From: Bacilli bacterium
GTDB taxonomy: Bacteria > Bacillota_I > Bacilli_A > RFN20 > CAG-826
Direction: 5' to 3'
Length of the DNA stretch: 64,000 nucleotides
Assembly: GCA_017540455.1 (NCBI GenBank)
Contig: JAFYAZ010000039.1
Location: 5,587 to 69,586 of the forward strand
Shown here: positions 1-64,000 of the stretch, in pieces
Numbering within the stretch: position 1 is the first letter of the stretch
How the letters are laid out: each line of letters starts with the position of its first letter
The notes under the pieces: model-generated
Told to the model about the DNA's origin: nothing
Seen by the model: only the letters and a program-made list of their open reading frames with translations
Database searches by the model: none
Translations under genes and position numbers: made by a program

Positions 1-664
1 CGGCCACTCTCTTGATGAGGAGATAGACAAGGCCAACGAGGATGGCGATCTTGCAGGTTTCGCCTAAGGTTCCTGGGACGTTGCCAAGGAAGAGGTCGAG
101 AGGGCTATATTGTCCCCCCGCTAAATATGTTGGGCTGACGGCGACCTCGGTGACACCGGCGAACGGGGCGGTGTAATACATAGTTCCGCCGAAGCAGACT
201 TTGGCGAAGACCATGCCGACGGCGGCAGGGTTGAAAAGGTTGTTGCCGTTTCCGCCGAAGAGGAGTTTGCCGAAGGTGATGCCAGCGGCAGCGCCGATCA
301 TAAGGGCGTACCAGCTAGTGCTAGCAGGAAGAATCATCGCGAAGATGAGGGCGCTAACCAAAGCGGCCAAGAAATTGCTCATCCTGTATGAGGCGATTCC
401 GTATTTGAATCTTTCGACCAATGAGTGTTTTTGCAGATCTACCGGCATCGGATGGGTGACGAGGACGAAGATGAGCTCGGCAAGTTCCATCACGGCGACG
501 GAGATAAGAACGTTTTTAGTCGCGCCTAAAGGCCAGGCGATGAAGGAGAAGACGACGACTGGGAGAAGAGCGATGACGACGTCGAGAAGCATTCCGACGA
601 GGTTGTCTTTCCTCCTCACGTGAGGAGCGCTTTCCTTGATGATTGTGATTGTTTGGTTATCCAT
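1..664 (-). CDS. rnfD: Rnf complex subunit D (RnfD/NqrB family); C-terminal part runs off the window
   Basis: My own minus-strand translation from ATG 664-662 gives MDNQTITIIKESAPHVRRKDNLVGMLLDVVIALLPVVVFSF..., and later ...KLLFGGNGNNLFNPAAVGMVFAKV. This is a polytopic membrane protein with the GG.G.N.FNPA motif of RnfD. It starts about 10 nt after the rnfC stop, matching rnfC-rnfD order. It is absent from the ORF track because it has no stop in the window. The + ORF 201..623 is its antisense shadow. Confidence 0.75.
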   Translation of the reverse strand, partial: MDNQTITIIKESAPHVRRKDNLVGMLLDVVIALLPVVVFSFIAWPLGATKNVLISVAVMELAELIFVLVTHPMPVDLQKHSLVERFKYGIASYRMSNFLAALVSALIFAMILPASTSWYALMIGAAAGITFGKLLFGGNGNNLFNPAAVGMVFAKVCFGGTMYYTAPFAGVTEVAVSPTYLAGGQYSPLDLFLGNVPGTLGETCKIAILVGLVYLLIKRVA

Positions 665-674
665 AAGCATTCCT

Positions 675-1982
675 CTATAGTTTGGCGAGAAGTTTGGCTC
701 TTCTGACATAGTCAGTGACCTGGATCTTCGAGGTGCAGCTATAAGTGCAAAGACCGCATTCGATGCATTTGAGAGGCTCTAAGAGCTTGATCGTGTCTTT
801 GTCCATGGCCTTGACCGCGTTCATGATCTGAACCGGGCGAAGGTGGACTGGGCAAGAAAGGACGCAAGAGCCGCATCTGATGCAGTTCTCTTCCTTTGAT
901 TCATCATGGTCGAGGACGATGATCGAGGTGACGGTCTTCGTGCAGATGCAATCGTCCGATGGGATTGAGGCGCCCATCATCGGACCGCCGAGGATGAAGA
1001 CCTTCTTCCTCTCTGGGTGGACGTATCCACCGCATTTCTCGAGGATGTACTTCATTGGGGTGCCGACTCTGATCGAGAAGTTGGATGGGTATTTGATCGC
1101 ATCGCCGGTGACGGAGACGAAACGCTCAATGACCGGTTTGTTGTATTTGACGTTCTGAAGGAGGCCGACGACGGTGCTGACGTTGAAATCGACGATGCCG
1201 TATTCGCTTGGGAGATGGCCTGAGGCCACTTCGATGCCCGTCGCGCTCTTGATCATGGCGATTTCCCAGCCCTGTGGGTAGAAGTTGCCGACTGGGCAGA
1301 CCTTGATGCCGGAGTCTGGCATGGCGCGCAAGAACTCATCGTAGATGGCGATGATGTCTTTGTATTTGCTCTTGATGCAAAGCCTCGCGTCTTTGGTGCC
1401 AAAAGCCTGCTGAAGGAGCTTGATGCCTTCGATGACCTCTTCTGGCTTCTCAAGCATCATGCGCTTATCGGCGGTGATGTATGGCTCACATTCGACGCCG
1501 TTGATGAGGATGGTTTTGATCTCACGTCCTTTGGTGTCGAATTTGATGTAGGTTGGGAAGGAGGAGCCGCCTAAGCCGACTGAAGCGCATTCCTTGGCGA
1601 TTTGCATGAAGTCTTCTCTCGTGAGCTTAGCGATTTCCTCAGGGGTCCTCTCATGGACCACTGTCTCATCCTCTTCCTCTTTGAAGTCGTTTTTGATGTG
1701 GATGAAGTTCACCATCTTGCCAGAACGGTGAAGGTGTTTCTCGAAACCGAGGAAGGTGCCGCTGACGGTCGAATGGATCGGTTGGTCGAAGAATGGGCCG
1801 TGTCTCATGCCGATGACTTGGTACATCTTGACATGGTCCCCTTCTTTGATCGTTAGGTCCGCTTTCGGGCATCTTGCGTTCTCGAGGGCAATAAAAATAT
1901 CTTCTGGTTCTCCGATATCCACGGTCGGAAGGATCTCTAGAAGATTTCTTGTGTTCTCAATGTGTGTTGTCTTCGCAATCAT
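675..1982 (-). CDS. rnfC: Rnf electron-transport complex subunit C
   Basis: 435 aa. It has the GGSSFPTYIK and INGVECEPYITAD motifs and two C-terminal 4Fe-4S ferredoxin motifs (CIRCGSCVLSCP, CIECGLCTYSC), which is typical RnfC architecture. rnfD follows it. Confidence 0.85.
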   Translation of the reverse strand: MIAKTTHIENTRNLLEILPTVDIGEPEDIFIALENARCPKADLTIKEGDHVKMYQVIGMRHGPFFDQPIHSTVSGTFLGFEKHLHRSGKMVNFIHIKNDFKEEEDETVVHERTPEEIAKLTREDFMQIAKECASVGLGGSSFPTYIKFDTKGREIKTILINGVECEPYITADKRMMLEKPEEVIEGIKLLQQAFGTKDARLCIKSKYKDIIAIYDEFLRAMPDSGIKVCPVGNFYPQGWEIAMIKSATGIEVASGHLPSEYGIVDFNVSTVVGLLQNVKYNKPVIERFVSVTGDAIKYPSNFSIRVGTPMKYILEKCGGYVHPERKKVFILGGPMMGASIPSDDCICTKTVTSIIVLDHDESKEENCIRCGSCVLSCPVHLRPVQIMNAVKAMDKDTIKLLEPLKCIECGLCTYSCTSKIQVTDYVRRAKLLAKL

Positions 1983-2118
1983 TTTTGTCTCCAGCTTATG
2001 CTGGTCCGAATTTTGTACCCTAGTATTTTATCCTATCGGTAAAAAAGTAAAACCCTTTTATATCAATAAAAGAATAACGGTTTGCTTCTTTCCAAATATC
2101 TGACTTTTACTTAAGGAG

Positions 2119-2149
2119 AAAAAAGCCCCCTGCTTCTAAGGCAAAGGGC
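2119..2149 (-). terminator. intrinsic terminator downstream of the S41-like lipoprotein gene
   Basis: The minus-strand hairpin is GCCCUUUGC-cuuagaa-GCAGGGGGC, followed by a U-run (A-run 2119-2124 on +). Confidence 0.6.
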
Positions 2150-2176
2150 TATTTCATAAAGGTTTTGCAATGGTTT

Positions 2177-3880
2177 TTATTCCGCTATCGAGTTGATCGC
2201 GCTTAAGAGGGCCGCGCTATCGTAGAAGTCTTCGTAAGCAAAGTCGACGTCTGGTTCAATGCCATGCTCGATCGAGAGGAAATCCTTCTCGCCGTTTTCC
2301 TTTTCCCCGATGTGCCTCATCGTGTAGGTTGAGCTGATGGTAATGCCTGTGCCATCGGCTAAGACGAGGGAAAGGACGCTGCAGGTTCCACCGCCGGACT
2401 TCTTTCCGATGATTTTTCCTAGATTCATGTCTTTGAAGGTGCTGCTCATGAGGTTAGCGGCGCTGAAAGTGTTTATGCCGGTGAGGAGATACCAATCATA
2501 TTCGTCATATGCGTCTTCGTCCTCATAGTCGTCATCCCCATCGATATCGACGACATAGCTATCGGTGACGAATTCGTTATCTAATGTGTCATAAGTGGAT
2601 AAAGGAATCTTCTCATCGGTCAAAAAGCCAGCGACTTTTTCCATGGCCGCCAAAGAGCCACCGCCATTGAGGCTAAGATCAAGAACGATCTTATTGATTC
2701 CTCCATGGTTCTCAATCTGATTCATGCAGTAATGCATGTAGTGATATGAATCATATTTCCAAGCATCATCTTTCACGTTGTGATCTTTGTCATAGATCTG
2801 CGCGATCGTGCCTACGGAGAAAGAGTCTAAGGTGATGATGGCCATATCATCTTCGAACCTCACTTCTTCAGGACTCGTGAGCACCGCGTCCCTCAGTTCT
2901 TTCTGAATGGCTCTTCTGTCGTAGAACTCACCATAGAAATCACCGAAGTCATTTCTAGTGACTTTCGCTAAGTCAGGATCGCAATAGTAGGATGGGAGAT
3001 CGATTCTCGTATGGAGTTCGTCTAATTGCTTATAGACGATATCCTTGTATGCGGAGTAGTTATCTAGCGGTTTGGATGAATAAAGCTTATTGAGGGTGGC
3101 CTCATCAAGATAATCGATGAAATGCGTATACCCTTTCTCTTCTTTTAGGCCATAAAGAACATCAAAGGTGAAGCAAAGAGAATTGACCGCGGCTTCTCTC
3201 ATCGATTTGGTCTCTGCTTTCTTGTTGTCTACACAGTTATAGTACTGAGGAAGGTTCCTTACTTCCCCAACGGTGACGAAGATCTTTGACCCATTGTAGA
3301 AGAGATTTAGTCCACCCATTGCGCAGAAAAGGGTATTGAGGACGAAGAGAGGCAGCCAGACCATCTGATACCCATCTATGACTTCGAAGCCGTAATCATC
3401 GAGGTCAATCTCAAAAGTCGCGTCTCTATCATAAAAGTCGTTCGTTCTTTCTAAGTGTTCGTTGTAGTTGGTGCTAGAAGCTGCAGCGGAACACCAAAGG
3501 AATTCATAATAGCTAGCGGCCTTTATCGTGTTATCGGTGCTATTAAAAACAATCGGATGGGATTTTCGGTAATACAAAGTGAATATGTCATCGTAATAAT
3601 TGGTTTCATAGGAGAAATTGCCATAGTCGAAATACCCTCTGAAGGCATATAAGAACTCCCATAGTCTTACGTAAGGAACATCCTCGTATTCATTGAAATA
3701 ATGAACGTCAAGTTTGTCTCCGGCGATGTAGTAGTCATCCTCCGCCAGATTGACGATTTGCAGTTCTTTTACATAACAATCCGTTTCAGTGTCATCGACA
3801 AAGCCACAGCCAAAAGGGAAGAAGAAGCAGCTTGAAAGCAACAAAGAAGCAAGAGGGATAAGCAAGAGGCGTTTCTTCAT
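2177..3880 (-). CDS. lipoprotein, S41 (C-terminal processing/tail-specific) peptidase-like
   Basis: 567 aa. The signal is MKKRLLLIPLASLLLSSC (lipobox LSSC). The C-terminal half has LDLSLNGGGSLAAMEKVAGFL, TFSAANLMSSTF and IIGKKSGGGT, which resemble S41 peptidase core motifs (N.GG, SA.E, G..T.G.G). Confidence 0.55.
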   Translation of the reverse strand: MKKRLLLIPLASLLLSSCFFFPFGCGFVDDTETDCYVKELQIVNLAEDDYYIAGDKLDVHYFNEYEDVPYVRLWEFLYAFRGYFDYGNFSYETNYYDDIFTLYYRKSHPIVFNSTDNTIKAASYYEFLWCSAAASSTNYNEHLERTNDFYDRDATFEIDLDDYGFEVIDGYQMVWLPLFVLNTLFCAMGGLNLFYNGSKIFVTVGEVRNLPQYYNCVDNKKAETKSMREAAVNSLCFTFDVLYGLKEEKGYTHFIDYLDEATLNKLYSSKPLDNYSAYKDIVYKQLDELHTRIDLPSYYCDPDLAKVTRNDFGDFYGEFYDRRAIQKELRDAVLTSPEEVRFEDDMAIITLDSFSVGTIAQIYDKDHNVKDDAWKYDSYHYMHYCMNQIENHGGINKIVLDLSLNGGGSLAAMEKVAGFLTDEKIPLSTYDTLDNEFVTDSYVVDIDGDDDYEDEDAYDEYDWYLLTGINTFSAANLMSSTFKDMNLGKIIGKKSGGGTCSVLSLVLADGTGITISSTYTMRHIGEKENGEKDFLSIEHGIEPDVDFAYEDFYDSAALLSAINSIAE

Positions 3881-3920
3881 AGGATGATTTTACAATAAAC
3901 GCTTAACGAAAAACCATAGC

Positions 3921-3989
3921 AAAAAGCCCCCTACTACTTAAGTAAGGGGCTAATTCATGCAGGATTTGCTAGGGATTATTTGGCTTCAG
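3921..3989. repeat. 69-bp direct repeat, copy A (left boundary of inserted island)
   Basis: 3921-3989 matches 8481-8549 at a constant offset of 4560 nt, with 2 mismatches (3952 a/g, 3988 a/g). It contains the hairpin GCCCC-C-TAC...GTA-A-GGGGC with a flanking A-run, which is a minus-strand terminator. It also carries an orphan copy of the last codons plus stop (..EAK*) of gene 8536..11613. Confidence 0.9.
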
Positions 3990-3992
3990 GAT

Positions 3993-4217
3993 TTATAAGG
4001 TATCCGAATTGCCGCTTTTTTTGAGACGATCCTCATACAAAGAGAAAAGGTAGAGGGCCGATTCGCCATATAAACCCGTCTCATCGTCATCGAGCAAATC
4101 GACGACCTCGGAATCATAGAGTCTTTTTCTCGCTTCTTCGAGGCTTAAACCATATTTCTTTGCGATGAGCTCAATGGTCCCTGTTATCAATATGGTTTTT
4201 GCGATTGTGTGTCCCAT
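3993..4217 (-). CDS. small hypothetical protein (possibly DUF3791-like)
   Basis: 74 aa. Its start overlaps the stop of the upstream 105-aa gene by 1 nt. The pattern IELIAKKYGLSLEEARKRLYDSEVVDLLDDDETGLYGES resembles the small helical DUF3791-type proteins of Firmicutes. This is recalled from memory and not verified. Confidence 0.4.
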   Translation of the reverse strand: MGHTIAKTILITGTIELIAKKYGLSLEEARKRLYDSEVVDLLDDDETGLYGESALYLFSLYEDRLKKSGNSDTL

Positions 4218-4534
4218 TATTTGGTGCCTTCCGATAATCTTTTGCCAATGTATTCGTTGATTGCGTCCGCGGACATGCCGTGCATATCTTCGTAATCGTC
4301 TGATAGTTCTTTGATGACTCCATTTTCGTCGAGGTCTCTGAAAACCTCTCTGCTACTCTTTTCGGCAAAAGAGGCATATTGCTCAACGCACATAACGATG
4401 AATCTGTTAATTTCCTTATCAAGAACCATGTTGACGCGACTTTTTCCTCTAATAAGTGAACCTTCATTCAACGCTTTTTCACGTTTTTCAGCCTTCAATA
4501 AGAACGACCGATCATTGATTTTTCGTTCAGACAT
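4217..4534 (-). CDS. small hypothetical protein (possibly DUF3791-like paralog)
   Basis: 105 aa. The segment FIVMCVEQYASFAEKSSREVFRDLDENGVIKELSDDYEDMHGMS has the same helical pattern as its downstream neighbour. It is co-oriented with the helicase gene. Confidence 0.4.
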   Translation of the reverse strand: MSERKINDRSFLLKAEKREKALNEGSLIRGKSRVNMVLDKEINRFIVMCVEQYASFAEKSSREVFRDLDENGVIKELSDDYEDMHGMSADAINEYIGKRLSEGTK

Positions 4535-4624
4535 TTACATTTCCTATATTCACGTAGTAATGTTGGCATATTTTATTACGAATTTAAATACGCGATGCAT
4601 CAAATCATAGGGTCTTGAAGAGTT

Positions 4625-7600
4625 CTATCCCTTTTCTTTGTGATTACACCTTGGGAAATTATGGCATCCATAGAACGGACCATATTTACCTTTTCTTAGA
4701 ATCATGAAATCCCCACACGAAGGACATCTCTTATTTCTTAAAACGGCTTTTGCGTCATCGATCGTATAGTCACAATAAGGATAGTTCGAACAACCATAAA
4801 ACTCTTTACCATTTGACTCATTTATCCTTAAGACTAAACGTCCTTTCTTGCACCGCGGGCACGAAATATCAGTCCTCTTCTCCTCTTCCGTGTGTTTGCC
4901 ATTCAAAACGGCGCATTGATCTTTTATCTCCTCAAGGAAAATTGAAGGGTAGTACTCGTTTGCAATGATGTATGTATAGCTTCTAGTTCTCGTTAAGGCG
5001 ACGTACCATAGACGTCTTTCCTCCGCGTAATCGTATTCGCTCTTGTGACTCAAGACCAAATCAAGAAGCTCATCATCTTCCATCTTGTTTGGGAAACCAA
5101 TTCTGTCGTCGTTCGCGTTAAGAAGAATGACGTAATCCTCTTCGAGGCCTTTGGATCCATGAACTGTGCTGTAGGTTAAGTTGATATCAGGGAAGAAAGA
5201 GCACTTCAAAACCGTCTTGGTCTCGCTTGAAGCTTTGTAGTCAATGCGAATGCGGTTGTCTAACATGATGTCCTCAAGATCTCTGTTGTTTCTTCCTAAA
5301 ACAAGCACGTTCGCCTTTTCTTCTCTCCTAGAGATATCGCTTAGTACATCAAGGAAAGGTTCATACTTCTTTCTCCCTGTGTAATACATAATTTGGACGG
5401 GATTTGCTAAGTGTTTTGCGGAATTGATCTTCTTATCGTATTGTTCCGGATTCTTTTTTATGAACGGGCCAGCGATGTCTTGAAGTTCCTGTGAATTTCT
5501 ATGGGTGGTCGTTATCATCGTGATAGCCGAATCGCCAAAGTATTTTTCGAATTCCAAGAAGATACTTAGATCGCATCCTGAAAACCTGTAGATAGCTTGC
5601 CAATCGTCTCCGACTGCGAATAGCCGCGAATCGCCTTGCAAGATCAACCTCTTTAAGAACTTCATCCTACTAACGGAAATATCCTGAAATTCGTCGACGA
5701 TGATGTATTTATACTTGTAGCCTTTGCAGTTATTGAGCTCTTCAGTTGATTGAAGGATCATATCATCGAAGTCGATTTTTCCTTCTTTTGCCAAATAAGC
5801 GATGTAGTAGTCGTAAATATCTTTGACGATATCAAGGAAAAGGGACGCTCTATGCTTCTCATAAGCGTTTTTGAATGGAGAGCTCTTCAGTTTTTCAAAT
5901 CCGCTATTGTCCCTGTATGAGGCTTTGTATAAGCTCAGGAACGATCTGACTAAGTTAATAAAAGATTTGAAAGAGTATGTCTCATAGACGGAATTAAGGG
6001 CATTGAGGATTTCTTCGTCTGGAAGCGGGTGAAACTCCACTCCCCTTTCTTTCAATTGCGATTCAAGCTTTTCAAAGACGGTGCCATCTTCAAACTCGTA
6101 CGAATATGTTTCTATGCAGTCGGTCTGATATACCTTGTGGATGCCTCTTTTCCAAATCATGGAATTCACATATTGAATAGCTTCTTCCCCGGCATACTGC
6201 GAGGCCTTGCCATCCTTATCAACTCCGTAATGTTCATGATAAATTGGATAATCCTTTAATTTGAAATCTGGCATGTATTGCCTTTTGTCCAGTGTAGAAA
6301 CGTCTTTTTCATAAGGTGCTTCGTATGTGTATTTGATGCCGTTTATGAAATACCAGTTCGCAATAGCCATCTCTTCGAATGACTTAACGAGCTCCTTTTT
6401 GAGTGTCTCTTTAGAGGCAACATTATTAGACAGAGTGAGCAATTGATCTTTAAGAGTTGTGAAATCTAGGCTCTTTAGGTCTTCAAAAAGATCGCCTTCG
6501 TTCTCGTATTCTTTGTCATGCTTCATCGTGGAAAGATACAAGCCGTAGTACATAAGGATGGTTTGAAGCATGTGCGGCCTGTTTTTCATCTCTTCCCTGA
6601 AATAGGCTTCTATGATGGCTTTGTATTGATCCTCCACCATGAATGTGTGGTTACGTGCGTCTTTTAAGATATCGAGACCGATTTTATGGAATGTTCCTAC
6701 TGTTAGCCTCTGGTCTATGGCTGACACTTTTTTCTGGAGATCATCAGCAGATTTTTTTGAATACGAAAGAAGGAGGATATCATTAGGATTCACACCCTTT
6801 TTCTTCAAGAGATATTCGACCTTGCCACATATGGTAAGAGTCTTTCCGCTTCCGGCCCCCGCCACAACAAGAACTGATTTTTCATCAGTCAAAACGGCCT
6901 TTCTTTGTTCATCGTCGAGAAAGCGGCCATTAATGTCATCAAATAGTTGGTCCTTTTTGGCTCGCTCAAAGTATTCTTGGTTATGTTTTTTTACTGCTTC
7001 ATCGAGGTTTGTATGCCTTTCAAAAGCCTCGGATAAATACTCCTTGAAAGTTATTTTCTTCAGCAAATCCGCACTTTTTGATGCAGTTTCACGCTGTCTC
7101 TCACGATCTACATATTCATCTTCGGAAAAAGCAAAGAGTTCTCTATGCTGACAGAGAAGATCGTATTGGTGACAAATTTCTTCGTAACCGATTCTCACCT
7201 TCTCAATGCCACTTAAAAAGGAGGAGTATGACTTCTCGGTAATTCTATATTTCTTAAGCAAATCTGCTACTTCAAGACATTCCGAAAAGAATTCTTTGTC
7301 GGTGTGATTAGGGTTTTTGATGAATGTTTCTAAGTTCCACCACATGACCGCTTCTCTAATGCGGCCCACTTCTTTATTGTGCTCAGCTACCTTTTCAGAA
7401 AAAGCGCCATATTTCGCCTTATCTTTTTTGTACTTTTTGGGAGGAAGCAGCGTGATCTCTTCATAGATGGAAACTATTTTGGGGTCAGTCTCTTCGTTAA
7501 CGATTTCCAAAAAACGGCCCTGTTTCTTGATGTTTCTAAAATATGGCCTGAAAACAGTAAGAACTTTGAAATATAGCTTTAGCCGTCCAAAGATATTCAA
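4625..7600 (-). CDS. helicase IV/UvrD-like SF1 DNA helicase with embedded nuclease-like motif and two C-terminal topoisomerase-type C4 zinc ribbons
   Basis: 991 aa. SF1 motifs are Walker A VVAGAGSGKTLT, motif II IIVDEFQDIS, motif III VGDDWQAIYRFSG, TVHGSKGLEEDYVILL and YVALTRTRS. There is an internal YMPDFKL...YHEHYG (PD-(D/E)xK-like) segment. The C-terminus has CPRCKKGRLV..FYGCSNYPYC and CPSCGDFMIL..FYGCHNFPRC. Confidence 0.8.
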   Translation of the reverse strand: MNIFGRLKLYFKVLTVFRPYFRNIKKQGRFLEIVNEETDPKIVSIYEEITLLPPKKYKKDKAKYGAFSEKVAEHNKEVGRIREAVMWWNLETFIKNPNHTDKEFFSECLEVADLLKKYRITEKSYSSFLSGIEKVRIGYEEICHQYDLLCQHRELFAFSEDEYVDRERQRETASKSADLLKKITFKEYLSEAFERHTNLDEAVKKHNQEYFERAKKDQLFDDINGRFLDDEQRKAVLTDEKSVLVVAGAGSGKTLTICGKVEYLLKKKGVNPNDILLLSYSKKSADDLQKKVSAIDQRLTVGTFHKIGLDILKDARNHTFMVEDQYKAIIEAYFREEMKNRPHMLQTILMYYGLYLSTMKHDKEYENEGDLFEDLKSLDFTTLKDQLLTLSNNVASKETLKKELVKSFEEMAIANWYFINGIKYTYEAPYEKDVSTLDKRQYMPDFKLKDYPIYHEHYGVDKDGKASQYAGEEAIQYVNSMIWKRGIHKVYQTDCIETYSYEFEDGTVFEKLESQLKERGVEFHPLPDEEILNALNSVYETYSFKSFINLVRSFLSLYKASYRDNSGFEKLKSSPFKNAYEKHRASLFLDIVKDIYDYYIAYLAKEGKIDFDDMILQSTEELNNCKGYKYKYIIVDEFQDISVSRMKFLKRLILQGDSRLFAVGDDWQAIYRFSGCDLSIFLEFEKYFGDSAITMITTTHRNSQELQDIAGPFIKKNPEQYDKKINSAKHLANPVQIMYYTGRKKYEPFLDVLSDISRREEKANVLVLGRNNRDLEDIMLDNRIRIDYKASSETKTVLKCSFFPDINLTYSTVHGSKGLEEDYVILLNANDDRIGFPNKMEDDELLDLVLSHKSEYDYAEERRLWYVALTRTRSYTYIIANEYYPSIFLEEIKDQCAVLNGKHTEEEKRTDISCPRCKKGRLVLRINESNGKEFYGCSNYPYCDYTIDDAKAVLRNKRCPSCGDFMILRKGKYGPFYGCHNFPRCNHKEKG

Positions 7601-7616
7601 AGCTAATCACCTCAAG

Positions 7617-8354
7617 TTACTCGTTTATCATTCCTTTTTTGTAGAACTTGAGCTTTCTGCTCATGGAAGCGTTGATGTCCATGATGTCTTTCTCTTCTAA
7701 GCAGATGACGGTGACTTTGAGCTCCTTATACACCTTCATCTTGTAATTCTTCGATTTGGTGTATTCTTTGTTGCTCTCGTTGTATCCCCAGTATTCGATA
7801 TAAACATCATCTGTGTCGTCTCCATAGCCAGGGAGGCAGAAATCAGGATGAAGGTCATGATTCTCATTGGCGTCAATCGGAAGCTTTTTCTCGTAAGCGT
7901 GAGGAATGTTATGGTCAAAGAGCCAGTTGTCGATGATCATCTCGGACTTTGATTTAACGATGTGGCCGTCGGTGCAAGTGAACTTGCCCTCGTAGGAATC
8001 GTCAAGGATGGTGATGTCCTTGCATTTGTTGATCTCGACAAGCAACTTCTTATCGGCATATTTCTTGTAACAGGAAACACAGAAAAGGAATCCTGGCTTG
8101 GTTTCTTTACCGCAGGCAATGCATTTGGCAACACCCTTTTGCTCCTGAATAGGTTTTTCCTCTTTAGGCTCGACATAATCCTTGTTGAGGACTTTGCCAG
8201 TCGCTTTATCGATGAAGAGGCCTTTTTCGTTGACCACAATCTTTTCGGCCTTGAGTTCGTCGGCATGCTTGGCGCAAAGCCTGTCTTTGCGGGCATTGCC
8301 CATATAGACTCTCGTAGGTTGTCCACAGATAGGGCACTTCAACTCTTCCTTCAT
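7617..8354 (-). CDS. zinc-ribbon protein with C-terminal PD-(D/E)xK (Vsr/DUF559-like) nuclease-fold domain
   Basis: 245 aa. It has CPICG...C..H and CIACG...CVSC zinc-ribbon pairs. The C-terminal SKSEMIIDNWLFDHNIPHAYEKKL...HPDFCLP...VYIEYWGY matches the S.SE / YE / PDF / hEhhG pattern of restriction-endonuclease-fold domains. A GGGAGG RBS precedes the start, which lies 16 nt upstream of the helicase gene. Confidence 0.6.
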   Translation of the reverse strand: MKEELKCPICGQPTRVYMGNARKDRLCAKHADELKAEKIVVNEKGLFIDKATGKVLNKDYVEPKEEKPIQEQKGVAKCIACGKETKPGFLFCVSCYKKYADKKLLVEINKCKDITILDDSYEGKFTCTDGHIVKSKSEMIIDNWLFDHNIPHAYEKKLPIDANENHDLHPDFCLPGYGDDTDDVYIEYWGYNESNKEYTKSKNYKMKVYKELKVTVICLEEKDIMDINASMSRKLKFYKKGMINE

Positions 8355-8480
8355 AACGATATGCCTCCCTTGGTTGGCTTAATGGAGAACTTAAGTATCT
8401 CCATTGTTGTTTTGGTTTTCTGGAAATATATTAGCAAAAAGGAGGCGACGATTAATAGGTTTCCTTACAATCCGTTTAGA

Positions 8481-8549
8481 AAAAAGCCCCCTACTACTTA
8501 AGTAAGGGGCTGATTCATGCAGGATTTGCTAGGGATTATTTGGCTTCGG
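8481..8549. repeat. 69-bp direct repeat, copy B (right boundary of island; functional 3' end and terminator of gene 8536..11613)
   Basis: See copy A. This copy includes the stop codon at 8536-8538 and the last four codons of the 1025-aa gene. Confidence 0.9.
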
Positions 8550-11500
8550 TTGTTTTGGAGCCGTAGTTAAGAACCTTGACGAAGTCTTCCTCAGTCATTG
8601 GACGACCGAACAAGTAACCTTCAAGTCCTTTGGCGCCAAGAGAGATGGCAAGATCCCTTTGCTCAGCGTTCTCGATACCGGTGACGTAGATGTCGAAGTC
8701 GTTTCTCATCGCTGCATCTAGGAAGCGTGAGAAGTTAGCAAGCTCGTTTTCGTTCGTGGCCGCATTCCAGATGAGAGATCTCTCGGTCTTGATGATATGG
8801 ACGCCGAAGGATTTAAGGACCTCAAGAGGAACCTTATCTGGCGTGTGGTCGACACATTCGAAGACAACGCCAAGAGGCGTGAGCTCGGACATGACCTTCT
8901 TGATGGCCTCTTCCTCGTCGAGGAAGAAGGCGCTATTGATTTCAAGATGCATGTACTCACGTGGGAAGCGGTTCCTTTCGAGAATGGCTTTGACCTTCTC
9001 TGGGAATTCTGGGTCCCTAAGGGAGTCGATGGAAAGATACATCGAAAGACACTTGATGCCGACGGCTTTGAAGATGCCTGAACCATATAAGCTATAGAGC
9101 TGACCCATCATCGAGATGGCGCCGATATCGACGCGGGAGACGAGTTTTTCTTTGTTCGCGATAGGAATGAATTCACGAGGAGCGATCGGGAGTTTGTCAC
9201 GTCCATAAAGGGCGGAACGGATATCGCCTCCGATGACCTTGAGGGTGCCGCAGTCGACGATTGGCTGAGTGAGGATCGGAAGGGCGTCAGCGTCAAGCGT
9301 AGCCTGGAGGATATCGAGGATGTACTCGCTTCTCAGGGCTTTTCTTGGGTGGCGGTTTGCGACCTCGACGACATAGCCTGGGCCATAGGTCCTCTCACTT
9401 CTGATGAGCTCGTCTTTGATGGTCTGGACCATTTGCTTGGTGGTGACGATTTCAGATGGGTATGCGACGGCGCAGAAAGCGTAGTTGGCGTTGTATCTGA
9501 ATTCCCTGGCTTCAAGAGGATGGGAAAGGATCTCCGCCGCTTCTTCGACGAAGTCCATCATCTTGATCTTGGTGTAGCCCTTAAGGAGGAAGGAGATGCT
9601 ATATGTGTCGAACCTGTAAAGGAGTTCGCCATAGCCAGCATCCTGGAAGTTGGCGACGATGGAGGACATAAGCGAGTTCGCATCGGACTGCGGGAGCTCT
9701 CTTAAGGCCGCCTCGTAATCGACGAGGGAGCAAGAGACGATATAACCGCGGGCGGTCTTGGCTTTGAGCTCACGGTTGACATCGATTGAAAGAGCCTGGG
9801 CGTTCTTGATGAGGAGGGAATCATCGACAAGATGGCTTCCGGCGACAAGGCCTTGGGTCGTGCCACGCTCGATCATGATGGTCGATTCGTCGTTATTCGC
9901 TCCACGGTACTGGAGAATCGAGATCTGGGATTCGGATGGGCCGATGCTTGGGATGACACGGTGATCAGCGCCGTATCTAAGAGGGCAATGGCTGCATGGT
10001 TTGTCATGGCCTGTACGAAGTACCTTGTAGCAGATATCGCCTTCGTGAGCGCCTGGGAAGGCGTGCTTAAGGTTATCCGACATGTAAGTGATCGTATGGG
10101 TCGGACGGTCGACGGAATAGAGGTATCTGCTGGTTCTAGAGGCAAGGTTATCGAGAAGGTCATGGAGGGAATCGTCTCTCTTAGCGAGGATGTTGCCGAT
10201 GAGCATGTTGCTGAAGAAAGAGACCGCGGTCATGAAGTCTTCTTTGCTAGAAATCGAGGTTCCACTTCTCTTATTCGGAGAAAGCATGTAGATGAAACCG
10301 TAGTCGTTATTTGGGGAATCAAGGGTGGCGATGAAGAAAGACTCCATTCCTAAGGAAAGGATTGGCTCTGCGAGTTCTTTTGGAAGATCGGTGCGGGCGT
10401 TGCCGACGAACATCGTGTCTTTCTTCGCTTCGTTCACAAATGGGCCGACGAATGATAGATGGAGAACGGAACCGAAACGGGAGAAGCCTTTGTTTCCTTC
10501 GACACGAGCAGTCTCAAAGAGGAGACGGTAGTCTCTTGTCTTCTCACCATATTCATAGACGCCGGCGACTTCAAAATCGCTTTGGGTCATGAGCCACTGG
10601 ATGGCGTTCTTCAGGGCTTCGATCTCGCCTGCGTAATCCTTCGCGTGCTTGATCTCGTATTCCCATTTCTCGAAGTTGGCGAGGAAGAGAATGCGTTTGG
10701 AGGATTCGCTTAAGATGCGGTGAGGATAGTAGACGTCTTTGACGCCGTAGCTGAGATTGACTTCCCCTTCTTCTTTGAGGGCTTTCTCAGCTTCATCTAA
10801 GAAGTTATTGAGGGAGCAATACGGATAGATGACTCCGCCGATTTTGGCATGGACAAACTTCTCAACTGAAGTCGACTTATCGATCTTCAAAACGTTGAAA
10901 TTCGTGACAAATCCCTCACAAACCGTCTCTAAACCGAGGAAGGATTCGACGTTGAAGATATAAAGGGCGAGGGTCTTTTCATCGTATTTGCCAAGCATCG
11001 AATGAGGGAAGGTTTCTCTCACTTTGGCGGTCAAGGCTTCGAAGTCTTTTTCTTCGTAGGTCTTCGCGCCCTCTAAAGAGATCAAGAGGAGAGCGCTTCG
11101 ATATGAATCGTTCTTCTGGACTTCTTTCTTTAAGTTCTCGGTGAATGTCTCTTTGTCATAGACAAGACCCTGTTCGATGTCTTTATTGATAGCCTCGTCG
11201 CTAGCTTTGCCAACATAGACAAGACGGTAGTTGGAATAGTCGGCGATCGCCTGGTTCATCTGCTGCTGAATCTCAGTGAAAGCAGGGAGAACCTTGTCAT
11301 AGTCCTTGTTGATGGTCAAGAAGTTGCCATCGGCGAAGCTTCTGATCTGGGAACTGATGTCTTTGGCGAGCTTATCACCTTTCCTTGTGTAATCAAGGCC
11401 AAGATGGATGATGGTGACCGCAACCGTCAAAGCGGAGATGAGGAGGACGCCAAAACTCACCCATAAAAGGATTTTGTTCTCAAAATAGTAGGCAAATGGG

Positions 11501-11613
11501 ATGCCAACGGCCGAAATGACGAATAAGCCAAGGAAGACGGCGCCGACCACTGTCGAAGCGCGGTTCTTAAGGAAGGCCTTAAGATTGACGAGTTTGGTTT
11601 TGTTCTTTTTCAT
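8536..11613 (-). CDS. membrane protein with degenerate GGDEF-like region(s), a Cys-rich sensor segment and a degenerate (probably non-catalytic) EAL domain; candidate c-di-GMP receptor
   Basis: 1025 aa with two N-terminal TM helices. The C-terminal EAL-fold is recognisable (LTQPIVD..., REFIPIA, LEGYLFGRPM). Its key motifs are substituted: EAL becomes SAL, ELTE becomes LEINS, DDFG becomes VDHTP, and EGVE becomes TGIE. There is no GGDEF/GGEEF signature. A CYKV..PCSHCP motif sits mid-protein. Confidence 0.6.
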   Translation of the reverse strand: MKKNKTKLVNLKAFLKNRASTVVGAVFLGLFVISAVGIPFAYYFENKILLWVSFGVLLISALTVAVTIIHLGLDYTRKGDKLAKDISSQIRSFADGNFLTINKDYDKVLPAFTEIQQQMNQAIADYSNYRLVYVGKASDEAINKDIEQGLVYDKETFTENLKKEVQKNDSYRSALLLISLEGAKTYEEKDFEALTAKVRETFPHSMLGKYDEKTLALYIFNVESFLGLETVCEGFVTNFNVLKIDKSTSVEKFVHAKIGGVIYPYCSLNNFLDEAEKALKEEGEVNLSYGVKDVYYPHRILSESSKRILFLANFEKWEYEIKHAKDYAGEIEALKNAIQWLMTQSDFEVAGVYEYGEKTRDYRLLFETARVEGNKGFSRFGSVLHLSFVGPFVNEAKKDTMFVGNARTDLPKELAEPILSLGMESFFIATLDSPNNDYGFIYMLSPNKRSGTSISSKEDFMTAVSFFSNMLIGNILAKRDDSLHDLLDNLASRTSRYLYSVDRPTHTITYMSDNLKHAFPGAHEGDICYKVLRTGHDKPCSHCPLRYGADHRVIPSIGPSESQISILQYRGANNDESTIMIERGTTQGLVAGSHLVDDSLLIKNAQALSIDVNRELKAKTARGYIVSCSLVDYEAALRELPQSDANSLMSSIVANFQDAGYGELLYRFDTYSISFLLKGYTKIKMMDFVEEAAEILSHPLEAREFRYNANYAFCAVAYPSEIVTTKQMVQTIKDELIRSERTYGPGYVVEVANRHPRKALRSEYILDILQATLDADALPILTQPIVDCGTLKVIGGDIRSALYGRDKLPIAPREFIPIANKEKLVSRVDIGAISMMGQLYSLYGSGIFKAVGIKCLSMYLSIDSLRDPEFPEKVKAILERNRFPREYMHLEINSAFFLDEEEAIKKVMSELTPLGVVFECVDHTPDKVPLEVLKSFGVHIIKTERSLIWNAATNENELANFSRFLDAAMRNDFDIYVTGIENAEQRDLAISLGAKGLEGYLFGRPMTEEDFVKVLNYGSKTTEAK

Positions 11614-11624
11614 GGCCTTTCTCC

Positions 11625-12356
11625 TTATTCGTTGACATCCTCAGTGCGGGCCACGAGGATTCGGGTGATGATCTTGCCGATTGTCGGCATCATCTCTAAG
11701 CCCGTGCGGATGTAGTTGATTCTTTCGCGTTCTTTGCCCATTTGCATCGCGACGCCTTTGATGGTCAAAAGGGCGGTGTTGTTAAGATGGCAAACCATCG
11801 CGATAGCGGCGCTTGTGTTGTCGTAAGCGCGCATGTTCTCTTCTTGGACGAGGAAGTGGTTTTGGACGATGGTTGAGACCTTATTCGGCATGAAATAGAA
11901 AGAGGAACCAGAAAGAAGGAAGCCTCTTTGGACGTATCTCGTCGTCATGAGATAAGCGTTCTTCTCAGCGCGGTCATTGATAAGGTTATCGGCGACGAAG
12001 AATGGGTCTCTTCCTGGGATTTGGCCATAGACGGCCTCTTTGTTATCGGTGAAATCGATGTCAGCGTAGAAATAACGGTCGGCGATGAATAAATCCCCTT
12101 GGCGGAGTTCGTCGCTGAAGCTATAGACCGAGCCGACATTGAAGACCATGTATGGGTCGAACTTCTCGATGATGAGGGTCATGATGATGCCGGCATCAAC
12201 AAGAGATGGTCCTGTCGCGGCAACGATGCAATCCTCACGGAAAATGCTGCCCTGATAGACTTTGAAGCCTCCGGTCAGGGTCACTTCTTTCGGATTCCCC
12301 ATCTTCGCTTTGAAATAGAGGATGTCGTCGCTAGTCGTACCGATTATGGCGATCAT
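11625..12356 (-). CDS. MTA/SAH nucleosidase (Pfs/MtnN, PNP_UDP_1 fold)-like protein, divergent
   Basis: 243 aa. It aligns by eye with E. coli MtnN: IAIIGTTSDD vs IGIIGAMEEE, YGQIPGRDPFFVAD vs YGQLPGCPAGFKAD, and SAAIAMVCH vs ATAIAHVCH. The region of the catalytic ISD(V) reads VAMQMG. Its start overlaps the stop of the upstream EAL gene (ATGA). Confidence 0.55.
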   Translation of the reverse strand: MIAIIGTTSDDILYFKAKMGNPKEVTLTGGFKVYQGSIFREDCIVAATGPSLVDAGIIMTLIIEKFDPYMVFNVGSVYSFSDELRQGDLFIADRYFYADIDFTDNKEAVYGQIPGRDPFFVADNLINDRAEKNAYLMTTRYVQRGFLLSGSSFYFMPNKVSTIVQNHFLVQEENMRAYDNTSAAIAMVCHLNNTALLTIKGVAMQMGKERERINYIRTGLEMMPTIGKIITRILVARTEDVNE

Positions 12357-13927
12357 TTGGCTACCTCCCCTGCTTTCTTCTTCTCGAATGGGTTATTGCT
12401 AAGGAATCTCTGGAATTCGAATTCGCCAAGCGGGCGGCTATAGTAATAGCCTTGGACGGCGTCGATGCCAAGTTCCTTGACGATGTTCTTCTGGATCTCG
12501 GTTTCCACGCCTTCGGCGATGGTCTTCATGCCTAAGGAATGTGAGATGTCATTGATGCAACGGACAAGGTCGCGGCTCTTCTGGTCAAGCTCAACCTCAT
12601 CGATGAAGGACTTATCGATCTTAAGGGTGTCGAAAGGAATCTTCTTTAAGGAAGAGAAAGCCGAATAGCCCATACCGAAGTCATCGATTGAGGTATCAAG
12701 GTCAAGGGCTTTGATCTTTCTGATCATGGCTGAGACGAAGACGGCGTCTTGAGCGGCCATGGATTCGGTGAGCTCAATCTCAATCCATTTAGGATTGATC
12801 TCGTATTTCTCCATCGTTTCCTTATAGAAAGAGAGGATATCTGGCGCAAGAGCGGTTTTTCTGGAAAGGTTGATGGAGACCTTAGGGATACGTTTTCCTT
12901 CGGCCTTCCACTTCTTCATGTTCTTGCAGACCTGCTCGAAGACGTATTTATCGACCTCGATGATACGGCCGGATTGCTCAGCGAACGGGATGAAGAGGGA
13001 TGGAGGGAGAAGACCACGGGATGGGTGGTTCCATCTGACAAGGGCTTCAGCGCCGAAGAAGGTTTCGTCATGAAGGTCGAATTTAGGCTGATAGAAGACT
13101 TGGAGCTGCTCTTCGTTGATGGCGTTGCCTAGTTCGCTAGAAAGGGAACGTTCGCCTTCATCATCCATCATGAATTCCTCGCTATAGACGATGACGTCGC
13201 TAGAGATACGGGATGAGAGGTTATAGGTGCCGGCGATTTGGGCTTTGCTATAGACGTCTTCGAAAGGCTGGCCATGATGGGCGTGATAGACGCCGCAAAG
13301 GATAGCGACATCAGGCATTGTGCCATCTTTCTCGAGGAGATAATTGACTCTTTGGCAGATGGACTGGAGCTCTTCGATGAAAAGGGATTCCTCCCCTCCT
13401 TTTTTGATGAGGATCCAACCCTTGGTTGGGGAGAAACCATAAGCGTAGTTCTTATTGTCTTTGCCAACCGCCTCATGTATCGCGGCATATAAAGCGTCGT
13501 TGATGATACGCGGTCCTTTTTGGCCATAGATGCTACGGAGTCGGGCGATGTTTCTGACATCGAGGACGGCAAAGAGGGATTCCGCTTTCCTTCTAAGCAT
13601 CATGTAGCGATAGTTCTGCTTCAAAGCAGATTCATTGAAGATATAGATCTCCTTCGTGAAGTTGTCTTTGGCGATATCTCTATCTATCGCCGACATCGCA
13701 AGGACGTTCTGGTAGAGAAGGGAGACGACGATGAGAACGGCGTTGACGATGATGGTGACATAAAGGCTGACGATGAAACCAGGCTTGTAGTAGCCTCTGA
13801 TCATGATCGTGTAAAGGATGATTGAGGCGATGGTGTTGATGCCTAAAAGGAGATAGATGATATAGGCGTTCCTCTGGTGGGTCTTATAAGAGAAACGGGA
13901 AGCGAAAAAGTTAAGTAATCGTCTCAT
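12353..13927 (-). CDS. membrane-bound c-di-GMP phosphodiesterase (degenerate GGDEF + canonical EAL)
   Basis: 524 aa with two N-terminal TM helices. The GGDEF position reads GFSPT, so it is degenerate. The full EAL signature set is present: QPKF, EALVRW, SINLS, EIELTES, DDFGMGYS, KIDKSF, EGVET and QGYYYSRP. Its start overlaps the sipW-like stop. Confidence 0.8.
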   Translation of the reverse strand: MRRLLNFFASRFSYKTHQRNAYIIYLLLGINTIASIILYTIMIRGYYKPGFIVSLYVTIIVNAVLIVVSLLYQNVLAMSAIDRDIAKDNFTKEIYIFNESALKQNYRYMMLRRKAESLFAVLDVRNIARLRSIYGQKGPRIINDALYAAIHEAVGKDNKNYAYGFSPTKGWILIKKGGEESLFIEELQSICQRVNYLLEKDGTMPDVAILCGVYHAHHGQPFEDVYSKAQIAGTYNLSSRISSDVIVYSEEFMMDDEGERSLSSELGNAINEEQLQVFYQPKFDLHDETFFGAEALVRWNHPSRGLLPPSLFIPFAEQSGRIIEVDKYVFEQVCKNMKKWKAEGKRIPKVSINLSRKTALAPDILSFYKETMEKYEINPKWIEIELTESMAAQDAVFVSAMIRKIKALDLDTSIDDFGMGYSAFSSLKKIPFDTLKIDKSFIDEVELDQKSRDLVRCINDISHSLGMKTIAEGVETEIQKNIVKELGIDAVQGYYYSRPLGEFEFQRFLSNNPFEKKKAGEVAK

Positions 13928-14985
13928 TGCTTTTCTCCTTCCTTAGCGAATTCGGCTAAAATCTTAGCCTTCTCTTCTTGCTTTATCCTTTCAAGCTCCT
14001 CCGATTTGGCGAGTTCTTCTTTGGCTTTCTTGAATTCTTCGAGGAAGAGGGCCTTCTGCTCTTGCTTCATGGCTTCCATCTCTTTCTCGATCTCTTTTCT
14101 CATCTGGTATTTCTCTTTGAAGATGAGGACGGCTTTCTCGTCGGTTGGATCGATACCGGCGGCAAGCATCTCCGCTTTCATCTCGTCTTCCTCTTTCTTC
14201 TTCTCGACGCGGTATCCCTTGATGAAATCAACGACCGTCATGCCTCCGATGATGAGGATTGGGACGAGGATGGCGACTGGGACGAACCAGACGCTTTGGA
14301 CGGTATGGAGGACGCCTCCGAAGAAGTGGCTATGTGAGATGACGTTGCCAACGTAGTACTTCGATTGGACGGTGTCCCTATATGTTGATTCAACGGCTTT
14401 GCCGGTGACTTTGGTGTACCATTCGGCGTTGAGGTTGTCGCCGCAGGTGTAGAAAGTCATCTCGGATTTGCCACTCCAGTTAGGGATGATATGGGTGAGG
14501 GTGTGCTCTTTGTCTTCTTTTGAGCGGGTCTGGAAGGATTTGCCTTCTTCGAGCTCTACGGTTTCGCCACCAGTGAACCAGGTAATACCGCTATCGATGG
14601 TATATTCGAAGGCAGGAGAGACTTCGAAAGAGCCTTTTTCCCCTGCTTTTGCTGGGGATTCCACGATTTCGATGACACGGTGGGAGACGCAGTATCCGAT
14701 CGCGTCGCTATAGAAGGCGATGATCTCGCCGGCTTTTACATCGTTAACGTCTTTCTTCTGGATGACGACGCCTTCGCCCGCGTCAAAGGAATCAGGATTC
14801 TTCCCTTCCATTGAGTCGGTGAGGACTTCCATGAAGCTATAGCCGAAAAGAGATGGGATGCCATAGTTGTTGTTCTTGGTGATGAACATATCAATCTGAA
14901 GTCCCAAAATCAAAACGATGAGGGCACCGAGGATGATGTCCACGATCTTCGAGGCGATTTTTTTCTTCTTCTTTTGCTCTTCCAT
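13924..14985 (-). CDS. sipW: SipW-type (ER/archaeal-type, S26B) signal peptidase I with large insertions and a C-terminal TM + E/K-rich coiled-coil tail
   Basis: 353 aa. It has an N-terminal TM, the catalytic-Ser box VLTDSMEG (cf. SGSMEP), the His box SHRVIEI and the GDN box TCGDNLNAEW. A second TM (VWFVPVAILVPILIIGGMTVV) is followed by ~100 aa of KE-rich predicted coiled coil. It is about twice the length I recall for B. subtilis SipW. Confidence 0.7.
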   Translation of the reverse strand: MEEQKKKKKIASKIVDIILGALIVLILGLQIDMFITKNNNYGIPSLFGYSFMEVLTDSMEGKNPDSFDAGEGVVIQKKDVNDVKAGEIIAFYSDAIGYCVSHRVIEIVESPAKAGEKGSFEVSPAFEYTIDSGITWFTGGETVELEEGKSFQTRSKEDKEHTLTHIIPNWSGKSEMTFYTCGDNLNAEWYTKVTGKAVESTYRDTVQSKYYVGNVISHSHFFGGVLHTVQSVWFVPVAILVPILIIGGMTVVDFIKGYRVEKKKEEDEMKAEMLAAGIDPTDEKAVLIFKEKYQMRKEIEKEMEAMKQEQKALFLEEFKKAKEELAKSEELERIKQEEKAKILAEFAKEGEKQ

Positions 14986-14989
14986 CTAA

Positions 14990-17041
14990 CTATTTGGCTT
15001 TCTTGATGCGGAAAACTTTTTCTTTGCTCTCTGGCTTCTCTTCTTTGGCGTCTTTCTTCACCTTGATGAACTTCGGCGAAGCGGCTTTGTTTTGCTCAGC
15101 GTGAGGACTACCGACGAAGGTGATATGTCCGAATGGGTCGGTCTTGATTCCGCCGATATCGAGTGCGTACTTCGAATAACCCCTACGGACGCGGACCACG
15201 GTAGGCGTGATCTTCTCGATTTTTTTGCTTGGGGCGATGATGGTCACTGTCTTTCCTCTTTCTTCTTCGGAGCGTTTCTCTTTTTCGACTTCGGCAAGGC
15301 GGGCTTTGTTCTTCTCTTCTTCGGCGAGCCTTTCTTCAAGTTCGGCGATTCGTTTGGCTTGGGACTCGTTTTCCTTCTGGAGCGCCTCTAACTGTTCTTT
15401 GTCGGCGTTATATTGCTCGAGCGGAACGGTGAAGGTCTGTCCATCGGAGAGGGCTTCTTCGGAGGCTGTCTCAACTGGAGCAGACTCCCCTGCAGCTTCT
15501 TCAGCGAGTGGCTCTGGTCCTTCGACGATTGGAGCAGGTCTACCCTTGGCGAGCTCATCGGCGATCGATTCATCAAGAGGAGCGTCTTCTTGCGCCATAG
15601 CGAGGATTCTTTCGCGGGCTTCTTTGAGGAGTTCGTTTTCTCTCGCTAAACGGATCTCGGTCTCGATTCTGATTTTTTCTTCGAGCTCACGGAGTTTCTG
15701 GGCTTCTTCTTCTTGGCGTTTGGCTTCAGCCGCAGCGCGTTCTTCTTCGAGTTGCTTCTCTTCCGCTTTACGGCGTTCCATCTCGGCGATGATGGCTTCC
15801 TGATCCATGAAGTTTCTCTCTTCTTCGGCTTGTTCACGGAGCTCTTTGGCGGTGAGCATCTCGGCGGTCAGGTATTCGTTGTCGCTTTCTTTGAAGGCTT
15901 TGACCTCGTCTGGGGTCCAGGCGAAATCCTTCTCTTCTGGCTCTCTTTCTGGGGTGACAAGAAGGGATTCGTGCTCTGGGAACTGGTCGTAGCGGAACTT
16001 ATGGGAAAGGAAGGTCTCATCCTCAAGAGAAAGCATGACCTTTGGCTCAAAATGCTTGGTCATCGCTTTGGCGGATTCCTTCTCATCCTTGGTTTTGACT
16101 TTTCTGTTGTCGATGAGGTGGGTATGGAGGGTGGCCATTGAGGCAGCGGTTAACCCATAGACCTCATTGAAGTAGCTCTCATCGAATTCGCCCTTCTTCT
16201 CCTCAATATCGAAGGAGATGCCGAGTTTGGTGTATGAATCGATGAACTTCCAAAGGACCGCGACTTTGTGGTAGTCAGGGTTCTTTAAAAGGAGGTTGGT
16301 CATCTGGAGTGGTGAGTGGACACTTTTGGCGTCCTTCATCTCCTCCATGAATGGGGACTTGATATAGAAGTTGACGCGTTCGGAAAGGTTCTTGATACGG
16401 GCAAGGAGCATCTTGTTCTTCTCGTATTCGCCTTTATCGTCGGATTCGATGGAGATCTTGATGCGATTATCGACTTCGTAACGGACTCCATCGATCTCGG
16501 TCTTTGAGTGGATGAAAAGAACATCGGAGTTACGGGTCTCACCCTTATCCGAGATGAACTGGACACGTTTCTCAACGAAGAAAGTGAGTCGCTGGATGAG
16601 AGACATAAGAACGCGGTTCTCATAGATCTGCATATCGACGTCGGAGCCGATTGAGAGAATGCGTTCAGGGACGATCTGGCCTTGCTTGTTGAAGCCATGG
16701 ATATAACGGGTATGGGACGCTAGATGGCGGATGGAGGTTGAGTTGATACGCTTGGCCTGTCCTGCTAAGACGAGATCCTGCGTCTCCTTGATGAAGGTAC
16801 GAGGATGGGCGATGATGCGGTCGATCGCGTCAAAGCCGGTGTCGAGCTCGGTGACCCATTTGTCGTCGTAGGTCTTGTTTTCGTGGCGGTTCCTTTGGAA
16901 AACACTGTTCTCCCCGGTCTTCTTGATGGCCTCAACGAACGACTTGAAAGGAAGGCTTCCCTTCAAGAGGGAATCCATCTTCTTCATGTAGTCAGCATGA
17001 ACGCGCGTCAGTTTTGCGGTGTCTTTTTCCTTTTTGGCCAT
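14990..17041 (-). CDS. 683-aa coiled-coil protein, partner of the McrB-like ATPase (McrC-position; no nuclease motif seen)
   Basis: The N-terminal ~340-aa globular part contains ...DMQIYENRVLMSLIQRL..., reminiscent of the (T/P)ENR-hydrophobic motif of McrC/DUF2357 N-domains. Residues ~370-620 are an E/K/A-rich coiled coil. The C-terminus is basic. It lies immediately downstream of the McrB-like gene. Confidence 0.45.
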   Translation of the reverse strand: MAKKEKDTAKLTRVHADYMKKMDSLLKGSLPFKSFVEAIKKTGENSVFQRNRHENKTYDDKWVTELDTGFDAIDRIIAHPRTFIKETQDLVLAGQAKRINSTSIRHLASHTRYIHGFNKQGQIVPERILSIGSDVDMQIYENRVLMSLIQRLTFFVEKRVQFISDKGETRNSDVLFIHSKTEIDGVRYEVDNRIKISIESDDKGEYEKNKMLLARIKNLSERVNFYIKSPFMEEMKDAKSVHSPLQMTNLLLKNPDYHKVAVLWKFIDSYTKLGISFDIEEKKGEFDESYFNEVYGLTAASMATLHTHLIDNRKVKTKDEKESAKAMTKHFEPKVMLSLEDETFLSHKFRYDQFPEHESLLVTPEREPEEKDFAWTPDEVKAFKESDNEYLTAEMLTAKELREQAEEERNFMDQEAIIAEMERRKAEEKQLEEERAAAEAKRQEEEAQKLRELEEKIRIETEIRLARENELLKEARERILAMAQEDAPLDESIADELAKGRPAPIVEGPEPLAEEAAGESAPVETASEEALSDGQTFTVPLEQYNADKEQLEALQKENESQAKRIAELEERLAEEEKNKARLAEVEKEKRSEEERGKTVTIIAPSKKIEKITPTVVRVRRGYSKYALDIGGIKTDPFGHITFVGSPHAEQNKAASPKFIKVKKDAKEEKPESKEKVFRIKKAK

Positions 17042-17082
17042 GGTTTAAAAGAGTTTGCTCGGGGGTTTTTATAGGTTAAAGA

Positions 17083-18669
17083 TTAACCAACGTCCTTGAG
17101 GAAGCCGGCGATCTTGGCTTTGGACATCTTGAACTCGGCTTTGCCAAAGAGCTTGGTGAGCTTGGCATCGAGTTCGATTAAGTCATCGCGTAAGTGGGCG
17201 ATGTTAAGGGATTCGAATTTCTTTAAGATCTTCGTGGCGAAGATGTAGTCAACGCCTTCAAGTTCGGTTCCGCCGGTGGCGACGTAGCATGGGACGAAGG
17301 CATTGAGCTGCTTAAGAATACGGTTACCAAAGGCAAGCTTAAAGTGTTGGATGACAAAGTCATCGAGCTCAGTGAACTTCTCTAAGGTCTTTCCGGAGAT
17401 TGGGAAGTTGCTATTGGCTTCGGCATAAAGCTTCATTAAGTATTCGAATGGGAGAGGGAGACCCTCGGTGAATGGCGCTTCAAAGGCGATACCTTTGTTA
17501 TCGAAGAAGAGCGACATAGCACGGTCATAGACCTTATCGGTGATGGTGAAGGTCGAGTCATCGTTGTTCGCGGTGCCGATGAACCAGACGTTCTGAGGGA
17601 TGAGAAGCTTACCATCATGGAGGTGCTTAGGATCGTCTTTCTGCGGGGAAGAGATGAGGTCGATGTTCCAGGCCGATGGGTTAGGCATTTCCATGATGGA
17701 AAGGAATTCGGCGAAGTAGTACTCGATACGGGCGATGTTCATCTCATCGAGGACGATGAGGTTGATGTCCTCTCTGAAGGTGGATTCGTAGATGCTTCTT
17801 AAGAATTCGGTCTCGGTGAACTTCTTGGTGAAGTCGTTGTAGAAGCCTAAGAGCTCGGAACGGTCACGCCAGGAAGGCTGGACGGAGCAGATGGTGCAGT
17901 TGTTCTGGAAGAATTTCCCCAAAGCGTATGGCAAAGAGGTTTTACCTGTACCGGAAATACCTTCGAGAATGATGATCTTGCCGGTTCCCATGGAAGCGAA
18001 GAAAGCGCGCATGGCTGGGATGGTGTAATAGAGTTTGAGCTGGGAAGCGGCGTAGTTTCTGAATCTTTCGACGATTTCCTGAAGGGAGATGTCGGTTGCG
18101 TCTGCTGGAAGTTCGACATGGGTGGAAATCTCAGCGTATTTCTCGTCGACGGCGATAAGACGAGGGAATCTGACGTCTTTCTCGCCTGGGACCCCTCCTT
18201 CTTCCGTTTCTTCGGTTTCTTGAGCGTTAGAAGAGGTGGAAATCTCGCTAGAACCTCCGACAGAGATCGATTCGGATGGGGATAGGCCAAGGGAATCGAG
18301 CTGGAGGCCAAGGATTCTGTTCTTTTCTTGGGTGGCGTTATAGAGTTCGATCTGAAGGTTCTGGACTTCTTCGCGGAGTCTTTCGCGATCGATCTCGGTG
18401 CGGTAGAACTTGATGTATTTTCTAAGCAGCCAATAGATGAGGAAAACGAGTGCGCCTATCGCTGCGACGAAGAAAATGGCAAAGAGGACGAAGAAGAACC
18501 AGCCCCAGAAGCCAAAACCGCTGGCGAAATTGTCGAAAATGATTCCGTACTGGACGAAATCATCTGGGACATCGGCCCACGGGACGGCCCATCTCTGGTT
18601 CAGCCATCTGCCGAAATTGGATAATACGGCGACGACCATTTCACGAAGGTAATTGAAATAGTTTTCCAT
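17083..18669 (-). CDS. membrane-anchored McrB-family (AAA_5) AAA+ NTPase
   Basis: 528 aa. An N-terminal TM helix (FGFWGWFFFVLFAIFFVAAIGALVFLIYWLL) is followed by a short coiled coil and an acidic/Ser linker. The AAA+ core has Walker A LEGISGTGKTS and Walker B plus the McrB signature LIVLDEMNIARIEYYFAEFLSIME (cf. E. coli McrB FIIDEINRANLSKVFGEVMMLME). It also has IPQNVWFIGTANNDDS...VYDRA (cf. VPENVYIIGLMNTADRS). No DNA-binding N-domain was recognised. Confidence 0.7.
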   Translation of the reverse strand: MENYFNYLREMVVAVLSNFGRWLNQRWAVPWADVPDDFVQYGIIFDNFASGFGFWGWFFFVLFAIFFVAAIGALVFLIYWLLRKYIKFYRTEIDRERLREEVQNLQIELYNATQEKNRILGLQLDSLGLSPSESISVGGSSEISTSSNAQETEETEEGGVPGEKDVRFPRLIAVDEKYAEISTHVELPADATDISLQEIVERFRNYAASQLKLYYTIPAMRAFFASMGTGKIIILEGISGTGKTSLPYALGKFFQNNCTICSVQPSWRDRSELLGFYNDFTKKFTETEFLRSIYESTFREDINLIVLDEMNIARIEYYFAEFLSIMEMPNPSAWNIDLISSPQKDDPKHLHDGKLLIPQNVWFIGTANNDDSTFTITDKVYDRAMSLFFDNKGIAFEAPFTEGLPLPFEYLMKLYAEANSNFPISGKTLEKFTELDDFVIQHFKLAFGNRILKQLNAFVPCYVATGGTELEGVDYIFATKILKKFESLNIAHLRDDLIELDAKLTKLFGKAEFKMSKAKIAGFLKDVG

Positions 18670-18693
18670 TATTTCTCTCCTCTTTTGATGGTG

Positions 18694-19755
18694 TTAGTTG
18701 TTCGTTGGCGCCACGGTGCGGTGCTCACCCATAAAGGCGATATGCGCATTGAAGGCGGCGTTGATGAGGTCGTTGGAGCATTCTTTGTCCCAACCCTCAA
18801 GGTAGATGGTGATGACGAGTCTCTTGACCTCGTTTGGGGCGATGTAGGTCACCCACTTCTTCGTATGAAGAAGCTCGGAAAGGGAATAGGTCTCCTCTTC
18901 TTTGATCTTGAGGTTTCCTTCGCTGACCGATTTATCAAGGTTGAGATGCCTGATGCCGGCTTTCGTCTTGCCTCCGACACCTGGTTTGGCGTTGTCGTAT
19001 TCATGATGTTCGACATCATGGTCCACGGCGTCATCGTAAATCAAATTGGCGTCTTCATTATATTCCCCATACAATACTTCTTCAAAAGAAGAATTGTAAT
19101 CGATGTATCCGTCATAGAAGCTGACATCGAGGAGGCCGCCTAATTTGGTCTTGCTTCCAGTTTCGACATTCGGCTCATAAATGACATATCCATCTTCCGA
19201 GTAGAAGGACACGCGGATGGCGTCTTCAACAGAGTTGAGGGCTTCCACGCTGGTGCCGGTCTGGACAGCGGTGACCTCGTTGCGGGCGTTATTGGCTCTG
19301 ACGGAGGTGGTTGGGTCGAGATAGACATAGGTTCCAACGTCGCTAGTGAGGAAGATCTCCTGCTGGTAGAAGCCACTTGTGGCCTCGCCGGTCTCACGGT
19401 ATCCCCTGGCAGAAGGGTATTCGCTAGAGAGGGTCGGGAATCTGTCGTTAAGATAGACGCTGTTATCCTGGAACATCGAGCTCACTGGAGTGAGATAGAA
19501 TTCGCCGTCATTGGAGATGCTGTCCCCTGCTGCGAACTCGATCATGCCAAGCTCGTTTCTTTCACCGATGCGGATATCGTGGTTGGTTGCTTCAACGTGG
19601 ATGTTTCCGACGGTGAGGAAGTCAGAGACGCTGAACCAGGCGATCGTGGAGGTGACGAACGCGCTCAAAGTAAGCGAAAAAAGGGCTAAAGCAGCCCAAA
19701 GCAGGCTTTGTTGCCTGACGCCGATTTTTTTCACTCTACGTACGCGCGTAAACAA
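18694..19755 (-). CDS. exported TasA/camelysin-like protein (paralog 3) with SipW-class signal peptide
   Basis: 353 aa. The signal is ...LLWAALALFSLTLSAFVTSTIAWFSVSD (cf. TasA ..GGGTWAAFND, CalY ..GGGTFAYFSD). It shares AIRVSFYSED, YLDPTTS and the C-terminal VITIYLEGWDKEC strand with the other three paralogs. The TTG start lies unusually close to its GGGAGG, so the exact start is uncertain. Confidence 0.6.
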   Translation of the reverse strand: MFTRVRRVKKIGVRQQSLLWAALALFSLTLSAFVTSTIAWFSVSDFLTVGNIHVEATNHDIRIGERNELGMIEFAAGDSISNDGEFYLTPVSSMFQDNSVYLNDRFPTLSSEYPSARGYRETGEATSGFYQQEIFLTSDVGTYVYLDPTTSVRANNARNEVTAVQTGTSVEALNSVEDAIRVSFYSEDGYVIYEPNVETGSKTKLGGLLDVSFYDGYIDYNSSFEEVLYGEYNEDANLIYDDAVDHDVEHHEYDNAKPGVGGKTKAGIRHLNLDKSVSEGNLKIKEEETYSLSELLHTKKWVTYIAPNEVKRLVITIYLEGWDKECSNDLINAAFNAHIAFMGEHRTVAPTNN

Positions 19756-19768
19756 AATCCTCCCTTAC

Positions 19769-20797
19769 TTACTCTGAAATTTCTTCAGAAGCGTTTAACA
19801 CGCTTCCGGTCGACTCGTCTCTTGCCCAGGACTGGGTGAGGTTTTCGCTCGTGAAGTGCATCGACATCGTCAAAGCGGAACCCACAGGGTTCTCACCCAC
19901 ACAGTCGGCGTCGAAGCCTTCGAGCCAGATGACGACGGTGAAGCGTCGGATCTCACGAGGCATGAGATAGGTCTCATTCTTCATGACGATCATCGCTAAC
20001 GGATCACTTCCGTCGTCGTTAAGGAAATTCGTGCAATATCCTTTGTTCTCTTCTCTTTTCGCCGTGTATCCGTTGGTGGTCTCAGTGGTTCCGGTGATGA
20101 GCTCATTGTTCGAGGCGTTGGTCGAGAATGACTTCGCTCTGCGTGCGTATGTGCCCACCATCTCGTGCTTGAGTTCATTCTCGTCGAAGTGAGAGTCATA
20201 GACTCTGACCCTGACGATGTCCTCAATCGAACAGCTGGCATCAACGTTGGATGGTTCGGTGATGGAGGAGAAATCGATGTAGTAGTTTGCTTTTGCCATT
20301 TCGCTTGGCGAGGAGTTCCTTAAGTAGAATGTGTACTTGAAAGAATAGTCTTGGGTGTTCTCGACATCGGTCGGAGCGTTCTTGCGGCTTCCGAGGATGA
20401 CGGATTCATCGGCGACATCGGCATCGACGAAGTCCTCTTCGAGGAGATCGTCCGCGCACATCGGCGTGGTGCACTCATAACCGCCTGCCATCAGGTAAGT
20501 GGTTCTGTTTTTAAGATCGGTGCCTGAGGTGCTTGATGTGAGCGAATCACCGATCGAGAGCTCGTTTCTGACTTGCTCAAGTTTGACGGTGAATGAACCG
20601 AAGTTACGGCCTAAAAGGGCGATGATGATGAGAACGGTGAGAACGCTGATGGACACGCCTAAAATGATGGCGGCGATACGCCTTCTGCGTCTGCGCTTAA
20701 GAAAATCAGGCTCTCTTGGCTCGATCAACTTGACCGCAGAGTCGCTGCCATTATCTAAAGTAACTGTCTCAACAGGCTCTATTTGTTCCAAAACCAT
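19769..20797 (-). CDS. membrane-anchored TasA-like paralog (paralog 4); first gene of the riboswitch-controlled operon
   Basis: 342 aa. A ~40-aa cytoplasmic N-tail ending RRRRRR is followed by a TM (IAAIILGVSISVLTVLIIIALLG). The ectodomain has IVRVRVYDSH and VVIWLEGFDADC motifs shared with the paralogs. A GGAGG RBS lies 2 nt upstream of ATG 20797. Confidence 0.55.
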   Translation of the reverse strand: MVLEQIEPVETVTLDNGSDSAVKLIEPREPDFLKRRRRRRIAAIILGVSISVLTVLIIIALLGRNFGSFTVKLEQVRNELSIGDSLTSSTSGTDLKNRTTYLMAGGYECTTPMCADDLLEEDFVDADVADESVILGSRKNAPTDVENTQDYSFKYTFYLRNSSPSEMAKANYYIDFSSITEPSNVDASCSIEDIVRVRVYDSHFDENELKHEMVGTYARRAKSFSTNASNNELITGTTETTNGYTAKREENKGYCTNFLNDDGSDPLAMIVMKNETYLMPREIRRFTVVIWLEGFDADCVGENPVGSALTMSMHFTSENLTQSWARDESTGSVLNASEEISE

Positions 20798-20879
20798 AAC
20801 CTCCTTGAAAAAGGCTCTTAGCTTTGTTTGTTCAAAGCAAAACCAAAGGTTTTATGTAAGAGTATTTTAGTTCAATGAT

Positions 20880-20935
20880 GGCGAAAGAAAAACGGCGCTA
20901 CTTCTCTCTGCGCCGCCGGGACGAGGCTTTCGCCT
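20880..20935 (-). terminator. intrinsic terminator = expression platform of the c-di-GMP riboswitch
   Basis: The minus-strand RNA is CGGCGC-agagagaagua-GCGCCG followed by UUUUUCUUU (stem at + 20893-20898 / 20910-20915). It is enclosed by an outer pairing GGCGAAAG/CUUUCGCC (+ 20928-20935 / 20880-20887). It lies ~85 nt upstream of the first start codon. Confidence 0.7.
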
Positions 20936-20997
20936 ACCATCAGAATCACTTTTGTTCCAGGGCACAAGCAGAAGATTCTGGATATTCACGCTCATCG

Positions 20998-21110
20998 ACC
21001 CAGTTGCCCACTGAATCTAGAGTACTGAACTCCAGGCAACTGGCTACCACGCATATATTGCGAGGCCCTGTAGCTTTGCGTCGCCATGTTTCCATGGGTT
21101 TGCTATACAC
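20998..21110 (-). promoter_or_regulatory. c-di-GMP-I (GEMM-I) riboswitch aptamer
   Basis: The minus-strand RNA is GCGUGUAUAGCAAACC-CAUG-GAAA-CAUG-GCGACGCAAAGCUACAGGGCCUCGCAAUAUAUGCGUGGUAGCCAGUUGCC. It contains GCAAACC, a GAAA-capped stem, the near-invariant GACGCAAAGC, the second helix GCUAC...GUAGC and a trailing CAGUUGCC. This matches my memory of Vc2 and Bacillus GEMM-I sequences. Confidence 0.8.
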
Positions 21111-21114
21111 GCAT

Positions 21115-21143
21115 ATAATAGGTAAGGATTTTTACGTTGTCAA
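21115..21143 (-). promoter_or_regulatory. SigA-type promoter driving the riboswitch and operon
   Basis: The minus strand reads TTGACA (+21143-21138), a 17-nt spacer, then TATTAT (+21120-21115). The predicted TSS is a few nt before the aptamer. Confidence 0.7.
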
Positions 21144-21620
21144 GAGGGACGCACTCACTTTTTTTACAATCCTGAAAGCGTTTTCAAATTCTTTAGACAA
21201 TTTATAGTCATGCGCATCCTTATATTTATATACATACGCGCAAGAAGAGGGTCTTCTGGATCTGAGACCGGTGGTTTTGTAAAGATGAACCCCTACTTCT
21301 AGCTGGTTTTGGATTCAGATTTGACTGTTTTGAGAATTTCGTTCTTGAATTGTAAAGTTTTCTATGTTGTGAAAAGTCCACTGCCAATCGAGTATTTTAA
21401 ACTTTCTTAAAAATTGTTGAGTGTATTGCACTTGCAAAGATTCCAATCGTTATCTAAACTTATGGTGTCCTCAAAAAGGGCTCAAAAACAACTTGCCCGT
21501 TGTTCCTTCGAGAGGATGGTCGGACGATCACTCCGACGGTAAAGAAAGAAATCCATCAGAACCCAGACAATTGAAGCTGGGCTTTTCTGCTTATAAGCTT
21601 CAAGGAAGGAAATTACGATT

Positions 21621-22721
21621 ATGACCAATAGATCAAAAATGATTCTCGGCTTAGCCTCACTCCTCGGCGTCACCGCTGGTGCCACTGCTGTTTCCGGCTT
21701 TGCCTGGTTCGTTACCACCAAGACTGCTGATGTCAGCGTCACCAACATTAAAGTCTTCAATGACAACCCATCCCTCTCTGTCAGACTCGAGAACTTAGAA
21801 GGTGTCAAGCTCACTAATGATGCTGCAAACAACTTCGCCCTCAAGGCTGCCAAAGATACAACCAGCGTCGACGAAGAGTGGACTGCTGCTGCTGACCAAA
21901 CAGACTTCGTTCTCCCAACTAAACCACTTGCCGCTCCAACCGTTACTATTGACGGTGTGGTCGACACCACGCTTCATTCCTATGATGCTGCTAATAAGAC
22001 GATTCACTTCGATGCTGCTCCTGGTGCCGGCAAGAAAATCCGTGCTACCTACTATGACAAAGCTGCCTTAACCGACGTCAGCTCCTTGAATGGTAAGGAT
22101 TTCTATGATCCTACCTGGGAAACCGCCAACGAAGGTAAGAAAGCTACCTTAATTGATGACGCGGTTGCGGGCGAGCAGTACATCGCCTTCGATATGGTCT
22201 TCAGCGCTCCAACCACCGGAAGCCTCAAGGTCTATCTCAGCCAACCTTCAATCGAGGGCATCGACGAAACGAACAATACTGCTGACGCTGCTGCCGCTTC
22301 TGTTGCCCGTGTTGGTTTCTACAACGAAGATACCCACGCGAGTGTCCTTACTCTTTCTAGAAACATCGGCGACCATTACAACAAAGGCATCAGCAAAACC
22401 AAAGTTGAAAGTTACGATACCGGTAGCGGCACCGTCAATGCAAACACCGTCGACGGCCACTACACCATCGATCCAAACGTTCTTGACACCTGCACCACTC
22501 TTGCCACCCCATGTGCCACCGACTACAGCGTCATGAGCTCAGCTCCAACTTCAGGAACCGACCTTTCTAACAACTTCATCGCTCTTATCGACGGCTCAGA
22601 CGTTAGACTTCACGTCACCATTTGGCTTGAAGGAACCTCTAACACCACTGATGGAGACTACAGCGCTCCTATCGGCGGAGAAATCAACGTCACCCTCCCA
22701 ATTGTCGCCTTTGGCGCCTAA
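21621..22721 (+). CDS. exported TasA/camelysin-like fibre-subunit candidate (paralog 1), SipW-class signal peptide
   Basis: 366 aa with an AAGGAAGGA RBS. The signal is MTNRSKMILGLASLLGVTAGATAVSGFAWFVTTK. It is Thr/Ala/Asp-rich with only two Cys in the mature part. The C-terminal strand HVTIWLEGTSNT resembles the TasA C-terminal ..LQFSFEATQ. It shares LTDVSS.NG..FY.P.W, LKVYL..PSI and ARVGFYNED with paralog 2. Confidence 0.65.
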   Translation: MTNRSKMILGLASLLGVTAGATAVSGFAWFVTTKTADVSVTNIKVFNDNPSLSVRLENLEGVKLTNDAANNFALKAAKDTTSVDEEWTAAADQTDFVLPTKPLAAPTVTIDGVVDTTLHSYDAANKTIHFDAAPGAGKKIRATYYDKAALTDVSSLNGKDFYDPTWETANEGKKATLIDDAVAGEQYIAFDMVFSAPTTGSLKVYLSQPSIEGIDETNNTADAAAASVARVGFYNEDTHASVLTLSRNIGDHYNKGISKTKVESYDTGSGTVNANTVDGHYTIDPNVLDTCTTLATPCATDYSVMSSAPTSGTDLSNNFIALIDGSDVRLHVTIWLEGTSNTTDGDYSAPIGGEINVTLPIVAFGA

Positions 22722-22772
22722 TCGAGATCGATCACTCGACTTCTCAATTTCTTAATTAAGGAGAAAACAAAA

Positions 22773-23879
22773 ATGACAAAAAAATCAAAGATGATTCTTG
22801 GCCTCGCTTCCATGCTTGGCGTCTCAGCCGGTGCTGCCGCTGTTAGCGGCTTCGCCTGGTTCACCACCACCAAAAAAGCCACCGTTGATGTCACTAACAT
22901 CGGCGTCTACAGCAAGAGCAGCAACCTCAACGTTCAATACACCGCCGCTGTTAAAGGATGTATCGACGATCCTAACGATGCCTCAAGTGTTGGCGATATT
23001 AATATCATGGCTAGCGCAGAAAAGACCCAAAACTTCACTGGCGACGGAACCACCACTTCGTTCACCCTTGACTTAGAACCTTATGCAGCTCCAACCGCTA
23101 CCGTCGATGGGAATACCACTGCCGTCACTTGGACATCCGGAAAAACCATCTCATTCGCATCCGCACCTGGCAACGGCCTCCCTATCGTCGTTACCTACAA
23201 GACTCATTCAGTCTTAACAGACGTTTCTTCTGTCGATGGACAAAAGTTCTACAAACCAGTTTGGACTGCCGGAAACGAAGGCTTATATGCCACTTCAATC
23301 TTGTCTTCTGCTCTCCCGACACCAACCCTTACCGAAGGTTGGCTCTCCTTCACAATGACTCTTACCGCAAATGGTAGCAGCCCACTTAAAGTATTCCTCA
23401 ATACCCCAAGCATCACGGCCGCTACTGGTGCTACCACAGAACAACAGGACGCAAATGATGCCGCTGCGGAGATCGCCCGTGTCGCGCTTATCGAAGATGA
23501 AACCCACTATTTGGTTTTACAAAATACTAGCGTCGCTACGAACAATCTTGGCATCAACCAAACTTATGTCAACGACAACAGCTTAAAGACTAATGGCTTG
23601 TACGATTTGTCAAAACTTGCTGAAGAAGTTGATGAAGACCATTTCGCAATTCCTAACGCTTCCGACAAGAGCAATCTATCTGATGCTCCAGCGGAGAACG
23701 CTACGCAGAACTACGTTACTACTGTCCCAGCCGGCGCATCTAAAGTTATCACCGTCGCCATTTGGCTCGAAGGAACAAGCCACATCACCGCTTATACCGC
23801 TCCTTCTGGCGGTGGCAGCTATTCTGCCGATCCAGCAAACGGTATCTTCAGTGTGGCTCTCCCACTCATCGCCTTCTAA
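22773..23879 (+). CDS. exported TasA/camelysin-like fibre-subunit candidate (paralog 2), SipW-class signal peptide
   Basis: 368 aa with an AAGGAG RBS. The signal is MTKKSKMILGLASMLGVSAGAAAVSGFAWFTTTK. The C-terminal strand is ITVAIWLEGTSHIT and the C-terminus is ..LPLIAF (paralog 1 ends ..LPIVAFGA). It sits in tandem, 51 nt after paralog 1. Confidence 0.65.
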   Translation: MTKKSKMILGLASMLGVSAGAAAVSGFAWFTTTKKATVDVTNIGVYSKSSNLNVQYTAAVKGCIDDPNDASSVGDINIMASAEKTQNFTGDGTTTSFTLDLEPYAAPTATVDGNTTAVTWTSGKTISFASAPGNGLPIVVTYKTHSVLTDVSSVDGQKFYKPVWTAGNEGLYATSILSSALPTPTLTEGWLSFTMTLTANGSSPLKVFLNTPSITAATGATTEQQDANDAAAEIARVALIEDETHYLVLQNTSVATNNLGINQTYVNDNSLKTNGLYDLSKLAEEVDEDHFAIPNASDKSNLSDAPAENATQNYVTTVPAGASKVITVAIWLEGTSHITAYTAPSGGGSYSADPANGIFSVALPLIAF

Positions 23880-23899
23880 TCAACATCACTAACGATTTA

Positions 23900-23926
23900 G
23901 CCTTCCCTCACGGGAGGGCTTTTTCT
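23900..23926 (+). terminator. intrinsic terminator after the tandem TasA-like genes
   Basis: The hairpin is GCCTTCCC-tcac-GGGAGGGC (8 bp including one G-U) followed by TTTTTCTT. Confidence 0.7.
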
Positions 23927-24161
23927 TATGCCTTGTTGTGTGACTTCTCTCGGGACTTGTGTGTTCCTACACCCCCACACGAAGAAAAACGCCTCTAGAA
24001 ACAGGCCATATGAAACGATTGTCTTTTCCTTAAGGAAAATATTCGTTTTCTTTTATGACGAGGCTCTATGAGGCGTTTATGAAGGTGATTTGTGTTTGGG
24101 CGTATTTAGGCAAAAGAAAACCGGCCACTTGGACCGGTTAGTTTCTTTGTTGGATGAAGAA

Positions 24162-24545
24162 CTATTTCTCTTCCTCGGATTTCTTGGATTGGTTCCTGAT
24201 CTCCGCGAGAGCTTCTTCTCTAGCCTGTCTCTTGGCTTCTTCGAGAAGGTCGTTCTTCTCTTGATCGCTGAGCATCGATTCTCTCTTGGTCGCGTACATG
24301 ATGAGGTAAACACCATCAACGACGAAGATAAGGAAGAGAGGGAGAACAATCGTGCAAGCGAAGAGGATTGAGTTGTTCTGAAGGGTGCCGATGAATGGAC
24401 CGTTGAGATCAAGGTTCTTCTGCTGGTTCGCATTAGGATCGATCGTGACCATGACCCAGATCGAGACGATGAGACAGAAGATAATCACACACACCTCGAT
24501 TGCGGCGATGATGATAAGAGCTTTTTTGCTGAGAGGTTTATTCAT
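24162..24545 (-). CDS. small membrane protein, hypothetical
   Basis: The ORF 24162..24569 is trimmed to ATG 24545 (MNKPLSKK...), which has AAGGAA 6 nt upstream. It has two TM helices and a charged C-tail. The terminator AACCGG...CCGGTT plus a U-run lies at about 24117-24141. Confidence 0.55.
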   Translation of the reverse strand: MNKPLSKKALIIIAAIEVCVIIFCLIVSIWVMVTIDPNANQQKNLDLNGPFIGTLQNNSILFACTIVLPLFLIFVVDGVYLIMYATKRESMLSDQEKNDLLEEAKRQAREEALAEIRNQSKKSEEEK

Positions 24546-24708
24546 AAAACATTCCTTAAATCGACCCAAAAGGTCGGTGAATGGGCTTTTTTATAAGTTA
24601 ATACTAGACCATATGTATTAAAATCGCAAATATTTACGCATCTGAGCATATCATTAGGCTTATTTGGACACTCTACATATAATGGTGGTGTTCCTTAGGG
24701 ATGACGAT

Positions 24709-24846
24709 ATGAAAGACGATAACAAAAAGAGAAAGTGCTGCTGCCACACCTACTATATCGAAGGCGAGCCTTTCCTATGCTGCGAAGACGAAGAGATCAA
24801 GCCAAAGAAGAAGGCTTCTAGGAAGAAAAGCTGCCCGGCCAAATAA
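24709..24846 (+). CDS. 45-aa Cys-rich, highly charged micro-protein (hypothetical)
   Basis: The sequence is MKDDNKKRKCCCHTYYIEGEPFLCCEDEEIKPKKKASRKKSCPAK. TATAAT lies at 24680-24685 and AGGGA 7 nt before the ATG. A strong hairpin terminator follows directly. The track ORF starts earlier, at TTG 24664. Confidence 0.45.
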   Translation: MKDDNKKRKCCCHTYYIEGEPFLCCEDEEIKPKKKASRKKSCPAK

Positions 24847-24848
24847 AA

Positions 24849-24872
24849 GACCGGGTTTTCTTTTTCCCGGTC
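24849..24872. terminator. bidirectional terminator hairpin between convergent genes
   Basis: The hairpin is GACCGGG-ttttcttttt-CCCGGTC, with A/T runs on both sides. Confidence 0.65.
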
Positions 24873-24873
24873 G

Positions 24874-25248
24874 TTATTTGTTGAGGACGTTCTTCTTGAT
24901 GGCCTCGAAGGTTTCTTCGGAGAGGTCGTGCTCGACTTTGCAAGCGTCTCGGAGGGCCACTTTCTCATCAACACCAAGCTTGATGAAGATCTGACTGAGG
25001 ATCTTATGCCTCTCATACATCTTCTCAGCAATCTCTAGTCCTTTAGGGGTGAGATAGAGCTGTTGCTTTGGTCCTAGTTCGACGAATCCCCCTTGCTCAA
25101 GCTTCTTCATGGCGATCGAGACACTAGGCTTGCTATAGGAAAAAGACTTGGCGATATCGACTGCCCTTACTTCTTTGTCTCCCCTCTCTTCTTGGAGGAT
25201 GAGGATTCGCTCAAGATAATCTTCAGCGGATTCATGGGTGACAGGCAT
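24874..25248 (-). CDS. mntR: DtxR/MntR-family metal-dependent transcriptional regulator
   Basis: 124 aa. The N-terminus SAEDYLERILILQEERGDKEVRAVDIAKSFSYSKPSVSIAMKKLEQGGFV is a winged-helix region followed by a dimerisation helix. This is the typical MntR size and pattern. Confidence 0.7.
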   Translation of the reverse strand: MPVTHESAEDYLERILILQEERGDKEVRAVDIAKSFSYSKPSVSIAMKKLEQGGFVELGPKQQLYLTPKGLEIAEKMYERHKILSQIFIKLGVDEKVALRDACKVEHDLSEETFEAIKKNVLNK

Positions 25249-25406
25249 GCTTTTATTCCTCTTTTTCTAGGTATTAGTTTGGGTTTTGGGGATACCTTTG
25301 TCAAGGTAAGACGGATTTGGAAAGATGGGGTTTTGTGGGTGAAATATGAAAAAATACCCTGCAAAACAAGGTATTTCATTCAAAAAGAACAAAGATGCGA
25401 CGTATC

Positions 25407-26402
25407 TCAGAGATACACACAATCGCAACCCTCTGGCACAACAAGATGGGAGTTTCCCTCTTCGTCGAGATAGTACTCATCGCACACAAAGTCCATCACC
25501 CTTTTAATAGGGAGCAAGTAGAAAACCGTTTTTTCCGGCACATAGTATTTGAAGTCATAATCGTACTTGTCATCAAGGTCGAATAGATTCGTGCCAGTTC
25601 TTGTTCTTTCATAGACGAAACGATATTGATTGGTGAAGTATAGGGCGAATGTGCCACGATAATGGAACTGGTAGTATTTTCTATGGTCGCTCTCGTTCTT
25701 TAACGTGACGCTCTTTTGCTCTTCAGCGTAGGAAACTTCCGTTCCTGCTACCCATTTCAGATCGCTGTAGAGACCATTTGACACCACAGTGGAAGATTCG
25801 GGTCCAGCTACGCCCCATGTTTTAAAATCCGCAAGGCTGTTGCCGGTACCGAGGCTGATGCCAAGCCTTTCGAATTCTGATTCTGCGATTTTATTGACGC
25901 GGTCAATCACGTCAGCGGTGTTCTCGGTTGAAACGGGCCTACTAGGCACCGTTAAAGTGACTGTGGTGTCGCTATTTGGAGGCAAGCTAAGGATGCTGCT
26001 ATCTTCCACAGGAAGGCTGACATACTTCGCGAATTTGTATGTAAAGGTCTTTTTGTCGGTGAGCCATTCGGTGAGTGGTTCCTGCCAATACACCCAGTTG
26101 GAAAGGTAGGTTACGCGTTCCTTGTCATAATGAGCCGTTTCAACGCTTATGACGTCGCCGAAAATCTCATTGGTCGAACGCGCAAATTCAATGAGCGAGT
26201 TGCCTTTTCCGACGATATCGAAATCATTGCAGACGTCATCGGCATAGATGACGTTAGGTCCGTCCACAAACGGAGCGGATGGATCATAATAATCCGAATC
26301 CTCTATTAGAGACCGAGACTCAGGAGCTGTGCACGAAGCAAGGGAAATGAGCGCAATAACGTTGATTATCTTTTTGGCTAAACGATTCTTTTTGGCTTTC
26401 AT
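25407..26402 (-). CDS. lipoprotein, hypothetical
   Basis: The track ORF is trimmed to ATG 26402 (MKAKKNRLAKKIINVIALISLASC), with AAAGGGG upstream. Lipobox is LASC. I recognised no family. Confidence 0.6.
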   Translation of the reverse strand: MKAKKNRLAKKIINVIALISLASCTAPESRSLIEDSDYYDPSAPFVDGPNVIYADDVCNDFDIVGKGNSLIEFARSTNEIFGDVISVETAHYDKERVTYLSNWVYWQEPLTEWLTDKKTFTYKFAKYVSLPVEDSSILSLPPNSDTTVTLTVPSRPVSTENTADVIDRVNKIAESEFERLGISLGTGNSLADFKTWGVAGPESSTVVSNGLYSDLKWVAGTEVSYAEEQKSVTLKNESDHRKYYQFHYRGTFALYFTNQYRFVYERTRTGTNLFDLDDKYDYDFKYYVPEKTVFYLLPIKRVMDFVCDEYYLDEEGNSHLVVPEGCDCVYL

Positions 26403-26535
26403 ACGATTACCCCTTTCGCAAACGGTGAGATTATAGAATTTTTCGCGCGAAATAATCAAGCCGTTTAATAGGCTTTTTTTCGAGTTTGATTGTTTGCGGT
26501 ATCAAATAAAAAATACCCTGCAAAACCAAGGTATT

Positions 26536-26760
26536 TTATTCTTTATCTTCTTCTGCCTTTTCCTCAACGGGGGGCTCAGGTTTGACGTAGTTCTTTGGGC
26601 GTTCCATGAGGAAGATGAAGGTCAGGGTCGTGGCCTCGTATTTCCACATCTTGAGGGTCCAGCCTTCTTTGAAATACTCATTGGCCTCCTTTAGGGCTCC
26701 AGCGTATTCCCTATTTCTGATGAAATAGTAATCGTATTCGTTTTTCTTCTTCTTGTTCAT
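26536..26760 (-). CDS. small hypothetical protein
   Basis: 74 aa counted from ATG 26760 (MNKKKKNEYDYYF...). The start overlaps the exoA stop as ATGA, suggesting translational coupling. Confidence 0.5.
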   Translation of the reverse strand: MNKKKKNEYDYYFIRNREYAGALKEANEYFKEGWTLKMWKYEATTLTFIFLMERPKNYVKPEPPVEEKAEEDKE

Positions 26761-27521
26761 AAATCGATTTCCATTAAGACCGGGCAATGGTCGCTTCCTT
26801 TGATGTCAGAAAGGATCTTTGATTCCCTGACTTTGTTTTTGAGGGACTCACTCACGATGAAGTAGTCGATTCTCCAACCGATGTTCTTCTCTCTTGAGTT
26901 GAAACGGTATGACCACCAGGAATATTCGACATCCGTCGGATGAAGATACCTGAAGGTATCGACATATCCTTTGGAGAGGAGATTGCTGAACATGCTTCTC
27001 TCCTCATCGGTGAAGCCAGGGTTATGGTGATTGGAATCAGGGTTTTTTAAGTCGATCTCATTATGGGCGACATTGAGGTCCCCTGTATAGACGACAGGTT
27101 TCTTTTTCTCGAGTTCGGCAAAGTATTCGACGAGATCATGTTCATACTCGGTTCTGAATGGGAGGCGTTTCAGCTCTTCTCCGGAGTTAGGGACGTACGC
27201 GCCTACAAAGTAGAAGTCTTCGAATTCAAGGGTGATGACCCTTCCTTCTTCGTCGTATTTGTTATTGAGGAGGCCATAATGAACGCTTAAAGGTTCCTTC
27301 TTGGAGTAGATGGCTACCCCACTGTAACCCTTACGGACTTGGGAGGTTCTTTGATACGCGAAATATCCTTCAGGAAGGAAAGGGAATTCCTCTTTTGGGT
27401 TATCGGTGTATTTGGTTTCCTCGATGACGAAGATATCCGCGTCGAGTTTGTTGAAATCAGAGACAAAATCCTTTTTGAGGATGGCTCTAAGTCCATTGAC
27501 GTTGAATGAAACGAATCTCAT
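26757..27521 (-). CDS. exoA: exodeoxyribonuclease III (AP endonuclease, Xth/ExoA family)
   Basis: 254 aa. The pattern MRFVSFNVNGLRA...IEETK...GYSGVAIYSK...GDLNVAHNEIDL...WSYR...GWRIDY...SDHCPV is the canonical EEP-fold ExoIII signature. Confidence 0.9.
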   Translation of the reverse strand: MRFVSFNVNGLRAILKKDFVSDFNKLDADIFVIEETKYTDNPKEEFPFLPEGYFAYQRTSQVRKGYSGVAIYSKKEPLSVHYGLLNNKYDEEGRVITLEFEDFYFVGAYVPNSGEELKRLPFRTEYEHDLVEYFAELEKKKPVVYTGDLNVAHNEIDLKNPDSNHHNPGFTDEERSMFSNLLSKGYVDTFRYLHPTDVEYSWWSYRFNSREKNIGWRIDYFIVSESLKNKVRESKILSDIKGSDHCPVLMEIDL

Positions 27522-27573
27522 ATAAGGAGATTATAGCATCTCAGGCATATCTAAGAACATACGATGCGAGTTC

Positions 27574-28863
27574 TTAATCCATAAGGCATGCGATCGGTAT
27601 GACATAGACACCATCTTCTCGCTTCATGCCGTATTTTGTGCCAGTGATAACAATCTTCAAATCGGGGAGCCTCAATGGAGTTTGTTCTTCATTCTTATTG
27701 TGTTCCTTGATGAGTCTTTCTATTTCGAGCAAGTGCGCGGCGGCATCGTCAACCTCATTGTTTCCGAGTTTAAACTCCAAAAGAGCAAATCTACCATCTT
27801 TGAGATGCAACACACCATCAGCTTCCAAGCCATATCTGTCATGATAGTAAGACATTGAACCGTTCATTTTGCTTGAGTAAATCTTCAAATCCCTTATGCA
27901 CAAAGACTCAAACAAAAAGCCGAGCGTCTTAAAATCCGTATTGAAGAACGACGGATTGACACCTAAAGCCGCGACCGCTATTGATGGATCGACTAAATTT
28001 CGCTTATTGCTGGCCCTAATAGCCTCTCTAGACCTTATTGCAGGACACCATGCTGGGACATCTTCGACTATGTATAGTTTTTCTAAGGCTTGAACGTAAT
28101 CCAAGAAAGTCGGTTTGCTCATTGCTGTTGTTGATATAACGTCGCCATAAATCGTTTTCGTTTCTGCCATGGTACAGATGTTTCTGGCGTATGATCGAAG
28201 GATTTTTTCTGCCCACAAAGGATTGCGAGAAGTACCATCTATTCTCGAAATGTCCCTATGACATGTTTGGTAAAAAATATCTTCTGCTATGGCTAATTTG
28301 GCTTTCTTGGTTTTGTTCTTCAAGCTTCTTGGCCAGCCGCCTCGACAAATCGCAAAGACCAAGTCATCGAAAGAAAGCTTGGATTCAACAAATTCGAAAT
28401 CTTTTCCGTCAAAGAGATCCATAAGCGAGATGTCTCCTGTAGACTCTCCGCTTTCGTACAAACTCATAGGATACATTTTTAACGTTGATATTCTGGCCGT
28501 GCCGGTATGAGGTGTTTCGACATCGTTAGAGGAAGAACCGGTCAAAATATAAAGACCATTCTCATCGTTTCTATCATCAACGCTTTTTCTTATGGCCCCC
28601 CATATTTTGGGTGCATCTTGCCATTCGTCAAAGAGGCGAGGGTTATCGCCGATCAACAACTTTGAAGGCATGATATTCGCCGTTGCTAAATACCCATCTC
28701 GCAAATCTTCGTCTTGGAATTCGATGACGCTTCCAGCTTTTTCCTTGGCGGTGGTCGTCTTTCCGCAACCTTTTGGCCCCACGATCAAAGTCGCACCAAA
28801 AGCATCCAATTTGAATTGGAGTAAATCGTCAGCAATCCTCTTTTTGTAGTCTTTAATTTTCAT
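27574..28863 (-). CDS. ATP-binding protein (AAA_14 + DUF4143-type architecture)
   Basis: 429 aa. Walker A is IVGPKGCGKTT. The overall pattern is that of the widespread 'ATPase, AAA+ / DUF4143' family. The region is AT-rich. Confidence 0.6.
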   Translation of the reverse strand: MKIKDYKKRIADDLLQFKLDAFGATLIVGPKGCGKTTTAKEKAGSVIEFQDEDLRDGYLATANIMPSKLLIGDNPRLFDEWQDAPKIWGAIRKSVDDRNDENGLYILTGSSSNDVETPHTGTARISTLKMYPMSLYESGESTGDISLMDLFDGKDFEFVESKLSFDDLVFAICRGGWPRSLKNKTKKAKLAIAEDIFYQTCHRDISRIDGTSRNPLWAEKILRSYARNICTMAETKTIYGDVISTTAMSKPTFLDYVQALEKLYIVEDVPAWCPAIRSREAIRASNKRNLVDPSIAVAALGVNPSFFNTDFKTLGFLFESLCIRDLKIYSSKMNGSMSYYHDRYGLEADGVLHLKDGRFALLEFKLGNNEVDDAAAHLLEIERLIKEHNKNEEQTPLRLPDLKIVITGTKYGMKREDGVYVIPIACLMD

Positions 28864-29062
28864 TGGAAGGCCTCAAATTAATATTAGGTAAAAACGCCAC
28901 AAAAATCAACCATATTTTACATTTGTGCGGTGTTACGTTTTATGTTTGTGTTGTATTCCGCTTTACGTTTGTGCTGTTATACACTTTACAGATTCACAAG
29001 AATTCCAAAATGATACTATCCCCTTGTTCCCTAAGGGAACCTAATAAGTCTATAATTATGTG

Positions 29063-32000
29063 ATGAGTTTCGTCCCGCTTCATATCTATACAGGGTTTTC
29101 TTATCTTAAGAGCGCTTTGCCTGCCCAAAGGGTGCCTCTTTTGGCGAAGAAATATGGATTCGCCAAGGCCGGCATCACCGATGATGGATCGCTTTCCGGA
29201 TTCGCGCCTTTTGAACGCGCGTGCAAGGATGCGGGCGTCACACCTGTCTACGGCATGGACGCGACCATTGAGGAAGGAACTTTCACCCTCTTCGTTGAGA
29301 ATGAGGCGGGTTACAGAAATCTCCTTCATCTGACGAAGCTCGCTAGCGAAAAGAAACTGACTTTCTCTCACCTCAAAGAGAGGTCAACTGGTCTCGCTCT
29401 CGTCTATACGATGGACCCACTCCTCTTTGAGAACCGTTACCAGGCTTCTAGTGATGAACTCGCTTTAAAGATTGCTGAATACACAAAACCATTTGGCCAT
29501 GCCTATCTTGGTCTTCCATATCTCCCCCACGACCCAAAGATCGTTAATGACCTCCGTTCTTTCGCGGCCGCTCATTCATTTGAGGTCGTCGCTTTCCCTA
29601 AGATTCTCTATGAAAAGCCTGAGGATGCGATCGCTTTAGAGATCCTTCACGCGATTGCTGAGAAGACCAACCTCGAGGAGAAAGAGAAGAAAGGCGACGA
29701 ATGCTTCAGGAAGGAGGAAGACCTTTCGAAGTATTACACCCTCGAGGAGATGAAACGCACTGAAACGATTGCTTCGTTACAAAGTGAATTCAAGCTCATC
29801 ACCAAAAGAGGCGGTCTCCTTAAGTTCCATAATGACCTAGGCTTATCTAGCCCTGAATATCTCACCAAACTCGCCTTCGACGGATTAAAAGAGAAGGGAT
29901 TTGCTGAGAATAATGACTACATTAAGCGTCTCAATTACGAATTGGACGTCATCATCAAGATGGGGTATGCAGACTACTTCCTCATCGTTGCCGATTACGT
30001 CAATTGGGCGATCACCCATGGCGTCTCCGTTGGCCCTGGCCGTGGATCAGGCGCCGGTTCACTTGTCTCTTATTGTTTGGGCATCGTTACCGTTGACCCA
30101 ATCAAATACGGGCTCCTCTTTGAGCGTTTCCTCAATCCTGAGCGTATCTCCCTCCCTGATATCGACTGCGACTTCGCCGATGATAGGCGTGACCTTGTCG
30201 TCAGATACATCCAAAACAAATATGGCGAAGACCATGTCGGTTATGTTTTGACCACCCAGAATATCAAAGCCCAACAGGCCTTAAGGGATATCGGAAGGGT
30301 TTATCAGTATAGGCAAAACGAGATTGAGCTCATGTGCTCCAGCATCGTCGACCCTCGTCTCTCTTTGAGAGAGAACTACAAACGTAGCCCTAAGCTCAAA
30401 GAGCTAGTCGATTCTGACAAATACTTCCTCACCTACATCTCTCTTGCTGCGAAGATCGAAGGCATCCCAAGGCAAGCGGGCCTCCATGCCGCAGGCATCG
30501 TCGTCAATGACAAACCGTTAGAAGAATGCCTCCCGGTCATGATGGAAGAGAATATCGGTTCTGTCGCTTGCTTAGAGAAAGATTACCTCGAAGATCAAGG
30601 CTTCCTTAAGATGGACATCCTTGGACTTACTAACCTCACGATCATCGACCAAGTCATCGCGATGGTCAAAAAGAACGAAGGGATTGACCTCAATTACAGA
30701 GAACTCCCTTATGACGACGCGGAATCCATCAAGATCATCGCCGAGAACAAAACGATGGGTCTTTTCCAGCTTGAATCCGCGGGCATGAAGAAAGCGATCA
30801 GGGTTGTTCAGCCTTCATCATTCAACGATGTCGCTGCCCTTCTCGCCTTATTTAGACCAGGCCCAATGGATTCGATCGCGACATACGCGAGAAGAAAGCA
30901 TGGCCAAGAGAAGGTTCAGTACCTCGCTCCTGAACTTGAAGAAATCCTCAAAGAGACATACGGCATCATCGTCTACCAAGAGCAGATCATGAGAATCGTC
31001 CGTGAAATGGCGGGATTCTCTTATGGCCAGGCTGATATGTTTAGACGCGCCATCTCGAAGAAAGACATGGCCAAACTCGAAGCTCAGAAAGGCCTATTCA
31101 TCAAAGGCTGCTTATCTAATGGAAAGAGCCAGGCTTTGAGCGAGAAGGTCTTTGACCTTATCTTCAGGTTTGCCAACTACGGATTCAACAAAGCCCACGC
31201 CTTCTCATATGCGGTCATCACCTGTCAGATGGCTTATCTCAAGAAGCATTATCCTCGTGAGTTCTATTGCGCGATTCTTGCAAGCCAAGACCCTGCCACC
31301 ACCAAATTCAAAGACACATTAAGCGAGGTGAAAGCCTTAGGGCTTCATCTTGCCGTTCCTGATATCAATAGAAGCGAAGAATCCTTCGTCATCGAAGGAA
31401 AGGCTATCAGATTCCCTCTATCCTCCATCAAAGGACTTGGAGGACAGATCGTTGGGGCCATCCTTGATGAAAGAAGGGCGAACGGCCCATATGAGGACAT
31501 CTTCGACTTCGCGGCGAGAAACAAGAAGAACGGACTTAATCTCCCAACCCTTGTGAAGCTCATCGATGCAGGCGCTTTAGATACCTTGTACCCAAGCAGA
31601 GCCTCTCTTAGAGCGGCTTCTTCCCCTGCCATGAATTACAGCGAACTCATGTATGGCGACGATGGCCAGCAAATCCTTCTTAACATTGGGGTTTCTAAAC
31701 CTGCGATGGAAAAGAGGGAAGACGATCAGATGACCAACTTGGCCGCTGAATATGAAGCCCTTGGCATCATGGTGAGCGGTTCCCGTTTATCCTTCATCGA
31801 AGACAAACTAAAGGCCGCAAAAGTGGCTCCTTTATCAGAAATCCCCAACAAAACCGGCTCATTCTTGACCGCAGGCATCATCAAATCAGCGAGATCAATC
31901 ACCACGAAGACCGGGAAGAAGATGGCCTTCATGGAACTCTATGACGACCTTAGCGAGGCTTCCTTCATCCTCTTTGATGAGGTCTTCAATCAGAACTTCC

Positions 32001-32116
32001 CATTGCTTAAAACAGACAACATCATCCTTGTGAGAGCCCACAAGGAAACCAGAAGATATAACAATAACGGCGAAGAGTCATATGTCGTCGAAGAGGTTAG
32101 CAGCGTAGGAGACTAG
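29063..32116 (+). CDS. dnaE: DNA polymerase III alpha subunit (DnaE type)
   Basis: It has the PHP N-terminus FVPLHIYTGFSYL, GPGRGSGAGSLVSYCLGIT.VDP, PDIDCDF and FNKAHAFSYA. The track ORF starts at GTG 29060. ATG 29063 was chosen and no clear SD is present. Confidence 0.9.
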   Translation: MSFVPLHIYTGFSYLKSALPAQRVPLLAKKYGFAKAGITDDGSLSGFAPFERACKDAGVTPVYGMDATIEEGTFTLFVENEAGYRNLLHLTKLASEKKLTFSHLKERSTGLALVYTMDPLLFENRYQASSDELALKIAEYTKPFGHAYLGLPYLPHDPKIVNDLRSFAAAHSFEVVAFPKILYEKPEDAIALEILHAIAEKTNLEEKEKKGDECFRKEEDLSKYYTLEEMKRTETIASLQSEFKLITKRGGLLKFHNDLGLSSPEYLTKLAFDGLKEKGFAENNDYIKRLNYELDVIIKMGYADYFLIVADYVNWAITHGVSVGPGRGSGAGSLVSYCLGIVTVDPIKYGLLFERFLNPERISLPDIDCDFADDRRDLVVRYIQNKYGEDHVGYVLTTQNIKAQQALRDIGRVYQYRQNEIELMCSSIVDPRLSLRENYKRSPKLKELVDSDKYFLTYISLAAKIEGIPRQAGLHAAGIVVNDKPLEECLPVMMEENIGSVACLEKDYLEDQGFLKMDILGLTNLTIIDQVIAMVKKNEGIDLNYRELPYDDAESIKIIAENKTMGLFQLESAGMKKAIRVVQPSSFNDVAALLALFRPGPMDSIATYARRKHGQEKVQYLAPELEEILKETYGIIVYQEQIMRIVREMAGFSYGQADMFRRAISKKDMAKLEAQKGLFIKGCLSNGKSQALSEKVFDLIFRFANYGFNKAHAFSYAVITCQMAYLKKHYPREFYCAILASQDPATTKFKDTLSEVKALGLHLAVPDINRSEESFVIEGKAIRFPLSSIKGLGGQIVGAILDERRANGPYEDIFDFAARNKKNGLNLPTLVKLIDAGALDTLYPSRASLRAASSPAMNYSELMYGDDGQQILLNIGVSKPAMEKREDDQMTNLAAEYEALGIMVSGSRLSFIEDKLKAAKVAPLSEIPNKTGSFLTAGIIKSARSITTKTGKKMAFMELYDDLSEASFILFDEVFNQNFPLLKTDNIILVRAHKETRRYNNNGEESYVVEEVSSVGD

Positions 32117-32118
32117 TT

Positions 32119-34716
32119 ATGAAAGAAATCAAGATCATCGATGGAAATTCCCTCTTGTTCAGGGCCTACTACGCGACCGCTTACCCAGGCGCGCCTCTGA
32201 TGTCGACCAAGACTGGCATTCCAACCAATGCCGTATTCGCTTTTTCGAACATGCTCGCCAAATTCCTCTTCTCCCTCAAAGAGGGTGACAGCATCTTCAT
32301 CGGCTTCGACAAAGATGGAGACACTTTCAGAAAGCAGGAGTTTGAAGCATACAAAGCCAACAGAAAACCTTGCCCTCCTGACTTAATCAAACAGTTCCCT
32401 ATCTCTAGAGAGCTATGCAAAGTCCTCAATATCGTCTGCTACGAAGAGCATGGCATTGAGGCCGACGATATCTGCGGCACCGTCGCCAAGATGGCATCCA
32501 AAGCCGGAATGAAAGTCACCGTCTATACGAGTGACAAAGACTATCTCCAGCTTATCGACAAGAACATTTCCATCTCCTTACTCCGTAAAGGATTGAGTGA
32601 TATGGATTTGGTAACTGAAGCGAATATGGTTGAGAAATTTGGCTTCTCCCCTCTTCAGATCATCGATTACAAAGGCCTTAGAGGCGACGCATCAGACAAC
32701 CTCCCTGGCATTCCAGGCGTTGGCGAGATCACTGCCGTCAAACTCATCCAGGAATACGGATCATTCGAGAAGATCATCGAGGCCGCCCCTACTATGAAAG
32801 GCAAGATCGGCCAGAAGATCATCGAAGGCGCAGAGCAAGGCAGGATGTGCTATGAGTTAGCCACCATCAAGACCGATGCCAAACTTCCATTCCAGTTATC
32901 CGACTTCGTCTATCAGGGATATGACGCCCAAGAAGTCATGGATTTCGCCCGCAAATACGAATTAAAACAATTCCCATCAAGACTCCCGGCCAGTCAAAAG
33001 AAAGGCGAACAGACGAAGAGAGAGATTTCCTCTGAGATCGTCTCTTCCTTCAAAGGGATTGAGCTTGGTGAGAATATCGGCGTCGCTTTAGATATCGACT
33101 TTGATGAATATCATGGAGCGGAACTTAATGGCCTTTCCATCTCCACCAAAGAGAAAGCGTACTACATCTCCGAAGAGAATCTCATCAAAGATGAAGCCTT
33201 GAAGAAGATCCTTGAAGACGAATCCATCAAGAAGAACGTCTATGATGCGAAAGCCTCCATCTATGCGCTTAAGAGAGTTGGCATTGAGCTCAAAGGCATC
33301 AAGAACGATATATTGTTGGCCGCCTACCTCTTAGACAGCTCCACTTCATCCAATCCGATGATCGTATATGGCTCCTTTGGCGTCGCTCTTGATGATACGA
33401 AAGATGAGGTGTCTTTGCTCTCGTCAGCTAGACCTAACCTCACCATCCAGATGGCCTACTATTCCCTCTATCTCGAAGAGAAGATGATCAGCGGCCTTAC
33501 CGAGGTTGGGGCGATTGACCTATATCGCAATATCGAATTGCCTCTTTCCATCGTTCTAAGTGACATGGAATATGAAGGCTTCCCTCTCAAACTCGATGAC
33601 TTATATGCCTATGGCAAAGAATTCGAAAGGAAGAGAGACGCCGCGAAAGATGAGCTCACCAAATTAGCGGGCGAACCATTCAACCCTAATTCCTCAAAGC
33701 AGGTCGCTTTCATCCTTTATGAGAAGCTTGGGCTTCCCGACAGAAAGAAAGGGAGCACCGATGTCGATGCCCTTAATGATTTGCTTGGCATCCATCCAAT
33801 CATTGAGAAGCTTCTTGAATACAGGAAGTATGCGAAGCTCATGTCGACATACATCAATGGACTTGCCCCACACGTCAAAAACGACGGCAAAATCCACACG
33901 TATTTCAATCAAGCCCAGACAACGACAGGTCGTTTATCCTCCTCTTCCCCTAACCTCCAGAATATCAGCGCCCGCGACGAAGAAGGCAAGATGATCAGAA
34001 AGGCCTTCTACTATGATGACCCTGATATCTCTTTGCTCTCTTTGGACTATGGGCAAATTGAGTTAAGAATCCTCGCTGCCCTTTCTGGATGCGAGACATA
34101 TATCAACGTCTTCCAAGAAGGGCACGATGTCCACACCGAGACCGCGAAGAGGATCTTCCATACCGAAGAGGTCACCCCTCTTATGAGAAGACGTGCGAAA
34201 GCGGTCAACTTTGCTATCATCTACGGCACGACCGTCTTTGGACTTGCACAGCAGATCGGTTGTTCAAACAAAGAAGCCCAGGACATCATCCGTTCCTTCT
34301 ATCTCGCCTATCCTGAGATCAGGGAATACCTCAATTCCATCATCGAGGAATGCGAGACCAAAGGATACGTTAAGACGATGTTCGGAAGAAAGAGATATCT
34401 CCGCGATATCAATAACCCTTCCTATATGGTGAGGGAGGCCGCTAAGCGAGCGGCTTTGAACGCTCCAGTCCAAGGGACTGCCGCTGACCTCATCAAGAAC
34501 GCGATGGTCAAGATCTATGACTTCCTTAACAAGGGAGGTTACAAGACCAAGATGGTTCTTCAGATCCATGACGAACTCATCTTTGCCGTACCGAAAGAAG
34601 AGATGAACAAGATCGAACCAGAGATCGAAAGAATCATGACCGAATCCGTCGATCTCAAAGTCAAACTAACCGTTGAGAAAGGAATCGGCCATACTTGGTA
34701 TGACGCGAAGGACTAA
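32119..34716 (+). CDS. polA: DNA polymerase I
   Basis: 865 aa. The 5'-nuclease N-terminus has IDGNSLLFRAYYA and GIPGVGEITA. Pol motifs are LSLDYGQIELRILA, RRRAKAVNFAIIYG and LQIHDELIF. Confidence 0.9.
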   Translation: MKEIKIIDGNSLLFRAYYATAYPGAPLMSTKTGIPTNAVFAFSNMLAKFLFSLKEGDSIFIGFDKDGDTFRKQEFEAYKANRKPCPPDLIKQFPISRELCKVLNIVCYEEHGIEADDICGTVAKMASKAGMKVTVYTSDKDYLQLIDKNISISLLRKGLSDMDLVTEANMVEKFGFSPLQIIDYKGLRGDASDNLPGIPGVGEITAVKLIQEYGSFEKIIEAAPTMKGKIGQKIIEGAEQGRMCYELATIKTDAKLPFQLSDFVYQGYDAQEVMDFARKYELKQFPSRLPASQKKGEQTKREISSEIVSSFKGIELGENIGVALDIDFDEYHGAELNGLSISTKEKAYYISEENLIKDEALKKILEDESIKKNVYDAKASIYALKRVGIELKGIKNDILLAAYLLDSSTSSNPMIVYGSFGVALDDTKDEVSLLSSARPNLTIQMAYYSLYLEEKMISGLTEVGAIDLYRNIELPLSIVLSDMEYEGFPLKLDDLYAYGKEFERKRDAAKDELTKLAGEPFNPNSSKQVAFILYEKLGLPDRKKGSTDVDALNDLLGIHPIIEKLLEYRKYAKLMSTYINGLAPHVKNDGKIHTYFNQAQTTTGRLSSSSPNLQNISARDEEGKMIRKAFYYDDPDISLLSLDYGQIELRILAALSGCETYINVFQEGHDVHTETAKRIFHTEEVTPLMRRRAKAVNFAIIYGTTVFGLAQQIGCSNKEAQDIIRSFYLAYPEIREYLNSIIEECETKGYVKTMFGRKRYLRDINNPSYMVREAAKRAALNAPVQGTAADLIKNAMVKIYDFLNKGGYKTKMVLQIHDELIFAVPKEEMNKIEPEIERIMTESVDLKVKLTVEKGIGHTWYDAKD

Positions 34717-34718
34717 AG

Positions 34719-36104
34719 ATGCCTGAGTTACCTGAGGTTGAAACAGTCGTTAGGATTCTTAATGGCTTCGTCCCAAAGAAGGCCATCAAGGATATCCGCA
34801 TCTTCCACGAGAAGTCGGTTTTGACGCCTGCTTCTACTTTTAAGGCCGCTTTGATCGGCGAGACCTTCCTTCCTTGCACAAGGATTGGGAAGTTCATCAT
34901 CTTCCACTTAACGAATGAAAAAGTCGTCATCTCCCATCTTAGGATGGAAGGGAAATACTTTGAGGGTGAGGCAGGTCAAAAGCCTGAGAAACATGACACC
35001 CTCATCTATGACTTCACGGACGGAACTTCACTTCGTTTCAATGACGTCAGGAAGTTTGGCATCGTTGAGCTTAAGAGTGAGTCCGACTACAAGACCACCC
35101 TACCTATCTCGAAGTTAGGAAAAGAGCCTTGGGACCTTGAAGCGAAAGATCTTCATGAGTCCTTTAAGAAGATATCCGGTCCGGTGAAGAACGCTTTACT
35201 CGATCAGACGATTATCCTTGGACTAGGCAATATCTACGCGGATGAGGTGCTTTTTGCCAGCAAAATCAACCCAAAATCCCCTGCAAAAACCCTCTCAATT
35301 GCAGAATGTGGCCGAATCGTCGAGGAATCTAGAAGGATTCTTTCAGAGGCTATTAAGCAAGGCGGAAGCACGATAAGAAGCTATCACCCGAAAGAGGGTA
35401 TGAGCGGAAACATGCAAAACGAACTCCACGCCTATGGCCACGAAGGAATGAAATGTGACCGTTGCGGCATGATCATGAGAAAGATAACTCTAGGAGGCAG
35501 AGGAACGACCTATTGCCCGAAGTGTCAGCCTCTTAAAGGCAAGCCTTTCATTGTTGGAGTGACTGGTCCTATCGGTTCAGGGAAATCTTCTGTATCTGCT
35601 TACCTTAAAGACAAAGGTTTCAAAGTCTTATCCGCGGATGATATCGTCCACTCCTTATATAAGGAAGACGAAGTGAAAGACCATCTCCGTAAGAAGTTCG
35701 GAGAAAACCTATTCAAGGAAGGAGAAATCAATAAGGGTGAGCTCCTTTCCTTATTAGCAAACCCAAAAACAAGGAAGTCTTTTGAAGAATATGTCCACTC
35801 GAAAGTCTACGAAAGGATGTATTCGGAAATCGATTCAGGCAAATACAAGAAAGTGGTCGTCGATGTCCCTCTCCTCATCGGAGGGCCTTTGGAGAAAGAC
35901 TCTGACCTCATCGTCTTGATCACCGCTTCAAAAGAAGTCAGGGAGCAAAGGCTCATCAAGAGAAACGTCGACCCAAAGAAATACTTAGACCTCAATGATT
36001 CTTTCCCTCTCAGGAAAGCGAAAAAAGCCGCCTCAATCACTCTTGACGGAAGCGGCTCTTTGAAAGACTTATACAAACAACTAGATCACTTCGACCTCTT
36101 TTGA
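34719..36104 (+). CDS. mutM: fusion protein: formamidopyrimidine-DNA glycosylase (MutM/Fpg) + dephospho-CoA kinase (CoaE)
   Basis: This is a single uninterrupted 461-aa ORF. The Fpg part has MPELPEVETV..., and the zinc finger CDRCG...TTYCPKCQ ends near residue 270. CoaE follows immediately, with FIVGVTGPIGSGKSSVSAYL (P-loop) and VVVDVPLL. Confidence 0.8.
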   Translation: MPELPEVETVVRILNGFVPKKAIKDIRIFHEKSVLTPASTFKAALIGETFLPCTRIGKFIIFHLTNEKVVISHLRMEGKYFEGEAGQKPEKHDTLIYDFTDGTSLRFNDVRKFGIVELKSESDYKTTLPISKLGKEPWDLEAKDLHESFKKISGPVKNALLDQTIILGLGNIYADEVLFASKINPKSPAKTLSIAECGRIVEESRRILSEAIKQGGSTIRSYHPKEGMSGNMQNELHAYGHEGMKCDRCGMIMRKITLGGRGTTYCPKCQPLKGKPFIVGVTGPIGSGKSSVSAYLKDKGFKVLSADDIVHSLYKEDEVKDHLRKKFGENLFKEGEINKGELLSLLANPKTRKSFEEYVHSKVYERMYSEIDSGKYKKVVVDVPLLIGGPLEKDSDLIVLITASKEVREQRLIKRNVDPKKYLDLNDSFPLRKAKKAASITLDGSGSLKDLYKQLDHFDLF

Positions 36105-36991
36105 GCGAAGGTCTCTAACCCCGCTTCAAGAATAACGACTTTGTCGATATTCTTTTCGATGAGCTTGCTGACTCTTGAGCCTTCGATGTAGCTCTTATGA
36201 AGGCTATAGAGCTGCTTGATCTCATCTAGGGTGTATTGGCTGGTGAAATAGGTTCTTAAGCCTGCCCTGCTTCTTTCGGCCAAAAGAGGGAGGACGATTT
36301 GGTCACGGATGTATTCGGATTTGAATTCGTTGCCAAAGTCATCGATGACCATGGTTCCGCATCCTTCTAAAGAGGCCATGATCTTATCGAATTCCTGGCG
36401 GTTCTTGATGGCAAGGGCTTTGAGTTCGTCGAAACGTTTCGCTCCATTGATGAAGCAGACGCTTTCACCATCGGCGGCTAAACCATTAAGGACGGCAGCC
36501 AAATAATATGATTTGCCGCATCCTGAATCGCCTTTGACGAAAACCCATGGTTTTGTGCATGTTTTTGTGAAGGTCTTTGCTAAAGCGGTCCTGAGTTTCT
36601 TATATCTTTCGCCTTTGATGGATTTGCCATTTAGGTCTTTCCAGCTCTCTGGGAAGTCCTTATAGATGTAATTCTTCTCAAGGGCTTCTTTTCTCTTTGT
36701 CTCTTCACTTGGCCCAAGGGTGTAGGAAAGCTTGCCAGAGTCATCGATGCAAAGTTTCATCGTGAGACCTGGGTATGGGGCTTCGAGTTCTTTCTTTGGG
36801 TCTTCTTCCGCGTCTCTTTGGTCGAGATATGTCGCAAGAAGAGGGAGATATTTGTCGATCTCGGAATCATCGATATCGAGAGCGTGGAGCTCGTTCATAA
36901 GACGGCGGTCGTTAAGGATCTCGTCGTGGAGGCTATTTTCTTTGTTAGAAGCGCCTTTTATTTCTTTCGTGTCTTTCACAAACGTTTCCAT
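36086..36991 (-). CDS. dnaI: primosomal helicase loader DnaI
   Basis: 301 aa. Walker A is KGDSGCGKSYYLAA and Walker B is MVIDDFG. It lies downstream of the dnaB-type gene, as in Bacillus. Its 3' end overlaps the convergent mutM-coaE by 19 nt. Confidence 0.8.
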   Translation of the reverse strand: METFVKDTKEIKGASNKENSLHDEILNDRRLMNELHALDIDDSEIDKYLPLLATYLDQRDAEEDPKKELEAPYPGLTMKLCIDDSGKLSYTLGPSEETKRKEALEKNYIYKDFPESWKDLNGKSIKGERYKKLRTALAKTFTKTCTKPWVFVKGDSGCGKSYYLAAVLNGLAADGESVCFINGAKRFDELKALAIKNRQEFDKIMASLEGCGTMVIDDFGNEFKSEYIRDQIVLPLLAERSRAGLRTYFTSQYTLDEIKQLYSLHKSYIEGSRVSKLIEKNIDKVVILEAGLETFAQKRSK

Positions 36992-36995
36992 ATCT

Positions 36996-38282
36996 TTACT
37001 TCCTGCCTCTATTCTTCATAAGCGCTTCAAATTCTTCTTCGTCGATCTCTTCTTCCTCGACTTCATCCACCACTTCGGATGGCTTTTCTTCTTTGACTGG
37101 TTTCTCGACCGGTTTTGGTTCTGACTTCTTGCCGTTACGCTTGGCATGGCTACCTAAGAAGTTAAGGGCATCGAGAGCGTTCGTGATGCCTGCTCTGACG
37201 AGGGAAGCGCCTAACTTCGTTACGTAAGCGCCAGAGAGCGCGTTCTCTTGCACGCCTAATACGTAGAAGATGAGGGCGTTAGCGACATTCTCAGGGACAC
37301 CCATCTCAACGACGAGGGTGTTGATGAGTTTGACATCGCTTGGGGCTGGCTTATTGCCACGCTGGAGCTTGGTGAGGAACTGGAGGGTGGACATGTTGTC
37401 CATCATGCGGATGACCTTTGCCGTTGGAGCGTCGCCATGGATCTCACTATTAGTGGACTTGATGTGCTCCTTATGGAGATAGTCGTATTTGGCGTTTTGG
37501 ATGGCGAGCTCACTAAGATGATCGAAGTCGATTCTCTTGCCGATGACGTTTCTTGGGCGATATGAATCGGAGACGAATGAGGCCATCGCGCTTTCTTCGT
37601 AAGAATAGAGAGCGGAGATTCTGGCGATTCGCATCGATTCCTCTTTAGTGATGTAGGCTGGCTTGATTGTTGGGTTGAGTTCAATGAGAGCAGACATGAA
37701 GGCGTTGTTGTCAAAGCCAAGCTGCAAGCTTCCGAATTTCCTCTCGCCGGTCTTTGGGCCGCTTTGGATGATGGAGGCATTGCCAACATTGAGATGGAAG
37801 ACGTCGACGAACCGCTCACTGACGTTCTCAAAGCCTTCTTCGATGGTGCTTGTTTCATACTTCTTGGCGATCGCTTTGCAACCGTCTTCGCTAAGGAAGC
37901 TTCTTAAGGTGCCATATAAGAGCTCATTGCTGAAGAACTGGGCTGGGGTTCTTGGAGCCATGATTGAATAGAGATATAAGTGCTTTTTGCCAAGGATTTT
38001 GTGGTAAGTAGCCACTAAACCGACGGCTTCTAGATATGAGAGGGCGTTCTCGAGTTCGCCGCTTGATAGGCGGTACTTGCTTAGGAACTCAGAGAGAGGT
38101 TTTTGCTCCCCTCCTTTTTCGGCGATGAAAGCAAAATAGACACTCACGTTCTTGATGCCGATTATCGGGGCATAAAGATCGAGAGCGTACTCATAATCGT
38201 TGCTTGAGATAAGGCTTGTTTTCCGTATCTCAAAGATATCACTTGGGGATAATGTCGCTTTCATGGTGCCTAATCTTAGCAT
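36996..38282 (-). CDS. dnaB: replication initiation and membrane attachment protein (Bacillus DnaB / DnaD-domain helicase co-loader)
   Basis: 428 aa. The call rests on its position directly upstream of dnaI, DnaD-like repeat regions and an acidic/lysine-rich C-tail. The alternative start ATG 38264 is possible. Confidence 0.65.
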   Translation of the reverse strand: MLRLGTMKATLSPSDIFEIRKTSLISSNDYEYALDLYAPIIGIKNVSVYFAFIAEKGGEQKPLSEFLSKYRLSSGELENALSYLEAVGLVATYHKILGKKHLYLYSIMAPRTPAQFFSNELLYGTLRSFLSEDGCKAIAKKYETSTIEEGFENVSERFVDVFHLNVGNASIIQSGPKTGERKFGSLQLGFDNNAFMSALIELNPTIKPAYITKEESMRIARISALYSYEESAMASFVSDSYRPRNVIGKRIDFDHLSELAIQNAKYDYLHKEHIKSTNSEIHGDAPTAKVIRMMDNMSTLQFLTKLQRGNKPAPSDVKLINTLVVEMGVPENVANALIFYVLGVQENALSGAYVTKLGASLVRAGITNALDALNFLGSHAKRNGKKSEPKPVEKPVKEEKPSEVVDEVEEEEIDEEEFEALMKNRGRK

Positions 38283-38336
38283 TTTCTTTGTTGTCGAAAA
38301 AGGGCTTTTACTCGATTATTCCTTACTTTTTGGGAC

Positions 38337-38422
38337 TTTTCCACATAGAGGGAATTCCGCCAAATCCACACACTGACGGAAGAATGCCATCTTTGTCACA
38401 AAAGGAAATTGAGTTATCCACA
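38337..38422 (+). promoter_or_regulatory. cluster of three co-oriented DnaA-box-like 9-mers
   Basis: TTATCCACA (38414-38422) is a perfect consensus. TTTTCCACA (38337-38345) has 1 mismatch and AAATCCACA (38362-38370) has 2. The cluster lies in the divergent dnaB / pfkA intergenic region. Confidence 0.5.
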
Positions 38423-38541
38423 TTTTTATCCTCATTCTTTCGGTAGATTGTCCCCTACCTTTTATATAGATAAAAAATCTTCAAATTTGGCCCCTAAAAA
38501 ATCCTAACTATCCAGAAATATATGTAATATAATCGTTGTGA

Positions 38542-39522
<981 letters not shown>

Positions 39523-39681
39523 AAGACAAAGGGGATGCCAGTCATCTCCTTTTTTGGTTGTTTGACTTTGTCTACTGATTATTTGTATATTGGATTCCGT
39601 ATGGACAAAATCTTAGCGAAGGCTGGAATAACTACTCAATAGAAACTGGCAACGCTACAATGATAGCCTAATCGATCATCT

Positions 39682-41778
39682 ATGCTCGAAACAAAAAACC
39701 TTGGCAAAACATACCTAAACAAAGGAAAAACCACCGCTGCCCTGAAGAATATTTCGCTTTCGTTTCCTTCAACATCACTTATTGTTTTGTCTGGGCAGAG
39801 CGGCTCCGGAAAGACAACGCTTTTAAACATTCTTGGAGGGATGGATTCTCCTACAGAAGGGACCTTTTCTTTTGAAGGACTTGAAATCGAAAGAAAAACC
39901 GTCGACTCTTTCAGAAAAAACAGCATTGGCTTTGTCTTTCAGGATTACAACCTAATCGAAGATGCTTCGATAAGAGGCAACCTTAATATGGCTTTCGAAA
40001 TCAACGGAAGAAAGCCAGATGAAAAACTGATCGCCCATTATTTGAAACTCGTTCGTTTGCCTGACGAAAACGAAAGTCTTGAAGAGTTGTTAATAAAAAA
40101 GCCTAATGAACTATCTGGAGGACAAAGGCAAAGGGTCGCTATAGCTCGTGCTTTAATCAAAGAGCCTTCAGTTTTGTTGTTGGATGAGCCAACCGGTTCC
40201 TTAGACAAGGATAATTCGATCAGTCTCATCAAAGTGCTCAAAGATATTTCTAAAAACCGGCTTGTTCTGCTGTCGACTCACGACATGGACGTTGCAAGAC
40301 CATACGCTGATCGCATTATCTCTCTCAAAAACGGGGAGGTCATCGACGACAAAACTATTATCAGTCCAAACGAAACAGAACCCAATCAAGATGATAAGCG
40401 AAAGGGCTCCACTTGGTATTCCTTGCTTTGTTCTTTGAAAACCGCGTTCAGAGGAATGTTAAAGAACCCCATTCGTCTTATCAGTTCAATTATCCTTTCT
40501 TCATTGGCTTGCGGAGGACTTGGGGTCGCCTTGTCCCTGAACACCGCAGACGAAGGAAAGATTAGCATCCGAACCCAATACGAACAAAGCGATAAAAAGT
40601 TTTTCTTCGTGGGTTCCCTGTCAGAGAAGCTGGAAAACGGGGAGGCGAAAAAACGCGAATGCAGTTTTTCTAAGGAACAGAGAGAGAAACTGACGGCGTT
40701 TAACGGCGGGAACGAACCAATTTATCTATCTAAAAGCGGCGTACAGTATGACAGATCGTCAGTGATAGGCCGTTCATCTTTTAACTCAGAAAGTCCATAC
40801 GCCAGGTTCTTATTTACATCTTATGACTATGTAATGGAGATAGATGAGGAAGCAAATCAAAAAAATGGAGTCCTTACGAAAAGCGAACTGTTGAGCGAAG
40901 AGACGATGTGTAGACTCCCAGAGAATTATGGGGAAATAGCATTGACCGACATGCAAGCAGATTATTTGTATAGATACGGTTATTACAACACCGAGAACAA
41001 GGAAGAGGTTCTTTTTAGCTCATTCGATGAAATAATCGGTCAAAAAATAGATGGTCTCTCCATTACCGGCATCTTTAAAACGGAAGAAAACATTATGGAT
41101 TGGTTTGCCCTTGATGACCTAACGCCAGGCAAAAACAAAGATGCTGACTCAAAAGAAATGAGATTAGCGGCTGGTTATTCTCCTGGCAAATATTTGATAG
41201 CTAAACCTGGCTTTTCACGAGACAGAGGCAAACAGCCAACTCTTGCGATGCTTCGCTTATCGGGTAATCTTAAGAACGAATTAGCTCTACGGTCATCGCT
41301 CTCATATGACAGCGCAGACGCACATTATTCTTGTTATCTCGCCGGTAGATATAGCGGTTTCTCTTCCCGCATACAAATCATCAGCGATTTTGCTAAGGTT
41401 GTGATTTTTGGAGTCATCACATGTTTTGTCGTAATCGAAATGATTCTATCTTTGAACTTTTTTCACACAAATATAAAGGAAATGGAGAGGGAACTTGGAA
41501 TAATGAAAGCATTAGGCGCAAAAAAATCCACCACTATCACAACCATATTCACCCAAGGATTCATAATTGCCGCCATTGAATTCATACTATCTTTGGTTGT
41601 CTGCGCTATTGGAAATCTGATATTCAACCTGAAACTATCCATCTCGATACTCGAATTGTCTGCGATTCCTTTCCTAGGCATGCTCGCCCTCATCGTTTTG
41701 ACTATGCTCATCGTCTCTTCGTTCTCATCTTTGAAGGCTTTGACAAAGAAGCCAATCGATATCATTGAGAATAAATAA
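39682..41778 (+). CDS. ABC transporter, fused ATPase + FtsX/MacB-type permease
   Basis: 698 aa. Walker A is GQSGSGKTT, the signature is LSGGQRQR and Walker B is LLLDEP. The C-terminal FtsX-like helices include ELGIMKALGAKK. Confidence 0.75.
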   Translation: MLETKNLGKTYLNKGKTTAALKNISLSFPSTSLIVLSGQSGSGKTTLLNILGGMDSPTEGTFSFEGLEIERKTVDSFRKNSIGFVFQDYNLIEDASIRGNLNMAFEINGRKPDEKLIAHYLKLVRLPDENESLEELLIKKPNELSGGQRQRVAIARALIKEPSVLLLDEPTGSLDKDNSISLIKVLKDISKNRLVLLSTHDMDVARPYADRIISLKNGEVIDDKTIISPNETEPNQDDKRKGSTWYSLLCSLKTAFRGMLKNPIRLISSIILSSLACGGLGVALSLNTADEGKISIRTQYEQSDKKFFFVGSLSEKLENGEAKKRECSFSKEQREKLTAFNGGNEPIYLSKSGVQYDRSSVIGRSSFNSESPYARFLFTSYDYVMEIDEEANQKNGVLTKSELLSEETMCRLPENYGEIALTDMQADYLYRYGYYNTENKEEVLFSSFDEIIGQKIDGLSITGIFKTEENIMDWFALDDLTPGKNKDADSKEMRLAAGYSPGKYLIAKPGFSRDRGKQPTLAMLRLSGNLKNELALRSSLSYDSADAHYSCYLAGRYSGFSSRIQIISDFAKVVIFGVITCFVVIEMILSLNFFHTNIKEMERELGIMKALGAKKSTTITTIFTQGFIIAAIEFILSLVVCAIGNLIFNLKLSISILELSAIPFLGMLALIVLTMLIVSSFSSLKALTKKPIDIIENK

Positions 41779-41793
41779 AGAAAATCCTTTTTC

Positions 41794-42006
41794 TTGACAA
41801 TACGAACCTCGGTTCTAGAATGTGTTTAGCGATGACGGAGACACGCTCAAATGCCTATAGGCATATGGAGTACCACTCCTGAGCCCCTGACGATGAGCCA
41901 GGCGTTGCCTATTCGCGTTAAGAGTAGGAAAGTGCACTCGTGAGAGTGAAGCAAGGTGGTACCGCGCGGAAGCGTCCTTAAGAGAAGAGGGCGTTTTTAT
42001 TTTTTT
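41794..42006 (+). promoter_or_regulatory. promoter + Thr-specific T-box leader with terminator upstream of thrS
   Basis: The promoter is TTGACA (41794-41799), a 16-nt spacer and TAGAAT (41816-41821). The T-box sequence AAGGTGGTACCGCG lies at 41953-41966. The terminator is CGTCCT...AGGGCG plus a T-run (41973-42006). The candidate specifier ACC (Thr) lies at 41872-41874 within GGAGUACCACUCC. Confidence 0.8.
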
Positions 42007-42024
42007 CGCCCAGAAAGGTCACTT

Positions 42025-43926
42025 ATGAAGATTATCTACGAAGGAAAAGAAATCGAGATCAAAGACGAGGCCAATGGCTTTGATTTGGCCAAGGAATTCG
42101 ATAGCGAGAACAAAAACGAAGATGTCGGCTATCTCGTCGAAGAGAAGATCTACGACATGAGAATGACTTTGCCAGCCGGCAAGGAAATCAAATTCATCAA
42201 GAAAGGTTCCAAAGAGGCCTTCGAGATGCTTAACCACAGCACCTCCCATCTTATGGCCCAGGCTTTGACCCATTTATATCCAGGATGCAAATTCGGATAT
42301 GGCCCTGCTATCGATGAAGGCTATTACTATGACGTCGATTTCGGCGATGCCAAGATAACCGAAGAGGATTTCGCCAAGATCGAGGCCGAGATGAAGAAAT
42401 GCGCCAAAGAGAACAACCCATATATCCGCAAGGATATCACCGCCGATGAAGCGCGTGTTGCCTTTAAGAACAACGAATACAAGCAAGAGCTCATTGATGA
42501 ACACCAAGATGAGATGCTCACCACCTATCAGAACGGTGACTTCCTTGATTTCTGCAAAGGCCCACACATCCCATCCACCGGCATGATCAAGCACTTCAAG
42601 CTTCTTAGCGTCGCCGGCGCTTACTGGAGAGGTGACAGCAACAACAAGCAGCTCACCCGTATCTACGGCACCTCCTGGTGGAGTGAGGAAGACCTCAAAG
42701 AGCACCTCGACATATTAGAGAAGAGAAAGGCCAACGACCACCGCAAACTCGGTCGTGAGCTTGGCTTATTCATGATCACCGATTACGGTCCAGGCTTCCC
42801 ATTCTTCCTTCCAAACGGCATGACCCTCAAGAACGCCCTTATGGATTACTGGAAGAAACTCCATATCAAATACGGCTACAAGTTCATCGAGACCCCAACC
42901 ATGCTCTCCAGAGAACTCTGGGAGACCTCTGGTCACTGGGCTCACTACAAAGAGAACATGTACACCACCAAGATCGACGAGAAGGATTTCGCCATCAAGC
43001 CGATGAACTGCCCTGGCGCCATGCTCGTCTACAATAACGAAATCCACTCCTACAAAGATTTGCCTCTCCGCTTAGCGGAGACCGGCCACGTCCACCGTCA
43101 CGAAGCTAGTGGCGCTCTCAATGGCTTATTCAGAGTCCGCGCCTTCACCCAGGACGATAGCCACATCTTCGTCAGACAAGACCAGATCGAGAGCGAAGTC
43201 AAAAACATCATGAAGCTCTTCGATGAGGTTTATAGCGTCTTCGGACTTTCCTATAAGATCGTCCTTTCCACGATGCCAGATGACCATATCGGCACCGAGG
43301 AATTCTGGAAGAAGTCAGAAGAGGCTCTTGCCGCCGCATGTGAGTCTAGCGGACACGAATACAGCATCAATCCAAAAGACGGTGCCTTCTATGGTCCAAA
43401 GCTCGACTTCAAACTCAAGGACTGCATGGGCAGAACCTGGCAGTGTGGCACCATCCAGCTTGACGTCAACCTCCCACAGAGATTCAACTGCTACTACATC
43501 GACCAGAACGGTGAGAAGGTCATGCCTGTCATGCTCCACCGCGTCGTCTTCGGTTCCATCGAGAGATTCATCGGCATCATCACCGAGAACTTCGGCGGTG
43601 CCTTCCCAACCTTCCTTGCCCCAGTCCAGGTCAACCTCCTCCCAGTCAATGGCGAGGTCCATGGCGAATACGCGAAGAAACTCTATGACATCATGTCCTC
43701 TGAGGGCATCAGATGCGAGATCAGCGGTGACAACGAGAAGCTTGGCTACCGCATGAGGCAATCGATCGTCAGAAAGATCCCATTCACCCTTGTCCTTGGC
43801 GACAAAGAGATGGCCAACAACGAAGTCACCTACCGCGTCTATGGCCAAGAGAAGCAGATCACCGTCTCCTTCGAAGAATTCAAGAAGATGGTCCACCACT
43901 CAATCGAGACCTACGCTAGATATTAA
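42025..43926 (+). CDS. thrS: threonyl-tRNA synthetase
   Basis: It has the TGS N-terminus, HSTSHLMAQA, the class II core FAIKPMNCPG and HRHEASGALNGLFRVR. The start is trimmed to ATG 42025 (MKIIYEGKE) because the upstream part of the track ORF is the T-box leader. Confidence 0.9.
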   Translation: MKIIYEGKEIEIKDEANGFDLAKEFDSENKNEDVGYLVEEKIYDMRMTLPAGKEIKFIKKGSKEAFEMLNHSTSHLMAQALTHLYPGCKFGYGPAIDEGYYYDVDFGDAKITEEDFAKIEAEMKKCAKENNPYIRKDITADEARVAFKNNEYKQELIDEHQDEMLTTYQNGDFLDFCKGPHIPSTGMIKHFKLLSVAGAYWRGDSNNKQLTRIYGTSWWSEEDLKEHLDILEKRKANDHRKLGRELGLFMITDYGPGFPFFLPNGMTLKNALMDYWKKLHIKYGYKFIETPTMLSRELWETSGHWAHYKENMYTTKIDEKDFAIKPMNCPGAMLVYNNEIHSYKDLPLRLAETGHVHRHEASGALNGLFRVRAFTQDDSHIFVRQDQIESEVKNIMKLFDEVYSVFGLSYKIVLSTMPDDHIGTEEFWKKSEEALAAACESSGHEYSINPKDGAFYGPKLDFKLKDCMGRTWQCGTIQLDVNLPQRFNCYYIDQNGEKVMPVMLHRVVFGSIERFIGIITENFGGAFPTFLAPVQVNLLPVNGEVHGEYAKKLYDIMSSEGIRCEISGDNEKLGYRMRQSIVRKIPFTLVLGDKEMANNEVTYRVYGQEKQITVSFEEFKKMVHHSIETYARY

Positions 43927-44141
43927 TAGGACATATCAATCAAGGAACCTCACGGGGTTCCTTTTTTGTTATTCGCGCGTTCATTTGATAAATACGAGGG
44001 TAGCGCTTACATCAAAACAAGAAACATCTTTACAAAATGCAAAGGCATTTTTCTTAGGAAAAAGGCCATGTATCCATTTTTGGGTGGACATACACGCGTG
44101 AATGATTTTTAATAATCTAGTATTTCAGTTACGAGGTAATT

Positions 44142-45341
44142 ATGAAAAAACAATTTATTTTTCTCACTTTGCTCTCTGCTTTAGTCCTTGGATCCTGCAA
44201 CACTCCTGCGACTTCAAGCAACAGCAACGCCACCGAGACCAGCGAAGAAAGCACTGCTTCCATTGCCCTTTCTTCCATCACCGCTCCTGATTCCTTAGAT
44301 CCAGAAGCCCAGCCAGAAAACGACATCCACTCTGAGCTCCAGTACAAGTATCTTTGCGACGAGTGGGGCTCCATCAAGACTTATGTCCCAACGACCGCCG
44401 CCAGCGGTTCCAATCCAGGCAACCTTTCCTCCCCAAGAGGTTTGATCCTCGATTTCGAGGATGTCGATGATGCCGACACCTACTACATCGAAATCTCCAA
44501 GAACGCCAACTTCGAAGGCTCCAAGATCGTCACTTCCACCGAGAAGAGCTACGCCTACAAGAGCGCTGAAATCGGCGTCAACTACTACTACAGAGTCGCT
44601 TCTAGCACCGAAGGCCTTGCCACCGCTGCTACCAAGACCAAAGCTTCCGCCCTCATCGCCCCAAGAAACATTGAGGTTGGCGGTGTCGTCAACTTCCGTG
44701 ATATCGGTGGTTGGAAAACTTCCTTAGTCGAAAACGGCTACATCAAACAGGGTCTTTACTACCGCTGCGGCGAATTCAACAAGACCAGCGCCGCTAACGC
44801 CAAAAACATCACTGCCGAAGGCAAAGAGCTCATCAAAGAACTCGGCATCAAAGTCGACATCGATATGAGAGACTCTTATCGTGTCACCGCCCTCAATGGC
44901 AAATCCCCAGCTTCCAGCGACGATTGGGAGATCGAAGTCGTCAATGGCTCCATCCCATCTGGCACAGAGAGCACCCGTTTCTCCGGATTCGCCGATGTCT
45001 ACAAGAAGATCTTCGATCAGATTGCCTTAGCCGATGAGAAGCCAATCGCCCTCCACTGCGCCAACGGTGCTGACAGAACCGGTATCGTCTGCTTCTTCCT
45101 TCTTGCCCTTCTTGGTGCTAGCGAAGAAGATTGCGGCCGTGACTACTCCTTCACCAGATTCGCTGGTGAGAGAGACGTCGACCACACCGTCGAATTCGAT
45201 GGTTGGATGAACGCCACCAAAGCCTTAGAAGGTGATACCTTAGCCGAAAAGATGAAGAACCATCTTATGAGCAAAGGCATCGAAGAAGAGACTCTCGAGC
45301 ACATCCGTGAGATCTTCATCCCTGGCTACCAGGCTGCCTAA
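44142..45341 (+). CDS. lipoprotein with C-terminal protein-tyrosine/dual-specificity phosphatase-like domain
   Basis: 399 aa. The signal is MKKQFIFLTLLSALVLGSC. The CX5R active-site loop is IALHCANGADRTGIV. Confidence 0.65.
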   Translation: MKKQFIFLTLLSALVLGSCNTPATSSNSNATETSEESTASIALSSITAPDSLDPEAQPENDIHSELQYKYLCDEWGSIKTYVPTTAASGSNPGNLSSPRGLILDFEDVDDADTYYIEISKNANFEGSKIVTSTEKSYAYKSAEIGVNYYYRVASSTEGLATAATKTKASALIAPRNIEVGGVVNFRDIGGWKTSLVENGYIKQGLYYRCGEFNKTSAANAKNITAEGKELIKELGIKVDIDMRDSYRVTALNGKSPASSDDWEIEVVNGSIPSGTESTRFSGFADVYKKIFDQIALADEKPIALHCANGADRTGIVCFFLLALLGASEEDCGRDYSFTRFAGERDVDHTVEFDGWMNATKALEGDTLAEKMKNHLMSKGIEEETLEHIREIFIPGYQAA

Positions 45342-45438
45342 TTTCTCAAACAACTAAAGGGCTGCAAATCGCAGCTCTTTTTTATTGGGTCAAAAGAAAA
45401 GGAACGGGATTTGCCGCTCCTTTTTGATTTTTCTTTGT

Positions 45439-45939
45439 TTAGATTTTTGGGTTCATGGTCATGGAATTCTTTTCCATGTTGGCCTTCTCGAAGGCAAGGA
45501 TCTTTCTCTTGAGTTCCGCTCCTCCGACATAGGAGCCTAAGTTGCCGGTCTTCTGGATGACTCTATGGCATGGGACGAAGACTGGGAGAGGGTTCTTACT
45601 AAGGACTAATGCGACTTGCTTCTCAGCATTTGGCTCCCCTATCGCATCCGCGACTTCCTGATAGGTGCGGGTCTCAGCGTAAGGGATGGTCATGACATAT
45701 TCGTAGACCTTCTTGTCGAATTCGGTTCCGCCGAACCAAAGAGGATTATCGAACGAGAGTCTTTGACCGAAGAAGAACTGGTTGAGCGCAATGATTCCAT
45801 CATAGAGAGCGACAGTCTCTTCATTGATCGCGCCGATAGGATCAACAGCGCCGAACAAGAGGCTCACGATGTACTTGCCGTTTGTGACAATCGTGACGTC
45901 GCCGATTGGGGTGTCATACACTGCGTAGTGATTTGCCAT
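45439..45939 (-). CDS. ogt: methylated-DNA--protein-cysteine methyltransferase
   Basis: 166 aa. It has the PCHRVI active site and the upstream YQEVA helix-turn-helix region. Confidence 0.85.
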   Translation of the reverse strand: MANHYAVYDTPIGDVTIVTNGKYIVSLLFGAVDPIGAINEETVALYDGIIALNQFFFGQRLSFDNPLWFGGTEFDKKVYEYVMTIPYAETRTYQEVADAIGEPNAEKQVALVLSKNPLPVFVPCHRVIQKTGNLGSYVGGAELKRKILAFEKANMEKNSMTMNPKI

Positions 45940-46136
45940 TTCTTCCTCTCCTTGTTATGGGAACTAATTATACGAATTATTTTTCGCTTTTCTAGAGAAA
46001 CGCTTTAACAAGAAAAACTATTACATTTTCACCACATCTGAAATTATGGTGTGGGTTTTTGATAATTGGTTCTGTTTATATTTTTTCATACCTTTTGTCC
46101 AAAAACAATTACCCTCAATCGATTTTAATTTCCCTA

Positions 46137-46295
46137 TTGATTTTCCCGCGTATGCGAGGATAATATCCCTTGTCGATAAAGTAGAAAGCAGTTCGCCATG
46201 AACTCGCCAGACTCCCAAAGGGAATTGGCAAAGGCTACGGAGAGATCGAAAGATCACTAACGAAGCGCGTGGCGAAATTGCCACGCTATTTTATC
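46137..46295 (+). promoter_or_regulatory. promoter + leader with attenuator hairpin upstream of infC-rpmI-rplT (putative L20-leader type)
   Basis: The promoter is TTGATT (46137-46142), a 16-nt spacer and GATAAT (46159-46164). A ~140-nt leader ends in GCGTGGC-gaaatt-GCCACGC followed by TATTTTAT (46267-46295), just before the AGGAGG RBS. Confidence 0.5.
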
Positions 46296-46314
46296 GCCTT
46301 AGGAGGAAAAAACT

Positions 46315-46896
46315 ATCCCACACTTCAATCCAAACGATCGTCGCCGCCCTGAAAAGCGATTCGACCCCATCAATGAGCACATCCGTTACCCAGAGGTCCT
46401 TGTCATCGGACCAAACGGTGAACAGTTAGGCGTGATGTCCTCACAAAACGCGAACAAACTCGCGATGAGCTATGACCTTGACTTATTCTGCGTCGCTCCG
46501 AATGCGAAGCCACCGGTTTGCAAGATCCTCAACTATGGGAAATACCGTTTCGAGCAGCAAAAGCAGCAGAAAGCCTCAAAGAAGAATCAGCATGTCACTG
46601 AGATCAAAGAGGTTCAGCTCACCCCGGTCATTGGACAGCACGACCTTGAGACCAAGGCGCGCAAAGCCCGCGAATTCATCGAGAACGGCAACAAAGTCAA
46701 TTGCTGTGTCTACTTCCGCGGCCGCCAGCTTTCCCACAAGGAAGTTGGTGAGGATGTCATGAATAGGTTCCTTGCCCTCCTCGAAGACGTCTCTTCCATC
46801 GACAAAGCGCCATTCTGGGAAGAGAAACGCTACACAGTTATCTTGGCGCCATCCAAAAAGAAACAGGAGAAGAAAAATGCCGAAAATGAAAACTAA
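46315..46896 (+). CDS. infC: translation initiation factor IF-3, predicted non-canonical ATC start
   Basis: The track ORF starts at GTG 46432, but the same frame is open back to TAG 46300. That upstream stretch encodes the conserved IF-3 N-domain ..RFDPINEHIRYPEVLVIGPNGEQLGV. No ATG, GTG or TTG is available there. AGGAGG (46301-46306) lies 8 nt before ATC 46315. Confidence 0.7.
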   Translation: MPHFNPNDRRRPEKRFDPINEHIRYPEVLVIGPNGEQLGVMSSQNANKLAMSYDLDLFCVAPNAKPPVCKILNYGKYRFEQQKQQKASKKNQHVTEIKEVQLTPVIGQHDLETKARKAREFIENGNKVNCCVYFRGRQLSHKEVGEDVMNRFLALLEDVSSIDKAPFWEEKRYTVILAPSKKKQEKKNAENEN

Positions 46897-47074
46897 GAAG
46901 GGTCTGGCCAAACGTGTCAGATTCAGCGCTTCCGGTAAAGTGAAAGTGCACCACTCCAACATGGGACACCTTGCCCCACGCAAGAGCCGCAAGCAAAGAA
47001 AGCACCTTGCTATGCCAAATTACCTCAGCAAGCAAGACGAGAGAAGAGTCACCGATATGATGGTGATCAAGTAA
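46877..47074 (+). CDS. rpmI: 50S ribosomal protein L35
   Basis: MPKMKTKKGLAKRVRFSASGKVK... (65 aa), starting within the end of infC. Confidence 0.9.
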   Translation: MPKMKTKKGLAKRVRFSASGKVKVHHSNMGHLAPRKSRKQRKHLAMPNYLSKQDERRVTDMMVIK

Positions 47075-47089
47075 TAAGGAGATATCACC

Positions 47090-47467
47090 ATGGCAAGAGT
47101 TAAAAACAGCGTTGCGACCCATGCTCGTCGCAAGAAGATTTTAAAAGCTGCTTCCGGCTACAGAGGCTCCAAGCACCTTTTATTCAAGACCGCTAAGGAA
47201 CAGGTCCTTCGTGGTTACAACTACGCTTTCGTTAGCCGCAAAGATCGTAAGAGCGACTTCCGTAAGCTCTGGATCAAGCGTATCAACGCCGGCTGCCGTC
47301 AGTATGACCTCAGCTACAGCAAGTTCATGAACGGCCTTACCAAGGCTGGCATCATCAGCAAGACTGGTGAGGGCCTCAACCGTAAGATGCTCAGCGAACT
47401 CGCCATCAGCGATCCAAAAGCCTTCGGCGACCTCGTCAAGACCGCCAAGAAGGCCTTAGAGAAATAA
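47090..47467 (+). CDS. rplT: 50S ribosomal protein L20
   Basis: [29 protein letters not shown]... (125 aa). The terminator ACCGC...GCGGT plus a T-run follows. Confidence 0.92.
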
Positions 47468-47518
47468 GCTAACTTCTTCTAAAATAAATAACCGCCCAGG
47501 GAACTGAGCGGTTTTTTA

Positions 47519-48700
47519 TTATTTGTTAGCGAAGTCCACTTCTTCACCATCTTTGATCATGATGGAGTTGACGTTCTCGACGCATTCATCGAGAAGTGTT
47601 TTCCAATCAAAGAGGCTTTCGTAATATTCGCATTCGGAGATCTTCGGTTTGGTCTTCGGTTTCTTTGGCTTGAAGATGGTGCAGCAATCCTCGTATGGGC
47701 GGATGGAGATGTCATAGGTCTCTATCTCTTGCGAGAGTTTGATGATATCAAGCTTGTCGGTGACGGCGAGAGGACGGATGACAGGGAAGTTTGTGACATT
47801 ATTGATCGTGACCATGCTGTCGAGGGTTTGCGACGCAACCTGGCCGATTGATTCGCCTGAGGCGATGCCGACGCAGTTATGACGGCGGGCCACTCTTTCG
47901 GCGATGCGGTACATCATCCTTCTCATGATGGTGATGCAGTATGGCTCAGCGACGTATTGATAGATGGCGAGCTGAAGCTTGGTGAACGGGACGATGTTGA
48001 GTTTGACGCTTTCTTGGTAGACGTTGAGCTTCTTGACGATGTCTTTGAGTTTGTCGAGGACGGCGTCGCTAGTGTATGGCGGAGCGGCGAAATGGATGCA
48101 TTCGATCTTGATGCCTCTTCTAAGCATCATGTAGGCTGCGACTGGTGAATCGATGCCACCGCTAAGCATCATGAGGACTTTGCCATTCATGCCAAGCGGA
48201 TATCCTCCCGCGCCCATGTATGTGTGGCTAGAAAGATATACGGCATCTTTTCTGACGTCGACATTGAGGGTGATATCAGGATTATGGACATCGACTTTGA
48301 GGTCGGTGTTTTTTAAGATCTGGCCACCAAGGACACGGCTGAGCTCCAAGCTCTGGAGAGGATATGTTTTGTCTCCTCTCTTGGTGTTGACCTTGAAGGT
48401 CTTTCCTTCTTCGAGTTTGATGAGGGAAAGAGCGTCTTCCTTAAGCTTCTCAAGGTCCCTATCACTCTTGTAAACAAGAGAGATACGCTGGATGCCGCTG
48501 ACCTTCTGAAGACGGTTGATTAAAGGCATTGGATCGCCTTCGAATCTCACATAGGTATGGTCGTGATCGAAAGTCGTGACCGCGTTCATGCCTTTCAAGG
48601 CGTGGCGGATATTCTTATTCAGTTCTTTGACGAACATCTTGCGGTTCTCACCTTTGGTGGAGAGCTCGCCATAATGGATCATTAAGGAATCGTAGTTCAT
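47519..48700 (-). CDS. thiI: tRNA 4-thiouridine synthase ThiI
   Basis: 393 aa with THUMP-type N-terminal half and the PP-loop SGGIDSPVAA. Confidence 0.88.
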   Translation of the reverse strand: MNYDSLMIHYGELSTKGENRKMFVKELNKNIRHALKGMNAVTTFDHDHTYVRFEGDPMPLINRLQKVSGIQRISLVYKSDRDLEKLKEDALSLIKLEEGKTFKVNTKRGDKTYPLQSLELSRVLGGQILKNTDLKVDVHNPDITLNVDVRKDAVYLSSHTYMGAGGYPLGMNGKVLMMLSGGIDSPVAAYMMLRRGIKIECIHFAAPPYTSDAVLDKLKDIVKKLNVYQESVKLNIVPFTKLQLAIYQYVAEPYCITIMRRMMYRIAERVARRHNCVGIASGESIGQVASQTLDSMVTINNVTNFPVIRPLAVTDKLDIIKLSQEIETYDISIRPYEDCCTIFKPKKPKTKPKISECEYYESLFDWKTLLDECVENVNSIMIKDGEEVDFANK

Positions 48701-49827
48701 CTGTTGATGACTCCTTCTAGCACTTCTTTGAACGCTTTGACGAAGGCTTCGGCCTCTTCAAGCGTGTTTCTTTTTGAGAACGAGAGCCTAAGGGAATTGC
48801 GGGCGTCTCCTTCGCTTCTATGCATCGCGGTCAAGACACCGGAGATTGGCTCACCTTTAGAGCTACAAGCACTGACGCTAGAGACATAAATCTCTCTTTC
48901 GCTAAGAGCCTCTAGGACGACCGAGGCTTTCTTGTTTATGAGCGAGAAATTGAGGACGTATGGGGAAGCGTCTAAAGGCGAATTGAAGCGGATTTCGCTG
49001 GGGATATTCAAATTTTGACGGAGATATTTGGATATTTCCTCGACGTGCTTGAGATTGCTTTCGTAGTTCTTGAAAGCCTCTTTCACGACATAGGCTTGGG
49101 TGAGGGCGGCAGGCACATTTATGGTGCCGCTTCTGAAACCGAATTCCTGTCCACCGCCATCGTTAATCGGGGCGAACTTGATCTTGCTTAGATAGACGAG
49201 CGCGCCATCGCTCCTAAGCCCGCCGATCTTGTGGGAGCTATAGGTGAAGAGGTCGAGTTTCGAATATGGGACTTTGACCTTGCCGATCGCTTGGGTGAGG
49301 TCGCTATGGAATAAGGCTTTCGGGAACTTATGGGTGAGGTCAGCAAGAGCGGACAAATCATTGATTGAACCGGTCTCATTGTTCACGCCCATGATCGAGA
49401 CAAGGATGGTGTCCTTATCAAGAGCCTTCTCTAAGCTGGCTGGCTCGACTTTGCCTTCTTCGTTAACAGGAAGGTAAGTGACTTCAAAGCCTTCTCTTTC
49501 AAGTTCCTTGAAGGCTTCGGTGACGGAAGGATGCTCAACCGATGAGGTGATGAGCTTCGTTCCCCTGTTCTTATAGAAATGGGCGATGCCTTTGATGGCG
49601 AGGTTATTGCCTTCGGTCGCGCCGCTATTGAAGATGAGGGAATGGGTTTTGGCCAAACCAAAAGTCTCAAGGATGTCTTTCCTCGCTTTCTCTAACTGTC
49701 TATCTGCCTGACGGCCTAAGCCATGAGTGGAAGAAGGGTTGCCTGGAAAATCGGCGATCGCCTTGAGATAGAAAGATATAGCCTCTTCGAGCGGGGCTGT
49801 TGTGGCGGCGTTATCGAAATAGATCAT
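48697..49827 (-). CDS. iscS: cysteine desulfurase (NifS/IscS class V aminotransferase; NifZ-like partner of ThiI)
   Basis: 376 aa. It has the PLP-Lys motif SSHKIGG and the active-site loop SACSS. It overlaps the thiI start, as in Bacillus nifZ-thiI. Confidence 0.8.
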   Translation of the reverse strand: MIYFDNAATTAPLEEAISFYLKAIADFPGNPSSTHGLGRQADRQLEKARKDILETFGLAKTHSLIFNSGATEGNNLAIKGIAHFYKNRGTKLITSSVEHPSVTEAFKELEREGFEVTYLPVNEEGKVEPASLEKALDKDTILVSIMGVNNETGSINDLSALADLTHKFPKALFHSDLTQAIGKVKVPYSKLDLFTYSSHKIGGLRSDGALVYLSKIKFAPINDGGGQEFGFRSGTINVPAALTQAYVVKEAFKNYESNLKHVEEISKYLRQNLNIPSEIRFNSPLDASPYVLNFSLINKKASVVLEALSEREIYVSSVSACSSKGEPISGVLTAMHRSEGDARNSLRLSFSKRNTLEEAEAFVKAFKEVLEGVINR

Positions 49828-51557
49828 TTTGTGCGGCGGAAGAAGCTCTGATTATTGGAGCCAGAGACGGTTTTGGCGATGTTCTCAGCTTCGCTGAAAT
49901 AGCCATCTAAGAAGAGGGTCTCAGCTTGGGAGAGGGTAGCGTCATTGCTCGGTTCGTTGGAACGGAATCTGTTAGCGTGGACCACCGCTTGCTCAGCGCT
50001 TTCTAAGGCGAACGAATCGCTCCTAAGGGCGTTAAGGACATAATCGCCTTTGGAAGAGAGGTCGCTATAAGCGGCGTTCACTTTCTTAACATCGATTGGG
50101 GTTGTCTTAAGAGTGGTGTAAAGCTCACCGATGAGGTTAGAGACTTCCTCAAAGAGTGGGGTGTACTTGGCGGTCATCGATGGGAGATTCATCTCTCTCA
50201 CCTTAGCTTCGGCATCTCTCACGGACTCGTTATAGGTCTGGAGGGATTTGGCCGCTTTCTCGCAATCGACCTTGAGGGAACGGAGATAGGCCTGGAACTC
50301 ATTGATTTTGTCAGCCGCTTCTTTGGATTGCTCCTTGAGGGCGTTCATGCGGGAAAGAAGGATGGTGAATGGTTGCTTGGTTCCACTATGGATGAAGGTG
50401 TCGAGGTTACGCTTTGAGGTGGCAGCGGCATTGATGCAGCGGTCGATCTCAGCAAGCTTAGCCTGATCCTCTTCATCAAGGAGATAAATGCCTTTGATTT
50501 TTGGGAGGGCGTGGACCAAGTTGAGATAGTTGTTCTGGGTCTCGGTCTCTTTGCTTGAGGCTTTGAAATTGTCGGCCTCGAAAGTGGTTCTAGCGGCAAT
50601 TTCATCGTCGAATTGCTGCTGATATTTGTCGATTCTGTTTCTGATGTCGTCGAATTTCTCCTGGACGCCTTGGACATTAAGGGTCTTGACCTGGGCGATG
50701 ATGGCGTCGAGCTCATCATTCATATCCGGGATGGTTTTCTTGAGCATGATGTGGTTGAGAGGATAGCCGTCTTTGACCATCTGCTCGTAGCGTTCGGAAA
50801 GGGAATTGATCTTGTCTGGGAGGATGCTCGTGATCTGGACGCAGATATCAGGGAGGGCCTTGATGACGCTGCGGACCTTATTGACGACTGGGATGATCTT
50901 GTTCTTGTAGATGGCTTCCGCTTCTTCGTATCTGGCGTTCTCGATGTTGGCGTCAGCCTCATCAAGGAGGTCGTTGACCTTCTTGAAAAGGAGATCGAAG
51001 GAAGAGGTAAGAATCGAGAGGTCAGAGGATTTGAGATAGAATTCCTGCTTAACCTGGCGGAAGGATTCTTTGCAGCGGAGCGAGAGCGAAGAGACATTCT
51101 CCTCAACGGCGAATTTGTCTTTGAGGCCTTTGTAGAGGGATTCGACTTTCTCCTCGTACTCCCCTATCGTCTTTTTGGCGGATGGGAGATAGTTCTTAAG
51201 TTCTTTGAATCTTCTATCGGTCAAAAGATCTTTGACGGAGTTTGATGTGGCTTGGGCAAGAGCGTCCATTGAGTCACGGACGTTTTTGAAGGCGCTCGAC
51301 CAGGATGCGTATTCATCGACATAGACGAGGTTCATGCTGGAGATGGTCTCAAGCCTTCTCACGTAAGCGATGACGTCGCCAAAGAGAAGAGCGTGCTCTC
51401 TCTCGAAGCGGCTGCAAAGGTCTCTGGCTTGGGCCTTAAGGGCTAATTTCGAGAAGACGGAGAAGTAAAGCAAAACGCCAAGCCCTGCCAAAACAAGGAC
51501 GCTGACGATGATAATAGTGACGATCGCATCGGTCGGAAGTGCATCAAAAACAATCAT
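49824..51557 (-). CDS. ezrA: septation ring formation regulator EzrA
   Basis: It has a single N-terminal TM followed by ~550 aa of coiled-coil repeats. Its position upstream of nifZ-thiI matches B. subtilis. The ORF is open to 51599. ATG 51557 is preferred (GAAGG 7 nt upstream) but the start is uncertain. Confidence 0.7.
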   Translation of the reverse strand: MIVFDALPTDAIVTIIIVSVLVLAGLGVLLYFSVFSKLALKAQARDLCSRFEREHALLFGDVIAYVRRLETISSMNLVYVDEYASWSSAFKNVRDSMDALAQATSNSVKDLLTDRRFKELKNYLPSAKKTIGEYEEKVESLYKGLKDKFAVEENVSSLSLRCKESFRQVKQEFYLKSSDLSILTSSFDLLFKKVNDLLDEADANIENARYEEAEAIYKNKIIPVVNKVRSVIKALPDICVQITSILPDKINSLSERYEQMVKDGYPLNHIMLKKTIPDMNDELDAIIAQVKTLNVQGVQEKFDDIRNRIDKYQQQFDDEIAARTTFEADNFKASSKETETQNNYLNLVHALPKIKGIYLLDEEDQAKLAEIDRCINAAATSKRNLDTFIHSGTKQPFTILLSRMNALKEQSKEAADKINEFQAYLRSLKVDCEKAAKSLQTYNESVRDAEAKVREMNLPSMTAKYTPLFEEVSNLIGELYTTLKTTPIDVKKVNAAYSDLSSKGDYVLNALRSDSFALESAEQAVVHANRFRSNEPSNDATLSQAETLFLDGYFSEAENIAKTVSGSNNQSFFRRTK

Positions 51558-51638
51558 AGGTATACCTTCGTTCATAAGTGTAGCACGCTTCTCGCGCATA
51601 TACGATACACGTATTTGGGGAATTTTTAGGCCTAAATG

Positions 51639-51822
51639 TTGACAAGTGCCTTTTCAATTACTATAGTAATCCTCGCGTGAGCTAGCAGGTTGTTATGCTT
51701 CCGCCTGACGTCATTCGTTAATTGTAAAGTAAGGACGTGCTACCGTCACTGAAAGTGAATGACACCCGGGAAGCGGAAATAACCCTCCAATCTTGTTCCC
51801 GCAAAGAAAGGAGACATGAAAT
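51639..51822 (+). promoter_or_regulatory. promoter and long structured 5' leader of rpsD (possible S4 autoregulatory leader)
   Basis: The promoter is TTGACA (51639-51644), a 17-nt spacer and TATAGT (51662-51667). A ~150-nt leader precedes AAGGAG and ATG 51823. Confidence 0.45.
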
Positions 51823-52428
51823 ATGTCCAAATACGTCGGTTCCAAATGGAAACAGTCCCGTCATCTCAATTTTTCTCTTTTAGAGACCGGTGACGAACTC
51901 AAAAAGAGAGCCTATGGCCCAGGTCAGCATGGCCAAGACAGAAAGAGAAAGCCATCCGAGTACGGCGCTCAGTTAGCTGAGAAGCAGAAACTCAGAGAGC
52001 TCTACAACATCAACGAGAGACAGTTCCGCCGCCTCTTCCTCATCGCTAAGAAAGAAAAGACCGTTACCGGTTTAGCCTTCTTCCGTATCCTTGAGAGCAG
52101 ACTCGACAACTTAGTCTACCGTATGGGCTTCTCCCGCACCCGTGCCGGTGCCCGTCAGCTTGTCAACCACGGCCACATCAAGGTCAATGGCAAGAAAGTC
52201 GACATTGCTTCCTACCTCTGCAACGTCGGTGATGTCATCACCCTCAAAGAGGATTCACCACTCAAGGTTGTCAAAGAGTCCTTCGAGGGCAAGCCAACCG
52301 TCCCAGCCTACGTCACTGTTGACGCTGAGAAATTCGCTGGTACCTTCGCCCGTCTTCCAGAACGCAACGAGCTTCCAAAAGACATCAACGAAGCGATGAT
52401 CATCGAATACTACAACAGACTTCTATAA
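51823..52428 (+). CDS. rpsD: 30S ribosomal protein S4
   Basis: MSKYVGSKWKQSRHLNFSLLETG... (201 aa), with the S4 RNA-binding domain LESRLDNLVYRMGF. Confidence 0.92.
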   Translation: MSKYVGSKWKQSRHLNFSLLETGDELKKRAYGPGQHGQDRKRKPSEYGAQLAEKQKLRELYNINERQFRRLFLIAKKEKTVTGLAFFRILESRLDNLVYRMGFSRTRAGARQLVNHGHIKVNGKKVDIASYLCNVGDVITLKEDSPLKVVKESFEGKPTVPAYVTVDAEKFAGTFARLPERNELPKDINEAMIIEYYNRLL

Positions 52429-52538
52429 TCTGTTACGAAAAGTAGCAAAAGCGATCCTTCGATGGGTCGCTTTTTTCTTGCGCTTTCCAACAAAAAAGCC
52501 CCTTTTTGCAGGGGCTTTTGATGTTTTTGCTAGGGTTT

Positions 52539-53888
52539 TTAGATGCTGGCAGGAGCCTCGCTTGACTCAGAGGAGATAGGTTCTTCGACTGGCTCTTCTT
52601 CCTCAACCTCAGGGAATTCCTGAAGGACATAATCGTCAAAGGAAGCTGGCATGGTGACGGTGAGATTGTCATCGAAGGTGAAGACGGTGGTCGCACTCAT
52701 CTCGATGCTATCAAGGCCGACTTTGGACTGGCCGGCTTCGATGTCTTCCTCTTGGAGAAGGCTAGCCTTCATCTCTTCTTCATCGCAGGTCATTTTGATG
52801 CTTGTGCTCATGCCTTGGAGAGAAGTTCTTGTATAGGTGAAATGCATCTCAAGATCGAAGGTGTCGATGTAGCCGTTCACATTATCGAGTTCGGAATCGA
52901 CGTCGACTGGCATGCTGCTGACGAGACCTCCGGCCATATCCCCTGCTGTTTCCTCTAAGGTATCGGTGAACATGGTTGGGTCATCGGCTTTGATGCACAT
53001 GTCATAGACGGTCTGGCCCATCTCAGACTTTGAGGTTGTGGTGATGTTGGCACCCGCTTCCCAAAGGGACTGAATCATTGGGTCAAGCATATTGGTCCAT
53101 AAGGATTCAGCGGCGGAGCTGGAGGTAAGGAGACCGAGTATGAGGGACATGCTTGAATCGAGCTCATACTTTCCTTTGTGCTGGAAGGTGAATTCGTTTT
53201 CCCCTTCGGTTTGGGTGGTTTCCATCAAAGCCGTGAAGGCGAGATCGAAGATGCTCGATAAGCCAGTGCACTCCTGACCATTCTCATCGAGGAAGTCCCA
53301 ATAGAGGGTATCATCGGTGAAATACATATTGGCATCTTGGTTATAGGCGTTGCTCGCGCCTGGGATGAGGGTTGATAAAGCGCCTAAGACAACGGTGAGG
53401 TTATTGAGATTGATGCGCATATCTGGGTTGCCGCCTAAACCATAAGCAGCAAGAGGAGATGTGTCTTTCTTCATCTCAAAGGTCATGCTGTCAGCCTGGG
53501 CCAAGAAGTTGTTGGTCGAGGCTTTCATGAGGGAATAGTTAGGATCAGTACCAAGGACGGTGTAGGTCGAAAGACCCATCTGGACCTTTGGTTGGCTGGT
53601 GACCATGCGCATTCCATTCTTAGCGAAGGATGTGGTGAAAGCGTTGCCTAAGACGGTCGTGTTGTAGGTTCCTCTGCCACTGCTAGTCTCAGCTGGGCTA
53701 GATGGATCGGCGAGAGTCGATTGTTCTACGGAAGCGTCGGAAGCGATCGCTGAGGTCTCAGGTTCACTTGTTCCAAGGTCTACGCTGGATTCGCTAGCGA
53801 GAGAAGGCTGATTGCCTCCGTCGCACGAAGCCAAAACAAGCAACAAGCTTGCTGAGATGAGATATGGGAGTTTTGTACCTTTTTTCAT
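52539..53888 (-). CDS. lipoprotein, hypothetical
   Basis: 449 aa. The signal is MKKGTKLPYLISASLLLVLASC, followed by a Ser/Glu-rich linker and an acidic C-terminus. No family was recognised. Confidence 0.6.
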   Translation of the reverse strand: MKKGTKLPYLISASLLLVLASCDGGNQPSLASESSVDLGTSEPETSAIASDASVEQSTLADPSSPAETSSGRGTYNTTVLGNAFTTSFAKNGMRMVTSQPKVQMGLSTYTVLGTDPNYSLMKASTNNFLAQADSMTFEMKKDTSPLAAYGLGGNPDMRINLNNLTVVLGALSTLIPGASNAYNQDANMYFTDDTLYWDFLDENGQECTGLSSIFDLAFTALMETTQTEGENEFTFQHKGKYELDSSMSLILGLLTSSSAAESLWTNMLDPMIQSLWEAGANITTTSKSEMGQTVYDMCIKADDPTMFTDTLEETAGDMAGGLVSSMPVDVDSELDNVNGYIDTFDLEMHFTYTRTSLQGMSTSIKMTCDEEEMKASLLQEEDIEAGQSKVGLDSIEMSATTVFTFDDNLTVTMPASFDDYVLQEFPEVEEEEPVEEPISSESSEAPASI

Positions 53889-53912
53889 GGTGATTCCTCC
53901 TTTGCTAATTCA

Positions 53913-55163
53913 TTAGAATTCGCCTAAATAGTAATTCTTCTTTCCGCGCCTTACAATCAAGTATTTTCCTGCCATGGCATCGGCAATTGTGTAGTTCTTC
54001 ATCGCGTCGGTGACTTTCTCGCCGTTGATGGAGACGCTGTTTTGGCTGATGAAGGTACGGGCCTCGGTCTTGGACTTGGCGGCACCAAGGAGAACGAGAA
54101 GGTCGACGAGATTGATCTCAGCTGGGAGCTTGGTCTTAAGGGAACCAAGGATCTCTTCGATTTGGTTGGCGGTAAGGTTCTGGACGGCTCCGGTGAAGAG
54201 GACGCTGGACATGTTGACCGCTTCATCGGCGGCGTCTTTGCCGTGGATATCCTTGACGACTTCGTAGGCGAGTTTTTTCTGGGCGACTCTCATGCCAAGA
54301 TTGGTAAGATGCTCACGGATGACGTCTTCGATTTCGTCATGGGAGAGGAAGGTAAATACCTTAAGGTATTTGACGGCGTCCTCATCGGTGGTGTTGATGA
54401 AGTATTGATAGAGCTGATATGGGGAAGTGAGGTTACGGTCAAGGAAGAGAGCGCCTTGCTCGGATTTGCCAAACTTCTTGCCGTCGGCACGGGTGATTAA
54501 GTGAGCGGTCATGACTTCCGCTTCAGCCTCATCGCCATCGAGCTTTCTGATGAGCTCTAAGCCAGAGGTGAGGTTCCCCCACTGGTCGTTGCCACCGATC
54601 TGGATGGTCGCGCCTTCGGTCTTGCGGAGGTGATAGAAGTCGACAGACTGGAGAATCTGGTAGGAGAACTCGGTGAAGGAGATGCCCGCTTCAAGACGTG
54701 AAGAGACGATTTCCTTTGAGAGCATGTAATTGACCGAGAAGAACTTTCCGTATTCACGAAGGAAGTCGAGCATGCTCATCTTGCCAAGCCAATCGTAGTT
54801 ATTCACGATCATGCCTTTCTCTGGGTCAGAGAGGTCGATGAATCTTTCGAGCTGGTTCTTGATCGATTCGGTGTTGGCTTTGAGAACTTCCATGGACTGG
54901 AGGTTCCTTTCTTTGGATTTGCCACTTGGGTCACCGATCATGCCAGTCGCACCGCCGACAAGGGCGATGATCTTGTGTCCGGCATTCTGGAGTCTCTTGA
55001 GAATCGAGATCATGACATAGTTGCCAACGTGCATGGAAGCGGCGCTTGGGTCGAAGCCACAATAGATGGTCTGTTTGGTTGAAAAGAGTTTGCGGACATT
55101 TTCTTCGTTAGAGTATTGTTCAATGAGTCCGCGGTAATTGAGATCGTCAACAATGTTTTGCAT
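53913..55163 (-). CDS. tyrS: tyrosyl-tRNA synthetase
   Basis: 416 aa. It has a HIGH-type motif (SMHVGN), the KMSKS-type KFGKS and a C-terminal S4-like domain. Confidence 0.9.
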   Translation of the reverse strand: MQNIVDDLNYRGLIEQYSNEENVRKLFSTKQTIYCGFDPSAASMHVGNYVMISILKRLQNAGHKIIALVGGATGMIGDPSGKSKERNLQSMEVLKANTESIKNQLERFIDLSDPEKGMIVNNYDWLGKMSMLDFLREYGKFFSVNYMLSKEIVSSRLEAGISFTEFSYQILQSVDFYHLRKTEGATIQIGGNDQWGNLTSGLELIRKLDGDEAEAEVMTAHLITRADGKKFGKSEQGALFLDRNLTSPYQLYQYFINTTDEDAVKYLKVFTFLSHDEIEDVIREHLTNLGMRVAQKKLAYEVVKDIHGKDAADEAVNMSSVLFTGAVQNLTANQIEEILGSLKTKLPAEINLVDLLVLLGAAKSKTEARTFISQNSVSINGEKVTDAMKNYTIADAMAGKYLIVRRGKKNYYLGEF

Positions 55164-55380
55164 TAGTTATTTCCTCGCCCTTTTATTCTACTCGAATAAA
55201 AAACTATTTGTAGAAATATCGCTCTCTCGAAAAAAGAATTTTTTGGCATTTTCGCAAAAATAATGGGGTTTTGCTGGAAATATTTGCGTTTTTTAGGCCC
55301 TCTTTTTTCTTGATGTCCAATTCCTTTACGCGTGAGCGTCTGAATTGACAAACGACTTTTGAGGTTTTACTTTTTAGTTA

Positions 55381-57345
55381 ATGTTCACGCAGTTAAATAT
55401 CGATGCCGGACTTGCTTTCGGCGCCTTCGCTATCGCTGCCTTTTGTTTCATTTCTTCTTTGAGAAAGAACCTAAGCCGCGTTCAGCATGTAACATATTTG
55501 ATTATCTGTATCAGCTGCCTTGTCTGTCCTCTGACCAGCATCGTGGAAGAGGTATTTTTAACATTTGGCAAAGATGGCGATGGGCTTTTATGGCTCTTCA
55601 TGGGGTCAGAAGTCCTCTTCTTTTTCTTCCACTCCTTCTTAGCTCCTTCCTTTGGCTTATATGTCTTGTCCCTTAACGGCACCCTCGTAGGACGCAAGAA
55701 GAGGCTTTGGTTCATCTACTGGATCCCGGTCATGCTCGTCGAGATCGCCAATATCGCCAACATCTTCTTCCCACGCGATGCGAGACCGTTATATACGGTC
55801 ACCGTCGCAGAAGCGGGCAACTACGTCTACCAAAGAGGCGATTTCATGTTCATCTTCTACATCATCGCCGGTCTTTATGTTCTCCTTAGCCTTTTCGCCT
55901 TCATCAGAAACATCAGGGCCCTCAACGCCAGAAAGATCGTTTCGCTTTTAAGCTTCTACACCGCTACTCTCGCAGGCGTCGTCATCCAGTTCTTCTGGAA
56001 GGAAATCAAATTAGAGGCCTTCTTCGAATCCTTCTCAATCCTTGGACTTCTCATCCTCTTAGAAAGCGACACCGGCATCATCAATAACAACACCGGCTTA
56101 TATAACGAGATCGCTTTCTATAACGACAATGCGACCGCGATGGCCGCTAAACGCAAATACAGCATCATCACTTTGCAGTCCCCTGACTATTTCCAGTATC
56201 TTGAGATGCTTGGTCAAACCAACTACAACGGAATTGAGATATTGGTCGCTAGATACTTAACAAGCATTGTTAAATCTCAATATGTCTACCAACTTTCAAA
56301 CGGTGCCTTCGGCATCATGCTATACGAGGAGAAGGAATCGGACGTCGACATGATCATAGAGATGATTCAGCACAGATTCGAAGAGCCATTCGGTTATGGC
56401 GCGATCGAAGCCTCACCAAGATGGAACATCACCGTTGCGAAAGTCCCTAATGACATTGAGGATCCAAGCCAGCTCCACTACCTCTTCGCCGGAAAGAACG
56501 GAGGCTTTGAGCAGAAGGTCATCATCCGCGATAGCCTTTCCCTTAGGTTCATCAAGCGCAGAAGCAAGATCGAAGGCGCGATTGCCCGCGGCCTTAGAGA
56601 CAACAACTTCAAAGTCTATTACCAGCCAATCTGGGATGCCTCCCGCAATAAAATACTCTCTGCCGAAGCCCTTCTTAGGCTCATCGATCCTGAGCTTGGT
56701 TTCATCGGCCCAGATGAGTTCATCCCTGTCGCCGAAGAAAACGGAACCATCATTGAGCTCGGACACTGGGTTTTCGAAGAAGCCTGCAAAATGGCGAAGA
56801 AAAACGAAATCAGGAACCTCGGAATCGAGTGGCTTGAGATCAATCTCTCCGTCAATCAGCTTCCAGAGAAAGACTTGCCAGGAAGATTCCTTGAGATAGC
56901 CCATAGATTCGACCTTCCACCGTCATTCCTTAATATCGAAGTCACAGAGAGTGCAGATGCCGCGAATGATAACGAACTTGCCGACCGTATCCAAAACCTT
57001 GTTAAGGTTGGCTTCCCTCTTTCCCTTGATGACTACGGAACCGGGTATTCGAACTTCACCCGCCTCATCAAGAGCAGGTTCAGGACCATCAAGATCGACC
57101 GCTCACTCCTTCTTTCCGCTGAGCAAGGCCCGATCGGAAAATCAGTCCTCTCAAGCATCTACAAGACGATGAATGGACTTAGCTTCCGTACCATCCAGGA
57201 AGGCGTTGAGACCGAGGAGCAAAAGAACCTCATCCTCTCCTTCGGAGCCCAGATGATTCAGGGCTACTTCTTCTCTAAGCCAATTCCTGAAGAAGAGTTC
57301 ATCGAATACGTCATGAAGTTCAACAAAATCAAACACATCTCCTAA
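55381..57345 (+). CDS. polytopic membrane sensor with degenerate GGDEF-like linker and canonical EAL c-di-GMP phosphodiesterase domain
   Basis: 654 aa with ~6-7 N-terminal TM helices. EAL signatures are YQPIWD, AEALLRL, EINLS, NIEVTES, LDDYGTGYS, KIDRSL, EGVETEEQ and QGYFFSKP. There is no GGDEF motif. Confidence 0.75.
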   Translation: MFTQLNIDAGLAFGAFAIAAFCFISSLRKNLSRVQHVTYLIICISCLVCPLTSIVEEVFLTFGKDGDGLLWLFMGSEVLFFFFHSFLAPSFGLYVLSLNGTLVGRKKRLWFIYWIPVMLVEIANIANIFFPRDARPLYTVTVAEAGNYVYQRGDFMFIFYIIAGLYVLLSLFAFIRNIRALNARKIVSLLSFYTATLAGVVIQFFWKEIKLEAFFESFSILGLLILLESDTGIINNNTGLYNEIAFYNDNATAMAAKRKYSIITLQSPDYFQYLEMLGQTNYNGIEILVARYLTSIVKSQYVYQLSNGAFGIMLYEEKESDVDMIIEMIQHRFEEPFGYGAIEASPRWNITVAKVPNDIEDPSQLHYLFAGKNGGFEQKVIIRDSLSLRFIKRRSKIEGAIARGLRDNNFKVYYQPIWDASRNKILSAEALLRLIDPELGFIGPDEFIPVAEENGTIIELGHWVFEEACKMAKKNEIRNLGIEWLEINLSVNQLPEKDLPGRFLEIAHRFDLPPSFLNIEVTESADAANDNELADRIQNLVKVGFPLSLDDYGTGYSNFTRLIKSRFRTIKIDRSLLLSAEQGPIGKSVLSSIYKTMNGLSFRTIQEGVETEEQKNLILSFGAQMIQGYFFSKPIPEEEFIEYVMKFNKIKHIS

Positions 57346-57396
57346 CAAAAAAGAAAAACTCGCCCGACTTGGAGCGAGTTTTTTGTTTGCTGCTTT

Positions 57397-58398
57397 TTAT
57401 CTTTTGATGGTGCTGGAACGCTCAGTGACAAGAGGTTCGAAGCGGTAGCTCTTATCGACGAGGTCATTGTTGATGAGGTCGATGAGCATGTACATGGAAC
57501 GCTGCCCCACTTCTTGCATGTTGATATGGAGGGCGGTGATCGATGGACGGAGGATGTTGGCGTACTTGGTGCCGACAAGGGAAAGGATTTCGACATCCTC
57601 TGGGACCTTTAAGCCAACGTCGGTAGCGGCATTTTCGATAGCGGCCGCGATGGAGTCACGATAAGCGATGAAGTAGCCTTTCTTGTTGTTCTGGAAGTAT
57701 TCATAGAAATCGTGGTATGTGCGGGTGTAGGAATCGTCGCAGTTGATGACGTTATATTTCTGGCCGATTCTCTCATGGGTCTCTCTGAAGGCTTTCTCAT
57801 TGCGGGAGAGGAGACGGCCACCATCATGGACGTGGACGAAGGTCATCTGCTTGTCTCCACCCTTCTTGTAGTAGGACTCAATGAATTTGGAGAGGACATC
57901 TTCGTATGAGAAGAGAATGGAACCGACCTTGTCACCGATGATCTTCTTATTGATGACGATGGTTGGAACGCTGTAGGAATTGATCTTCATGACGTCTTCG
58001 GCATCAAGCTCATCATCGAAGATGATTGCGCCGTCAACATGGGAGGTGATGACTTTCTCAATCATTGAGAGAGCCTCTTCGCGGGAATGGGATGTGGTGA
58101 AAAGAGAAAGGACGAAGCCCTTTGTCTTAGCGACATCGGAAATGCCGGCGAGAAGGTTGGAGATATAGACGTAGTTGGCGTTAGGGATGATGACACCGAT
58201 ATTGGTCGATTTATTGGTGGCAAGGGCCTGGGCGAGTCCGCTTGGCTTATATCCGAGGCGTTTGATGGTCTCTTCGACGTTGAGGCGGGTGGCCTCAGTG
58301 ACATTGCCTTGTTTATTGATGACGCGCGAAACGGTAGCTAAAGAAACTCCGGCGGCTTGAGCGACTTGGTAGATGGTAACACGATCCTTGGTATTCAT
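57397..58398 (-). CDS. LacI/CcpA-family transcriptional regulator
   Basis: 333 aa. The HTH is VTIYQVAQAAGVSLATVSRVIN, followed by a periplasmic-binding-protein-like core. Confidence 0.85.
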   Translation of the reverse strand: MNTKDRVTIYQVAQAAGVSLATVSRVINKQGNVTEATRLNVEETIKRLGYKPSGLAQALATNKSTNIGVIIPNANYVYISNLLAGISDVAKTKGFVLSLFTTSHSREEALSMIEKVITSHVDGAIIFDDELDAEDVMKINSYSVPTIVINKKIIGDKVGSILFSYEDVLSKFIESYYKKGGDKQMTFVHVHDGGRLLSRNEKAFRETHERIGQKYNVINCDDSYTRTYHDFYEYFQNNKKGYFIAYRDSIAAAIENAATDVGLKVPEDVEILSLVGTKYANILRPSITALHINMQEVGQRSMYMLIDLINNDLVDKSYRFEPLVTERSSTIKR

Positions 58399-58449
58399 AT
58401 TGTTTCCTCCACGACAAGACCATTCTAAAAAGAAAAAATGATTAACACA

Positions 58450-58465
58450 ATGAAAATATTTTCAT
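58450..58465. promoter_or_regulatory. perfect 16-bp palindrome, candidate LacI-family operator
   Basis: ATGAAAATATTTTCAT lies ~52-67 nt upstream of the LacI-family gene start. Further TTTTCA/TGAAA half-sites occur at 58480-58500. Confidence 0.45.
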
Positions 58466-58667
58466 AAGCACGTCAAATCATTTTCAAAAGGGTGAAATTT
58501 TCGACTATTGCTATGCAAACAAAATTCGGTAATTGATTCTCGAATTGTATATGATTGGTATTTTTTCATATTTTCACTTGCGTTACGTAGATTATTTTCA
58601 AGTGTATTTCATCTATTTACATAAGAAAAAGCGGGGTTATTCCCCGCCTAATCTATGTTTTTCAGAA

Positions 58668-59273
58668 TTAACGGATGAAGAAATCCTCTCCGTCTTTGAA
58701 TGATGGGTCATCATCAAGAAGGAAAGCGTCTTTCATAGAGCCTTCAAGCCTAAGCTCAACTGGGCTAAGGACTTTGACGTCGTTATTGATGTTCTTGATG
58801 ACCGCGGCGTGGTACACGCTTCCGTCAAAGAGGATGGTTCCATCAAGCGCCACCACTACCATTGAGCCTTCTTCGATGCCTTTGAGGTTAGAGACGGTCT
58901 CATAGGTCTTTTCGCCGCACTGGAGCTTGAGGATTAAGGCTTTCTCATCAAGAGGGTGTTCTTCGGTTGAAAGAACCTTCGCGACTCTGTATCCGGAATC
59001 CTTGATCTCTGGAAGAGGGGCAAGACCTTCTCTTTCTAAGAGGGAATTGATGACCTCAAGGAGTTTGGCGTCTGGAACGAAGATGACTCCGTTGGCCTTG
59101 ATCTTCATCACATCATCGATGTGGAAGATGTTGTAGCCGACGAGTTTGTCATTCTCGCCATATAAGGCAACGACATTGTTATGGGTCTCACTCTTAAGGA
59201 CTCTGGCCTCAGGATCGATGACGATGATGAGGACATCCTTTAGGGCTGGGTGGTTGTAGAAAAGTCTATACAT
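58668..59273 (-). CDS. ytpR: tRNA-binding domain protein (YtpR-like)
   Basis: 201 aa. The C-terminal half (VAKVLSTEEHPLDEKALILKLQCGEKTYETVSN) resembles the CsaA/PheT-type tRNA_bind OB fold. Its synteny next to trmB matches Bacillus. The terminator GCGGGG..CCCCGC lies at 58626-58648. Confidence 0.55.
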   Translation of the reverse strand: MYRLFYNHPALKDVLIIVIDPEARVLKSETHNNVVALYGENDKLVGYNIFHIDDVMKIKANGVIFVPDAKLLEVINSLLEREGLAPLPEIKDSGYRVAKVLSTEEHPLDEKALILKLQCGEKTYETVSNLKGIEEGSMVVVALDGTILFDGSVYHAAVIKNINNDVKVLSPVELRLEGSMKDAFLLDDDPSFKDGEDFFIR

Positions 59274-59285
59274 ATACGCTTCTCC

Positions 59286-59903
59286 TTACTTCTTATATAT
59301 TAAGCGATAGATCGGTTTTCCTTCGCTTCTGAAGTTCCTCTCATATTCGCTCATGGCGTCATTTTCCTCGTCAAAACGATAATCTTTTTCGTCTACGAGG
59401 TTAACGAAGGCGGTTCCTTCCACTTCTTCTTTGGTGAACTCATAGAGGCCAACGTTATCAGTCTTCTGACGGAGTTCCCCTCCTTTTTCTAGAAGGGTGA
59501 GATAAGTCTCTAGACGAGGTTTGGCGGTAAGCCTTCTCTTTGAGTGCCTCTTCTTTGGCCAAGGGTCAGAGAAGTTGAGATAGATGACCTTGAAGGCTTC
59601 CTTTGGAAGGAACTCATAGACCTTGTCGAAATCCTGATAGACGATCTTGACGTTCTTAAGCTCTTTCTCAACGATCTTCTTCGCGAGAGTGCCCAAGGAA
59701 GAAACGTCTCTTTCGACGGCAAGGTAATGGTTAACAGGGTTTCTCTCTGCAAGAGAGACGATGAAATCGCCTTTGCCTGAGCCAATTTCCAAATAGAGAG
59801 GGGCGCCTTCAAAGAAAGACCTATCCTCGAAAGGAAGGGACAAGGTTATTTCTTCATGCTCTTCGATGAATGGAAGAGCCCATTTTTTGAAACGAGATCT
59901 CAC
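59286..59903 (-). CDS. trmB: tRNA (guanine46-N7)-methyltransferase
   Basis: (V)RSRFKKWALPF...LEIGSGKGDFIV...FSDPWPKKRH are TrmB motifs. The start is moved to GTG 59903, overlapping the pepV stop as GTGA. The upstream part of track ORF 59286..60017 lies inside pepV. Confidence 0.8.
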   Translation of the reverse strand: MRSRFKKWALPFIEEHEEITLSLPFEDRSFFEGAPLYLEIGSGKGDFIVSLAERNPVNHYLAVERDVSSLGTLAKKIVEKELKNVKIVYQDFDKVYEFLPKEAFKVIYLNFSDPWPKKRHSKRRLTAKPRLETYLTLLEKGGELRQKTDNVGLYEFTKEEVEGTAFVNLVDEKDYRFDEENDAMSEYERNFRSEGKPIYRLIYKK

Positions 59904-61252
59904 TTCGCGGTTCCCAATGCATGGATCGCCCTGGCGTAAATGGCGATGTCTTTGATGAAGTCTTCGATGTAGATGTATTCGTCTGGCGAATGCATGTTGC
60001 CTGGGTGGTTTGGCCACTCAGCGCCGAAAGCGACCGTATTAGGCGCTTCTTTGGCATAAGTGCCTCCGCCGATCGCAAGAGGTTTTGCGAAGAGCTTGTG
60101 GGCGCCTTTCTTGTAGGCTTTCATAAGGGTGCTGACAAGAGGTGACTTCTTATCAAAGATAAGGAGTTTGCTCTCACCTTTCTTGGTGAGCTCAAGTCCG
60201 GTAGCCTCTTGGAATTTGGCAATGAGTTCTTCTGGCTTGGCTTCTTCGCCATAACGGAAGTCGATGGTGAAGGAAAGTTTCTTGCCATCATAGTTGACGA
60301 TGCCATAGCTATAGGTGGCTTCGCCAAGCTCTTTGGAGCAGTTATATCCACCGAAGGATTTGCCATGGCAGTCCTTCATGGCTTTGGCGGCCTTAGAAAG
60401 GACTTCAAGCTTATAGAAATCACCAAGGGTCTCGAAGCAAGTGACCATGGCGTTCTCACCGAGTTCTGGGGTAGAAGCGTGGGCGGTCTTGCCAGAGAAT
60501 CTGACCATTAAGAGAGCGGAATTGTCGGTGATTTCGCACTTGACGGCCTTGTCTTTGAGGTATTTGACGAACTTGGCATCTGGTTTTAAGGTGACAAGAA
60601 CGTAGTCGCAGACGGCGTTGACGACGACACCGCCATTCATGGCGATGACCGGTCCTAATTCGCCTTCAAAGGAAGCGTCGTAACGGGTGATGCCCTTCTC
60701 GGCGTAGATAAGAGGCCAATTGGCATCTGGTGTGAAGCCGAATTTTGGAGCCTCTCCTTTGTATTCGTTGAAATAGTAGTTTAAGCAGGATGAGCCACGT
60801 TCCTCATCGCCACCGCTGACGATCTTGACGCGGAAGCCTTTGAGGAGGCCTTCGTCCTGGAGAAGCTTGACGGCCCATAGCGATGCAAGAAGCGGTCCCT
60901 TGTCGTCGCAAGCGCCTCTACCATAGATGACGCCGTCTTTGATCTCAGCGCCAAAAGGCTTGTGAGTCCATTTGCCACTCACTGGGACAACGTCGCTATG
61001 GCCATAGATGCCAACGAGCGGTCCTTCATTACCAACGGTGATCTCGGTGCAATAGCCATTGATGACCTTGCTCTTCCAACCGAAGTTGGAGCCGAGTTTG
61101 GCGAAATACTCTAAGGCTTTTTTAACGCCTAAGCCATAAGGCGCTCCCTCACCGATAGTCATCTCATCGTAGACGCTATTGATGCGGATGAAGTCTTGAA
61201 GGGCTTTGACGGCCCCTTGTTCATAGGATTTTGCTAATTTGTCGAAGTTCAC
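59900..61252 (-). CDS. pepV: M20-family dipeptidase (PepV-like)
   Basis: 450 aa with HSDVVP and GRGACDDKGP (M20 metal ligands). The length and architecture fit PepV. Confidence 0.8.
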   Translation of the reverse strand: MNFDKLAKSYEQGAVKALQDFIRINSVYDEMTIGEGAPYGLGVKKALEYFAKLGSNFGWKSKVINGYCTEITVGNEGPLVGIYGHSDVVPVSGKWTHKPFGAEIKDGVIYGRGACDDKGPLLASLWAVKLLQDEGLLKGFRVKIVSGGDEERGSSCLNYYFNEYKGEAPKFGFTPDANWPLIYAEKGITRYDASFEGELGPVIAMNGGVVVNAVCDYVLVTLKPDAKFVKYLKDKAVKCEITDNSALLMVRFSGKTAHASTPELGENAMVTCFETLGDFYKLEVLSKAAKAMKDCHGKSFGGYNCSKELGEATYSYGIVNYDGKKLSFTIDFRYGEEAKPEELIAKFQEATGLELTKKGESKLLIFDKKSPLVSTLMKAYKKGAHKLFAKPLAIGGGTYAKEAPNTVAFGAEWPNHPGNMHSPDEYIYIEDFIKDIAIYARAIHALGTAK

Positions 61253-61875
61253 TCTTTCTCTTCCTCTCTATCGTCGCTTCTGAATCTCTTTGCGACGAAC
61301 ATCGTTCCTTTACCAAGGGCTGGAGTAACGATACCAGCCAAGGTTGCCTCTCCTAACATGCCAAGCAAGATAATGATCGCAACGAACACAGTGATTCCTC
61401 CCGCGAATGGGCTTTCAGTCGATAAGAGCCCATAGGTTTCATTAGGGAAGAAGATAAATAGCGATCCAAACACAAACACCGTATGCATAACGGTAAAGGC
61501 GAAGGAGAGCAAACCCACAATAAGTGGGTTCCCGTATAGTTTAGAATTTTTGTGCAGCATGTCAAAGAACAAACCGCTCAAAAAGCCAAATAAGGCTCTT
61601 GGGAGGACGCTGATCCATGGCCAGACGAATAAAGCGTCAAAGGTTCCAGCTGGCATCGTGGTCGCTTTGATGAGTGAGCAAACGCCCATGGCGATGCCAA
61701 ATAAGAGGCCTTTTCTCCAACCAAAGAGGTAAGCCCCGAGGAGGACTGGAAGATGGAGAAGGGTGAAGCTGATGAATGGGAGGGTGATCATTCCAACATA
61801 TGGAACGAAGGTCATGGCCGCGATGATCGCGACGAAAATCGCATCGACTGCGATATCTTTAACTGTTATTTTCAT
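61249..61875 (-). CDS. ECF transporter substrate-specific (S) component; possibly pantothenate (PanT-like) given coaX linkage
   Basis: 208 aa with 5-6 TM helices. The N-terminus KDIAVDAIFVAIIAAMTFV... is typical of ECF S components. It lies 5 nt downstream of coaX and overlaps the pepV start. Confidence 0.55.
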   Translation of the reverse strand: MKITVKDIAVDAIFVAIIAAMTFVPYVGMITLPFISFTLLHLPVLLGAYLFGWRKGLLFGIAMGVCSLIKATTMPAGTFDALFVWPWISVLPRALFGFLSGLFFDMLHKNSKLYGNPLIVGLLSFAFTVMHTVFVFGSLFIFFPNETYGLLSTESPFAGGITVFVAIIILLGMLGEATLAGIVTPALGKGTMFVAKRFRSDDREEEKE

Positions 61876-61880
61876 TTCGA

Positions 61881-62645
61881 TTATTTCCTGTTCTTAAGAT
61901 TGATTGCGTATAGTCCTTCCATAAGAAGGTCTTTGTCATAGATGAATTCTGGGAGTTCATCTTTCACGTACTCGGCGTTGCCGCCCGTGAGGATCTTCGT
62001 GAGCTTATGGCCCACTGCTTTTTCGTATGCCTCAGCGAAGCCTCGCACCTGATATACGGTGCCATTGATAATGCCACTCACCATACAATCCACAGTGTTT
62101 TTGCCGTAGATTTTTGCTTTTTTGGTGAGCGAAATCTCTGGCAAAGCCGCGGTGCCGTTAACGAGGGCGTCTAGCGAAAGCCTCATGCCTGGGGCAATAG
62201 CTAAACCCGAATAAGCGCCATCTTCATCGATGTAGAGATATTTGCTCGCAGTGCCTAAGTCGGCAATGAATAGCGAGTTGCCGTATCTCTCTTTTCCTCC
62301 CACCGCATCCGCGATGAGATCGGCGCCGACCTCAGATGGGTTGTCGACGCGCATTTGGAGCCCGTTCTTAAGTCCAGGGCCAATGACCTTAGCCTTCACG
62401 TTAAATAGTTTTTGGCTAAGGCTAGTAAGAATCGTCCCTATGGAAGGGACAACCGATGAAATGATTACTTCATCGATTTCGCTTAATTCGATGTTGAGGG
62501 AAGAGAACATCAAAAGAAGGCGGGAACGGGTCTCGTCCTCGCTGCGTTTGGTGTCACTATCCATCACATAGGAACTAAGCAGTTTGTCATCGGCGAAAAG
62601 GCCGAAGTCTGTCAGGGTATTCCCGACGTCAATTGCAAGTAACAT
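61881..62645 (-). CDS. coaX: type III pantothenate kinase
   Basis: MLLAIDVGNTLTDFGLF... is the ASKHA-fold phosphate-1 motif of CoaX. The start is moved to ATG 62645 (GGAGA 8 nt upstream), whereas the track ORF starts at TTG 62690. Confidence 0.8.
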   Translation of the reverse strand: MLLAIDVGNTLTDFGLFADDKLLSSYVMDSDTKRSEDETRSRLLLMFSSLNIELSEIDEVIISSVVPSIGTILTSLSQKLFNVKAKVIGPGLKNGLQMRVDNPSEVGADLIADAVGGKERYGNSLFIADLGTASKYLYIDEDGAYSGLAIAPGMRLSLDALVNGTAALPEISLTKKAKIYGKNTVDCMVSGIINGTVYQVRGFAEAYEKAVGHKLTKILTGGNAEYVKDELPEFIYDKDLLMEGLYAINLKNRK

Positions 62646-62703
62646 TTGGTCTGTCTCCGCTCCGCTCCAAACCTTTTTGGTAGCGGGCAAGGTTATTCTA
62701 CAA

Positions 62704-62738
62704 CAAAAAACGCACCCGTGTATGTGAATTGGGTGCGT
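62704..62738 (-). terminator. intrinsic terminator after leuS
   Basis: The minus strand reads ACGCACCC-aauucacauaca-GGGUGCGU followed by UUUUUUG. Confidence 0.7.
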
Positions 62739-62753
62739 TAGTTGGACAAAAGT

Positions 62754-64000
62754 TTAGGCGACGACGATGTTGAGGATTCTTCCTGGGACGTAGATGATCT
62801 TCTTGATCTCATGTCCAGCGAGGAAGGATTGGACCTTCGCCGACTCATTGGCTTTGGCCATGACCTCATCCTGAGTGGCCTCTTTGGAGACCTCGATGAC
62901 GTCACGCATCTTGCCATTGACGGAAACGGCGAGTTTGACGGTCGTGAGGGTGATGGCTTTCTCGTCGTAAGTTGGCCACTTCTCGTAGGCGATGGAGTCT
63001 TTGTGACCAAGGAGCGACCACATCTCCTCGCCGGCGAATGGACAGACGCAAGAGAAGAGCTTCACGAAGCCTTCCAAGTAGGATTTGTAGAGGCTTTTCG
63101 CTTTATAGCAGTCATTTACGAAGACCATCATCTGGGAGATCGCGGTATTGAAATCGAGGTTCTCGAAGTCGGTGCTGACCTTCTTGACGAGGAAGTTGTA
63201 TGAGTAATCAAGCTCGTGGGAATTCTCCTCGCTGATCATCTTGGTGTATGGCTCTTCGCTCACAAGACGGAAGGCTCTTTCGATGAAGCGGGTCGCGCCA
63301 TTAAGGGATTCGGTGGACCATGGTTTCATTTCGTTAAGAGGACCGGCGAACATCTCGAAGAGACGGAGGGAATCCGCACCATTGCTGTTAACGATATCGT
63401 CTGGGTTAACAACGTTGCCACGGGATTTGGACATCTTCTCGCCATTGGCGCCAAGGATCATGCCCTGGTGATAGAGCTTCTGGAATGGCTCTTTGCATTT
63501 GACGATGCCAATGTCATAGAGGAACTTATGCCAGAAACGGGCATAGAGAAGATGGAGAACGGCGTGTTCTTGTCCACCGACATAAATGTCGACTGGGAGC
63601 CAGTGCTCAATAAGCTCTGGGTCGGCCATCGCCTTATCGTTCTGCGGATCGATATAGCGGATGTAGTACCAGGATGAGCCCGCCCACTGTGGCATGGTAT
63701 TGGTCTCACGGAGGTATTCTTTGCCATCGATGGTTGGTTTTAACCAAGCATCTGGGGCTTTCGAAAGAGGTGGCTTGCCATCTCTTGTTGGCTGATAGTC
63801 ATCAAGCTCAGGAAGGACGAGAGGAAGCTGATCCTCTGGGATTGGATATTCTTTGCCATCCTTATCCTGCATCATTGGGATTGGTTCGCCCCAGTAACGT
63901 TGTCTCGAGAAGATCCAGTCACGGAGTTTGTAATTGACGACTTCTTTGCCAGCGCCAAGCTCAACGAGCTTCTTGGTGATGGCGGCTTTCGCTTCGGCGA
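62754..64000 (-). CDS. leuS: leucyl-tRNA synthetase, C-terminal part (N-terminus beyond window)
   Basis: The frame stays open past the track start (63875) to the window edge. Upstream it reads ..YKLRDWIFSRQRYWGEPIPMMQDKDG, then KMSKSRGN (the KMSKS motif) and the C-terminal anticodon-binding domain. Confidence 0.9.
   Translation of the reverse strand, partial: AEAKAAITKKLVELGAGKEVVNYKLRDWIFSRQRYWGEPIPMMQDKDGKEYPIPEDQLPLVLPELDDYQPTRDGKPPLSKAPDAWLKPTIDGKEYLRETNTMPQWAGSSWYYIRYIDPQNDKAMADPELIEHWLPVDIYVGGQEHAVLHLLYARFWHKFLYDIGIVKCKEPFQKLYHQGMILGANGEKMSKSRGNVVNPDDIVNSNGADSLRLFEMFAGPLNEMKPWSTESLNGATRFIERAFRLVSEEPYTKMISEENSHELDYSYNFLVKKVSTDFENLDFNTAISQMMVFVNDCYKAKSLYKSYLEGFVKLFSCVCPFAGEEMWSLLGHKDSIAYEKWPTYDEKAITLTTVKLAVSVNGKMRDVIEVSKEATQDEVMAKANESAKVQSFLAGHEIKKIIYVPGRILNIVVA

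Follow-up and report, generated by a model that had tools for sequence, protein, structure and literature searches.

How defence and accessory genes turn over at chromosomal hotspots that lack mobile-element genes is an open question (cf. Hochhauser et al., 2023, PMC10121019). It is raised here by a 64-kb stretch of DNA (64,000 nucleotides; the window) in which a duplicated gene tail brackets a 4.5-kb insert between an EAL-domain protein gene and the Rnf operon. A testable answer is proposed. The stop-plus-terminator tail of a core gene, copied with each insertion, would act as the recombination handle through which cassettes are lost, regained, reordered and exchanged, and each cassette would stay transcriptionally insulated throughout.

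The repeat and the genes it brackets

The conserved left flank of the site is the 1025-aa EAL gene (8536..11613, minus strand), whose 3′ tail is the repeat, here called R. The right flank is an S41-peptidase lipoprotein gene (2177..3880, minus strand; GC 0.445). R occurs at 3921-3989 and 8481-8549 with 2 mismatches in 69 positions, at 3952 and 3988 (A/G in both cases), and ungapped similarity spans 71 nt at 97% (3917-3987 and 8477-8547). Each half of R is found exactly twice in the 64 kb, whereas shuffled sequences lead one to expect 0 occurrences, and R is by a wide margin the best direct repeat in a self-BLAST of the window. Both copies encode the same minus-strand hairpin, with an 11-bp stem, a 5-nt loop and a T-run (minimum free energy about -22 kcal/mol), and R folds as this plain hairpin behind an unpaired 5′ part of 25-40 nt. 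The proximal copy B (8477..8549, minus strand) consists of the last codons and stop of the EAL gene (..TTEAK*), a 25-nt spacer, the terminator hairpin and the T-run. Copy A (3917..3989, minus strand) lies between a 74-aa gene and the S41 promoter region. It carries the terminator and an orphan EAL tail (..PEAK*, CCT GAA GCC AAA TAA) that begins a few bases past the 74-aa stop. The EAL codons in copy A show that the EAL tail was its source. The preliminary description had reported the two 69-bp repeats, their two differences, the shared hairpin and the split into a real and an orphan gene end, and all of this holds.

Identity between repeats stops at the T-run, beyond which the sequence varies by cassette, and a promoter scan found no site inside R. 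Rfam at gathering thresholds returned nothing at R; its sole match in the window is a c-di-GMP-I riboswitch at 21032-21114. R has the hairpin and intergenic position of an ordinary dispersed terminator repeat (REP-, BIME-, RUP-, Correia- or MITE-like), of which two copies might stand here by coincidence, a possibility that the preliminary description had raised. This reading has next to no probability. Across the window and all fetched related loci, an nhmmer model of R matches only in the EAL-RnfC interval. Scanning metagenome contigs for exact patterns turned up this locus alone, viral contigs yielded no pattern of R or of its relative R′ (below), and copy A includes EAL coding sequence.

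The 4.5-kb insert has a GC content of 0.410 (41.0%) against 0.474 (47.4%) for the window, within the lowest 2% of 4.5-kb windows, which puts a figure on the AT-richness that had been judged by eye. It begins directly after the T-run of copy B with the 5′ non-coding leader of a nuclease-helicase cassette (8355..8476, minus strand). This leader is 86-93% identical to its counterpart in L009, L015 and L033 (handles of related loci), where it also stands behind an R copy. The next gene (7617..8354, minus strand) encodes a 245-aa protein that has CxxC zinc ribbons at its N-terminus and a restriction-endonuclease-like domain at its C-terminus. The protein matches the PADLOC model PDC-S69 (E=8.5e-27) and HEAT_CxxC_PDDEXK (E=4e-7). 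Its Cys pairs and D171/E187/W189 are conserved. A fold search with its AF2 model (pLDDT 79.6) gives only weak matches, to PD-(D/E)XK nucleases (E>=0.07). Homologues sit in defence islands, mostly directly upstream of a large SF1 helicase gene (one, in L037, is solo), and adjoin DarTG, Wadjet, AbiE and AAA_21/RloB in unrelated defence islands of other bacteria. In the window, the partner is a 991-aa UvrD/helicase IV-like helicase (4625..7600, minus strand) with two C-terminal topoisomerase-type zinc ribbons. It matches GajB-like UvrD models and, below the cut-off, helicase IV (313 bits). The helicase allele of L033 has only 71% DNA identity to it. The nuclease-helicase pair is a candidate defence module, the hotspot's cassettes are for the most part candidate phage-defence genes, and the cargo as a whole matches candidate defence families only (PDC-S69, PDC-M13 and GajB-like UvrD models).

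The remainder of the insert is mosaic. A fragment of an AAA_14/DUF4143 cassette (4460..4613, minus strand) comprises the initial ~25 codons, the promoter region and one 'GATTTGATGCA' unit; L026, L015 and L009 match it at 67-73% identity upstream of their AAA_14 genes and at the start of these genes. The fragment is fused to a DUF3791 gene, so that a 105-aa chimeric ORF (4217..4534, minus strand) joins the AAA_14 N-terminus to the DUF3791 domain at about 4445-4436, with about 6 nt of microhomology. The chimera lacks the HTH domain of the intact 150-168-aa HTH-DUF3791 genes found in L002, L005, L030 and L033. The last gene, a 74-aa DUF3791-like gene (3993..4217, minus strand), closes a PDC-M13-like module whose middle gene, DUF3990 (ART clan), is missing here. 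The DNA of the 74-aa gene is 98% identical to that of L033 and 95% to that of L030. The four co-oriented genes described earlier are indeed all on the minus strand, but the 105-aa ORF is a chimera. The insert is a decayed composite of the nuclease-helicase pair, the AAA_14 cassette fragment and a remnant of the DUF3791 module.

The reported lack of mobility genes is borne out more widely. Integrase and transposase domains are absent from the insert and from 20 other ORFs of the 64-kb window. No insert gene, flanking gene or further window ORF among those 20 matches Phage_integrase or another recombinase. No tRNA or tmRNA that could be an integration target was found in the window, and no terminal inverted repeats at the insert ends. 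A PHROGs search of the insert gave only a generic helicase match, and neither BLASTN searches with the insert in plasmid and phage collections nor TBLASTN of the 245-aa protein against phages gave a match.

Empty, occupied and reordered sites in relatives

The comparison with relatives rests on metagenome assemblies, namely contigs of rumen Bacilli MAGs. Near-isogenic relatives hold a precise empty site with a single R copy, the counterpart of copy B, as an insertion had led one to expect. The array is empty in L003 and L026-L029. Between L003 and the occupied L009/L015, the flanks are 94-95.5% and 90% identical, and the one R copy in L003 can be aligned with each of the two in L009/L015, the overlap being 57 nt. 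Between the empty L027 and L030, the flanks are 96.8, 93.8 and 94.6% identical, and the overlaps are 66 nt at R and 48 nt at R′. The EAL terminator abuts the S41 gene in these empty sites and in that of L026, which is the arrangement predicted for the locus without its insert. An assembly artefact was ruled out, since independent assemblies, made with different assemblers from different samples, show the same architecture; the 69-nt repeat is also shorter than the k=141 used for several contigs.

Occupied sites differ in content and order. The 245-aa gene fills the array of L009 and L015-L017, and L002 holds HTH-DUF3791 plus the 74-aa gene. The full three-gene module (HTH-DUF3791, DUF3990 and the 74-aa gene) occurs in L030/L031 and in L005; L013 shows the first two genes, its contig ending inside the DUF3990 gene. 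L033 has the array [DUF3791 module]-R-[245aa + helicase]-R, in the opposite order to the window. Copy A's junction (the 74-aa stop, ATCCT/ACGACT and (G)AAGCCAAATAA) recurs in L002, L033 and L030. The duplicated length differs among events, from about 48 to 69 nt.

These alleles revise the view of a single insertion that duplicated its target. The insertion polymorphism and the target-derived repeat stand. The single event does not, because relatives hold the parts separately and in opposite order, each followed by its own R copy, and the window version is internally rearranged. Nor does a transposase-type target-site duplication fit, because the duplicated length varies. A DDE or other transposon was rejected on the lack of transposase domains, the lack of inverted repeats at the ends and the long, variable duplication (48-69 nt here and about 36 nt at a second locus, below).

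The same alleles bear on the proposal that nothing was inserted, the occupied arrangement being ancestral, the repeat an old local duplication and the relatives different by deletions only. Recombination between direct repeats readily yields precise deletions, and the 3′ junction of the DUF3791 module, common to four lineages, points to one old event. Yet the two modules occur in opposite orders, and the same module type stands at site 1 in L030/L013 and at site 2, the neighbouring S41|RnfC junction, in L005. Cassette GC is low, the 74-aa gene is 98% identical to that of L033 whereas the adjoining S41 gene is 81% identical, and the homologues of the 245-aa protein lie in unrelated defence islands of other bacteria. 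A history of deletions only is thus decidedly improbable.

Both the repeats and the flanks show traces that fit exchange between lineages. Within an array, R copies differ at 0-1 of 48 positions, against 4-12 between lineages. In L033 and L002, the R after the DUF3791 module is closer to the copy of other genomes than to its own array, which means that cassette and R were imported as a unit. The window is 95% identical to L033 in EAL and 98% in the 74-aa gene but 81% in S41 and in RnfC; to L030 it is 92% identical in EAL, 81% in S41 and 97% in RnfC. As far as DNA identity tells, these relationships are incongruent across R and R′.

Site 2 adds to the earlier account a third, diverged repeat copy just past the S41 gene. 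This copy, R′ (2116..2186, minus strand), is 69% identical to R and contains the S41 stop codon and a terminator; a compensatory change of one stem pair (A-U to G-C) sets it apart from R. It serves as the repeat unit at the S41|RnfC junction, where the right flank is rnfC (675..1982, minus strand), with which the conserved Rnf operon starts. In L030 and L026, two R′ copies enclose an AAA_14/DUF4143 cassette or what remains of one; in L015, only the RnfC-side copy remains, after the AAA_14 gene. By these alignments, site 2 behaves as site 1 does, with its own repeat variant, which also tells against a single-event insert. The S41 gene may itself be an older cassette, because it is bracketed by the similar R and R′.

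A 350-aa lipoprotein gene at 25.3-26.5 kb is likewise flanked by a duplicated stop-plus-terminator unit, of about 36 nt, which ranks second among the direct repeats of the window. The lipoprotein gene is absent in the relative L036, where the intergenic sequence is too diverged for a clean one-copy empty site. Flanking duplications were looked for, and none found, around 245-aa/helicase modules in other genomes and around AAA_14/DUF4143 genes elsewhere.

How cassettes may enter and leave

With slightly more than even confidence, the EAL-to-Rnf interval is read here as a cassette hotspot, an integrase-free array, in an uncultured rumen Bacilli clade, at which R is copied with each insertion and then serves as portable homology. 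The unit R is some 57-69 nt long; it begins at roughly the EAL stop codon and closes with the T-run. Accessory DNA would insert directly after the terminator, R being copied each time, and the resulting array would read EAL-R-[cassette]-R-[cassette]-R-S41-R′-RnfC, the last ORF of every cassette stopping a few bases before the resident terminator copy. Two direct R copies could then recombine and delete a cassette precisely, presumably as a circle with one R. For the whole insert, the predicted circle junction is ...ACCTTATAAATCCT-GAAGCCAAATAATCCCTAGCAAATCCTGCATGAAT[C/T]AGCCCCTTACTTAAGTAGTAGGGGGCTTTTTT-CTAAACGGATTGTAAGG... Such a circle, or linear DNA from a relative, might re-enter at any R copy, and crossovers in the flanking core genes would swap whole arrays between lineages. 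The window would represent a late, decayed state, in which the nuclease-helicase pair is followed by an AAA_14 fragment illegitimately joined to the 3′ part of the PDC-M13-like DUF3791 module, and from which the internal R copy or copies were lost, the two outer ones being left. Because the window has no internal R copy, its gene order requires later deletions to be assumed.

We infer that recombination at R is general homologous recombination. This accounts for the shuffling but not for the first R-X-R structure. A speculative origin for the first duplication is one-sided-homology (homology-facilitated illegitimate) recombination, in which the anchor would end at the T-run and the foreign end would join by microhomology slightly upstream. 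Illegitimate joins do occur at the locus, because the chimeric ORF has such a junction. Further points count against the mechanism. A length of 50-70 bp is close to the shortest that RecA recombines efficiently. The duplicated unit of at least four cassettes, moreover, begins near a stop codon and always ends at the T-run, a regularity that looks more orderly than random illegitimate joins. An RNA or retro-copy origin of the cassettes, an idea prompted by the end of the duplicated unit at the transcript 3′ end, was set aside; the leaders suggest that promoter-like upstream sequence was kept.

Alternatively, R could be an att site and the cassettes integrase-less integrative elements, like CIMEs or pseudo-SCC. 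A site-specific recombinase encoded at another place in the genome, or by a helper element, would mobilise them in trans, and they would accrete in tandem at the EAL 3′ end. The direct repeats with the target gene's 3′ end, the precise empty sites, the tandem arrays of variable order with a repeat after each unit, and the constant right boundary at the T-run would all follow from this, and the hairpin supplies a pair of 11-bp inverted arms. However, a recombinase is found neither in the insert and 20 other ORFs of the 64 kb nor among the genes called with Pfam matches in related hotspot loci, and R is missing from viral contigs. At each site it is the local variant, R or R′, that is duplicated. 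The hairpin varies in loop and stem, with compensatory change, which is expected of a terminator and not of a core recognised by a protein. Tyrosine recombinases have overlap regions of 6-8 bp, more than the 5-nt loop offers. The att-site reading is therefore unlikely, though it keeps some weight.

The order in the duplicated units also invites the thought that the clade's intrinsic terminators are targets of an unrecognised insertion process, which would place foreign genes exactly after the T-run, duplicate the stop-to-T-run unit and build arrays in a manner like CRISPR adaptation. If so, the signature at the two adjacent sites and at the 25.3-26.5 kb locus would be the footprint of one dedicated mechanism, not of general recombination. 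This is improbable. Its explicit form, in which dedicated machinery makes staggered cuts around the 3′ UTR (cf. repeat duplication by Cas1-Cas2 or casposon target-site duplication), is very improbable. The duplicated unit is alike in at least five events, starting near the stop codon and ending at the T-run; the signature is the same at two sites of the locus and at a separate locus in the window; and the arrays formally resemble repeat-spacer arrays. But the duplications are of unequal length (about 36 nt at the second locus, 48 to 69 nt at the hotspot), no candidate enzyme was found, no conserved motif is common to the cassette ends, and the repeat beside the DUF3791 module of L033/L002 arrived with its cassette, not from the local target.

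Comparison with known systems

The proposed cassette array resembles integron arrays and CALINs, which are integrase-less attC clusters, in its co-oriented small cassettes, the structured repeat after each, the strain-variable order and content, and a cargo rich in toxin-antitoxin and defence-type genes. It differs in the repeat, which is copied from the neighbouring gene's tail and folds into a simple 11-bp terminator hairpin behind a long unpaired 5′ spacer, in contrast to a long imperfect palindrome. Copies A and B of R and the R′ copy were searched with their flanks, on either strand, for attC cores (RYYYAAC...GTTRRRY) by regex, and no paired cores turned up. IntI, absent by definition in CALINs, was not found in the window insert, the flanks or 20 further ORFs.

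Integrase-less islands with att repeats include the CIMEs of Streptococcus and the pseudo-SCC and composite SCC elements at the rlmH/orfX 3′ end. They share with the R locus direct repeats that contain a core gene's 3′ end, recombinase-less tandem units split by repeat copies, and precise empty sites. CIME and SCC systems need a known site-specific recombinase (Int, CcrAB) in trans, whereas none was identified for R; the units at R are also much smaller (0.8-4 kb), and there are two adjacent sites, each with its own repeat variant.

Homology-facilitated illegitimate recombination was reportedly described in natural transformation by de Vries and Wackernagel and by Prudhomme and colleagues, both in 2002. 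It could explain why the first repeat copy ends where conservation ends, at the T-run, why the second copy starts at variable positions and how the illegitimate junction in the window insert arose. It is usually described with deletion of recipient DNA and not with a short duplication, and in this it differs from the R locus.

Defence hotspots without identifiable mobilisation, such as hotspot #37 of E. coli and the core defence hotspots of P. aeruginosa (Hochhauser et al., 2023, PMC10121019), likewise occupy a fixed spot between core genes, with variable content that matches defence or candidate-defence models and without detectable mobile-element genes. They are not reported as organised by iterated copies of a flanking gene's terminator (PMC10121019), whereas the repeat architecture at the R locus suggests a concrete mechanism.

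The promoter-early stem-loop (PeSL) cassettes of the T4-type phages RB49 and phi1 offer a precedent for the proposed array. In these phages, recombination at stop/stem-loop modules rearranges the order of ORFs and gives rise to mini-circles (Arbiol et al., 2010, PMC2839356). Both systems flank small accessory ORFs with a short intergenic repeat that has an upstream stop codon and a terminator with a G/C stem. In both, close relatives differ by insertions, deletions and replacements bounded by the module, and at the R locus permutations occur too. Neither has a known dedicated recombinase, the terminator insulates each cassette, and circles with one module are the proposed vehicle. The differences are that the PeSL repeat contains a strong sigma-70 promoter, whereas R stops at the T-run and its promoters lie outside; that PeSLs are dispersed over large hyperplastic regions of the phage genome, whereas R occupies one chromosomal hotspot; that R is visibly copied from the tail of the flanking core gene; and that mini-circles were demonstrated for PeSLs, while for R arrays they are predicted. 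By their own statement, the PeSL authors lacked evidence for this in cellular organisms (PMC2839356). If confirmed, the R locus would be a cellular counterpart of a process described only in T4-type phages, and any genome collection could be screened for a simple sequence signature, accessory genes lying between duplicates of the upstream gene's 3′ tail.

The duplicated terminator

Self-BLAST of the window returned one direct repeat well ahead of all others, a 69-nt unit (R) with copies on the minus strand at 3921-3989 (copy A) and 8481-8549 (copy B). As the preliminary description stated, the copies are identical save for two positions and contain the same terminator hairpin; the differences lie at 3952 and 3988. 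Ungapped similarity spans 3917-3987 and 8477-8547, and each half of R occurs twice in 64 kb compared with zero times in shuffled sequences. In gene orientation, R opens with the last codons and stop (..TTEAK*) of the 1025-aa EAL-domain gene (EAL; 8536-11613, minus strand), followed by 25 nt of spacer, a hairpin with an 11-bp stem, and a T-run. The structure is that of a canonical intrinsic terminator. Copy B supplies the true EAL stop and copy A carries an orphan ..PEAK* just past the stop of a 74-aa gene, also as first described. A third, diverged copy (R', 69%; 2116-2186, minus strand) includes the stop and terminator of the S41 lipoprotein gene (2177-3880, minus strand). The hairpins of R and R' differ by one compensatory pair change, as expected of a working terminator.

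The right boundary of every R copy is the end of the T-run, beyond which the sequence is cassette-specific. On the left, the repeat begins at the upstream stop codon or just ahead of it, ~48-69 nt short of the T-run end, and the last ORF of each cassette ends 0-12 nt before that boundary. R is target-derived, since the distal copy holds EAL codons and the junction between S41 and RnfC (675-1982, minus strand), hereafter site 2, duplicates its own variant, R'. The preliminary description had considered a common dispersed, REP-like repeat. This was rejected: an nhmmer model built from all copies found no match outside the EAL-RnfC interval in the window or any fetched locus, an exact-pattern scan of metagenome contigs returned this locus only, and no R was found in viral contigs.

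The S41 start codon lies only ~7 nt past an extended -10-like motif, TGTAAAAT, and lacks a Shine-Dalgarno sequence (3865-3916, minus strand), with equivalents in the related loci L003, L026, and L027. This arrangement suggests that the S41 transcript may be leaderless, beginning right after R.

Cassette genes and a chimeric junction

The 4.5 kb between the R copies have a GC content of 0.410 versus 0.474 for the whole window, within the lowest 2% of 4.5-kb windows. The AT-richness first judged by eye is therefore real, and the genes of the region are co-oriented, as noted then, all on the minus strand. The reported lack of mobility features also held: no integrase or transposase domain was detected in the insert or in 20 further window ORFs, and neither terminal inverted repeats nor a tRNA gene was found.

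A 245-aa protein (7617-8354, minus strand) has CxxC zinc ribbons and, at its C-terminus, an endonuclease-like domain. It matches PADLOC PDC-S69 (E=8.5e-27), and its Cys pairs and D/E/W positions are conserved. Its AF2 model (pLDDT 79.6) gave weak fold matches only, to PD-(D/E)XK nucleases. In other gut and rumen bacteria, its homologues occur within defence islands, next to DarTG, Wadjet, AbiE, and AAA_21/RloB. The adjacent gene (4625-7600, minus strand) codes for a 991-aa helicase of the helicase IV/UvrD-like type, carrying two zinc ribbons of the topoisomerase type. Because a large SF1 helicase gene immediately follows the gene for most 245-aa homologues (the L037 copy stands alone), the two genes form one module.

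The 74-aa gene (3993-4217) and a 105-aa ORF (4217-4534), both DUF3791-type and on the minus strand, match the PADLOC candidate PDC-M13, reported to be abundant in rumen MAGs (PMC13356809). The intact module in relatives is HTH-DUF3791/DUF3990/DUF3791, the start of which is seen in L013; DUF3990 is a member of the ADP-ribosyltransferase clan (PMC7955679). Neither DUF3990 nor the HTH domain is present in the window copy, and the 105-aa ORF is chimeric: 4613-4460 shows homology to the beginning of an AAA_14/DUF4143 cassette (its upstream region and first codons), 4435-4216 shows homology to the 3' portion of the HTH-DUF3791 gene, and the two are joined at ~4445-4436 at a few bases of microhomology. 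The window version holds internal illegitimate junctions.

AAA_14/DUF4143 genes are preceded by 2-4 tandem ~33-nt units containing CC(T)T(C/A)CGATTTGATGCA (window 4460-4613; L026 11190-11360; L030 11830-11960; L015 12590-12650; L009 4730-4800), one of which is left inside the window's insert. Upstream of other AAA_14 copies, the tandem motifs are different ones (window 28870-29000; L034 7100-7170). These units may be operator- or iteron-like sites. In L005, a divergent (~68%) HTH-DUF3791/DUF3990/DUF3791 module (7057-8257) occupies site 2 rather than the EAL-S41 junction (site 1). No clear R' duplication accompanies it, and AAA_14-type GATTTGATGCA units come after it.

Array variants in related genomes

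The locus is carried by uncultured rumen Bacilli (MAG labels, Bacilli or Erysipelotrichaceae), and an identical 10-kb contig occurs in one ENA metagenome. In gene orientation, L027-L029 read EAL-R-S41-R'-RnfC, the direct abutment of the EAL terminator and S41 that had been predicted for an insert-free locus; site 1 is also empty in L003 and L026. Single cassettes occur in L009 and L015-L017 (EAL-R-[245aa]-R-S41) and in L002 (EAL-R-[HTH-DUF3791, 75aa]-R-S41). L030/L031 read EAL-R-[HTH-DUF3791, DUF3990, 74aa]-R-S41-R'-[AAA_14 remnant]-R'-RnfC, and L013 reads EAL-R-[HTH-DUF3791, DUF3990 ...] up to the contig end. In L033, EAL-R-[150aa, 74aa]-R-[246aa, helicase]-R-S41-R'-RnfC, the module order is reversed relative to the window, and each module is followed by an R copy.

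Clean empty sites are seen between near-isogenic loci. The lone R of L003 aligns with both R copies of L009/L015, with flanks 94-95.5% and 90% identical. L027 and L030 give the same result at both sites; the overlap is 66 nt at R and 48 nt at R', and the flanks are 94-97% identical. The single-copy sites sought since the preliminary description thus exist, and its target-duplicating insertion is right in outline but too simple. The region appears to be an array of cassettes that are bounded by terminators and lack an integrase, now in a decayed and composite form. The aligned loci demonstrate a hotspot at which cassettes vary exactly in presence and in order, the 3' tail of the upstream gene is repeated after each cassette, and no recombinase lies nearby.

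The second-best direct repeat of the window (25349-25381 versus 26508-26541; 34 nt, 94%) belongs to a duplicated unit of ~36 nt (25346-25381 and 26506-26541), which consists of the stop, hairpin, and T-run from the end of an 83-aa gene and brackets a lone 350-aa lipoprotein gene without a Pfam match (25407-26459, minus strand). L036, with a neighbouring exonuclease III 89% identical, lacks the 350-aa gene, and its intergenic sequence is too diverged for a clean one-copy site; L034 has an AAA_14 gene and feoAB at the corresponding site. This second stop-plus-terminator duplication suggests that the process is not confined to one locus. The third-ranked direct repeat stems from two adjacent ~367-aa paralogues (21621-22721 and 22773-23879, plus strand), which lack a Pfam match and have N-termini resembling signal peptides. 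A c-di-GMP-I riboswitch (21032-21114, minus strand; 56.5 bits, E=2e-8) precedes two ORFs without a Pfam match (19769-20797 and 18694-19755), ~10 kb from two EAL-domain genes (8536-11613 and 12353-13927).

Proposed recombination at R and known systems

Over 48 comparable positions, R copies show 0-1 differences within an array and 4-12 between lineages. The exceptions are L033 and L002, where the R after the DUF3791 module has 2-4 differences from its counterparts in other genomes and 6-8 from its own array, so the module and its 3' R copy arrived together. Across R and R', the identities of the genes do not agree: the window matches L033 at 95% (EAL), 98% (74-aa gene), 81% (S41), and 81% (RnfC), L030 at 92% (EAL), 81% (S41), and 97% (RnfC), and L002 at 88% (EAL) and 92% (S41). 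Core-gene groupings also conflict (window 675-13927 versus L002, L026, L027, L030, and L033), RnfC being 97% identical to L027/L030 but 81% to L033, and EAL 95% to L033 but 92% to L027/L030. These conflicts indicate that homologous exchange among lineages is frequent and that its breakpoints fall between genes. Four lineages share a homologous 3' junction of the DUF3791 module, which speaks for a single old event. However, the position of this module relative to the nuclease-helicase module varies among genomes, which flanking-gene crossovers could not produce; the variation requires either exchange at R or independent insertion.

We infer that recombination between direct R copies, most simply of the general homologous kind, deletes cassettes and probably frees a circle with one R. 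Circles, or linear DNA from relatives, would re-enter at any R copy. Such exchange would yield empty sites, single-cassette arrays, permuted order, cassette-linked R variants, and concerted R copies within arrays. More speculatively, the first R-X-R may have formed by one-sided-homology (homology-facilitated illegitimate) recombination, in which the homologous anchor would end where conservation ends, at the T-run, and the foreign end would join by microhomology a few tens of bases upstream. Under this model the right boundary would be fixed and the left one variable, and the AAA_14/DUF3791 junction shows that microhomology joins do occur here. However, the unit from stop codon to T-run recurs in at least five events, more regularly than random joins would lead one to expect, and a site-specific recombinase acting in trans or a dedicated terminator-targeting process may be responsible. 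The cassette-array architecture is well supported by the comparative data; the proposed enzymology and origin of the duplication are not.

The closest working analogue is PeSL-mediated shuffling in T4-type phages, in which stop/promoter/stem-loop repeats flank ORFans and recombine to give indels and mini-circles; no recombinase is known for this shuffling, for which the authors report having no evidence in cells (PMC2839356). Unlike PeSL, R has no internal promoter, occurs only at a single chromosomal hotspot, and derives from the core gene that flanks it. Integrons and CALINs have a similar layout, but R failed the attC test and was rejected as an attC site. CIME and pseudo-SCC elements share repeats at 3' gene ends and tandem units, but no recombinase was identified here. 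The locus may belong to the class of defence hotspots without recognisable mobilisation (PMC10121019), for which the cassette array suggests a mechanism.

What the first reader, a model, noticed from the sequence alone, without database searches (positions are those of the whole stretch)
4625..8354. Zinc-ribbon/PD-(D/E)xK nuclease + helicase IV-like gene pair: candidate two-gene anti-phage or DNA-surveillance module
The two genes are 16 nt apart and lie in the inserted island.

The first is a 245-aa protein with two Cys4-type ribbons and a Vsr/DUF559-like endonuclease-fold C-domain (SKSE..YE..PDF..YIEYWG).

The second is a 991-aa SF1 helicase. It has a ~230-aa unknown N-domain, an internal second PDF...E.YG nuclease-like insert and two topoisomerase-type zinc ribbons.

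Nuclease plus UvrD-like helicase pairings are the logic of several known defence systems, such as Gabija and Hachiman. This domain combination does not match any named system that I can recall. That is a memory-based statement and not a search result.
Basis: partly seen in the sequence, partly recalled or inferred. Interest (0 to 1): 0.6.

Follow-up and report, generated by a model that had tools for sequence, protein, structure and literature searches.

The report
Mobile helicase-nuclease cassette with small nuclease partner
Two neighbouring accessory genes of an uncultured rumen bacterium encode a DNA-unwinding motor with a DNA-cutting domain built into it and a small zinc-binding protein with the same cutting domain; they move together as a cassette and probably attack foreign DNA, but this is untested and each gene is usually found without the other.

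Summary
The two ORFs sit at the stated coordinates, 16 nt apart, in a 40%-GC insert bracketed by 71-nt direct repeats.

The 245-aa protein has two zinc ribbons and a restriction-endonuclease-fold domain. That domain matches the untested PADLOC candidate PDC-S69. It has no Pfam, PDB-sequence or phage match.

The 991-aa protein is an intact helicase IV-like SF1 helicase with:
- a poorly conserved helical N-domain;
- an inserted paralogue of the small protein's nuclease domain (hhalign 97%);
- two topoisomerase-type zinc ribbons.

The two-gene reading is only partly supported. The pair travels as a unit: the same cassette lies at another site in a congener, four more pairs occur in relatives, and one pair occurs on a gammaproteobacterial plasmid. 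However, about 55 of 65 nuclease loci lack the helicase. None of the 15 other helicase loci in sampled genomes of the phylum has the nuclease. The nearest relatives lack both genes or carry the nuclease alone.

Best reading: a self-sufficient helicase-nuclease with an optional small nuclease partner, a candidate member of the nuclease-NTPase defence class. The defence role is inferred from context only. This scan has noted the same family on other DNA before.

The parts
8477..8547 (-). Upstream copy of the 71-nt terminator-like repeat (3' end of the EAL gene plus hairpin and T-run); left boundary of the insert
   Evidence: Direct repeat 97% identical to 3917-3987. Terminator-like hairpin at 8511-8485. 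The junction with the cassette in G448 falls inside this element.
8355..8476 (-). 5' leader / putative promoter region of the cassette, with RBS AAGGGAGG before the ATG
   Evidence: Read. The block 'tttgctaatatatttccagaaaac' is conserved in L001. No Rfam match. No promoter was shown.
7617..8354 (-). 245-aa zinc-ribbon plus restriction-endonuclease-fold protein (PDC-S69-related)
   Evidence: The family has 1400 representative clusters at E<=1e-3.
8262..8342 (-). Zinc ribbon 1 (C7, C10, C27, H30)
   Evidence: Alignments. AF2 pLDDT 80-93.
8058..8129 (-). Zinc ribbon 2 (C78, C81, C92, C95), invariant in the family
7641..8006 (-). Nuclease domain, residues 117-238. Invariant residues include K134, S135, K136, E138, H152, Y154, E155, D171, E187, W189, G190, K205 and Y209.
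4625..7600 (-). 991-aa helicase IV-like SF1 helicase with embedded nuclease domain and two zinc ribbons
6926..7600 (-). Poorly conserved all-helical N-terminal domain (residues 1-225)
   Evidence: No family match. Mean identity 28%, against 68-74% for the motor, over 44 homologues. Helical in the AF2 model.
6047..6394 (-). Inserted nuclease-fold module (residues 403-518), a paralogue of the small protein's C-domain. K406, S407, E410, Y426, E427, D445, E456, K484 and H488 are invariant.
   Evidence: hhalign probability 97.2, E 3.7e-11. Invariant columns. Weak PDC-S68/S69 hits.
4628..4915 (-). Two topoisomerase-I-type C4 zinc ribbons (residues 896-991)
   Evidence: Pfam PF01396, 1e-20, two stretches. 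Cysteines 914/917/937/943 and 959/962/979/985 are invariant.
4217..4534 (-). 105-aa DUF3791 protein (PDC-M13A-like); a separate cassette in relatives
3993..4217 (-). 74-aa DUF3791-like protein (PDC-M13C/B-like)
3917..3987 (-). Downstream copy of the terminator-like repeat; right boundary of the insert and terminator of the four-gene unit

Best explanation
The two genes form a small mobile cassette that encodes a nuclease-NTPase type DNA-conflict module, most likely anti-phage or anti-plasmid.

The helicase is the core and can work on its own. It is an ATP-driven SF1A (UvrD/helicase IV-like) translocase, and a restriction-endonuclease-fold domain is inserted where domain 1B sits. Its two topoisomerase-type zinc ribbons would hold DNA, the motor would reel DNA in, and the built-in nuclease would cut it. 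The fast-evolving helical N-domain would be a sensor or regulatory module.

The 245-aa protein is an optional partner. It carries a paralogue of the same nuclease domain on two zinc ribbons. It may supply a second active site, for example by pairing with the embedded domain so that both strands are cut, or it may act alongside the helicase independently.

Shown here by computation:
- the architecture, with intact motor and nuclease motifs;
- homology of the two nuclease modules;
- the operon layout;
- accessory, mobile distribution and recurrence of the pair.

Inferred, not shown: nuclease and helicase activity, physical interaction of the two proteins, the DNA target, and the defence phenotype.
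For: - Intact motifs. The SF1 motifs (Walker A, DEFQD, GDDWQ, R701, VHGSKGLE, YVALTR) and the insert residues are invariant in 45 homologues. The small protein's polar core is invariant in 61 homologues.
- Shared module. The two nuclease domains are homologous. The same domain is fused C-terminally to another helicase-type candidate, PDC-S68.
- One transcription unit. The only terminator-like hairpins on the coding strand lie before the nuclease gene and after the second DUF3791 gene.
- The pair moves as a unit. G448 has the cassette between S41 and rnfC instead of after the EAL gene, with the helicase core 96% identical in nucleotides.
- More pairs. Gaps are 5-17 nt in L009, L016, L122 and L123. 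A full-length PDC-S69 protein sits 55 nt after a homologous helicase on plasmid NC_016108.
- Accessory distribution. The nuclease is in 3 of 24 congeners (1 of the 3 a weak partial match) and the helicase in 2 of those 24, which are different genomes. Four of the five nearest relatives searched lack both. GC is low.
- Defence-like context of nuclease homologues. Neighbours include Type ISP R-M, Cas9, a Type III REase, HNH, AbiEii-like ATPases, integrases and HTH_3. PDC families were defined by being embedded in known defence systems.
- Recurrent linkage. Nuclease homologues are also linked to other SF1 helicases that carry DUF2726 nuclease domains, and to a stand-alone DUF2726 protein.
- Class precedent. 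Nuclease plus SF1/SF2 NTPase operons are an established defence class in which complex formation is general.
Against: - No experiment exists. PDC-S69, PDC-S68 and PDC-M13 are explicitly untested candidates.
- Most nuclease homologues lack a helicase neighbour, and most helicase homologues lack the nuclease.
- Neighbours of 14 other helicase loci are mostly housekeeping genes, with only a few defence-like ones.
- Structural matches for the nuclease are weak, with best E 0.036.
- The canonical lysine of the (D/E)xK motif is replaced by W or Y. The proposed alternative lysine (K205 in the small protein, K484 in the insert) is an inference.
- The nuclease stays 85-93% identical while the helicase N-domain drops to 28-46%. 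There is therefore no co-variation that would point to an interaction through that domain.
Confidence: 0.5

Rival explanations
1. The two genes are independent accessory genes that merely lie next to each other in a cassette hot spot. Each acts alone, and there is no physical or functional coupling.
For: - Each gene is usually found without the other.
- The nuclease stands alone at the same locus in L001 and G012.
- The locus accumulates and permutes unrelated cassettes: a DUF3791 pair, an AAA_14/DUF4143 ATPase, and S41.
- The divergence rates of the two genes are discordant.
Against: - Gaps are 5-17 nt with no terminator between the genes.
- The pair is moved as one unit to another site in G448.
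- An independent reversed-order pair occurs in another phylum.
- The two genes share a homologous nuclease module, and the nuclease family is repeatedly linked or fused to SF1 helicases.
Confidence: 0.25
2. The helicase is a housekeeping-type enzyme. It would be either a helicase IV involved in recombinational repair or a HelD-like factor that recycles RNA polymerase. The small nuclease would be a repair accessory.
For: The best NCBIfam family is helicase IV. HelD-RNAP structures appear among the Foldseek hits, and the N-domain is helical like that of HelD. Many helicase homologues sit among housekeeping genes.
Against: - The helicase IV score is 313 against a cut-off of 543.
- UvrD, PcrA and Rep match better than HelD.
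- The family is present in only 15 of 399 sampled genomes of the phylum and is patchy within the genus.
- The gene lies in a low-GC mobile cassette that the nearest relatives lack.
- An N-domain that binds the conserved RNA polymerase should not be the least conserved part of the protein.
Confidence: 0.12
3. The cassette is a selfish element. The nuclease, helped by the helicase, cuts at or near the terminator-like repeat and promotes insertion or spread of its own cassette, in the manner of a homing or TnsA-like endonuclease.
For: - No recombinase lies in the insert.
- Each cassette ends in the same ~50-nt element, which occurs only at this locus.
- A cassette holding the nuclease alone is bracketed by duplicated repeats in L001.
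- TnsA is among the best structural matches, with probability 0.93.
Against: - DUF3791 cassettes are bracketed by the same repeats in genomes that lack the nuclease, namely G450 and G337.
- Nuclease homologues elsewhere sit in many unrelated contexts.
- The TnsA match is weak, at E 0.13.
Confidence: 0.08

Closest known systems
PADLOC phage defence candidate PDC-S69 (with the related PDC-S68 and HEAT_CxxC_PD-DEXK models)
   Same: It has the same C-terminal nuclease domain (8.5e-27; profile positions 173-284 of 289). A full-length PDC-S69 protein lies next to a homologous helicase on plasmid NC_016108.
   Different: The N-terminal 170 positions of the PDC-S69 profile are not matched; this protein has two zinc ribbons there instead. 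PDC-S69 is listed as a single-gene candidate and is untested.
E. coli DNA helicase IV (HelD; NCBIfam NF008276/PRK11054)
   Same: It is the best-scoring curated family. It shares an SF1A motor with an N-terminal extension, an insertion in domain 1A/1B and no large 2B domain.
   Different: The score is 313 bits, below the 543-bit cut-off. This protein has an inserted nuclease-fold domain and two C-terminal topoisomerase-type zinc ribbons, and it lies in an accessory mobile cassette. From memory, E. coli helicase IV has neither the insert nor the ribbons.
Nuclease-NTPase defence systems (Hachiman HamAB, Gabija GajAB, Nhi/Nhi-like, Hna, Hhe)
   Same: The logic is a PD-(D/E)xK-type nuclease working with an SF1 or SF2 helicase in a one- to three-gene operon, in either gene order (Hachiman abstracts listed).
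   Different: There is no HamA or GajA hit, and the GajB hits reflect only generic UvrD homology. Here the helicase itself carries the nuclease, and the separate nuclease is its paralogue. The Hhe/Nhi type uses an AAA_11/AAA_12 motor, not a UvrD-type motor.
TnsA (Tn7) and Bax1 (partner of the XPB helicase)
   Same: They are the best structural neighbours of the small protein's nuclease domain. Bax1 is a nuclease that works bound to a helicase.
   Different: The matches are weak (E 0.036-0.17, TM about 0.3), there is no sequence similarity, and the zinc ribbons are absent from both.

Membership tests
Gabija | GajA OLD/Toprim ATPase-nuclease encoded beside GajB | tested here: not met
   The small protein hits only PDC-S69, PDC-S68 and HEAT_CxxC_PDDEXK, with no GajA hit.
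Gabija | GajB-type UvrD helicase of about 500-600 aa | tested here: inconclusive
   GajB models hit at up to 137 bits, but in 2-3 partial stretches that cover only the shared UvrD core. The protein is 991 aa with extra domains.
Hachiman | HamA (DUF1837) nuclease plus HamB SF2 helicase | tested here: not met
   No HamA or HamB model appears among the PADLOC hits shown. The helicase is SF1 UvrD-type.
PDC-S69 (PADLOC candidate) | Full-length match to the 289-position profile | tested here: not met
   Only profile positions 173-284 are matched. The plasmid protein of L090 matches positions 1-289 at 356 bits.
PDC-S69 (PADLOC candidate) | Shared C-terminal nuclease domain | tested here: met
   E 8.5e-27 and 92.5 bits. 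The nuclease domain is 40% identical to that of the plasmid member.
DNA helicase IV (NF008276 equivalog) | Score at or above the curated cut-off of 543 bits | tested here: not met
   313 bits in 2 stretches.
PD-(D/E)xK / restriction-endonuclease fold | Alpha-beta-beta-beta-alpha-beta core with conserved acidic residues on helix 1 and strands 2 and 3 | tested here: met
   The AF2 model gives H136-147, E172-174, E184-188 and H196-212. E138, D171 and E187 are invariant. Most of the top Foldseek hits are REase-fold proteins, though weak.
PD-(D/E)xK / restriction-endonuclease fold | Lysine two residues after the strand-3 acidic residue ((D/E)xK) | tested here: not met
   The position is W189 in the small protein and Y458 in the insert. 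A lysine from the next helix (K205, K484) is proposed as a substitute, by inference only.
SF1A UvrD-like helicase | Conserved motifs I, II, III, IV, V and VI | tested here: met
   Pfam UvrD-helicase 2.9e-42. The motif residues are invariant in A5. Foldseek matches UvrD and PcrA at 1.8e-17.
HelD-type RNA-polymerase recycling factor | N-terminal coiled-coil arm that enters the RNAP secondary channel, and binding to RNAP | not testable with these tools
   The N-domain is helical, and HelD chains rank only 25th and lower. Binding cannot be tested here.
Hhe / Nhi-type single-protein helicase-nucleases | AAA_11/AAA_12 (Upf1-like) motor fused to a nuclease | tested here: not met
   The motor is UvrD-type. 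AAA_11 scores only E 0.015, below its cut-off.

The most novel reading that the evidence does not exclude
The small zinc-ribbon nuclease is a trans-acting paralogue that pairs with the nuclease domain embedded in the helicase. Together they would form a two-active-site, ATP-driven, translocating DNA-cutting machine, with specificity or activation set by the fast-evolving N-terminal domain of the helicase. This would be a previously undescribed two-component architecture within the nuclease-NTPase defence class. The widespread solo helicases would then be its one-component form.
Probability: 0.2. Interest if true: 0.65.

Novelty: new variant of a known kind. Interest (0 to 1): 0.42.

Why it matters
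Helicase IV-like proteins with a built-in nuclease form a very large family: more than 5700 clusters at 90% identity were scored in this search. They occur across bacterial phyla and on plasmids, and no experimental study was found in the literature searched.

The small nuclease family has 1400 representative clusters, reaches Asgard archaea, and is equally unstudied.

If the cassette is shown to restrict phages or plasmids, three things would follow:
- a new architecture would be added to the nuclease-NTPase defence class;
- PADLOC's PDC-S69 and PDC-S68 candidates would gain a function;
- a compact motor-nuclease would become available for mechanistic work.

The locus also shows gene cassettes being swapped at a terminator-like repeat with no recombinase nearby. 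That may be of separate interest.

Tried and rejected
Searches with the small protein that gave nothing useful:
- Pfam and NCBIfam gave only sub-threshold zinc-ribbon noise.
- A PDB sequence search gave nothing meaningful.
- PHROGs and GenBank phages gave no match, and IMG/VR gave one weak match, so it is not a typical phage gene.

Other searches that led nowhere:
- Rfam on 1900-8800 found nothing.
- The sigma-70 promoter scan was no better than shuffled sequence.
- Literature searches for PDC-S69/S68, DUF2726 with defence, and helicase IV with anti-phage found nothing that describes these families. The END-nuclease paper turned out to be unrelated.

Technical failures and limits:
- The first attempt to scan genome contigs with the diverse alignment A1 failed for lack of a conserved stretch. 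It was redone with A2.
- dN/dS for the helicase N-domain could not be computed. Synonymous sites are saturated in three comparisons, and my G448 N-domain codon frame was wrong. The frame was corrected only for the nucleotide identity scan.

Readings rejected:
- Gabija and Hachiman membership was rejected.
- A conserved core-genome repair module was rejected.
- The terminator repeat is not a genome-wide REP-like element: it has only 3 copies, all at this locus.
Full report
**What is there.** Two co-directional ORFs lie on the minus strand at exactly the stated coordinates. One is 7617-8354 (245 aa, ATG start) and the other is 4625-7600 (991 aa, TTG start preceded by GAGGTG). The gap is 16 nt. 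Two small ORFs follow: 4217-4534 (105 aa) and 3993-4217 (74 aa). Both are DUF3791-like and match the PADLOC candidate PDC-M13. On this strand the only terminator-like hairpins lie just after the upstream EAL gene (8511-8485) and just after the second small ORF (3951-3925). The four genes therefore look like one transcription unit. GC is about 0.40 at roughly 3500-8000, against about 0.47-0.54 in the flanking DNA. The insert is bracketed by 71-nt direct repeats that are 97% identical (3917-3987 and 8477-8547). Each repeat holds the last codons of the EAL gene plus the terminator.

**The small protein.**
- It has a C3H ribbon (C7, C10, C27, H30), which is C4 in many homologues. It also has an invariant C4 ribbon (C78, C81, C92, C95).
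- Pfam, NCBIfam, PDB-sequence, PHROGs and GenBank-phage searches give nothing meaningful.
- PADLOC matches its C-domain to the candidate PDC-S69 (8.5e-27, profile positions 173-284 of 289), to PDC-S68 and to HEAT_CxxC_PD-DEXK.
- An AlphaFold2 model built on 61 homologues has mean pLDDT 86. It shows the helix, strand, strand, helix order of a restriction-endonuclease core.
- Foldseek against the PDB finds only weak matches (best E 0.036). Most of the top matches are restriction-endonuclease-fold proteins: Bax1, TnsA, PspGI, McrC, TagI, Card1, FAN1 and Shedu SduA.
- E138, D171 and E187 are invariant. The usual lysine two residues after E187 is an invariant tryptophan. K205 and Y209 on the next helix are invariant and may replace it, but that is my inference.
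- The family is large, with 1400 representative clusters at E<=1e-3. It is mostly Firmicutes of gut and rumen, with nuclease-domain-only relatives in Asgard archaea.

**The helicase.**
- Pfam finds UvrD-helicase (2.9e-42), UvrD_C and two topoisomerase-type zinc ribbons (1e-20).
- The best curated family is DNA helicase IV, but at 313 bits against a cut-off of 543.
- All SF1 motifs are invariant among 45 homologues.
- The full-length model (pLDDT 84) matches UvrD, PcrA and Rep best (1.8e-17). HelD-RNAP structures rank 25th and lower.
- Residues 403-518 are inserted where domain 1B sits and are homologous to the small protein's nuclease domain (hhalign probability 97.2, E 3.7e-11). The equivalent residues K406, S407, E410, Y426, E427, D445, E456, K484 and H488 are invariant.
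- The N-terminal 225 residues are all-helical and match no family. They are by far the least conserved part, with mean identity 28% against 74% for domain 1A, 70% for the insert and 68% for the rest of the motor.
- The architecture is widespread. More than 5700 clusters at 90% identity passed E<=0.001 among the 8000 candidates scored. Homologues about 33% identical occur on Acinetobacter and Methylotuvimicrobium plasmids.

**Are the two genes a unit? Evidence for.**
- Congener G448 carries the same nuclease-helicase cassette, with the helicase core 96% identical in nucleotides and 98% in amino acids. There it lies between the S41 peptidase gene and rnfC rather than after the EAL gene. Both junctions fall at terminator-like repeats.
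- Further pairs with 5-17-nt gaps occur in L009 (the same contig as G448), L016, L122 and L123. L024 has a looser pair.
- On the Methylotuvimicrobium alcaliphilum plasmid a homologous helicase is followed after 55 nt by a full-length PDC-S69 protein (356 bits). This is a cross-phylum recurrence in the reverse gene order.
- Homologues of the small protein are also directly linked to other helicase-nuclease proteins. AAA_11/AAA_12 helicases with C-terminal DUF2726 occur in L011, L019 and L021, and L022 has an upstream ORF of the same size (915 aa) that I did not scan. A stand-alone DUF2726 protein occurs in L004-L007 and L018.

**Evidence against an obligate pair.**
- Of about 65 bacterial species-representative loci encoding the small protein, only three, plus the window itself, have the helicase next door.
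- None of the 15 other helicase loci in sampled genomes of the phylum has a stand-alone nuclease. All 15 were checked within 1.5 kb and 14 of them within about 7 kb.
- L124 and L125 carry a 68%-identical helicase without the nuclease.
- At the very same EAL-S41 locus, L001 and G012 carry the nuclease alone, bracketed by its own duplicated terminator.
- Among 24 congeners the nuclease is in 3 (1 of them a weak partial match) and the helicase in 2, and these are different genomes.
- Of the five nearest relatives searched, only G448 carries the pair. G450, G002, G004 and G337 lack both genes, although three of those four genomes are only 83-85% complete.
- The nuclease remains 85-93% identical where the helicase core is 73-79% and its N-domain 28-46%. 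The two genes do not co-vary.

**Context.**
- Immediate neighbours of nuclease homologues include a Type ISP restriction-modification enzyme, Cas9, a Type III restriction enzyme, HNH nucleases, AbiEii-like ATPases, four integrases and ten HTH_3 proteins.
- Neighbours of 14 other helicase loci are mostly housekeeping genes. Only a few are defence-like: three Schlafen-type helicases, two ResIII and one Cas9.
- PDC families are 145 explicitly untested candidates defined by being embedded inside known defence systems (Payne et al., bioRxiv 10.1101/2024.01.29.577857).
- Nuclease plus SF1/SF2 NTPase operons are an established defence class in which complex formation is general (Ragucci et al., bioRxiv 10.1101/2025.07.10.664194).

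**Interpretation.** The best reading (confidence about 0.5) is a mobile nuclease-NTPase type conflict module. The helicase is a self-sufficient motor-nuclease and the small protein is an optional paralogous nuclease partner. Activity, interaction, target and phenotype are all inferred. The rivals are:
- two unrelated neighbours in a cassette hot spot (0.25);
- a repair helicase or a HelD-like factor (0.12);
- a selfish cassette-mobility function (0.08).

It is not Gabija or Hachiman, because no GajA or HamA is present. It is not an equivalog of helicase IV. It is not a full-length PDC-S69.

**Earlier notes of this scan.** The scan has described the same helicase family many times, and the same pair once on other DNA, with similar conclusions. 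My results were obtained independently and agree with them.

**Verdict.** This is a new variant of a known kind and is of moderate interest.

Noticed in passing
window 2116-2186, 3917-3987, 8477-8547; L001 9725-9830, 10722-10827, 14020-14125; L123 6250-6355, 10980-11085, 12800-12905: A ~50-nt terminator-like element (consensus roughly CAAAWCCTnnATGAAWTAGCCC, hairpin, GGGGGCTTTT) ends every cassette at the EAL / S41 / rnfC locus. It has only three copies in this genome, all at this locus. Relatives show the cassettes in different orders and combinations: nuclease alone, nuclease plus helicase, DUF3791 pair, AAA_14/DUF4143 ATPase. No recombinase is nearby.
   Followed up: partly
window 3993-4534 (-); L123 6381-7057: The two small ORFs are DUF3791-like and match the untested PADLOC candidate PDC-M13A/B/C. 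They form a separate cassette that is present without the nuclease and helicase in G450, G337 and G011. In L123 the first one carries an N-terminal HTH_3 domain.
   Followed up: partly
L011 2144-4849; L019 4243-6963; L021 4241-6988; L004 10796-11734: Homologues of the small nuclease sit next to, or overlap, ~900-aa AAA_11/AAA_12 helicases with a C-terminal DUF2726 domain. These helicases have a Mokosh-like core in PADLOC. Other homologues sit next to a 312-aa DUF2726 protein. This suggests a wider link between this nuclease family and helicase-nuclease proteins.
   Followed up: partly
L075-L087: Asgard archaea (Promethearchaeota, Hodarchaeota, Hermodarchaeota) encode ~130-180-aa proteins about 40% identical to the nuclease domain alone, without the zinc ribbons.
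   Followed up: no
window 4625-8560 compared with G448 (L009, L121): Divergence within the cassette is mosaic. The leader and the first two thirds of the nuclease gene are 72-85% identical in nucleotides. The nuclease 3' end and the helicase start are 92-95%. The helicase core is 95-100% and the zinc ribbons 89-93%. This points to recombination inside the cassette.
   Followed up: partly
L001 12702-14033; L124 905-2178: An AAA_14/DUF4143 ATPase gene is another cassette at the same hot spot in L001. In L124 and L125 a gene of this type sits 60 nt upstream of a 68%-identical helicase.
   Followed up: no
window 2177-3880 (-): The S41 peptidase lipoprotein gene is itself low in GC (about 0.44). 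It ends in a copy of the same terminator-like element and changes position relative to the EAL gene among relatives, so it may also be a cassette.
   Followed up: no

Follow-up and report, generated by a model that had tools for sequence, protein, structure and literature searches.

The window (the whole stretch of 64,000 nucleotides that was analysed) carries on its minus strand a fibre operon whose predicted anatomy comprises a promoter, an aptamer, eight tightly packed genes (A to H), and a terminator. A sigma-70-type promoter-like site (TTGACA-17-TATTAT; 21115-21143, minus strand) agrees with the consensus at 11 of 12 positions and immediately precedes a c-di-GMP-I (GEMM-I) riboswitch aptamer (21032-21114, minus strand; Rfam RF01051, 56.5 bits against a gathering score of 35). 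From this riboswitch the transcription unit runs for 12.6 kb to a strong intrinsic terminator at the operon end, found by sequence scan as an 11-bp stem followed by UUUUUU (8485-8511, minus strand). The last four genes, all on the minus strand, are E to H. Gene E (13924-14985) encodes a SipW-type signal peptidase (NCBIfam SipW E=3.6e-14; TIGR02228 E=2.4e-10) with transmembrane segments at residues 8-37 and 225-258 and a coiled-coil tail. It is followed by gene F (12353-13927), encoding a predicted c-di-GMP phosphodiesterase (PDE) of 524 aa, gene G (11625-12356), encoding an MTAN-fold (PNP_UDP_1) protein of 243 aa, and gene H (8536-11613), encoding a degenerate GGDEF/EAL multi-domain membrane protein of 1025 aa. 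E and F overlap by 4 nt, as do F and G, while G and H are separated by 11 nt; F, G, and H each have a Shine-Dalgarno sequence. These open reading frame coordinates match exactly the description, in an earlier note on this DNA, of three genes directly 3' of sipW. A consensus scan of the minus strand between E and H for an internal promoter or terminator that might uncouple the genes found no comparable promoter or strong terminator, which is weak evidence by itself. In silico, F-G-H is predicted to be part of one transcription unit extending from the promoter and aptamer to the terminator past H. The coupling to the riboswitch-gated operon that the earlier note proposed is also conserved in related loci, so a c-di-GMP-sensing leader would drive a c-di-GMP-degrading enzyme.

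Gene order and spacing were compared across related genomes. The census sampled 80 species-level loci, and presence of F and G was counted in the 55 that had enough room; A-B-C-D-E-F-G synteny was found in 53 of 55. Junctions of at most 15 nt occur between E and F in 60 of 62 loci, between F and G in all 59 (exactly -4 in 39), and between G and H in 36 of 37. H lies directly 3' of G in 32 of 48 loci, and of five "H-less" genomes that were checked, four carry it just beyond the fetched region. All eight genes, A to H, stand in this order in genomes of the same genus and also in one from a different family; H identities in these genomes span 19-84%. The riboswitch lies upstream in 55 of the 63 related loci having room there, and Rfam detected it in all seven complete loci. 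The arrangement is evidently not due to chance, because about 55 species-level genomes show the same order and close spacing of the genes, with H identity down to 17-25%.

CoCoPALM systems are described in one paragraph by Bell, Sahakyan, Makarova, Wolf, and Koonin (eLife 2024; PMC11090510), and no follow-up paper on them was found in the literature. Among the products of the host operon are SipW-dependent secreted subunits, an McrB-like NTPase in the membrane, a partner with a coiled coil, and a SipW-like peptidase. The operon resembles CoCoPALM in its membrane/FtsB-like McrB GTPase, coiled-coil McrC-like partner, and signal peptidase. It differs in the presence of F-G-H; EAL, GGDEF, c-di-GMP, and nucleosidase-like genes do not come up in PMC11090510. 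Carriers of the module belong to one order of Bacilli with small genomes, living in gut and rumen (Ca. Enteromonas, Ca. Alloenteromonas, Ca. Onthovivens). When CoCoPALM loci were sampled in six families of other orders, none had F-G-H, and an R1 riboswitch was detected in three of the six loci. On this sampling, F-G-H is a lineage-specific addition to the order's CoCoPALM-type operon.

Gene F encodes a transmembrane hairpin (aa 20-82), a degenerate GGDEF domain (aa 85-262), and an intact EAL domain (aa 265-499). The hairpin is predicted to have no loop and no outside domain. The middle domain aligns with the genome's real GGDEF domains at an hhalign probability of 93.8%, and no RxxD I-site is seen in that alignment. 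The EAL domain (PF00563, residues 265-499) scores 221 bits against a curated cut-off of 31.3, and motif inspection found every catalytic and metal-binding motif in place: E(AL)xR, N, E(L)TE, DDFG, KxD, E(GVE), and QG. Residues Q280, E294, L296, R298, N353, E385, E388, D415, D416, K436, D438, E472, and Q492 do not vary among 57 orthologues, and by this in silico comparison the site is under strong purifying selection. Since every EAL catalytic residue is invariant, F is very probably an active c-di-GMP phosphodiesterase, in agreement with its first description as a transmembrane protein with a fully canonical EAL domain. F has the same tandem, with all catalytic EAL residues, as class I EAL PDEs whose GGDEF domain is degenerate (P. 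aeruginosa MorA or RbdA, E. coli PdeR/YciR, DosP). Unlike them, it is carried on a bare transmembrane hairpin, its gene belongs to a structural operon under riboswitch control, and a pseudo-MTAN invariably accompanies it.

Production and removal of c-di-GMP were surveyed beyond the operon. The Pfam scan found no GGDEF match in the window's contig and three EAL-domain proteins (F, H, and a 654-aa protein at 55381-57345), which bears out the claim that the window has three EAL proteins and no intact GGDEF protein. A genome survey for GGDEF cyclases, which the earlier note had recommended, found eight to nine intact GG(D/E)EF proteins elsewhere, outside the window, so the genome should be able to make c-di-GMP. 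Sinks are few (three intact EAL proteins and one HD-GYP), and the genome has a second c-di-GMP-I riboswitch besides the operon's own. F could act as a local sink or trigger at the fibre machine, insulating or timing the McrB-like NTPase/SipW complex, for example through contacts with G or H, and exert no global feedback on the riboswitch. Membrane anchors are predicted in C, E, F, and H, and translational coupling of F, G, and H would be expected of a stoichiometric complex. In a small subclade (L061, L074, L080, L082) the protein in the F slot has a degenerate or absent EAL domain; catalysis is thus not indispensable to the slot, and its persistence there points to a structural role. We nevertheless consider a purely local F unlikely, because the invariance of the catalytic site argues that hydrolysis is the selected function in most lineages, and with only about four predicted PDEs in the genome an induced PDE should affect the global c-di-GMP pool. 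Local and global roles are also not exclusive.

Gene G has Pfam, NCBIfam, and PDB matches to the MTAN fold. Matches to PDB MTAN structures reach E=1e-22, TIGR01704 scores 80.1 bits (cut-off 73.8), NF004079 scores 83 (cut-off 169), and there is a weak NCBIfam match to Fib. The earlier designation of G as Pfs-like stands for the fold but not for the active site. MTA/SAH nucleosidases use Asp197 as general acid and Met173-Glu174 for ribose binding; alignments of G to MTAN show M173 replaced by N, E174 by T, and D197 by M. The G family has Y, L, A, M, G, or R at the Asp197 position. An intact MTAN that keeps the EME and SD motifs is encoded elsewhere in the genome (C45). By these alignments, G keeps the MTAN fold but has lost its catalytic acid, and it is predicted to be an inactive look-alike of the nucleosidase. 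The fold is shared with MtnN/Pfs and with MTAN-fold pseudoenzymes such as the N-domain of Spiroplasma Fib, whereas the replacement of Asp197, Glu174, and Met173 and the genomic tie to an EAL PDE set G apart from MtnN/Pfs. No paper was found that describes a G-type MTAN-fold protein paired with an EAL PDE.

Gene H encodes a transmembrane hairpin (aa 18-75), a first degenerate GGDEF domain (137-290), a GAF domain (300-450) followed by a long helix, a Cys3 PAS/PHY-like domain (494-585; C528, C540, C543), a second degenerate GGDEF domain (600-752), and a degenerate EAL domain (761-1018). AF2 models have pLDDT values of 84 and 85, and Foldseek gave matches to PAS-GGDEF-EAL proteins and GAF/phytochrome modules. 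In hhalign comparisons with real GGDEF domains, domain 2 reached 97% and domain 1 reached 63%. The transmembrane segments (18-45 and 46-75) follow each other without a loop, which leaves no periplasmic output domain. The EAL-like domain scores 91 bits in Pfam, and in the predicted model it keeps the fold (TM 0.9 to EAL structures). Its catalytic residues are replaced (SAL for EAL, Y859, S894, V921, E998), and the loss of catalytic signatures reported earlier for the EAL and GGDEF-like domains, with VDHT in place of DDFG, is confirmed. Across 31 H orthologues, the E of EAL is L, A, I, P, or S, the Asn is N, Y, T, or P, DDFG is variable, and the Arg of ExLxR is absent. Conservation of at least 80% is found in 7 of 237 columns of the EAL-like domain, compared with 66 of 235 columns of the F EAL domain in the same genomes, and none of the seven is a catalytic residue or a canonical ligand or pocket residue. 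Neither GGDEF-like domain has an RxxD five residues upstream of the GGDEF position in the hhalign alignments. The best-conserved part of H is the Cys3 PAS-like domain. Motif comparison and structural models agree in silico in depicting H as a probable non-catalytic multi-domain protein on a bare transmembrane hairpin.

Degenerate EAL/GGDEF proteins include the c-di-GMP receptors LapD and FimX and the non-binding scaffolds CsrD, YdiV, and BluF/YcgF. Like these proteins, H retains GGDEF and EAL folds but lacks the catalytic motifs. In its C-terminal half it folds like the PAS-GGDEF-EAL proteins RbdA, DosP, and MorA, from which it differs in having lost both catalytic sites. The earlier note took H for a typical c-di-GMP-binding effector. 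As a LapD/FimX-type receptor, H would bind c-di-GMP through its degenerate EAL (or GGDEF) domain and gate fibre secretion or assembly post-translationally, and F would serve for turnover. The PAS-GGDEF-EAL fold of LapD-, FimX-, and MorA-like proteins, the lack of catalytic residues as in known receptors, the membrane anchor, and the location alongside a secretion-related machine are consistent with such a role, and the H of the window retains Q783, E891, D922, K942, and E981. We regard a receptor role as improbable, and the "typical c-di-GMP receptor" reading is not supported, because the family has no catalytic or canonical c-di-GMP-contacting residues in common. The canonical ligand-contacting and metal-binding positions vary across the 31 orthologues, conservation of the EAL-like domain is far below that of F, and both GGDEF-like domains lack the I-site. 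Unlike LapD and FimX, H also has no periplasmic domain for inside-out signalling. The absence of RxxD from both H and F distinguishes them from PelD/YdaK/PssE-type I-site receptors. H is nearer to the non-binding class of CsrD, YdiV, and BluF/YcgF, to which it adds the GAF and Cys3 PAS-like domains.

The riboswitch leader contains, on the minus strand, an anti-aptamer element GGGCAACUGG (21000-21009) that is the complement of the aptamer 3' strand CCAGUUGCC (21035-21043), and the two are paired in the minimum-free-energy fold. Farther downstream, folding predicts a terminator hairpin, CGGCGGCGC...GCGCCG followed by UUUUU, within an outer GGCGAAAG/CUUUCGCC helix (20880-20934, minus strand; -22 kcal/mol), and the closest relatives, L026 among them, keep this element in their leaders. 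Of 60 related leaders, 59, that of the window included, contain an equivalent anti-aptamer element, and in about 33 of the 60 a U-run follows it directly, forming an ON-type terminator. The earlier note left the sign of the loop unstated. The ON-type terminators of related leaders make negative feedback likelier for this window. The ON assignment draws on these relatives and on the conserved, long expression platform, because the window's own anti-aptamer hairpin has no U-run directly after it and the terminator at 20880-20934 is predicted to form with or without the folded aptamer. Thermodynamics alone cannot fix the switch logic for the latter reason. Surface-fibre and adhesion genes are usually induced by c-di-GMP, which also argues against an OFF switch. 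With an OFF switch in this clade, the operon would be on at low c-di-GMP and F would lower the signal more, resulting in positive feedback and bistable commitment. The missing U-run and the terminator that forms in either state would fit this design, and both ON and OFF switches exist among class I c-di-GMP riboswitches (review PMC6366702). It is doubtful, given the classic ON design (aptamer 3' strand, complement, and U-run terminator) of roughly half of the related leaders and the retention of the complement in nearly all of them, this one too.

Ligand identity bears on whether a loop exists. GEMM-Ib riboswitches with A at the G20 position can have specificity broadened towards 3'3'-cGAMP, and A20 variants in Geobacter sense cGAMP. 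G20 of Vc2 contacts one guanine of the ligand (PMC5888326). The window's aptamer has A rather than G at the equivalent position, where A occurs in 29 operon leaders, C in 14, and G in 8. Should such an A20-type aptamer sense 3'3'-cGAMP or another dinucleotide, the EAL enzyme would close no loop. This seems very unlikely: the riboswitch is invariably accompanied by an EAL PDE and EAL/GGDEF-derived proteins, the genome's GGDEF proteins are of the standard type, and G-type and A-type aptamers both head orthologous operons, which suggests the same ligand for both.

We favour, at a probability of about 0.6, the reading that F-G-H is a c-di-GMP control module at the 3' end of a riboswitch-gated fibre operon and acts by negative feedback. 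Known c-di-GMP-I regulons (V. cholerae Vc1/Vc2, C. difficile, B. cereus-group Bc1/Bc2) likewise place a GEMM-I aptamer and a terminator-type platform over surface or adhesion genes; what differs here is that, in dozens of species, the regulated operon consistently includes a PDE. Sudarsan and colleagues reportedly noted in 2008 that some GEMM RNAs lie upstream of DGC or PDE genes. The arrangement in this uncultured rumen bacterium is rare but foreseen. In the proposed negative feedback, ligand on the aptamer would block the anti-aptamer/terminator hairpin, and the whole operon would be transcribed at high c-di-GMP. F would then build up in the membrane beside the fibre machinery and hydrolyse c-di-GMP, and the same fall in c-di-GMP would reach the genome's second c-di-GMP-I riboswitch. 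From anatomy only, we infer that G may be a partner of F that has no enzymatic function or a changed one, for example a regulatory subunit or one that senses a ligand, and that H may be a cytoplasmic signal integrator acting through its GAF domain and Cys3 PAS-like sensor. The dead GGDEF and EAL domains of H would provide protein-interaction surfaces that tune F or the machinery, and H would not act as a canonical c-di-GMP receptor. F, G, and H together probably form a self-limiting feedback loop, in which falling riboswitch occupancy would hold expression of the fibre genes to a pulse or a set point.

The window corresponds to C16:5587-69586 of a metagenome-assembled genome (MAG) of 1.16 Mb that is 92% complete, and its minus strand carries eight closely spaced ORFs, A to H. 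Genes A (20797-19769, 342 aa), B (19755-18694, 353 aa), C (18669-17083, 528 aa), D (17041-14990, 683 aa), and E, a SipW-like signal peptidase (14985-13924, 353 aa), are followed on the same strand by F (13927-12353, 524 aa), G (12356-11625, 243 aa), and H (11613-8536, 1025 aa). The junctions are as the earlier note described them, with 4-nt ATGA overlaps at E/F and F/G and an 11-nt gap at G/H, and a good Shine-Dalgarno sequence stands ahead of each of F, G, and H. Rfam detects a single c-di-GMP-I aptamer in the window (21032-21114, minus strand; 56.5 bits, gathering score 35), and a promoter-like site (TTGACA-17-TATTAT) found by consensus scan adjoins it. The region's strongest terminator in the consensus scan (8511-8485, an 11-bp stem with a T-run) lies 25 nt past the H stop codon; on the minus strand from E to H the scan found no comparable promoter and no strong terminator, which is weak evidence alone. 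A 71-nt direct repeat (97% identical) occurs at 3917-3987 and 8477-8547, where it includes the final codons of H and the terminator. Between the copies is a 4.56-kb insert (island 3988-8476) encoding a Zn-ribbon protein (7617-8354) and a UvrD-like helicase with topoisomerase-type Zn fingers (4625-7600), which looks like an island placed directly after the operon with target duplication.

F-G-H, attached to a CoCoPALM operon (systems that combine a signal peptidase with a McrB-like membrane NTPase and a coiled-coil partner), is a real, conserved, and in silico well-supported c-di-GMP control module. A search with H against 40 relatives returned full-length homologues (19-84% identity); in every case an EAL gene lay approximately 0.8 kb upstream. 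Inspection of flanking genes identified the full A-B-C-D-E-F-G-H order in seven genomes, one of them from another family, and in each of these complete loci Rfam placed a c-di-GMP-I aptamer ahead of A. Scanning for the AAA protein in one genome per species gave at least 519 loci, 80 of which were retrieved for a census and annotated with HMMs built from seed orthologues. F and G follow E in 53 of the 55 census loci with room for them, and in the remaining two the protein in the F slot is decayed. Junctions are 15 nt or shorter for E-F (60/62), F-G (59/59, exactly -4 in 39), and G-H (36/37). With model R1, a riboswitch was found upstream in 55 of 63 loci. In 32 of 48 loci, H is the next gene after G; when five "H-less" genomes were searched whole, four carried a full-length H adjacent to the cluster, just past the retrieved region. 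The related loci come from MAGs whose titles point to uncultured Bacilli of the rumen and gut (Ca. Enteromonas, Ca. Alloenteromonas, Ca. Onthovivens, and "Erysipelotrichaceae RUG"). Alloenteromonas-type loci (L050, L053, L055, L056, L057, and L062) have a second c-di-GMP-I aptamer approximately 55-72 nt after G, as does L083; in the Alloenteromonas type it precedes a protein of approximately 920-1000 aa without a Pfam match and two proteins of approximately 310 aa. In two relatives' genomes (G435 and G436), H comes after the genes headed by this second aptamer.

F is very probably an active, membrane-anchored c-di-GMP phosphodiesterase (PDE), a prediction from its complete set of EAL residues and its transmembrane (TM) hairpin. 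The earlier note had predicted PDE activity, and the prediction is supported by the Pfam EAL match (221 bits) and by the catalytic residues, which are invariant in 57 orthologues (Q280, E294-A-L296-x-R298, N353, E385/E388, D415-D416-F-G, K436/D438, E472, and Q492-G493). In the EAL domain of F, 66 of 235 columns are at least 80% conserved, counted over the same genomes as for H. TM segments 20-44 and 48-82 form a hairpin without an outside domain. Residues 85-262 are a degenerate GGDEF domain in which the motif is replaced (93.8% probability by hhalign against the genome's real GGDEF domains); a role as an I-site receptor was ruled out, as RxxD is missing. One subclade is a caveat on catalysis by F: there the protein in the F slot carries a weak EAL domain or lacks one altogether, with G (and H) still present (L061:13857-15143, L074:12342-13712, L080:6027-6689, and L082:13746-15170). 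This suggests that the slot serves for more than catalysis.

G was described in the earlier note as Pfs-like, which holds for the fold and fails for the active site. The fold is that of MTAN (PDB matches down to E=1e-22), and alignment with MTAN proteins gives the replacements E172 to D, M173 to N, E174 to T, R193 to K, S196 to A, and D197 to M. Among 60 G orthologues, the D197 column holds Y, L, A, M, G, or R and the E174 column is variable, while D10, G75, G87-D88, P114, S149, and D179 are conserved. Contig C45 of the same MAG encodes a second MTAN homologue that keeps the VEME and ISD motifs. Because G has lost catalytic residues and an intact paralogue is present, a housekeeping Pfs function was ruled out; judged by its residues, G is a predicted pseudoenzyme or an enzyme with altered chemistry. 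The tight coupling to F in every F-G junction of the census suggests that G is the partner of F.

H combines several degenerate signaling domains. Isolated sub-domains of H and F had no Pfam match even at E<=5, so they were assigned by profile-profile comparison and structure prediction. The pLDDT was 84 for an AF2 model of H built from a 31-sequence alignment and 85 for a further model covering residues 296-600. The domain order is a TM hairpin (18-75), a dead GGDEF, a GAF, a long helix, a PAS/PHY-like domain, a second dead GGDEF, and a dead EAL. In Foldseek, the C-terminal half resembles the PAS-GGDEF-EAL proteins DosP, RbdA, PA0575, MorA, and LapD (TM-score 0.9 for the EAL part), and the middle resembles GAF domains and phytochrome GAF-PHY modules. 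By hhalign, the second GGDEF-like domain matches real GGDEF domains at 97%, and the first matches them at 63% and the middle domain of F at 88%; GAF and PAS controls were approximately 0%.

Loss of the catalytic signatures in H, pointed out in the earlier note, is confirmed: E is replaced by S (SAL), N by Y, the second E of ELTE by S, DD by VD, the first E of EGVE by T, and Q by E. The note's further view of H as a typical c-di-GMP-binding effector was not supported. The EAL catalytic columns and the Arg of ExLxR are not conserved across the H family; seven of 237 columns of the EAL-like domain reach 80%, none of them a pocket residue. Alignment of the GGDEF-like domains to real ones revealed no RxxD I-site, which rules out an I-site receptor, and a LapD-like inside-out transducer was rejected because H has no periplasmic loop. 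The variable pocket columns and the missing I-site make H look more like a multi-sensor scaffold in the cytoplasm than like a canonical receptor for c-di-GMP, and the window's own H might conceivably still bind c-di-GMP. The best-conserved part of H is the PAS-like domain with C528-x11-C540-x2-C543-P-L (Cys3; codons at window 10026-10031 for C528 and 9987-9995 for C540-C543). This PAS/PHY-like domain has the near-invariant motif C-Y-K-A-L-x-G-x-D-x-P-C-x-x-C-P-L, and D597 is also conserved. Sequence searches with the Cys3 domain gave no Pfam and no PDB match; the Cys3 site may be a metal or Fe-S site.

The absence of an intact GGDEF cyclase from the window, claimed previously, is correct, and a survey of the genome identified 8-9 intact GG(D/E)EF proteins, all elsewhere; the genome is thus able to make c-di-GMP. 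Sinks are few, with three intact EAL proteins (F among them) and one HD-GYP protein. The window's third EAL protein, besides F and H (55381-57345, plus strand, 654 aa), matches EAL strongly (198 bits) and GGDEF weakly and has no link with the fibre operon; homologues of approximately 655 aa recur throughout the genus. The genome has two c-di-GMP-I riboswitches. Downstream of the one outside the window (C28:17329-17402, minus strand) lie the genes of three large proteins of 391, 1113, and 1452 aa, whose hydrophobic N-terminal signals look SipW-type. Judged by these signals, exported proteins appear to be under the control of both riboswitches of the genome, and both regulons could be within reach of F. 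With sinks so few, feedback by a riboswitch-driven F would plausibly extend to its own leader and to the second regulon.

The autoregulatory circuit proposed in the earlier note is upheld insofar as the gene of a predicted PDE lies behind a c-di-GMP aptamer; the note gave no sign for the loop, and we infer one here. In 59 of 60 related leaders, a complement to the 3' strand of the aptamer occurs 20-40 nt downstream, and in approximately 33 of those a U-run directly follows it, so that a terminator competes with the aptamer, which points to an ON design. The window leader keeps the complement (21000-21009 versus 21035-21043), lacks the U-run, and has a separate conserved terminator (20880-20934). 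This downstream terminator folds with or without the aptamer, leaving the thermodynamics ambiguous on ON or OFF; a call from thermodynamics alone was dropped and the related leaders were used instead. Inspection of the window leader against L026 found no convincing conserved antiterminator pairing. We estimate a probability of about 65-70% that the window leader is an ON switch, and hence that the feedback would be negative. The stretch of approximately 100 nt from the anti-aptamer element to the leader terminator (window 20935-20999) is strongly conserved in loci L022-L027, even L026, with the strings ATCCAGA..TCTTCT, GCCCTGGAAC, and AAGTGATTCTGATGGTA, which suggests an extra layer of the expression platform. 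The ligand is contacted by G20 (PMC5888326). The window's aptamer has A where Vc2 has G20, so its selectivity for c-di-GMP is putative. Operon-leader aptamers (L022-L101) carry A there in 29 cases, C in 14, and G in 8; C is unusual at this ligand-contact position.

Because homologue searches with the AAA protein were swamped by close homologues, none beyond the order, a phylum-wide genome search was used instead. In other orders of the class, the sampled CoCoPALM loci have an A-B-E-C-D-E core, and three of six other-family loci have an R1 riboswitch. F-G-H is absent from the loci sampled in these six other families, which excludes it as a universal CoCoPALM component; as it is kept within the order, it appears to be a lineage-specific, stably inherited addition to a wider fibre operon. 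In the other orders (L102-L107), the NTPase pair is flanked by two SipW-like genes and F-G-H is missing; in L102, the riboswitch is closely preceded by the end of an EAL gene.

The feedback idea itself is not new: Sudarsan et al. [quoted passage not shown] CoCoPALM is described in a single paragraph that is silent on EAL, GGDEF, c-di-GMP, and nucleosidase-like genes (PMC11090510), and our literature search found no follow-up paper. As far as we found, the fixed EAL/pseudo-MTAN pair, the architecture of H, and their attachment to CoCoPALM operons have not been described. One speculative model, which we consider unlikely, is that the invariantly paired EAL PDE and dead MTAN-fold G, usually with H, form a hitherto unrecognised PDE holoenzyme in which G would be a regulatory subunit that senses a purine nucleoside or nucleotide (pGpG, guanosine, or MTA, for example) and H would supply redox or metal input through its Cys3 (possibly Fe-S or Zn) PAS-like domain. 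If this were true, a feedback circuit closed by the riboswitch and tuned by metabolites would govern fibre production by a McrBC-derived machine.

The conservation of two predicted pseudoenzymes needs explaining: one is an MTAN-fold protein that always accompanies an EAL enzyme, and the other combines two dead GGDEF domains and one dead EAL domain with a Cys3 sensor domain. Throughout an order of abundant gut and rumen bacteria, the riboswitch-gated operon keeps the predicted PDE as a fixed and translationally coupled member. Because the genomes are small (approximately 1-2 Mb), the c-di-GMP network is small, with 8-9 cyclases, approximately four PDEs, and two riboswitches. It is thus a compact natural setting in which to study how RNA can feed back on a second messenger. 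The module also offers a concrete regulatory input for the uncharacterised CoCoPALM fibre systems.
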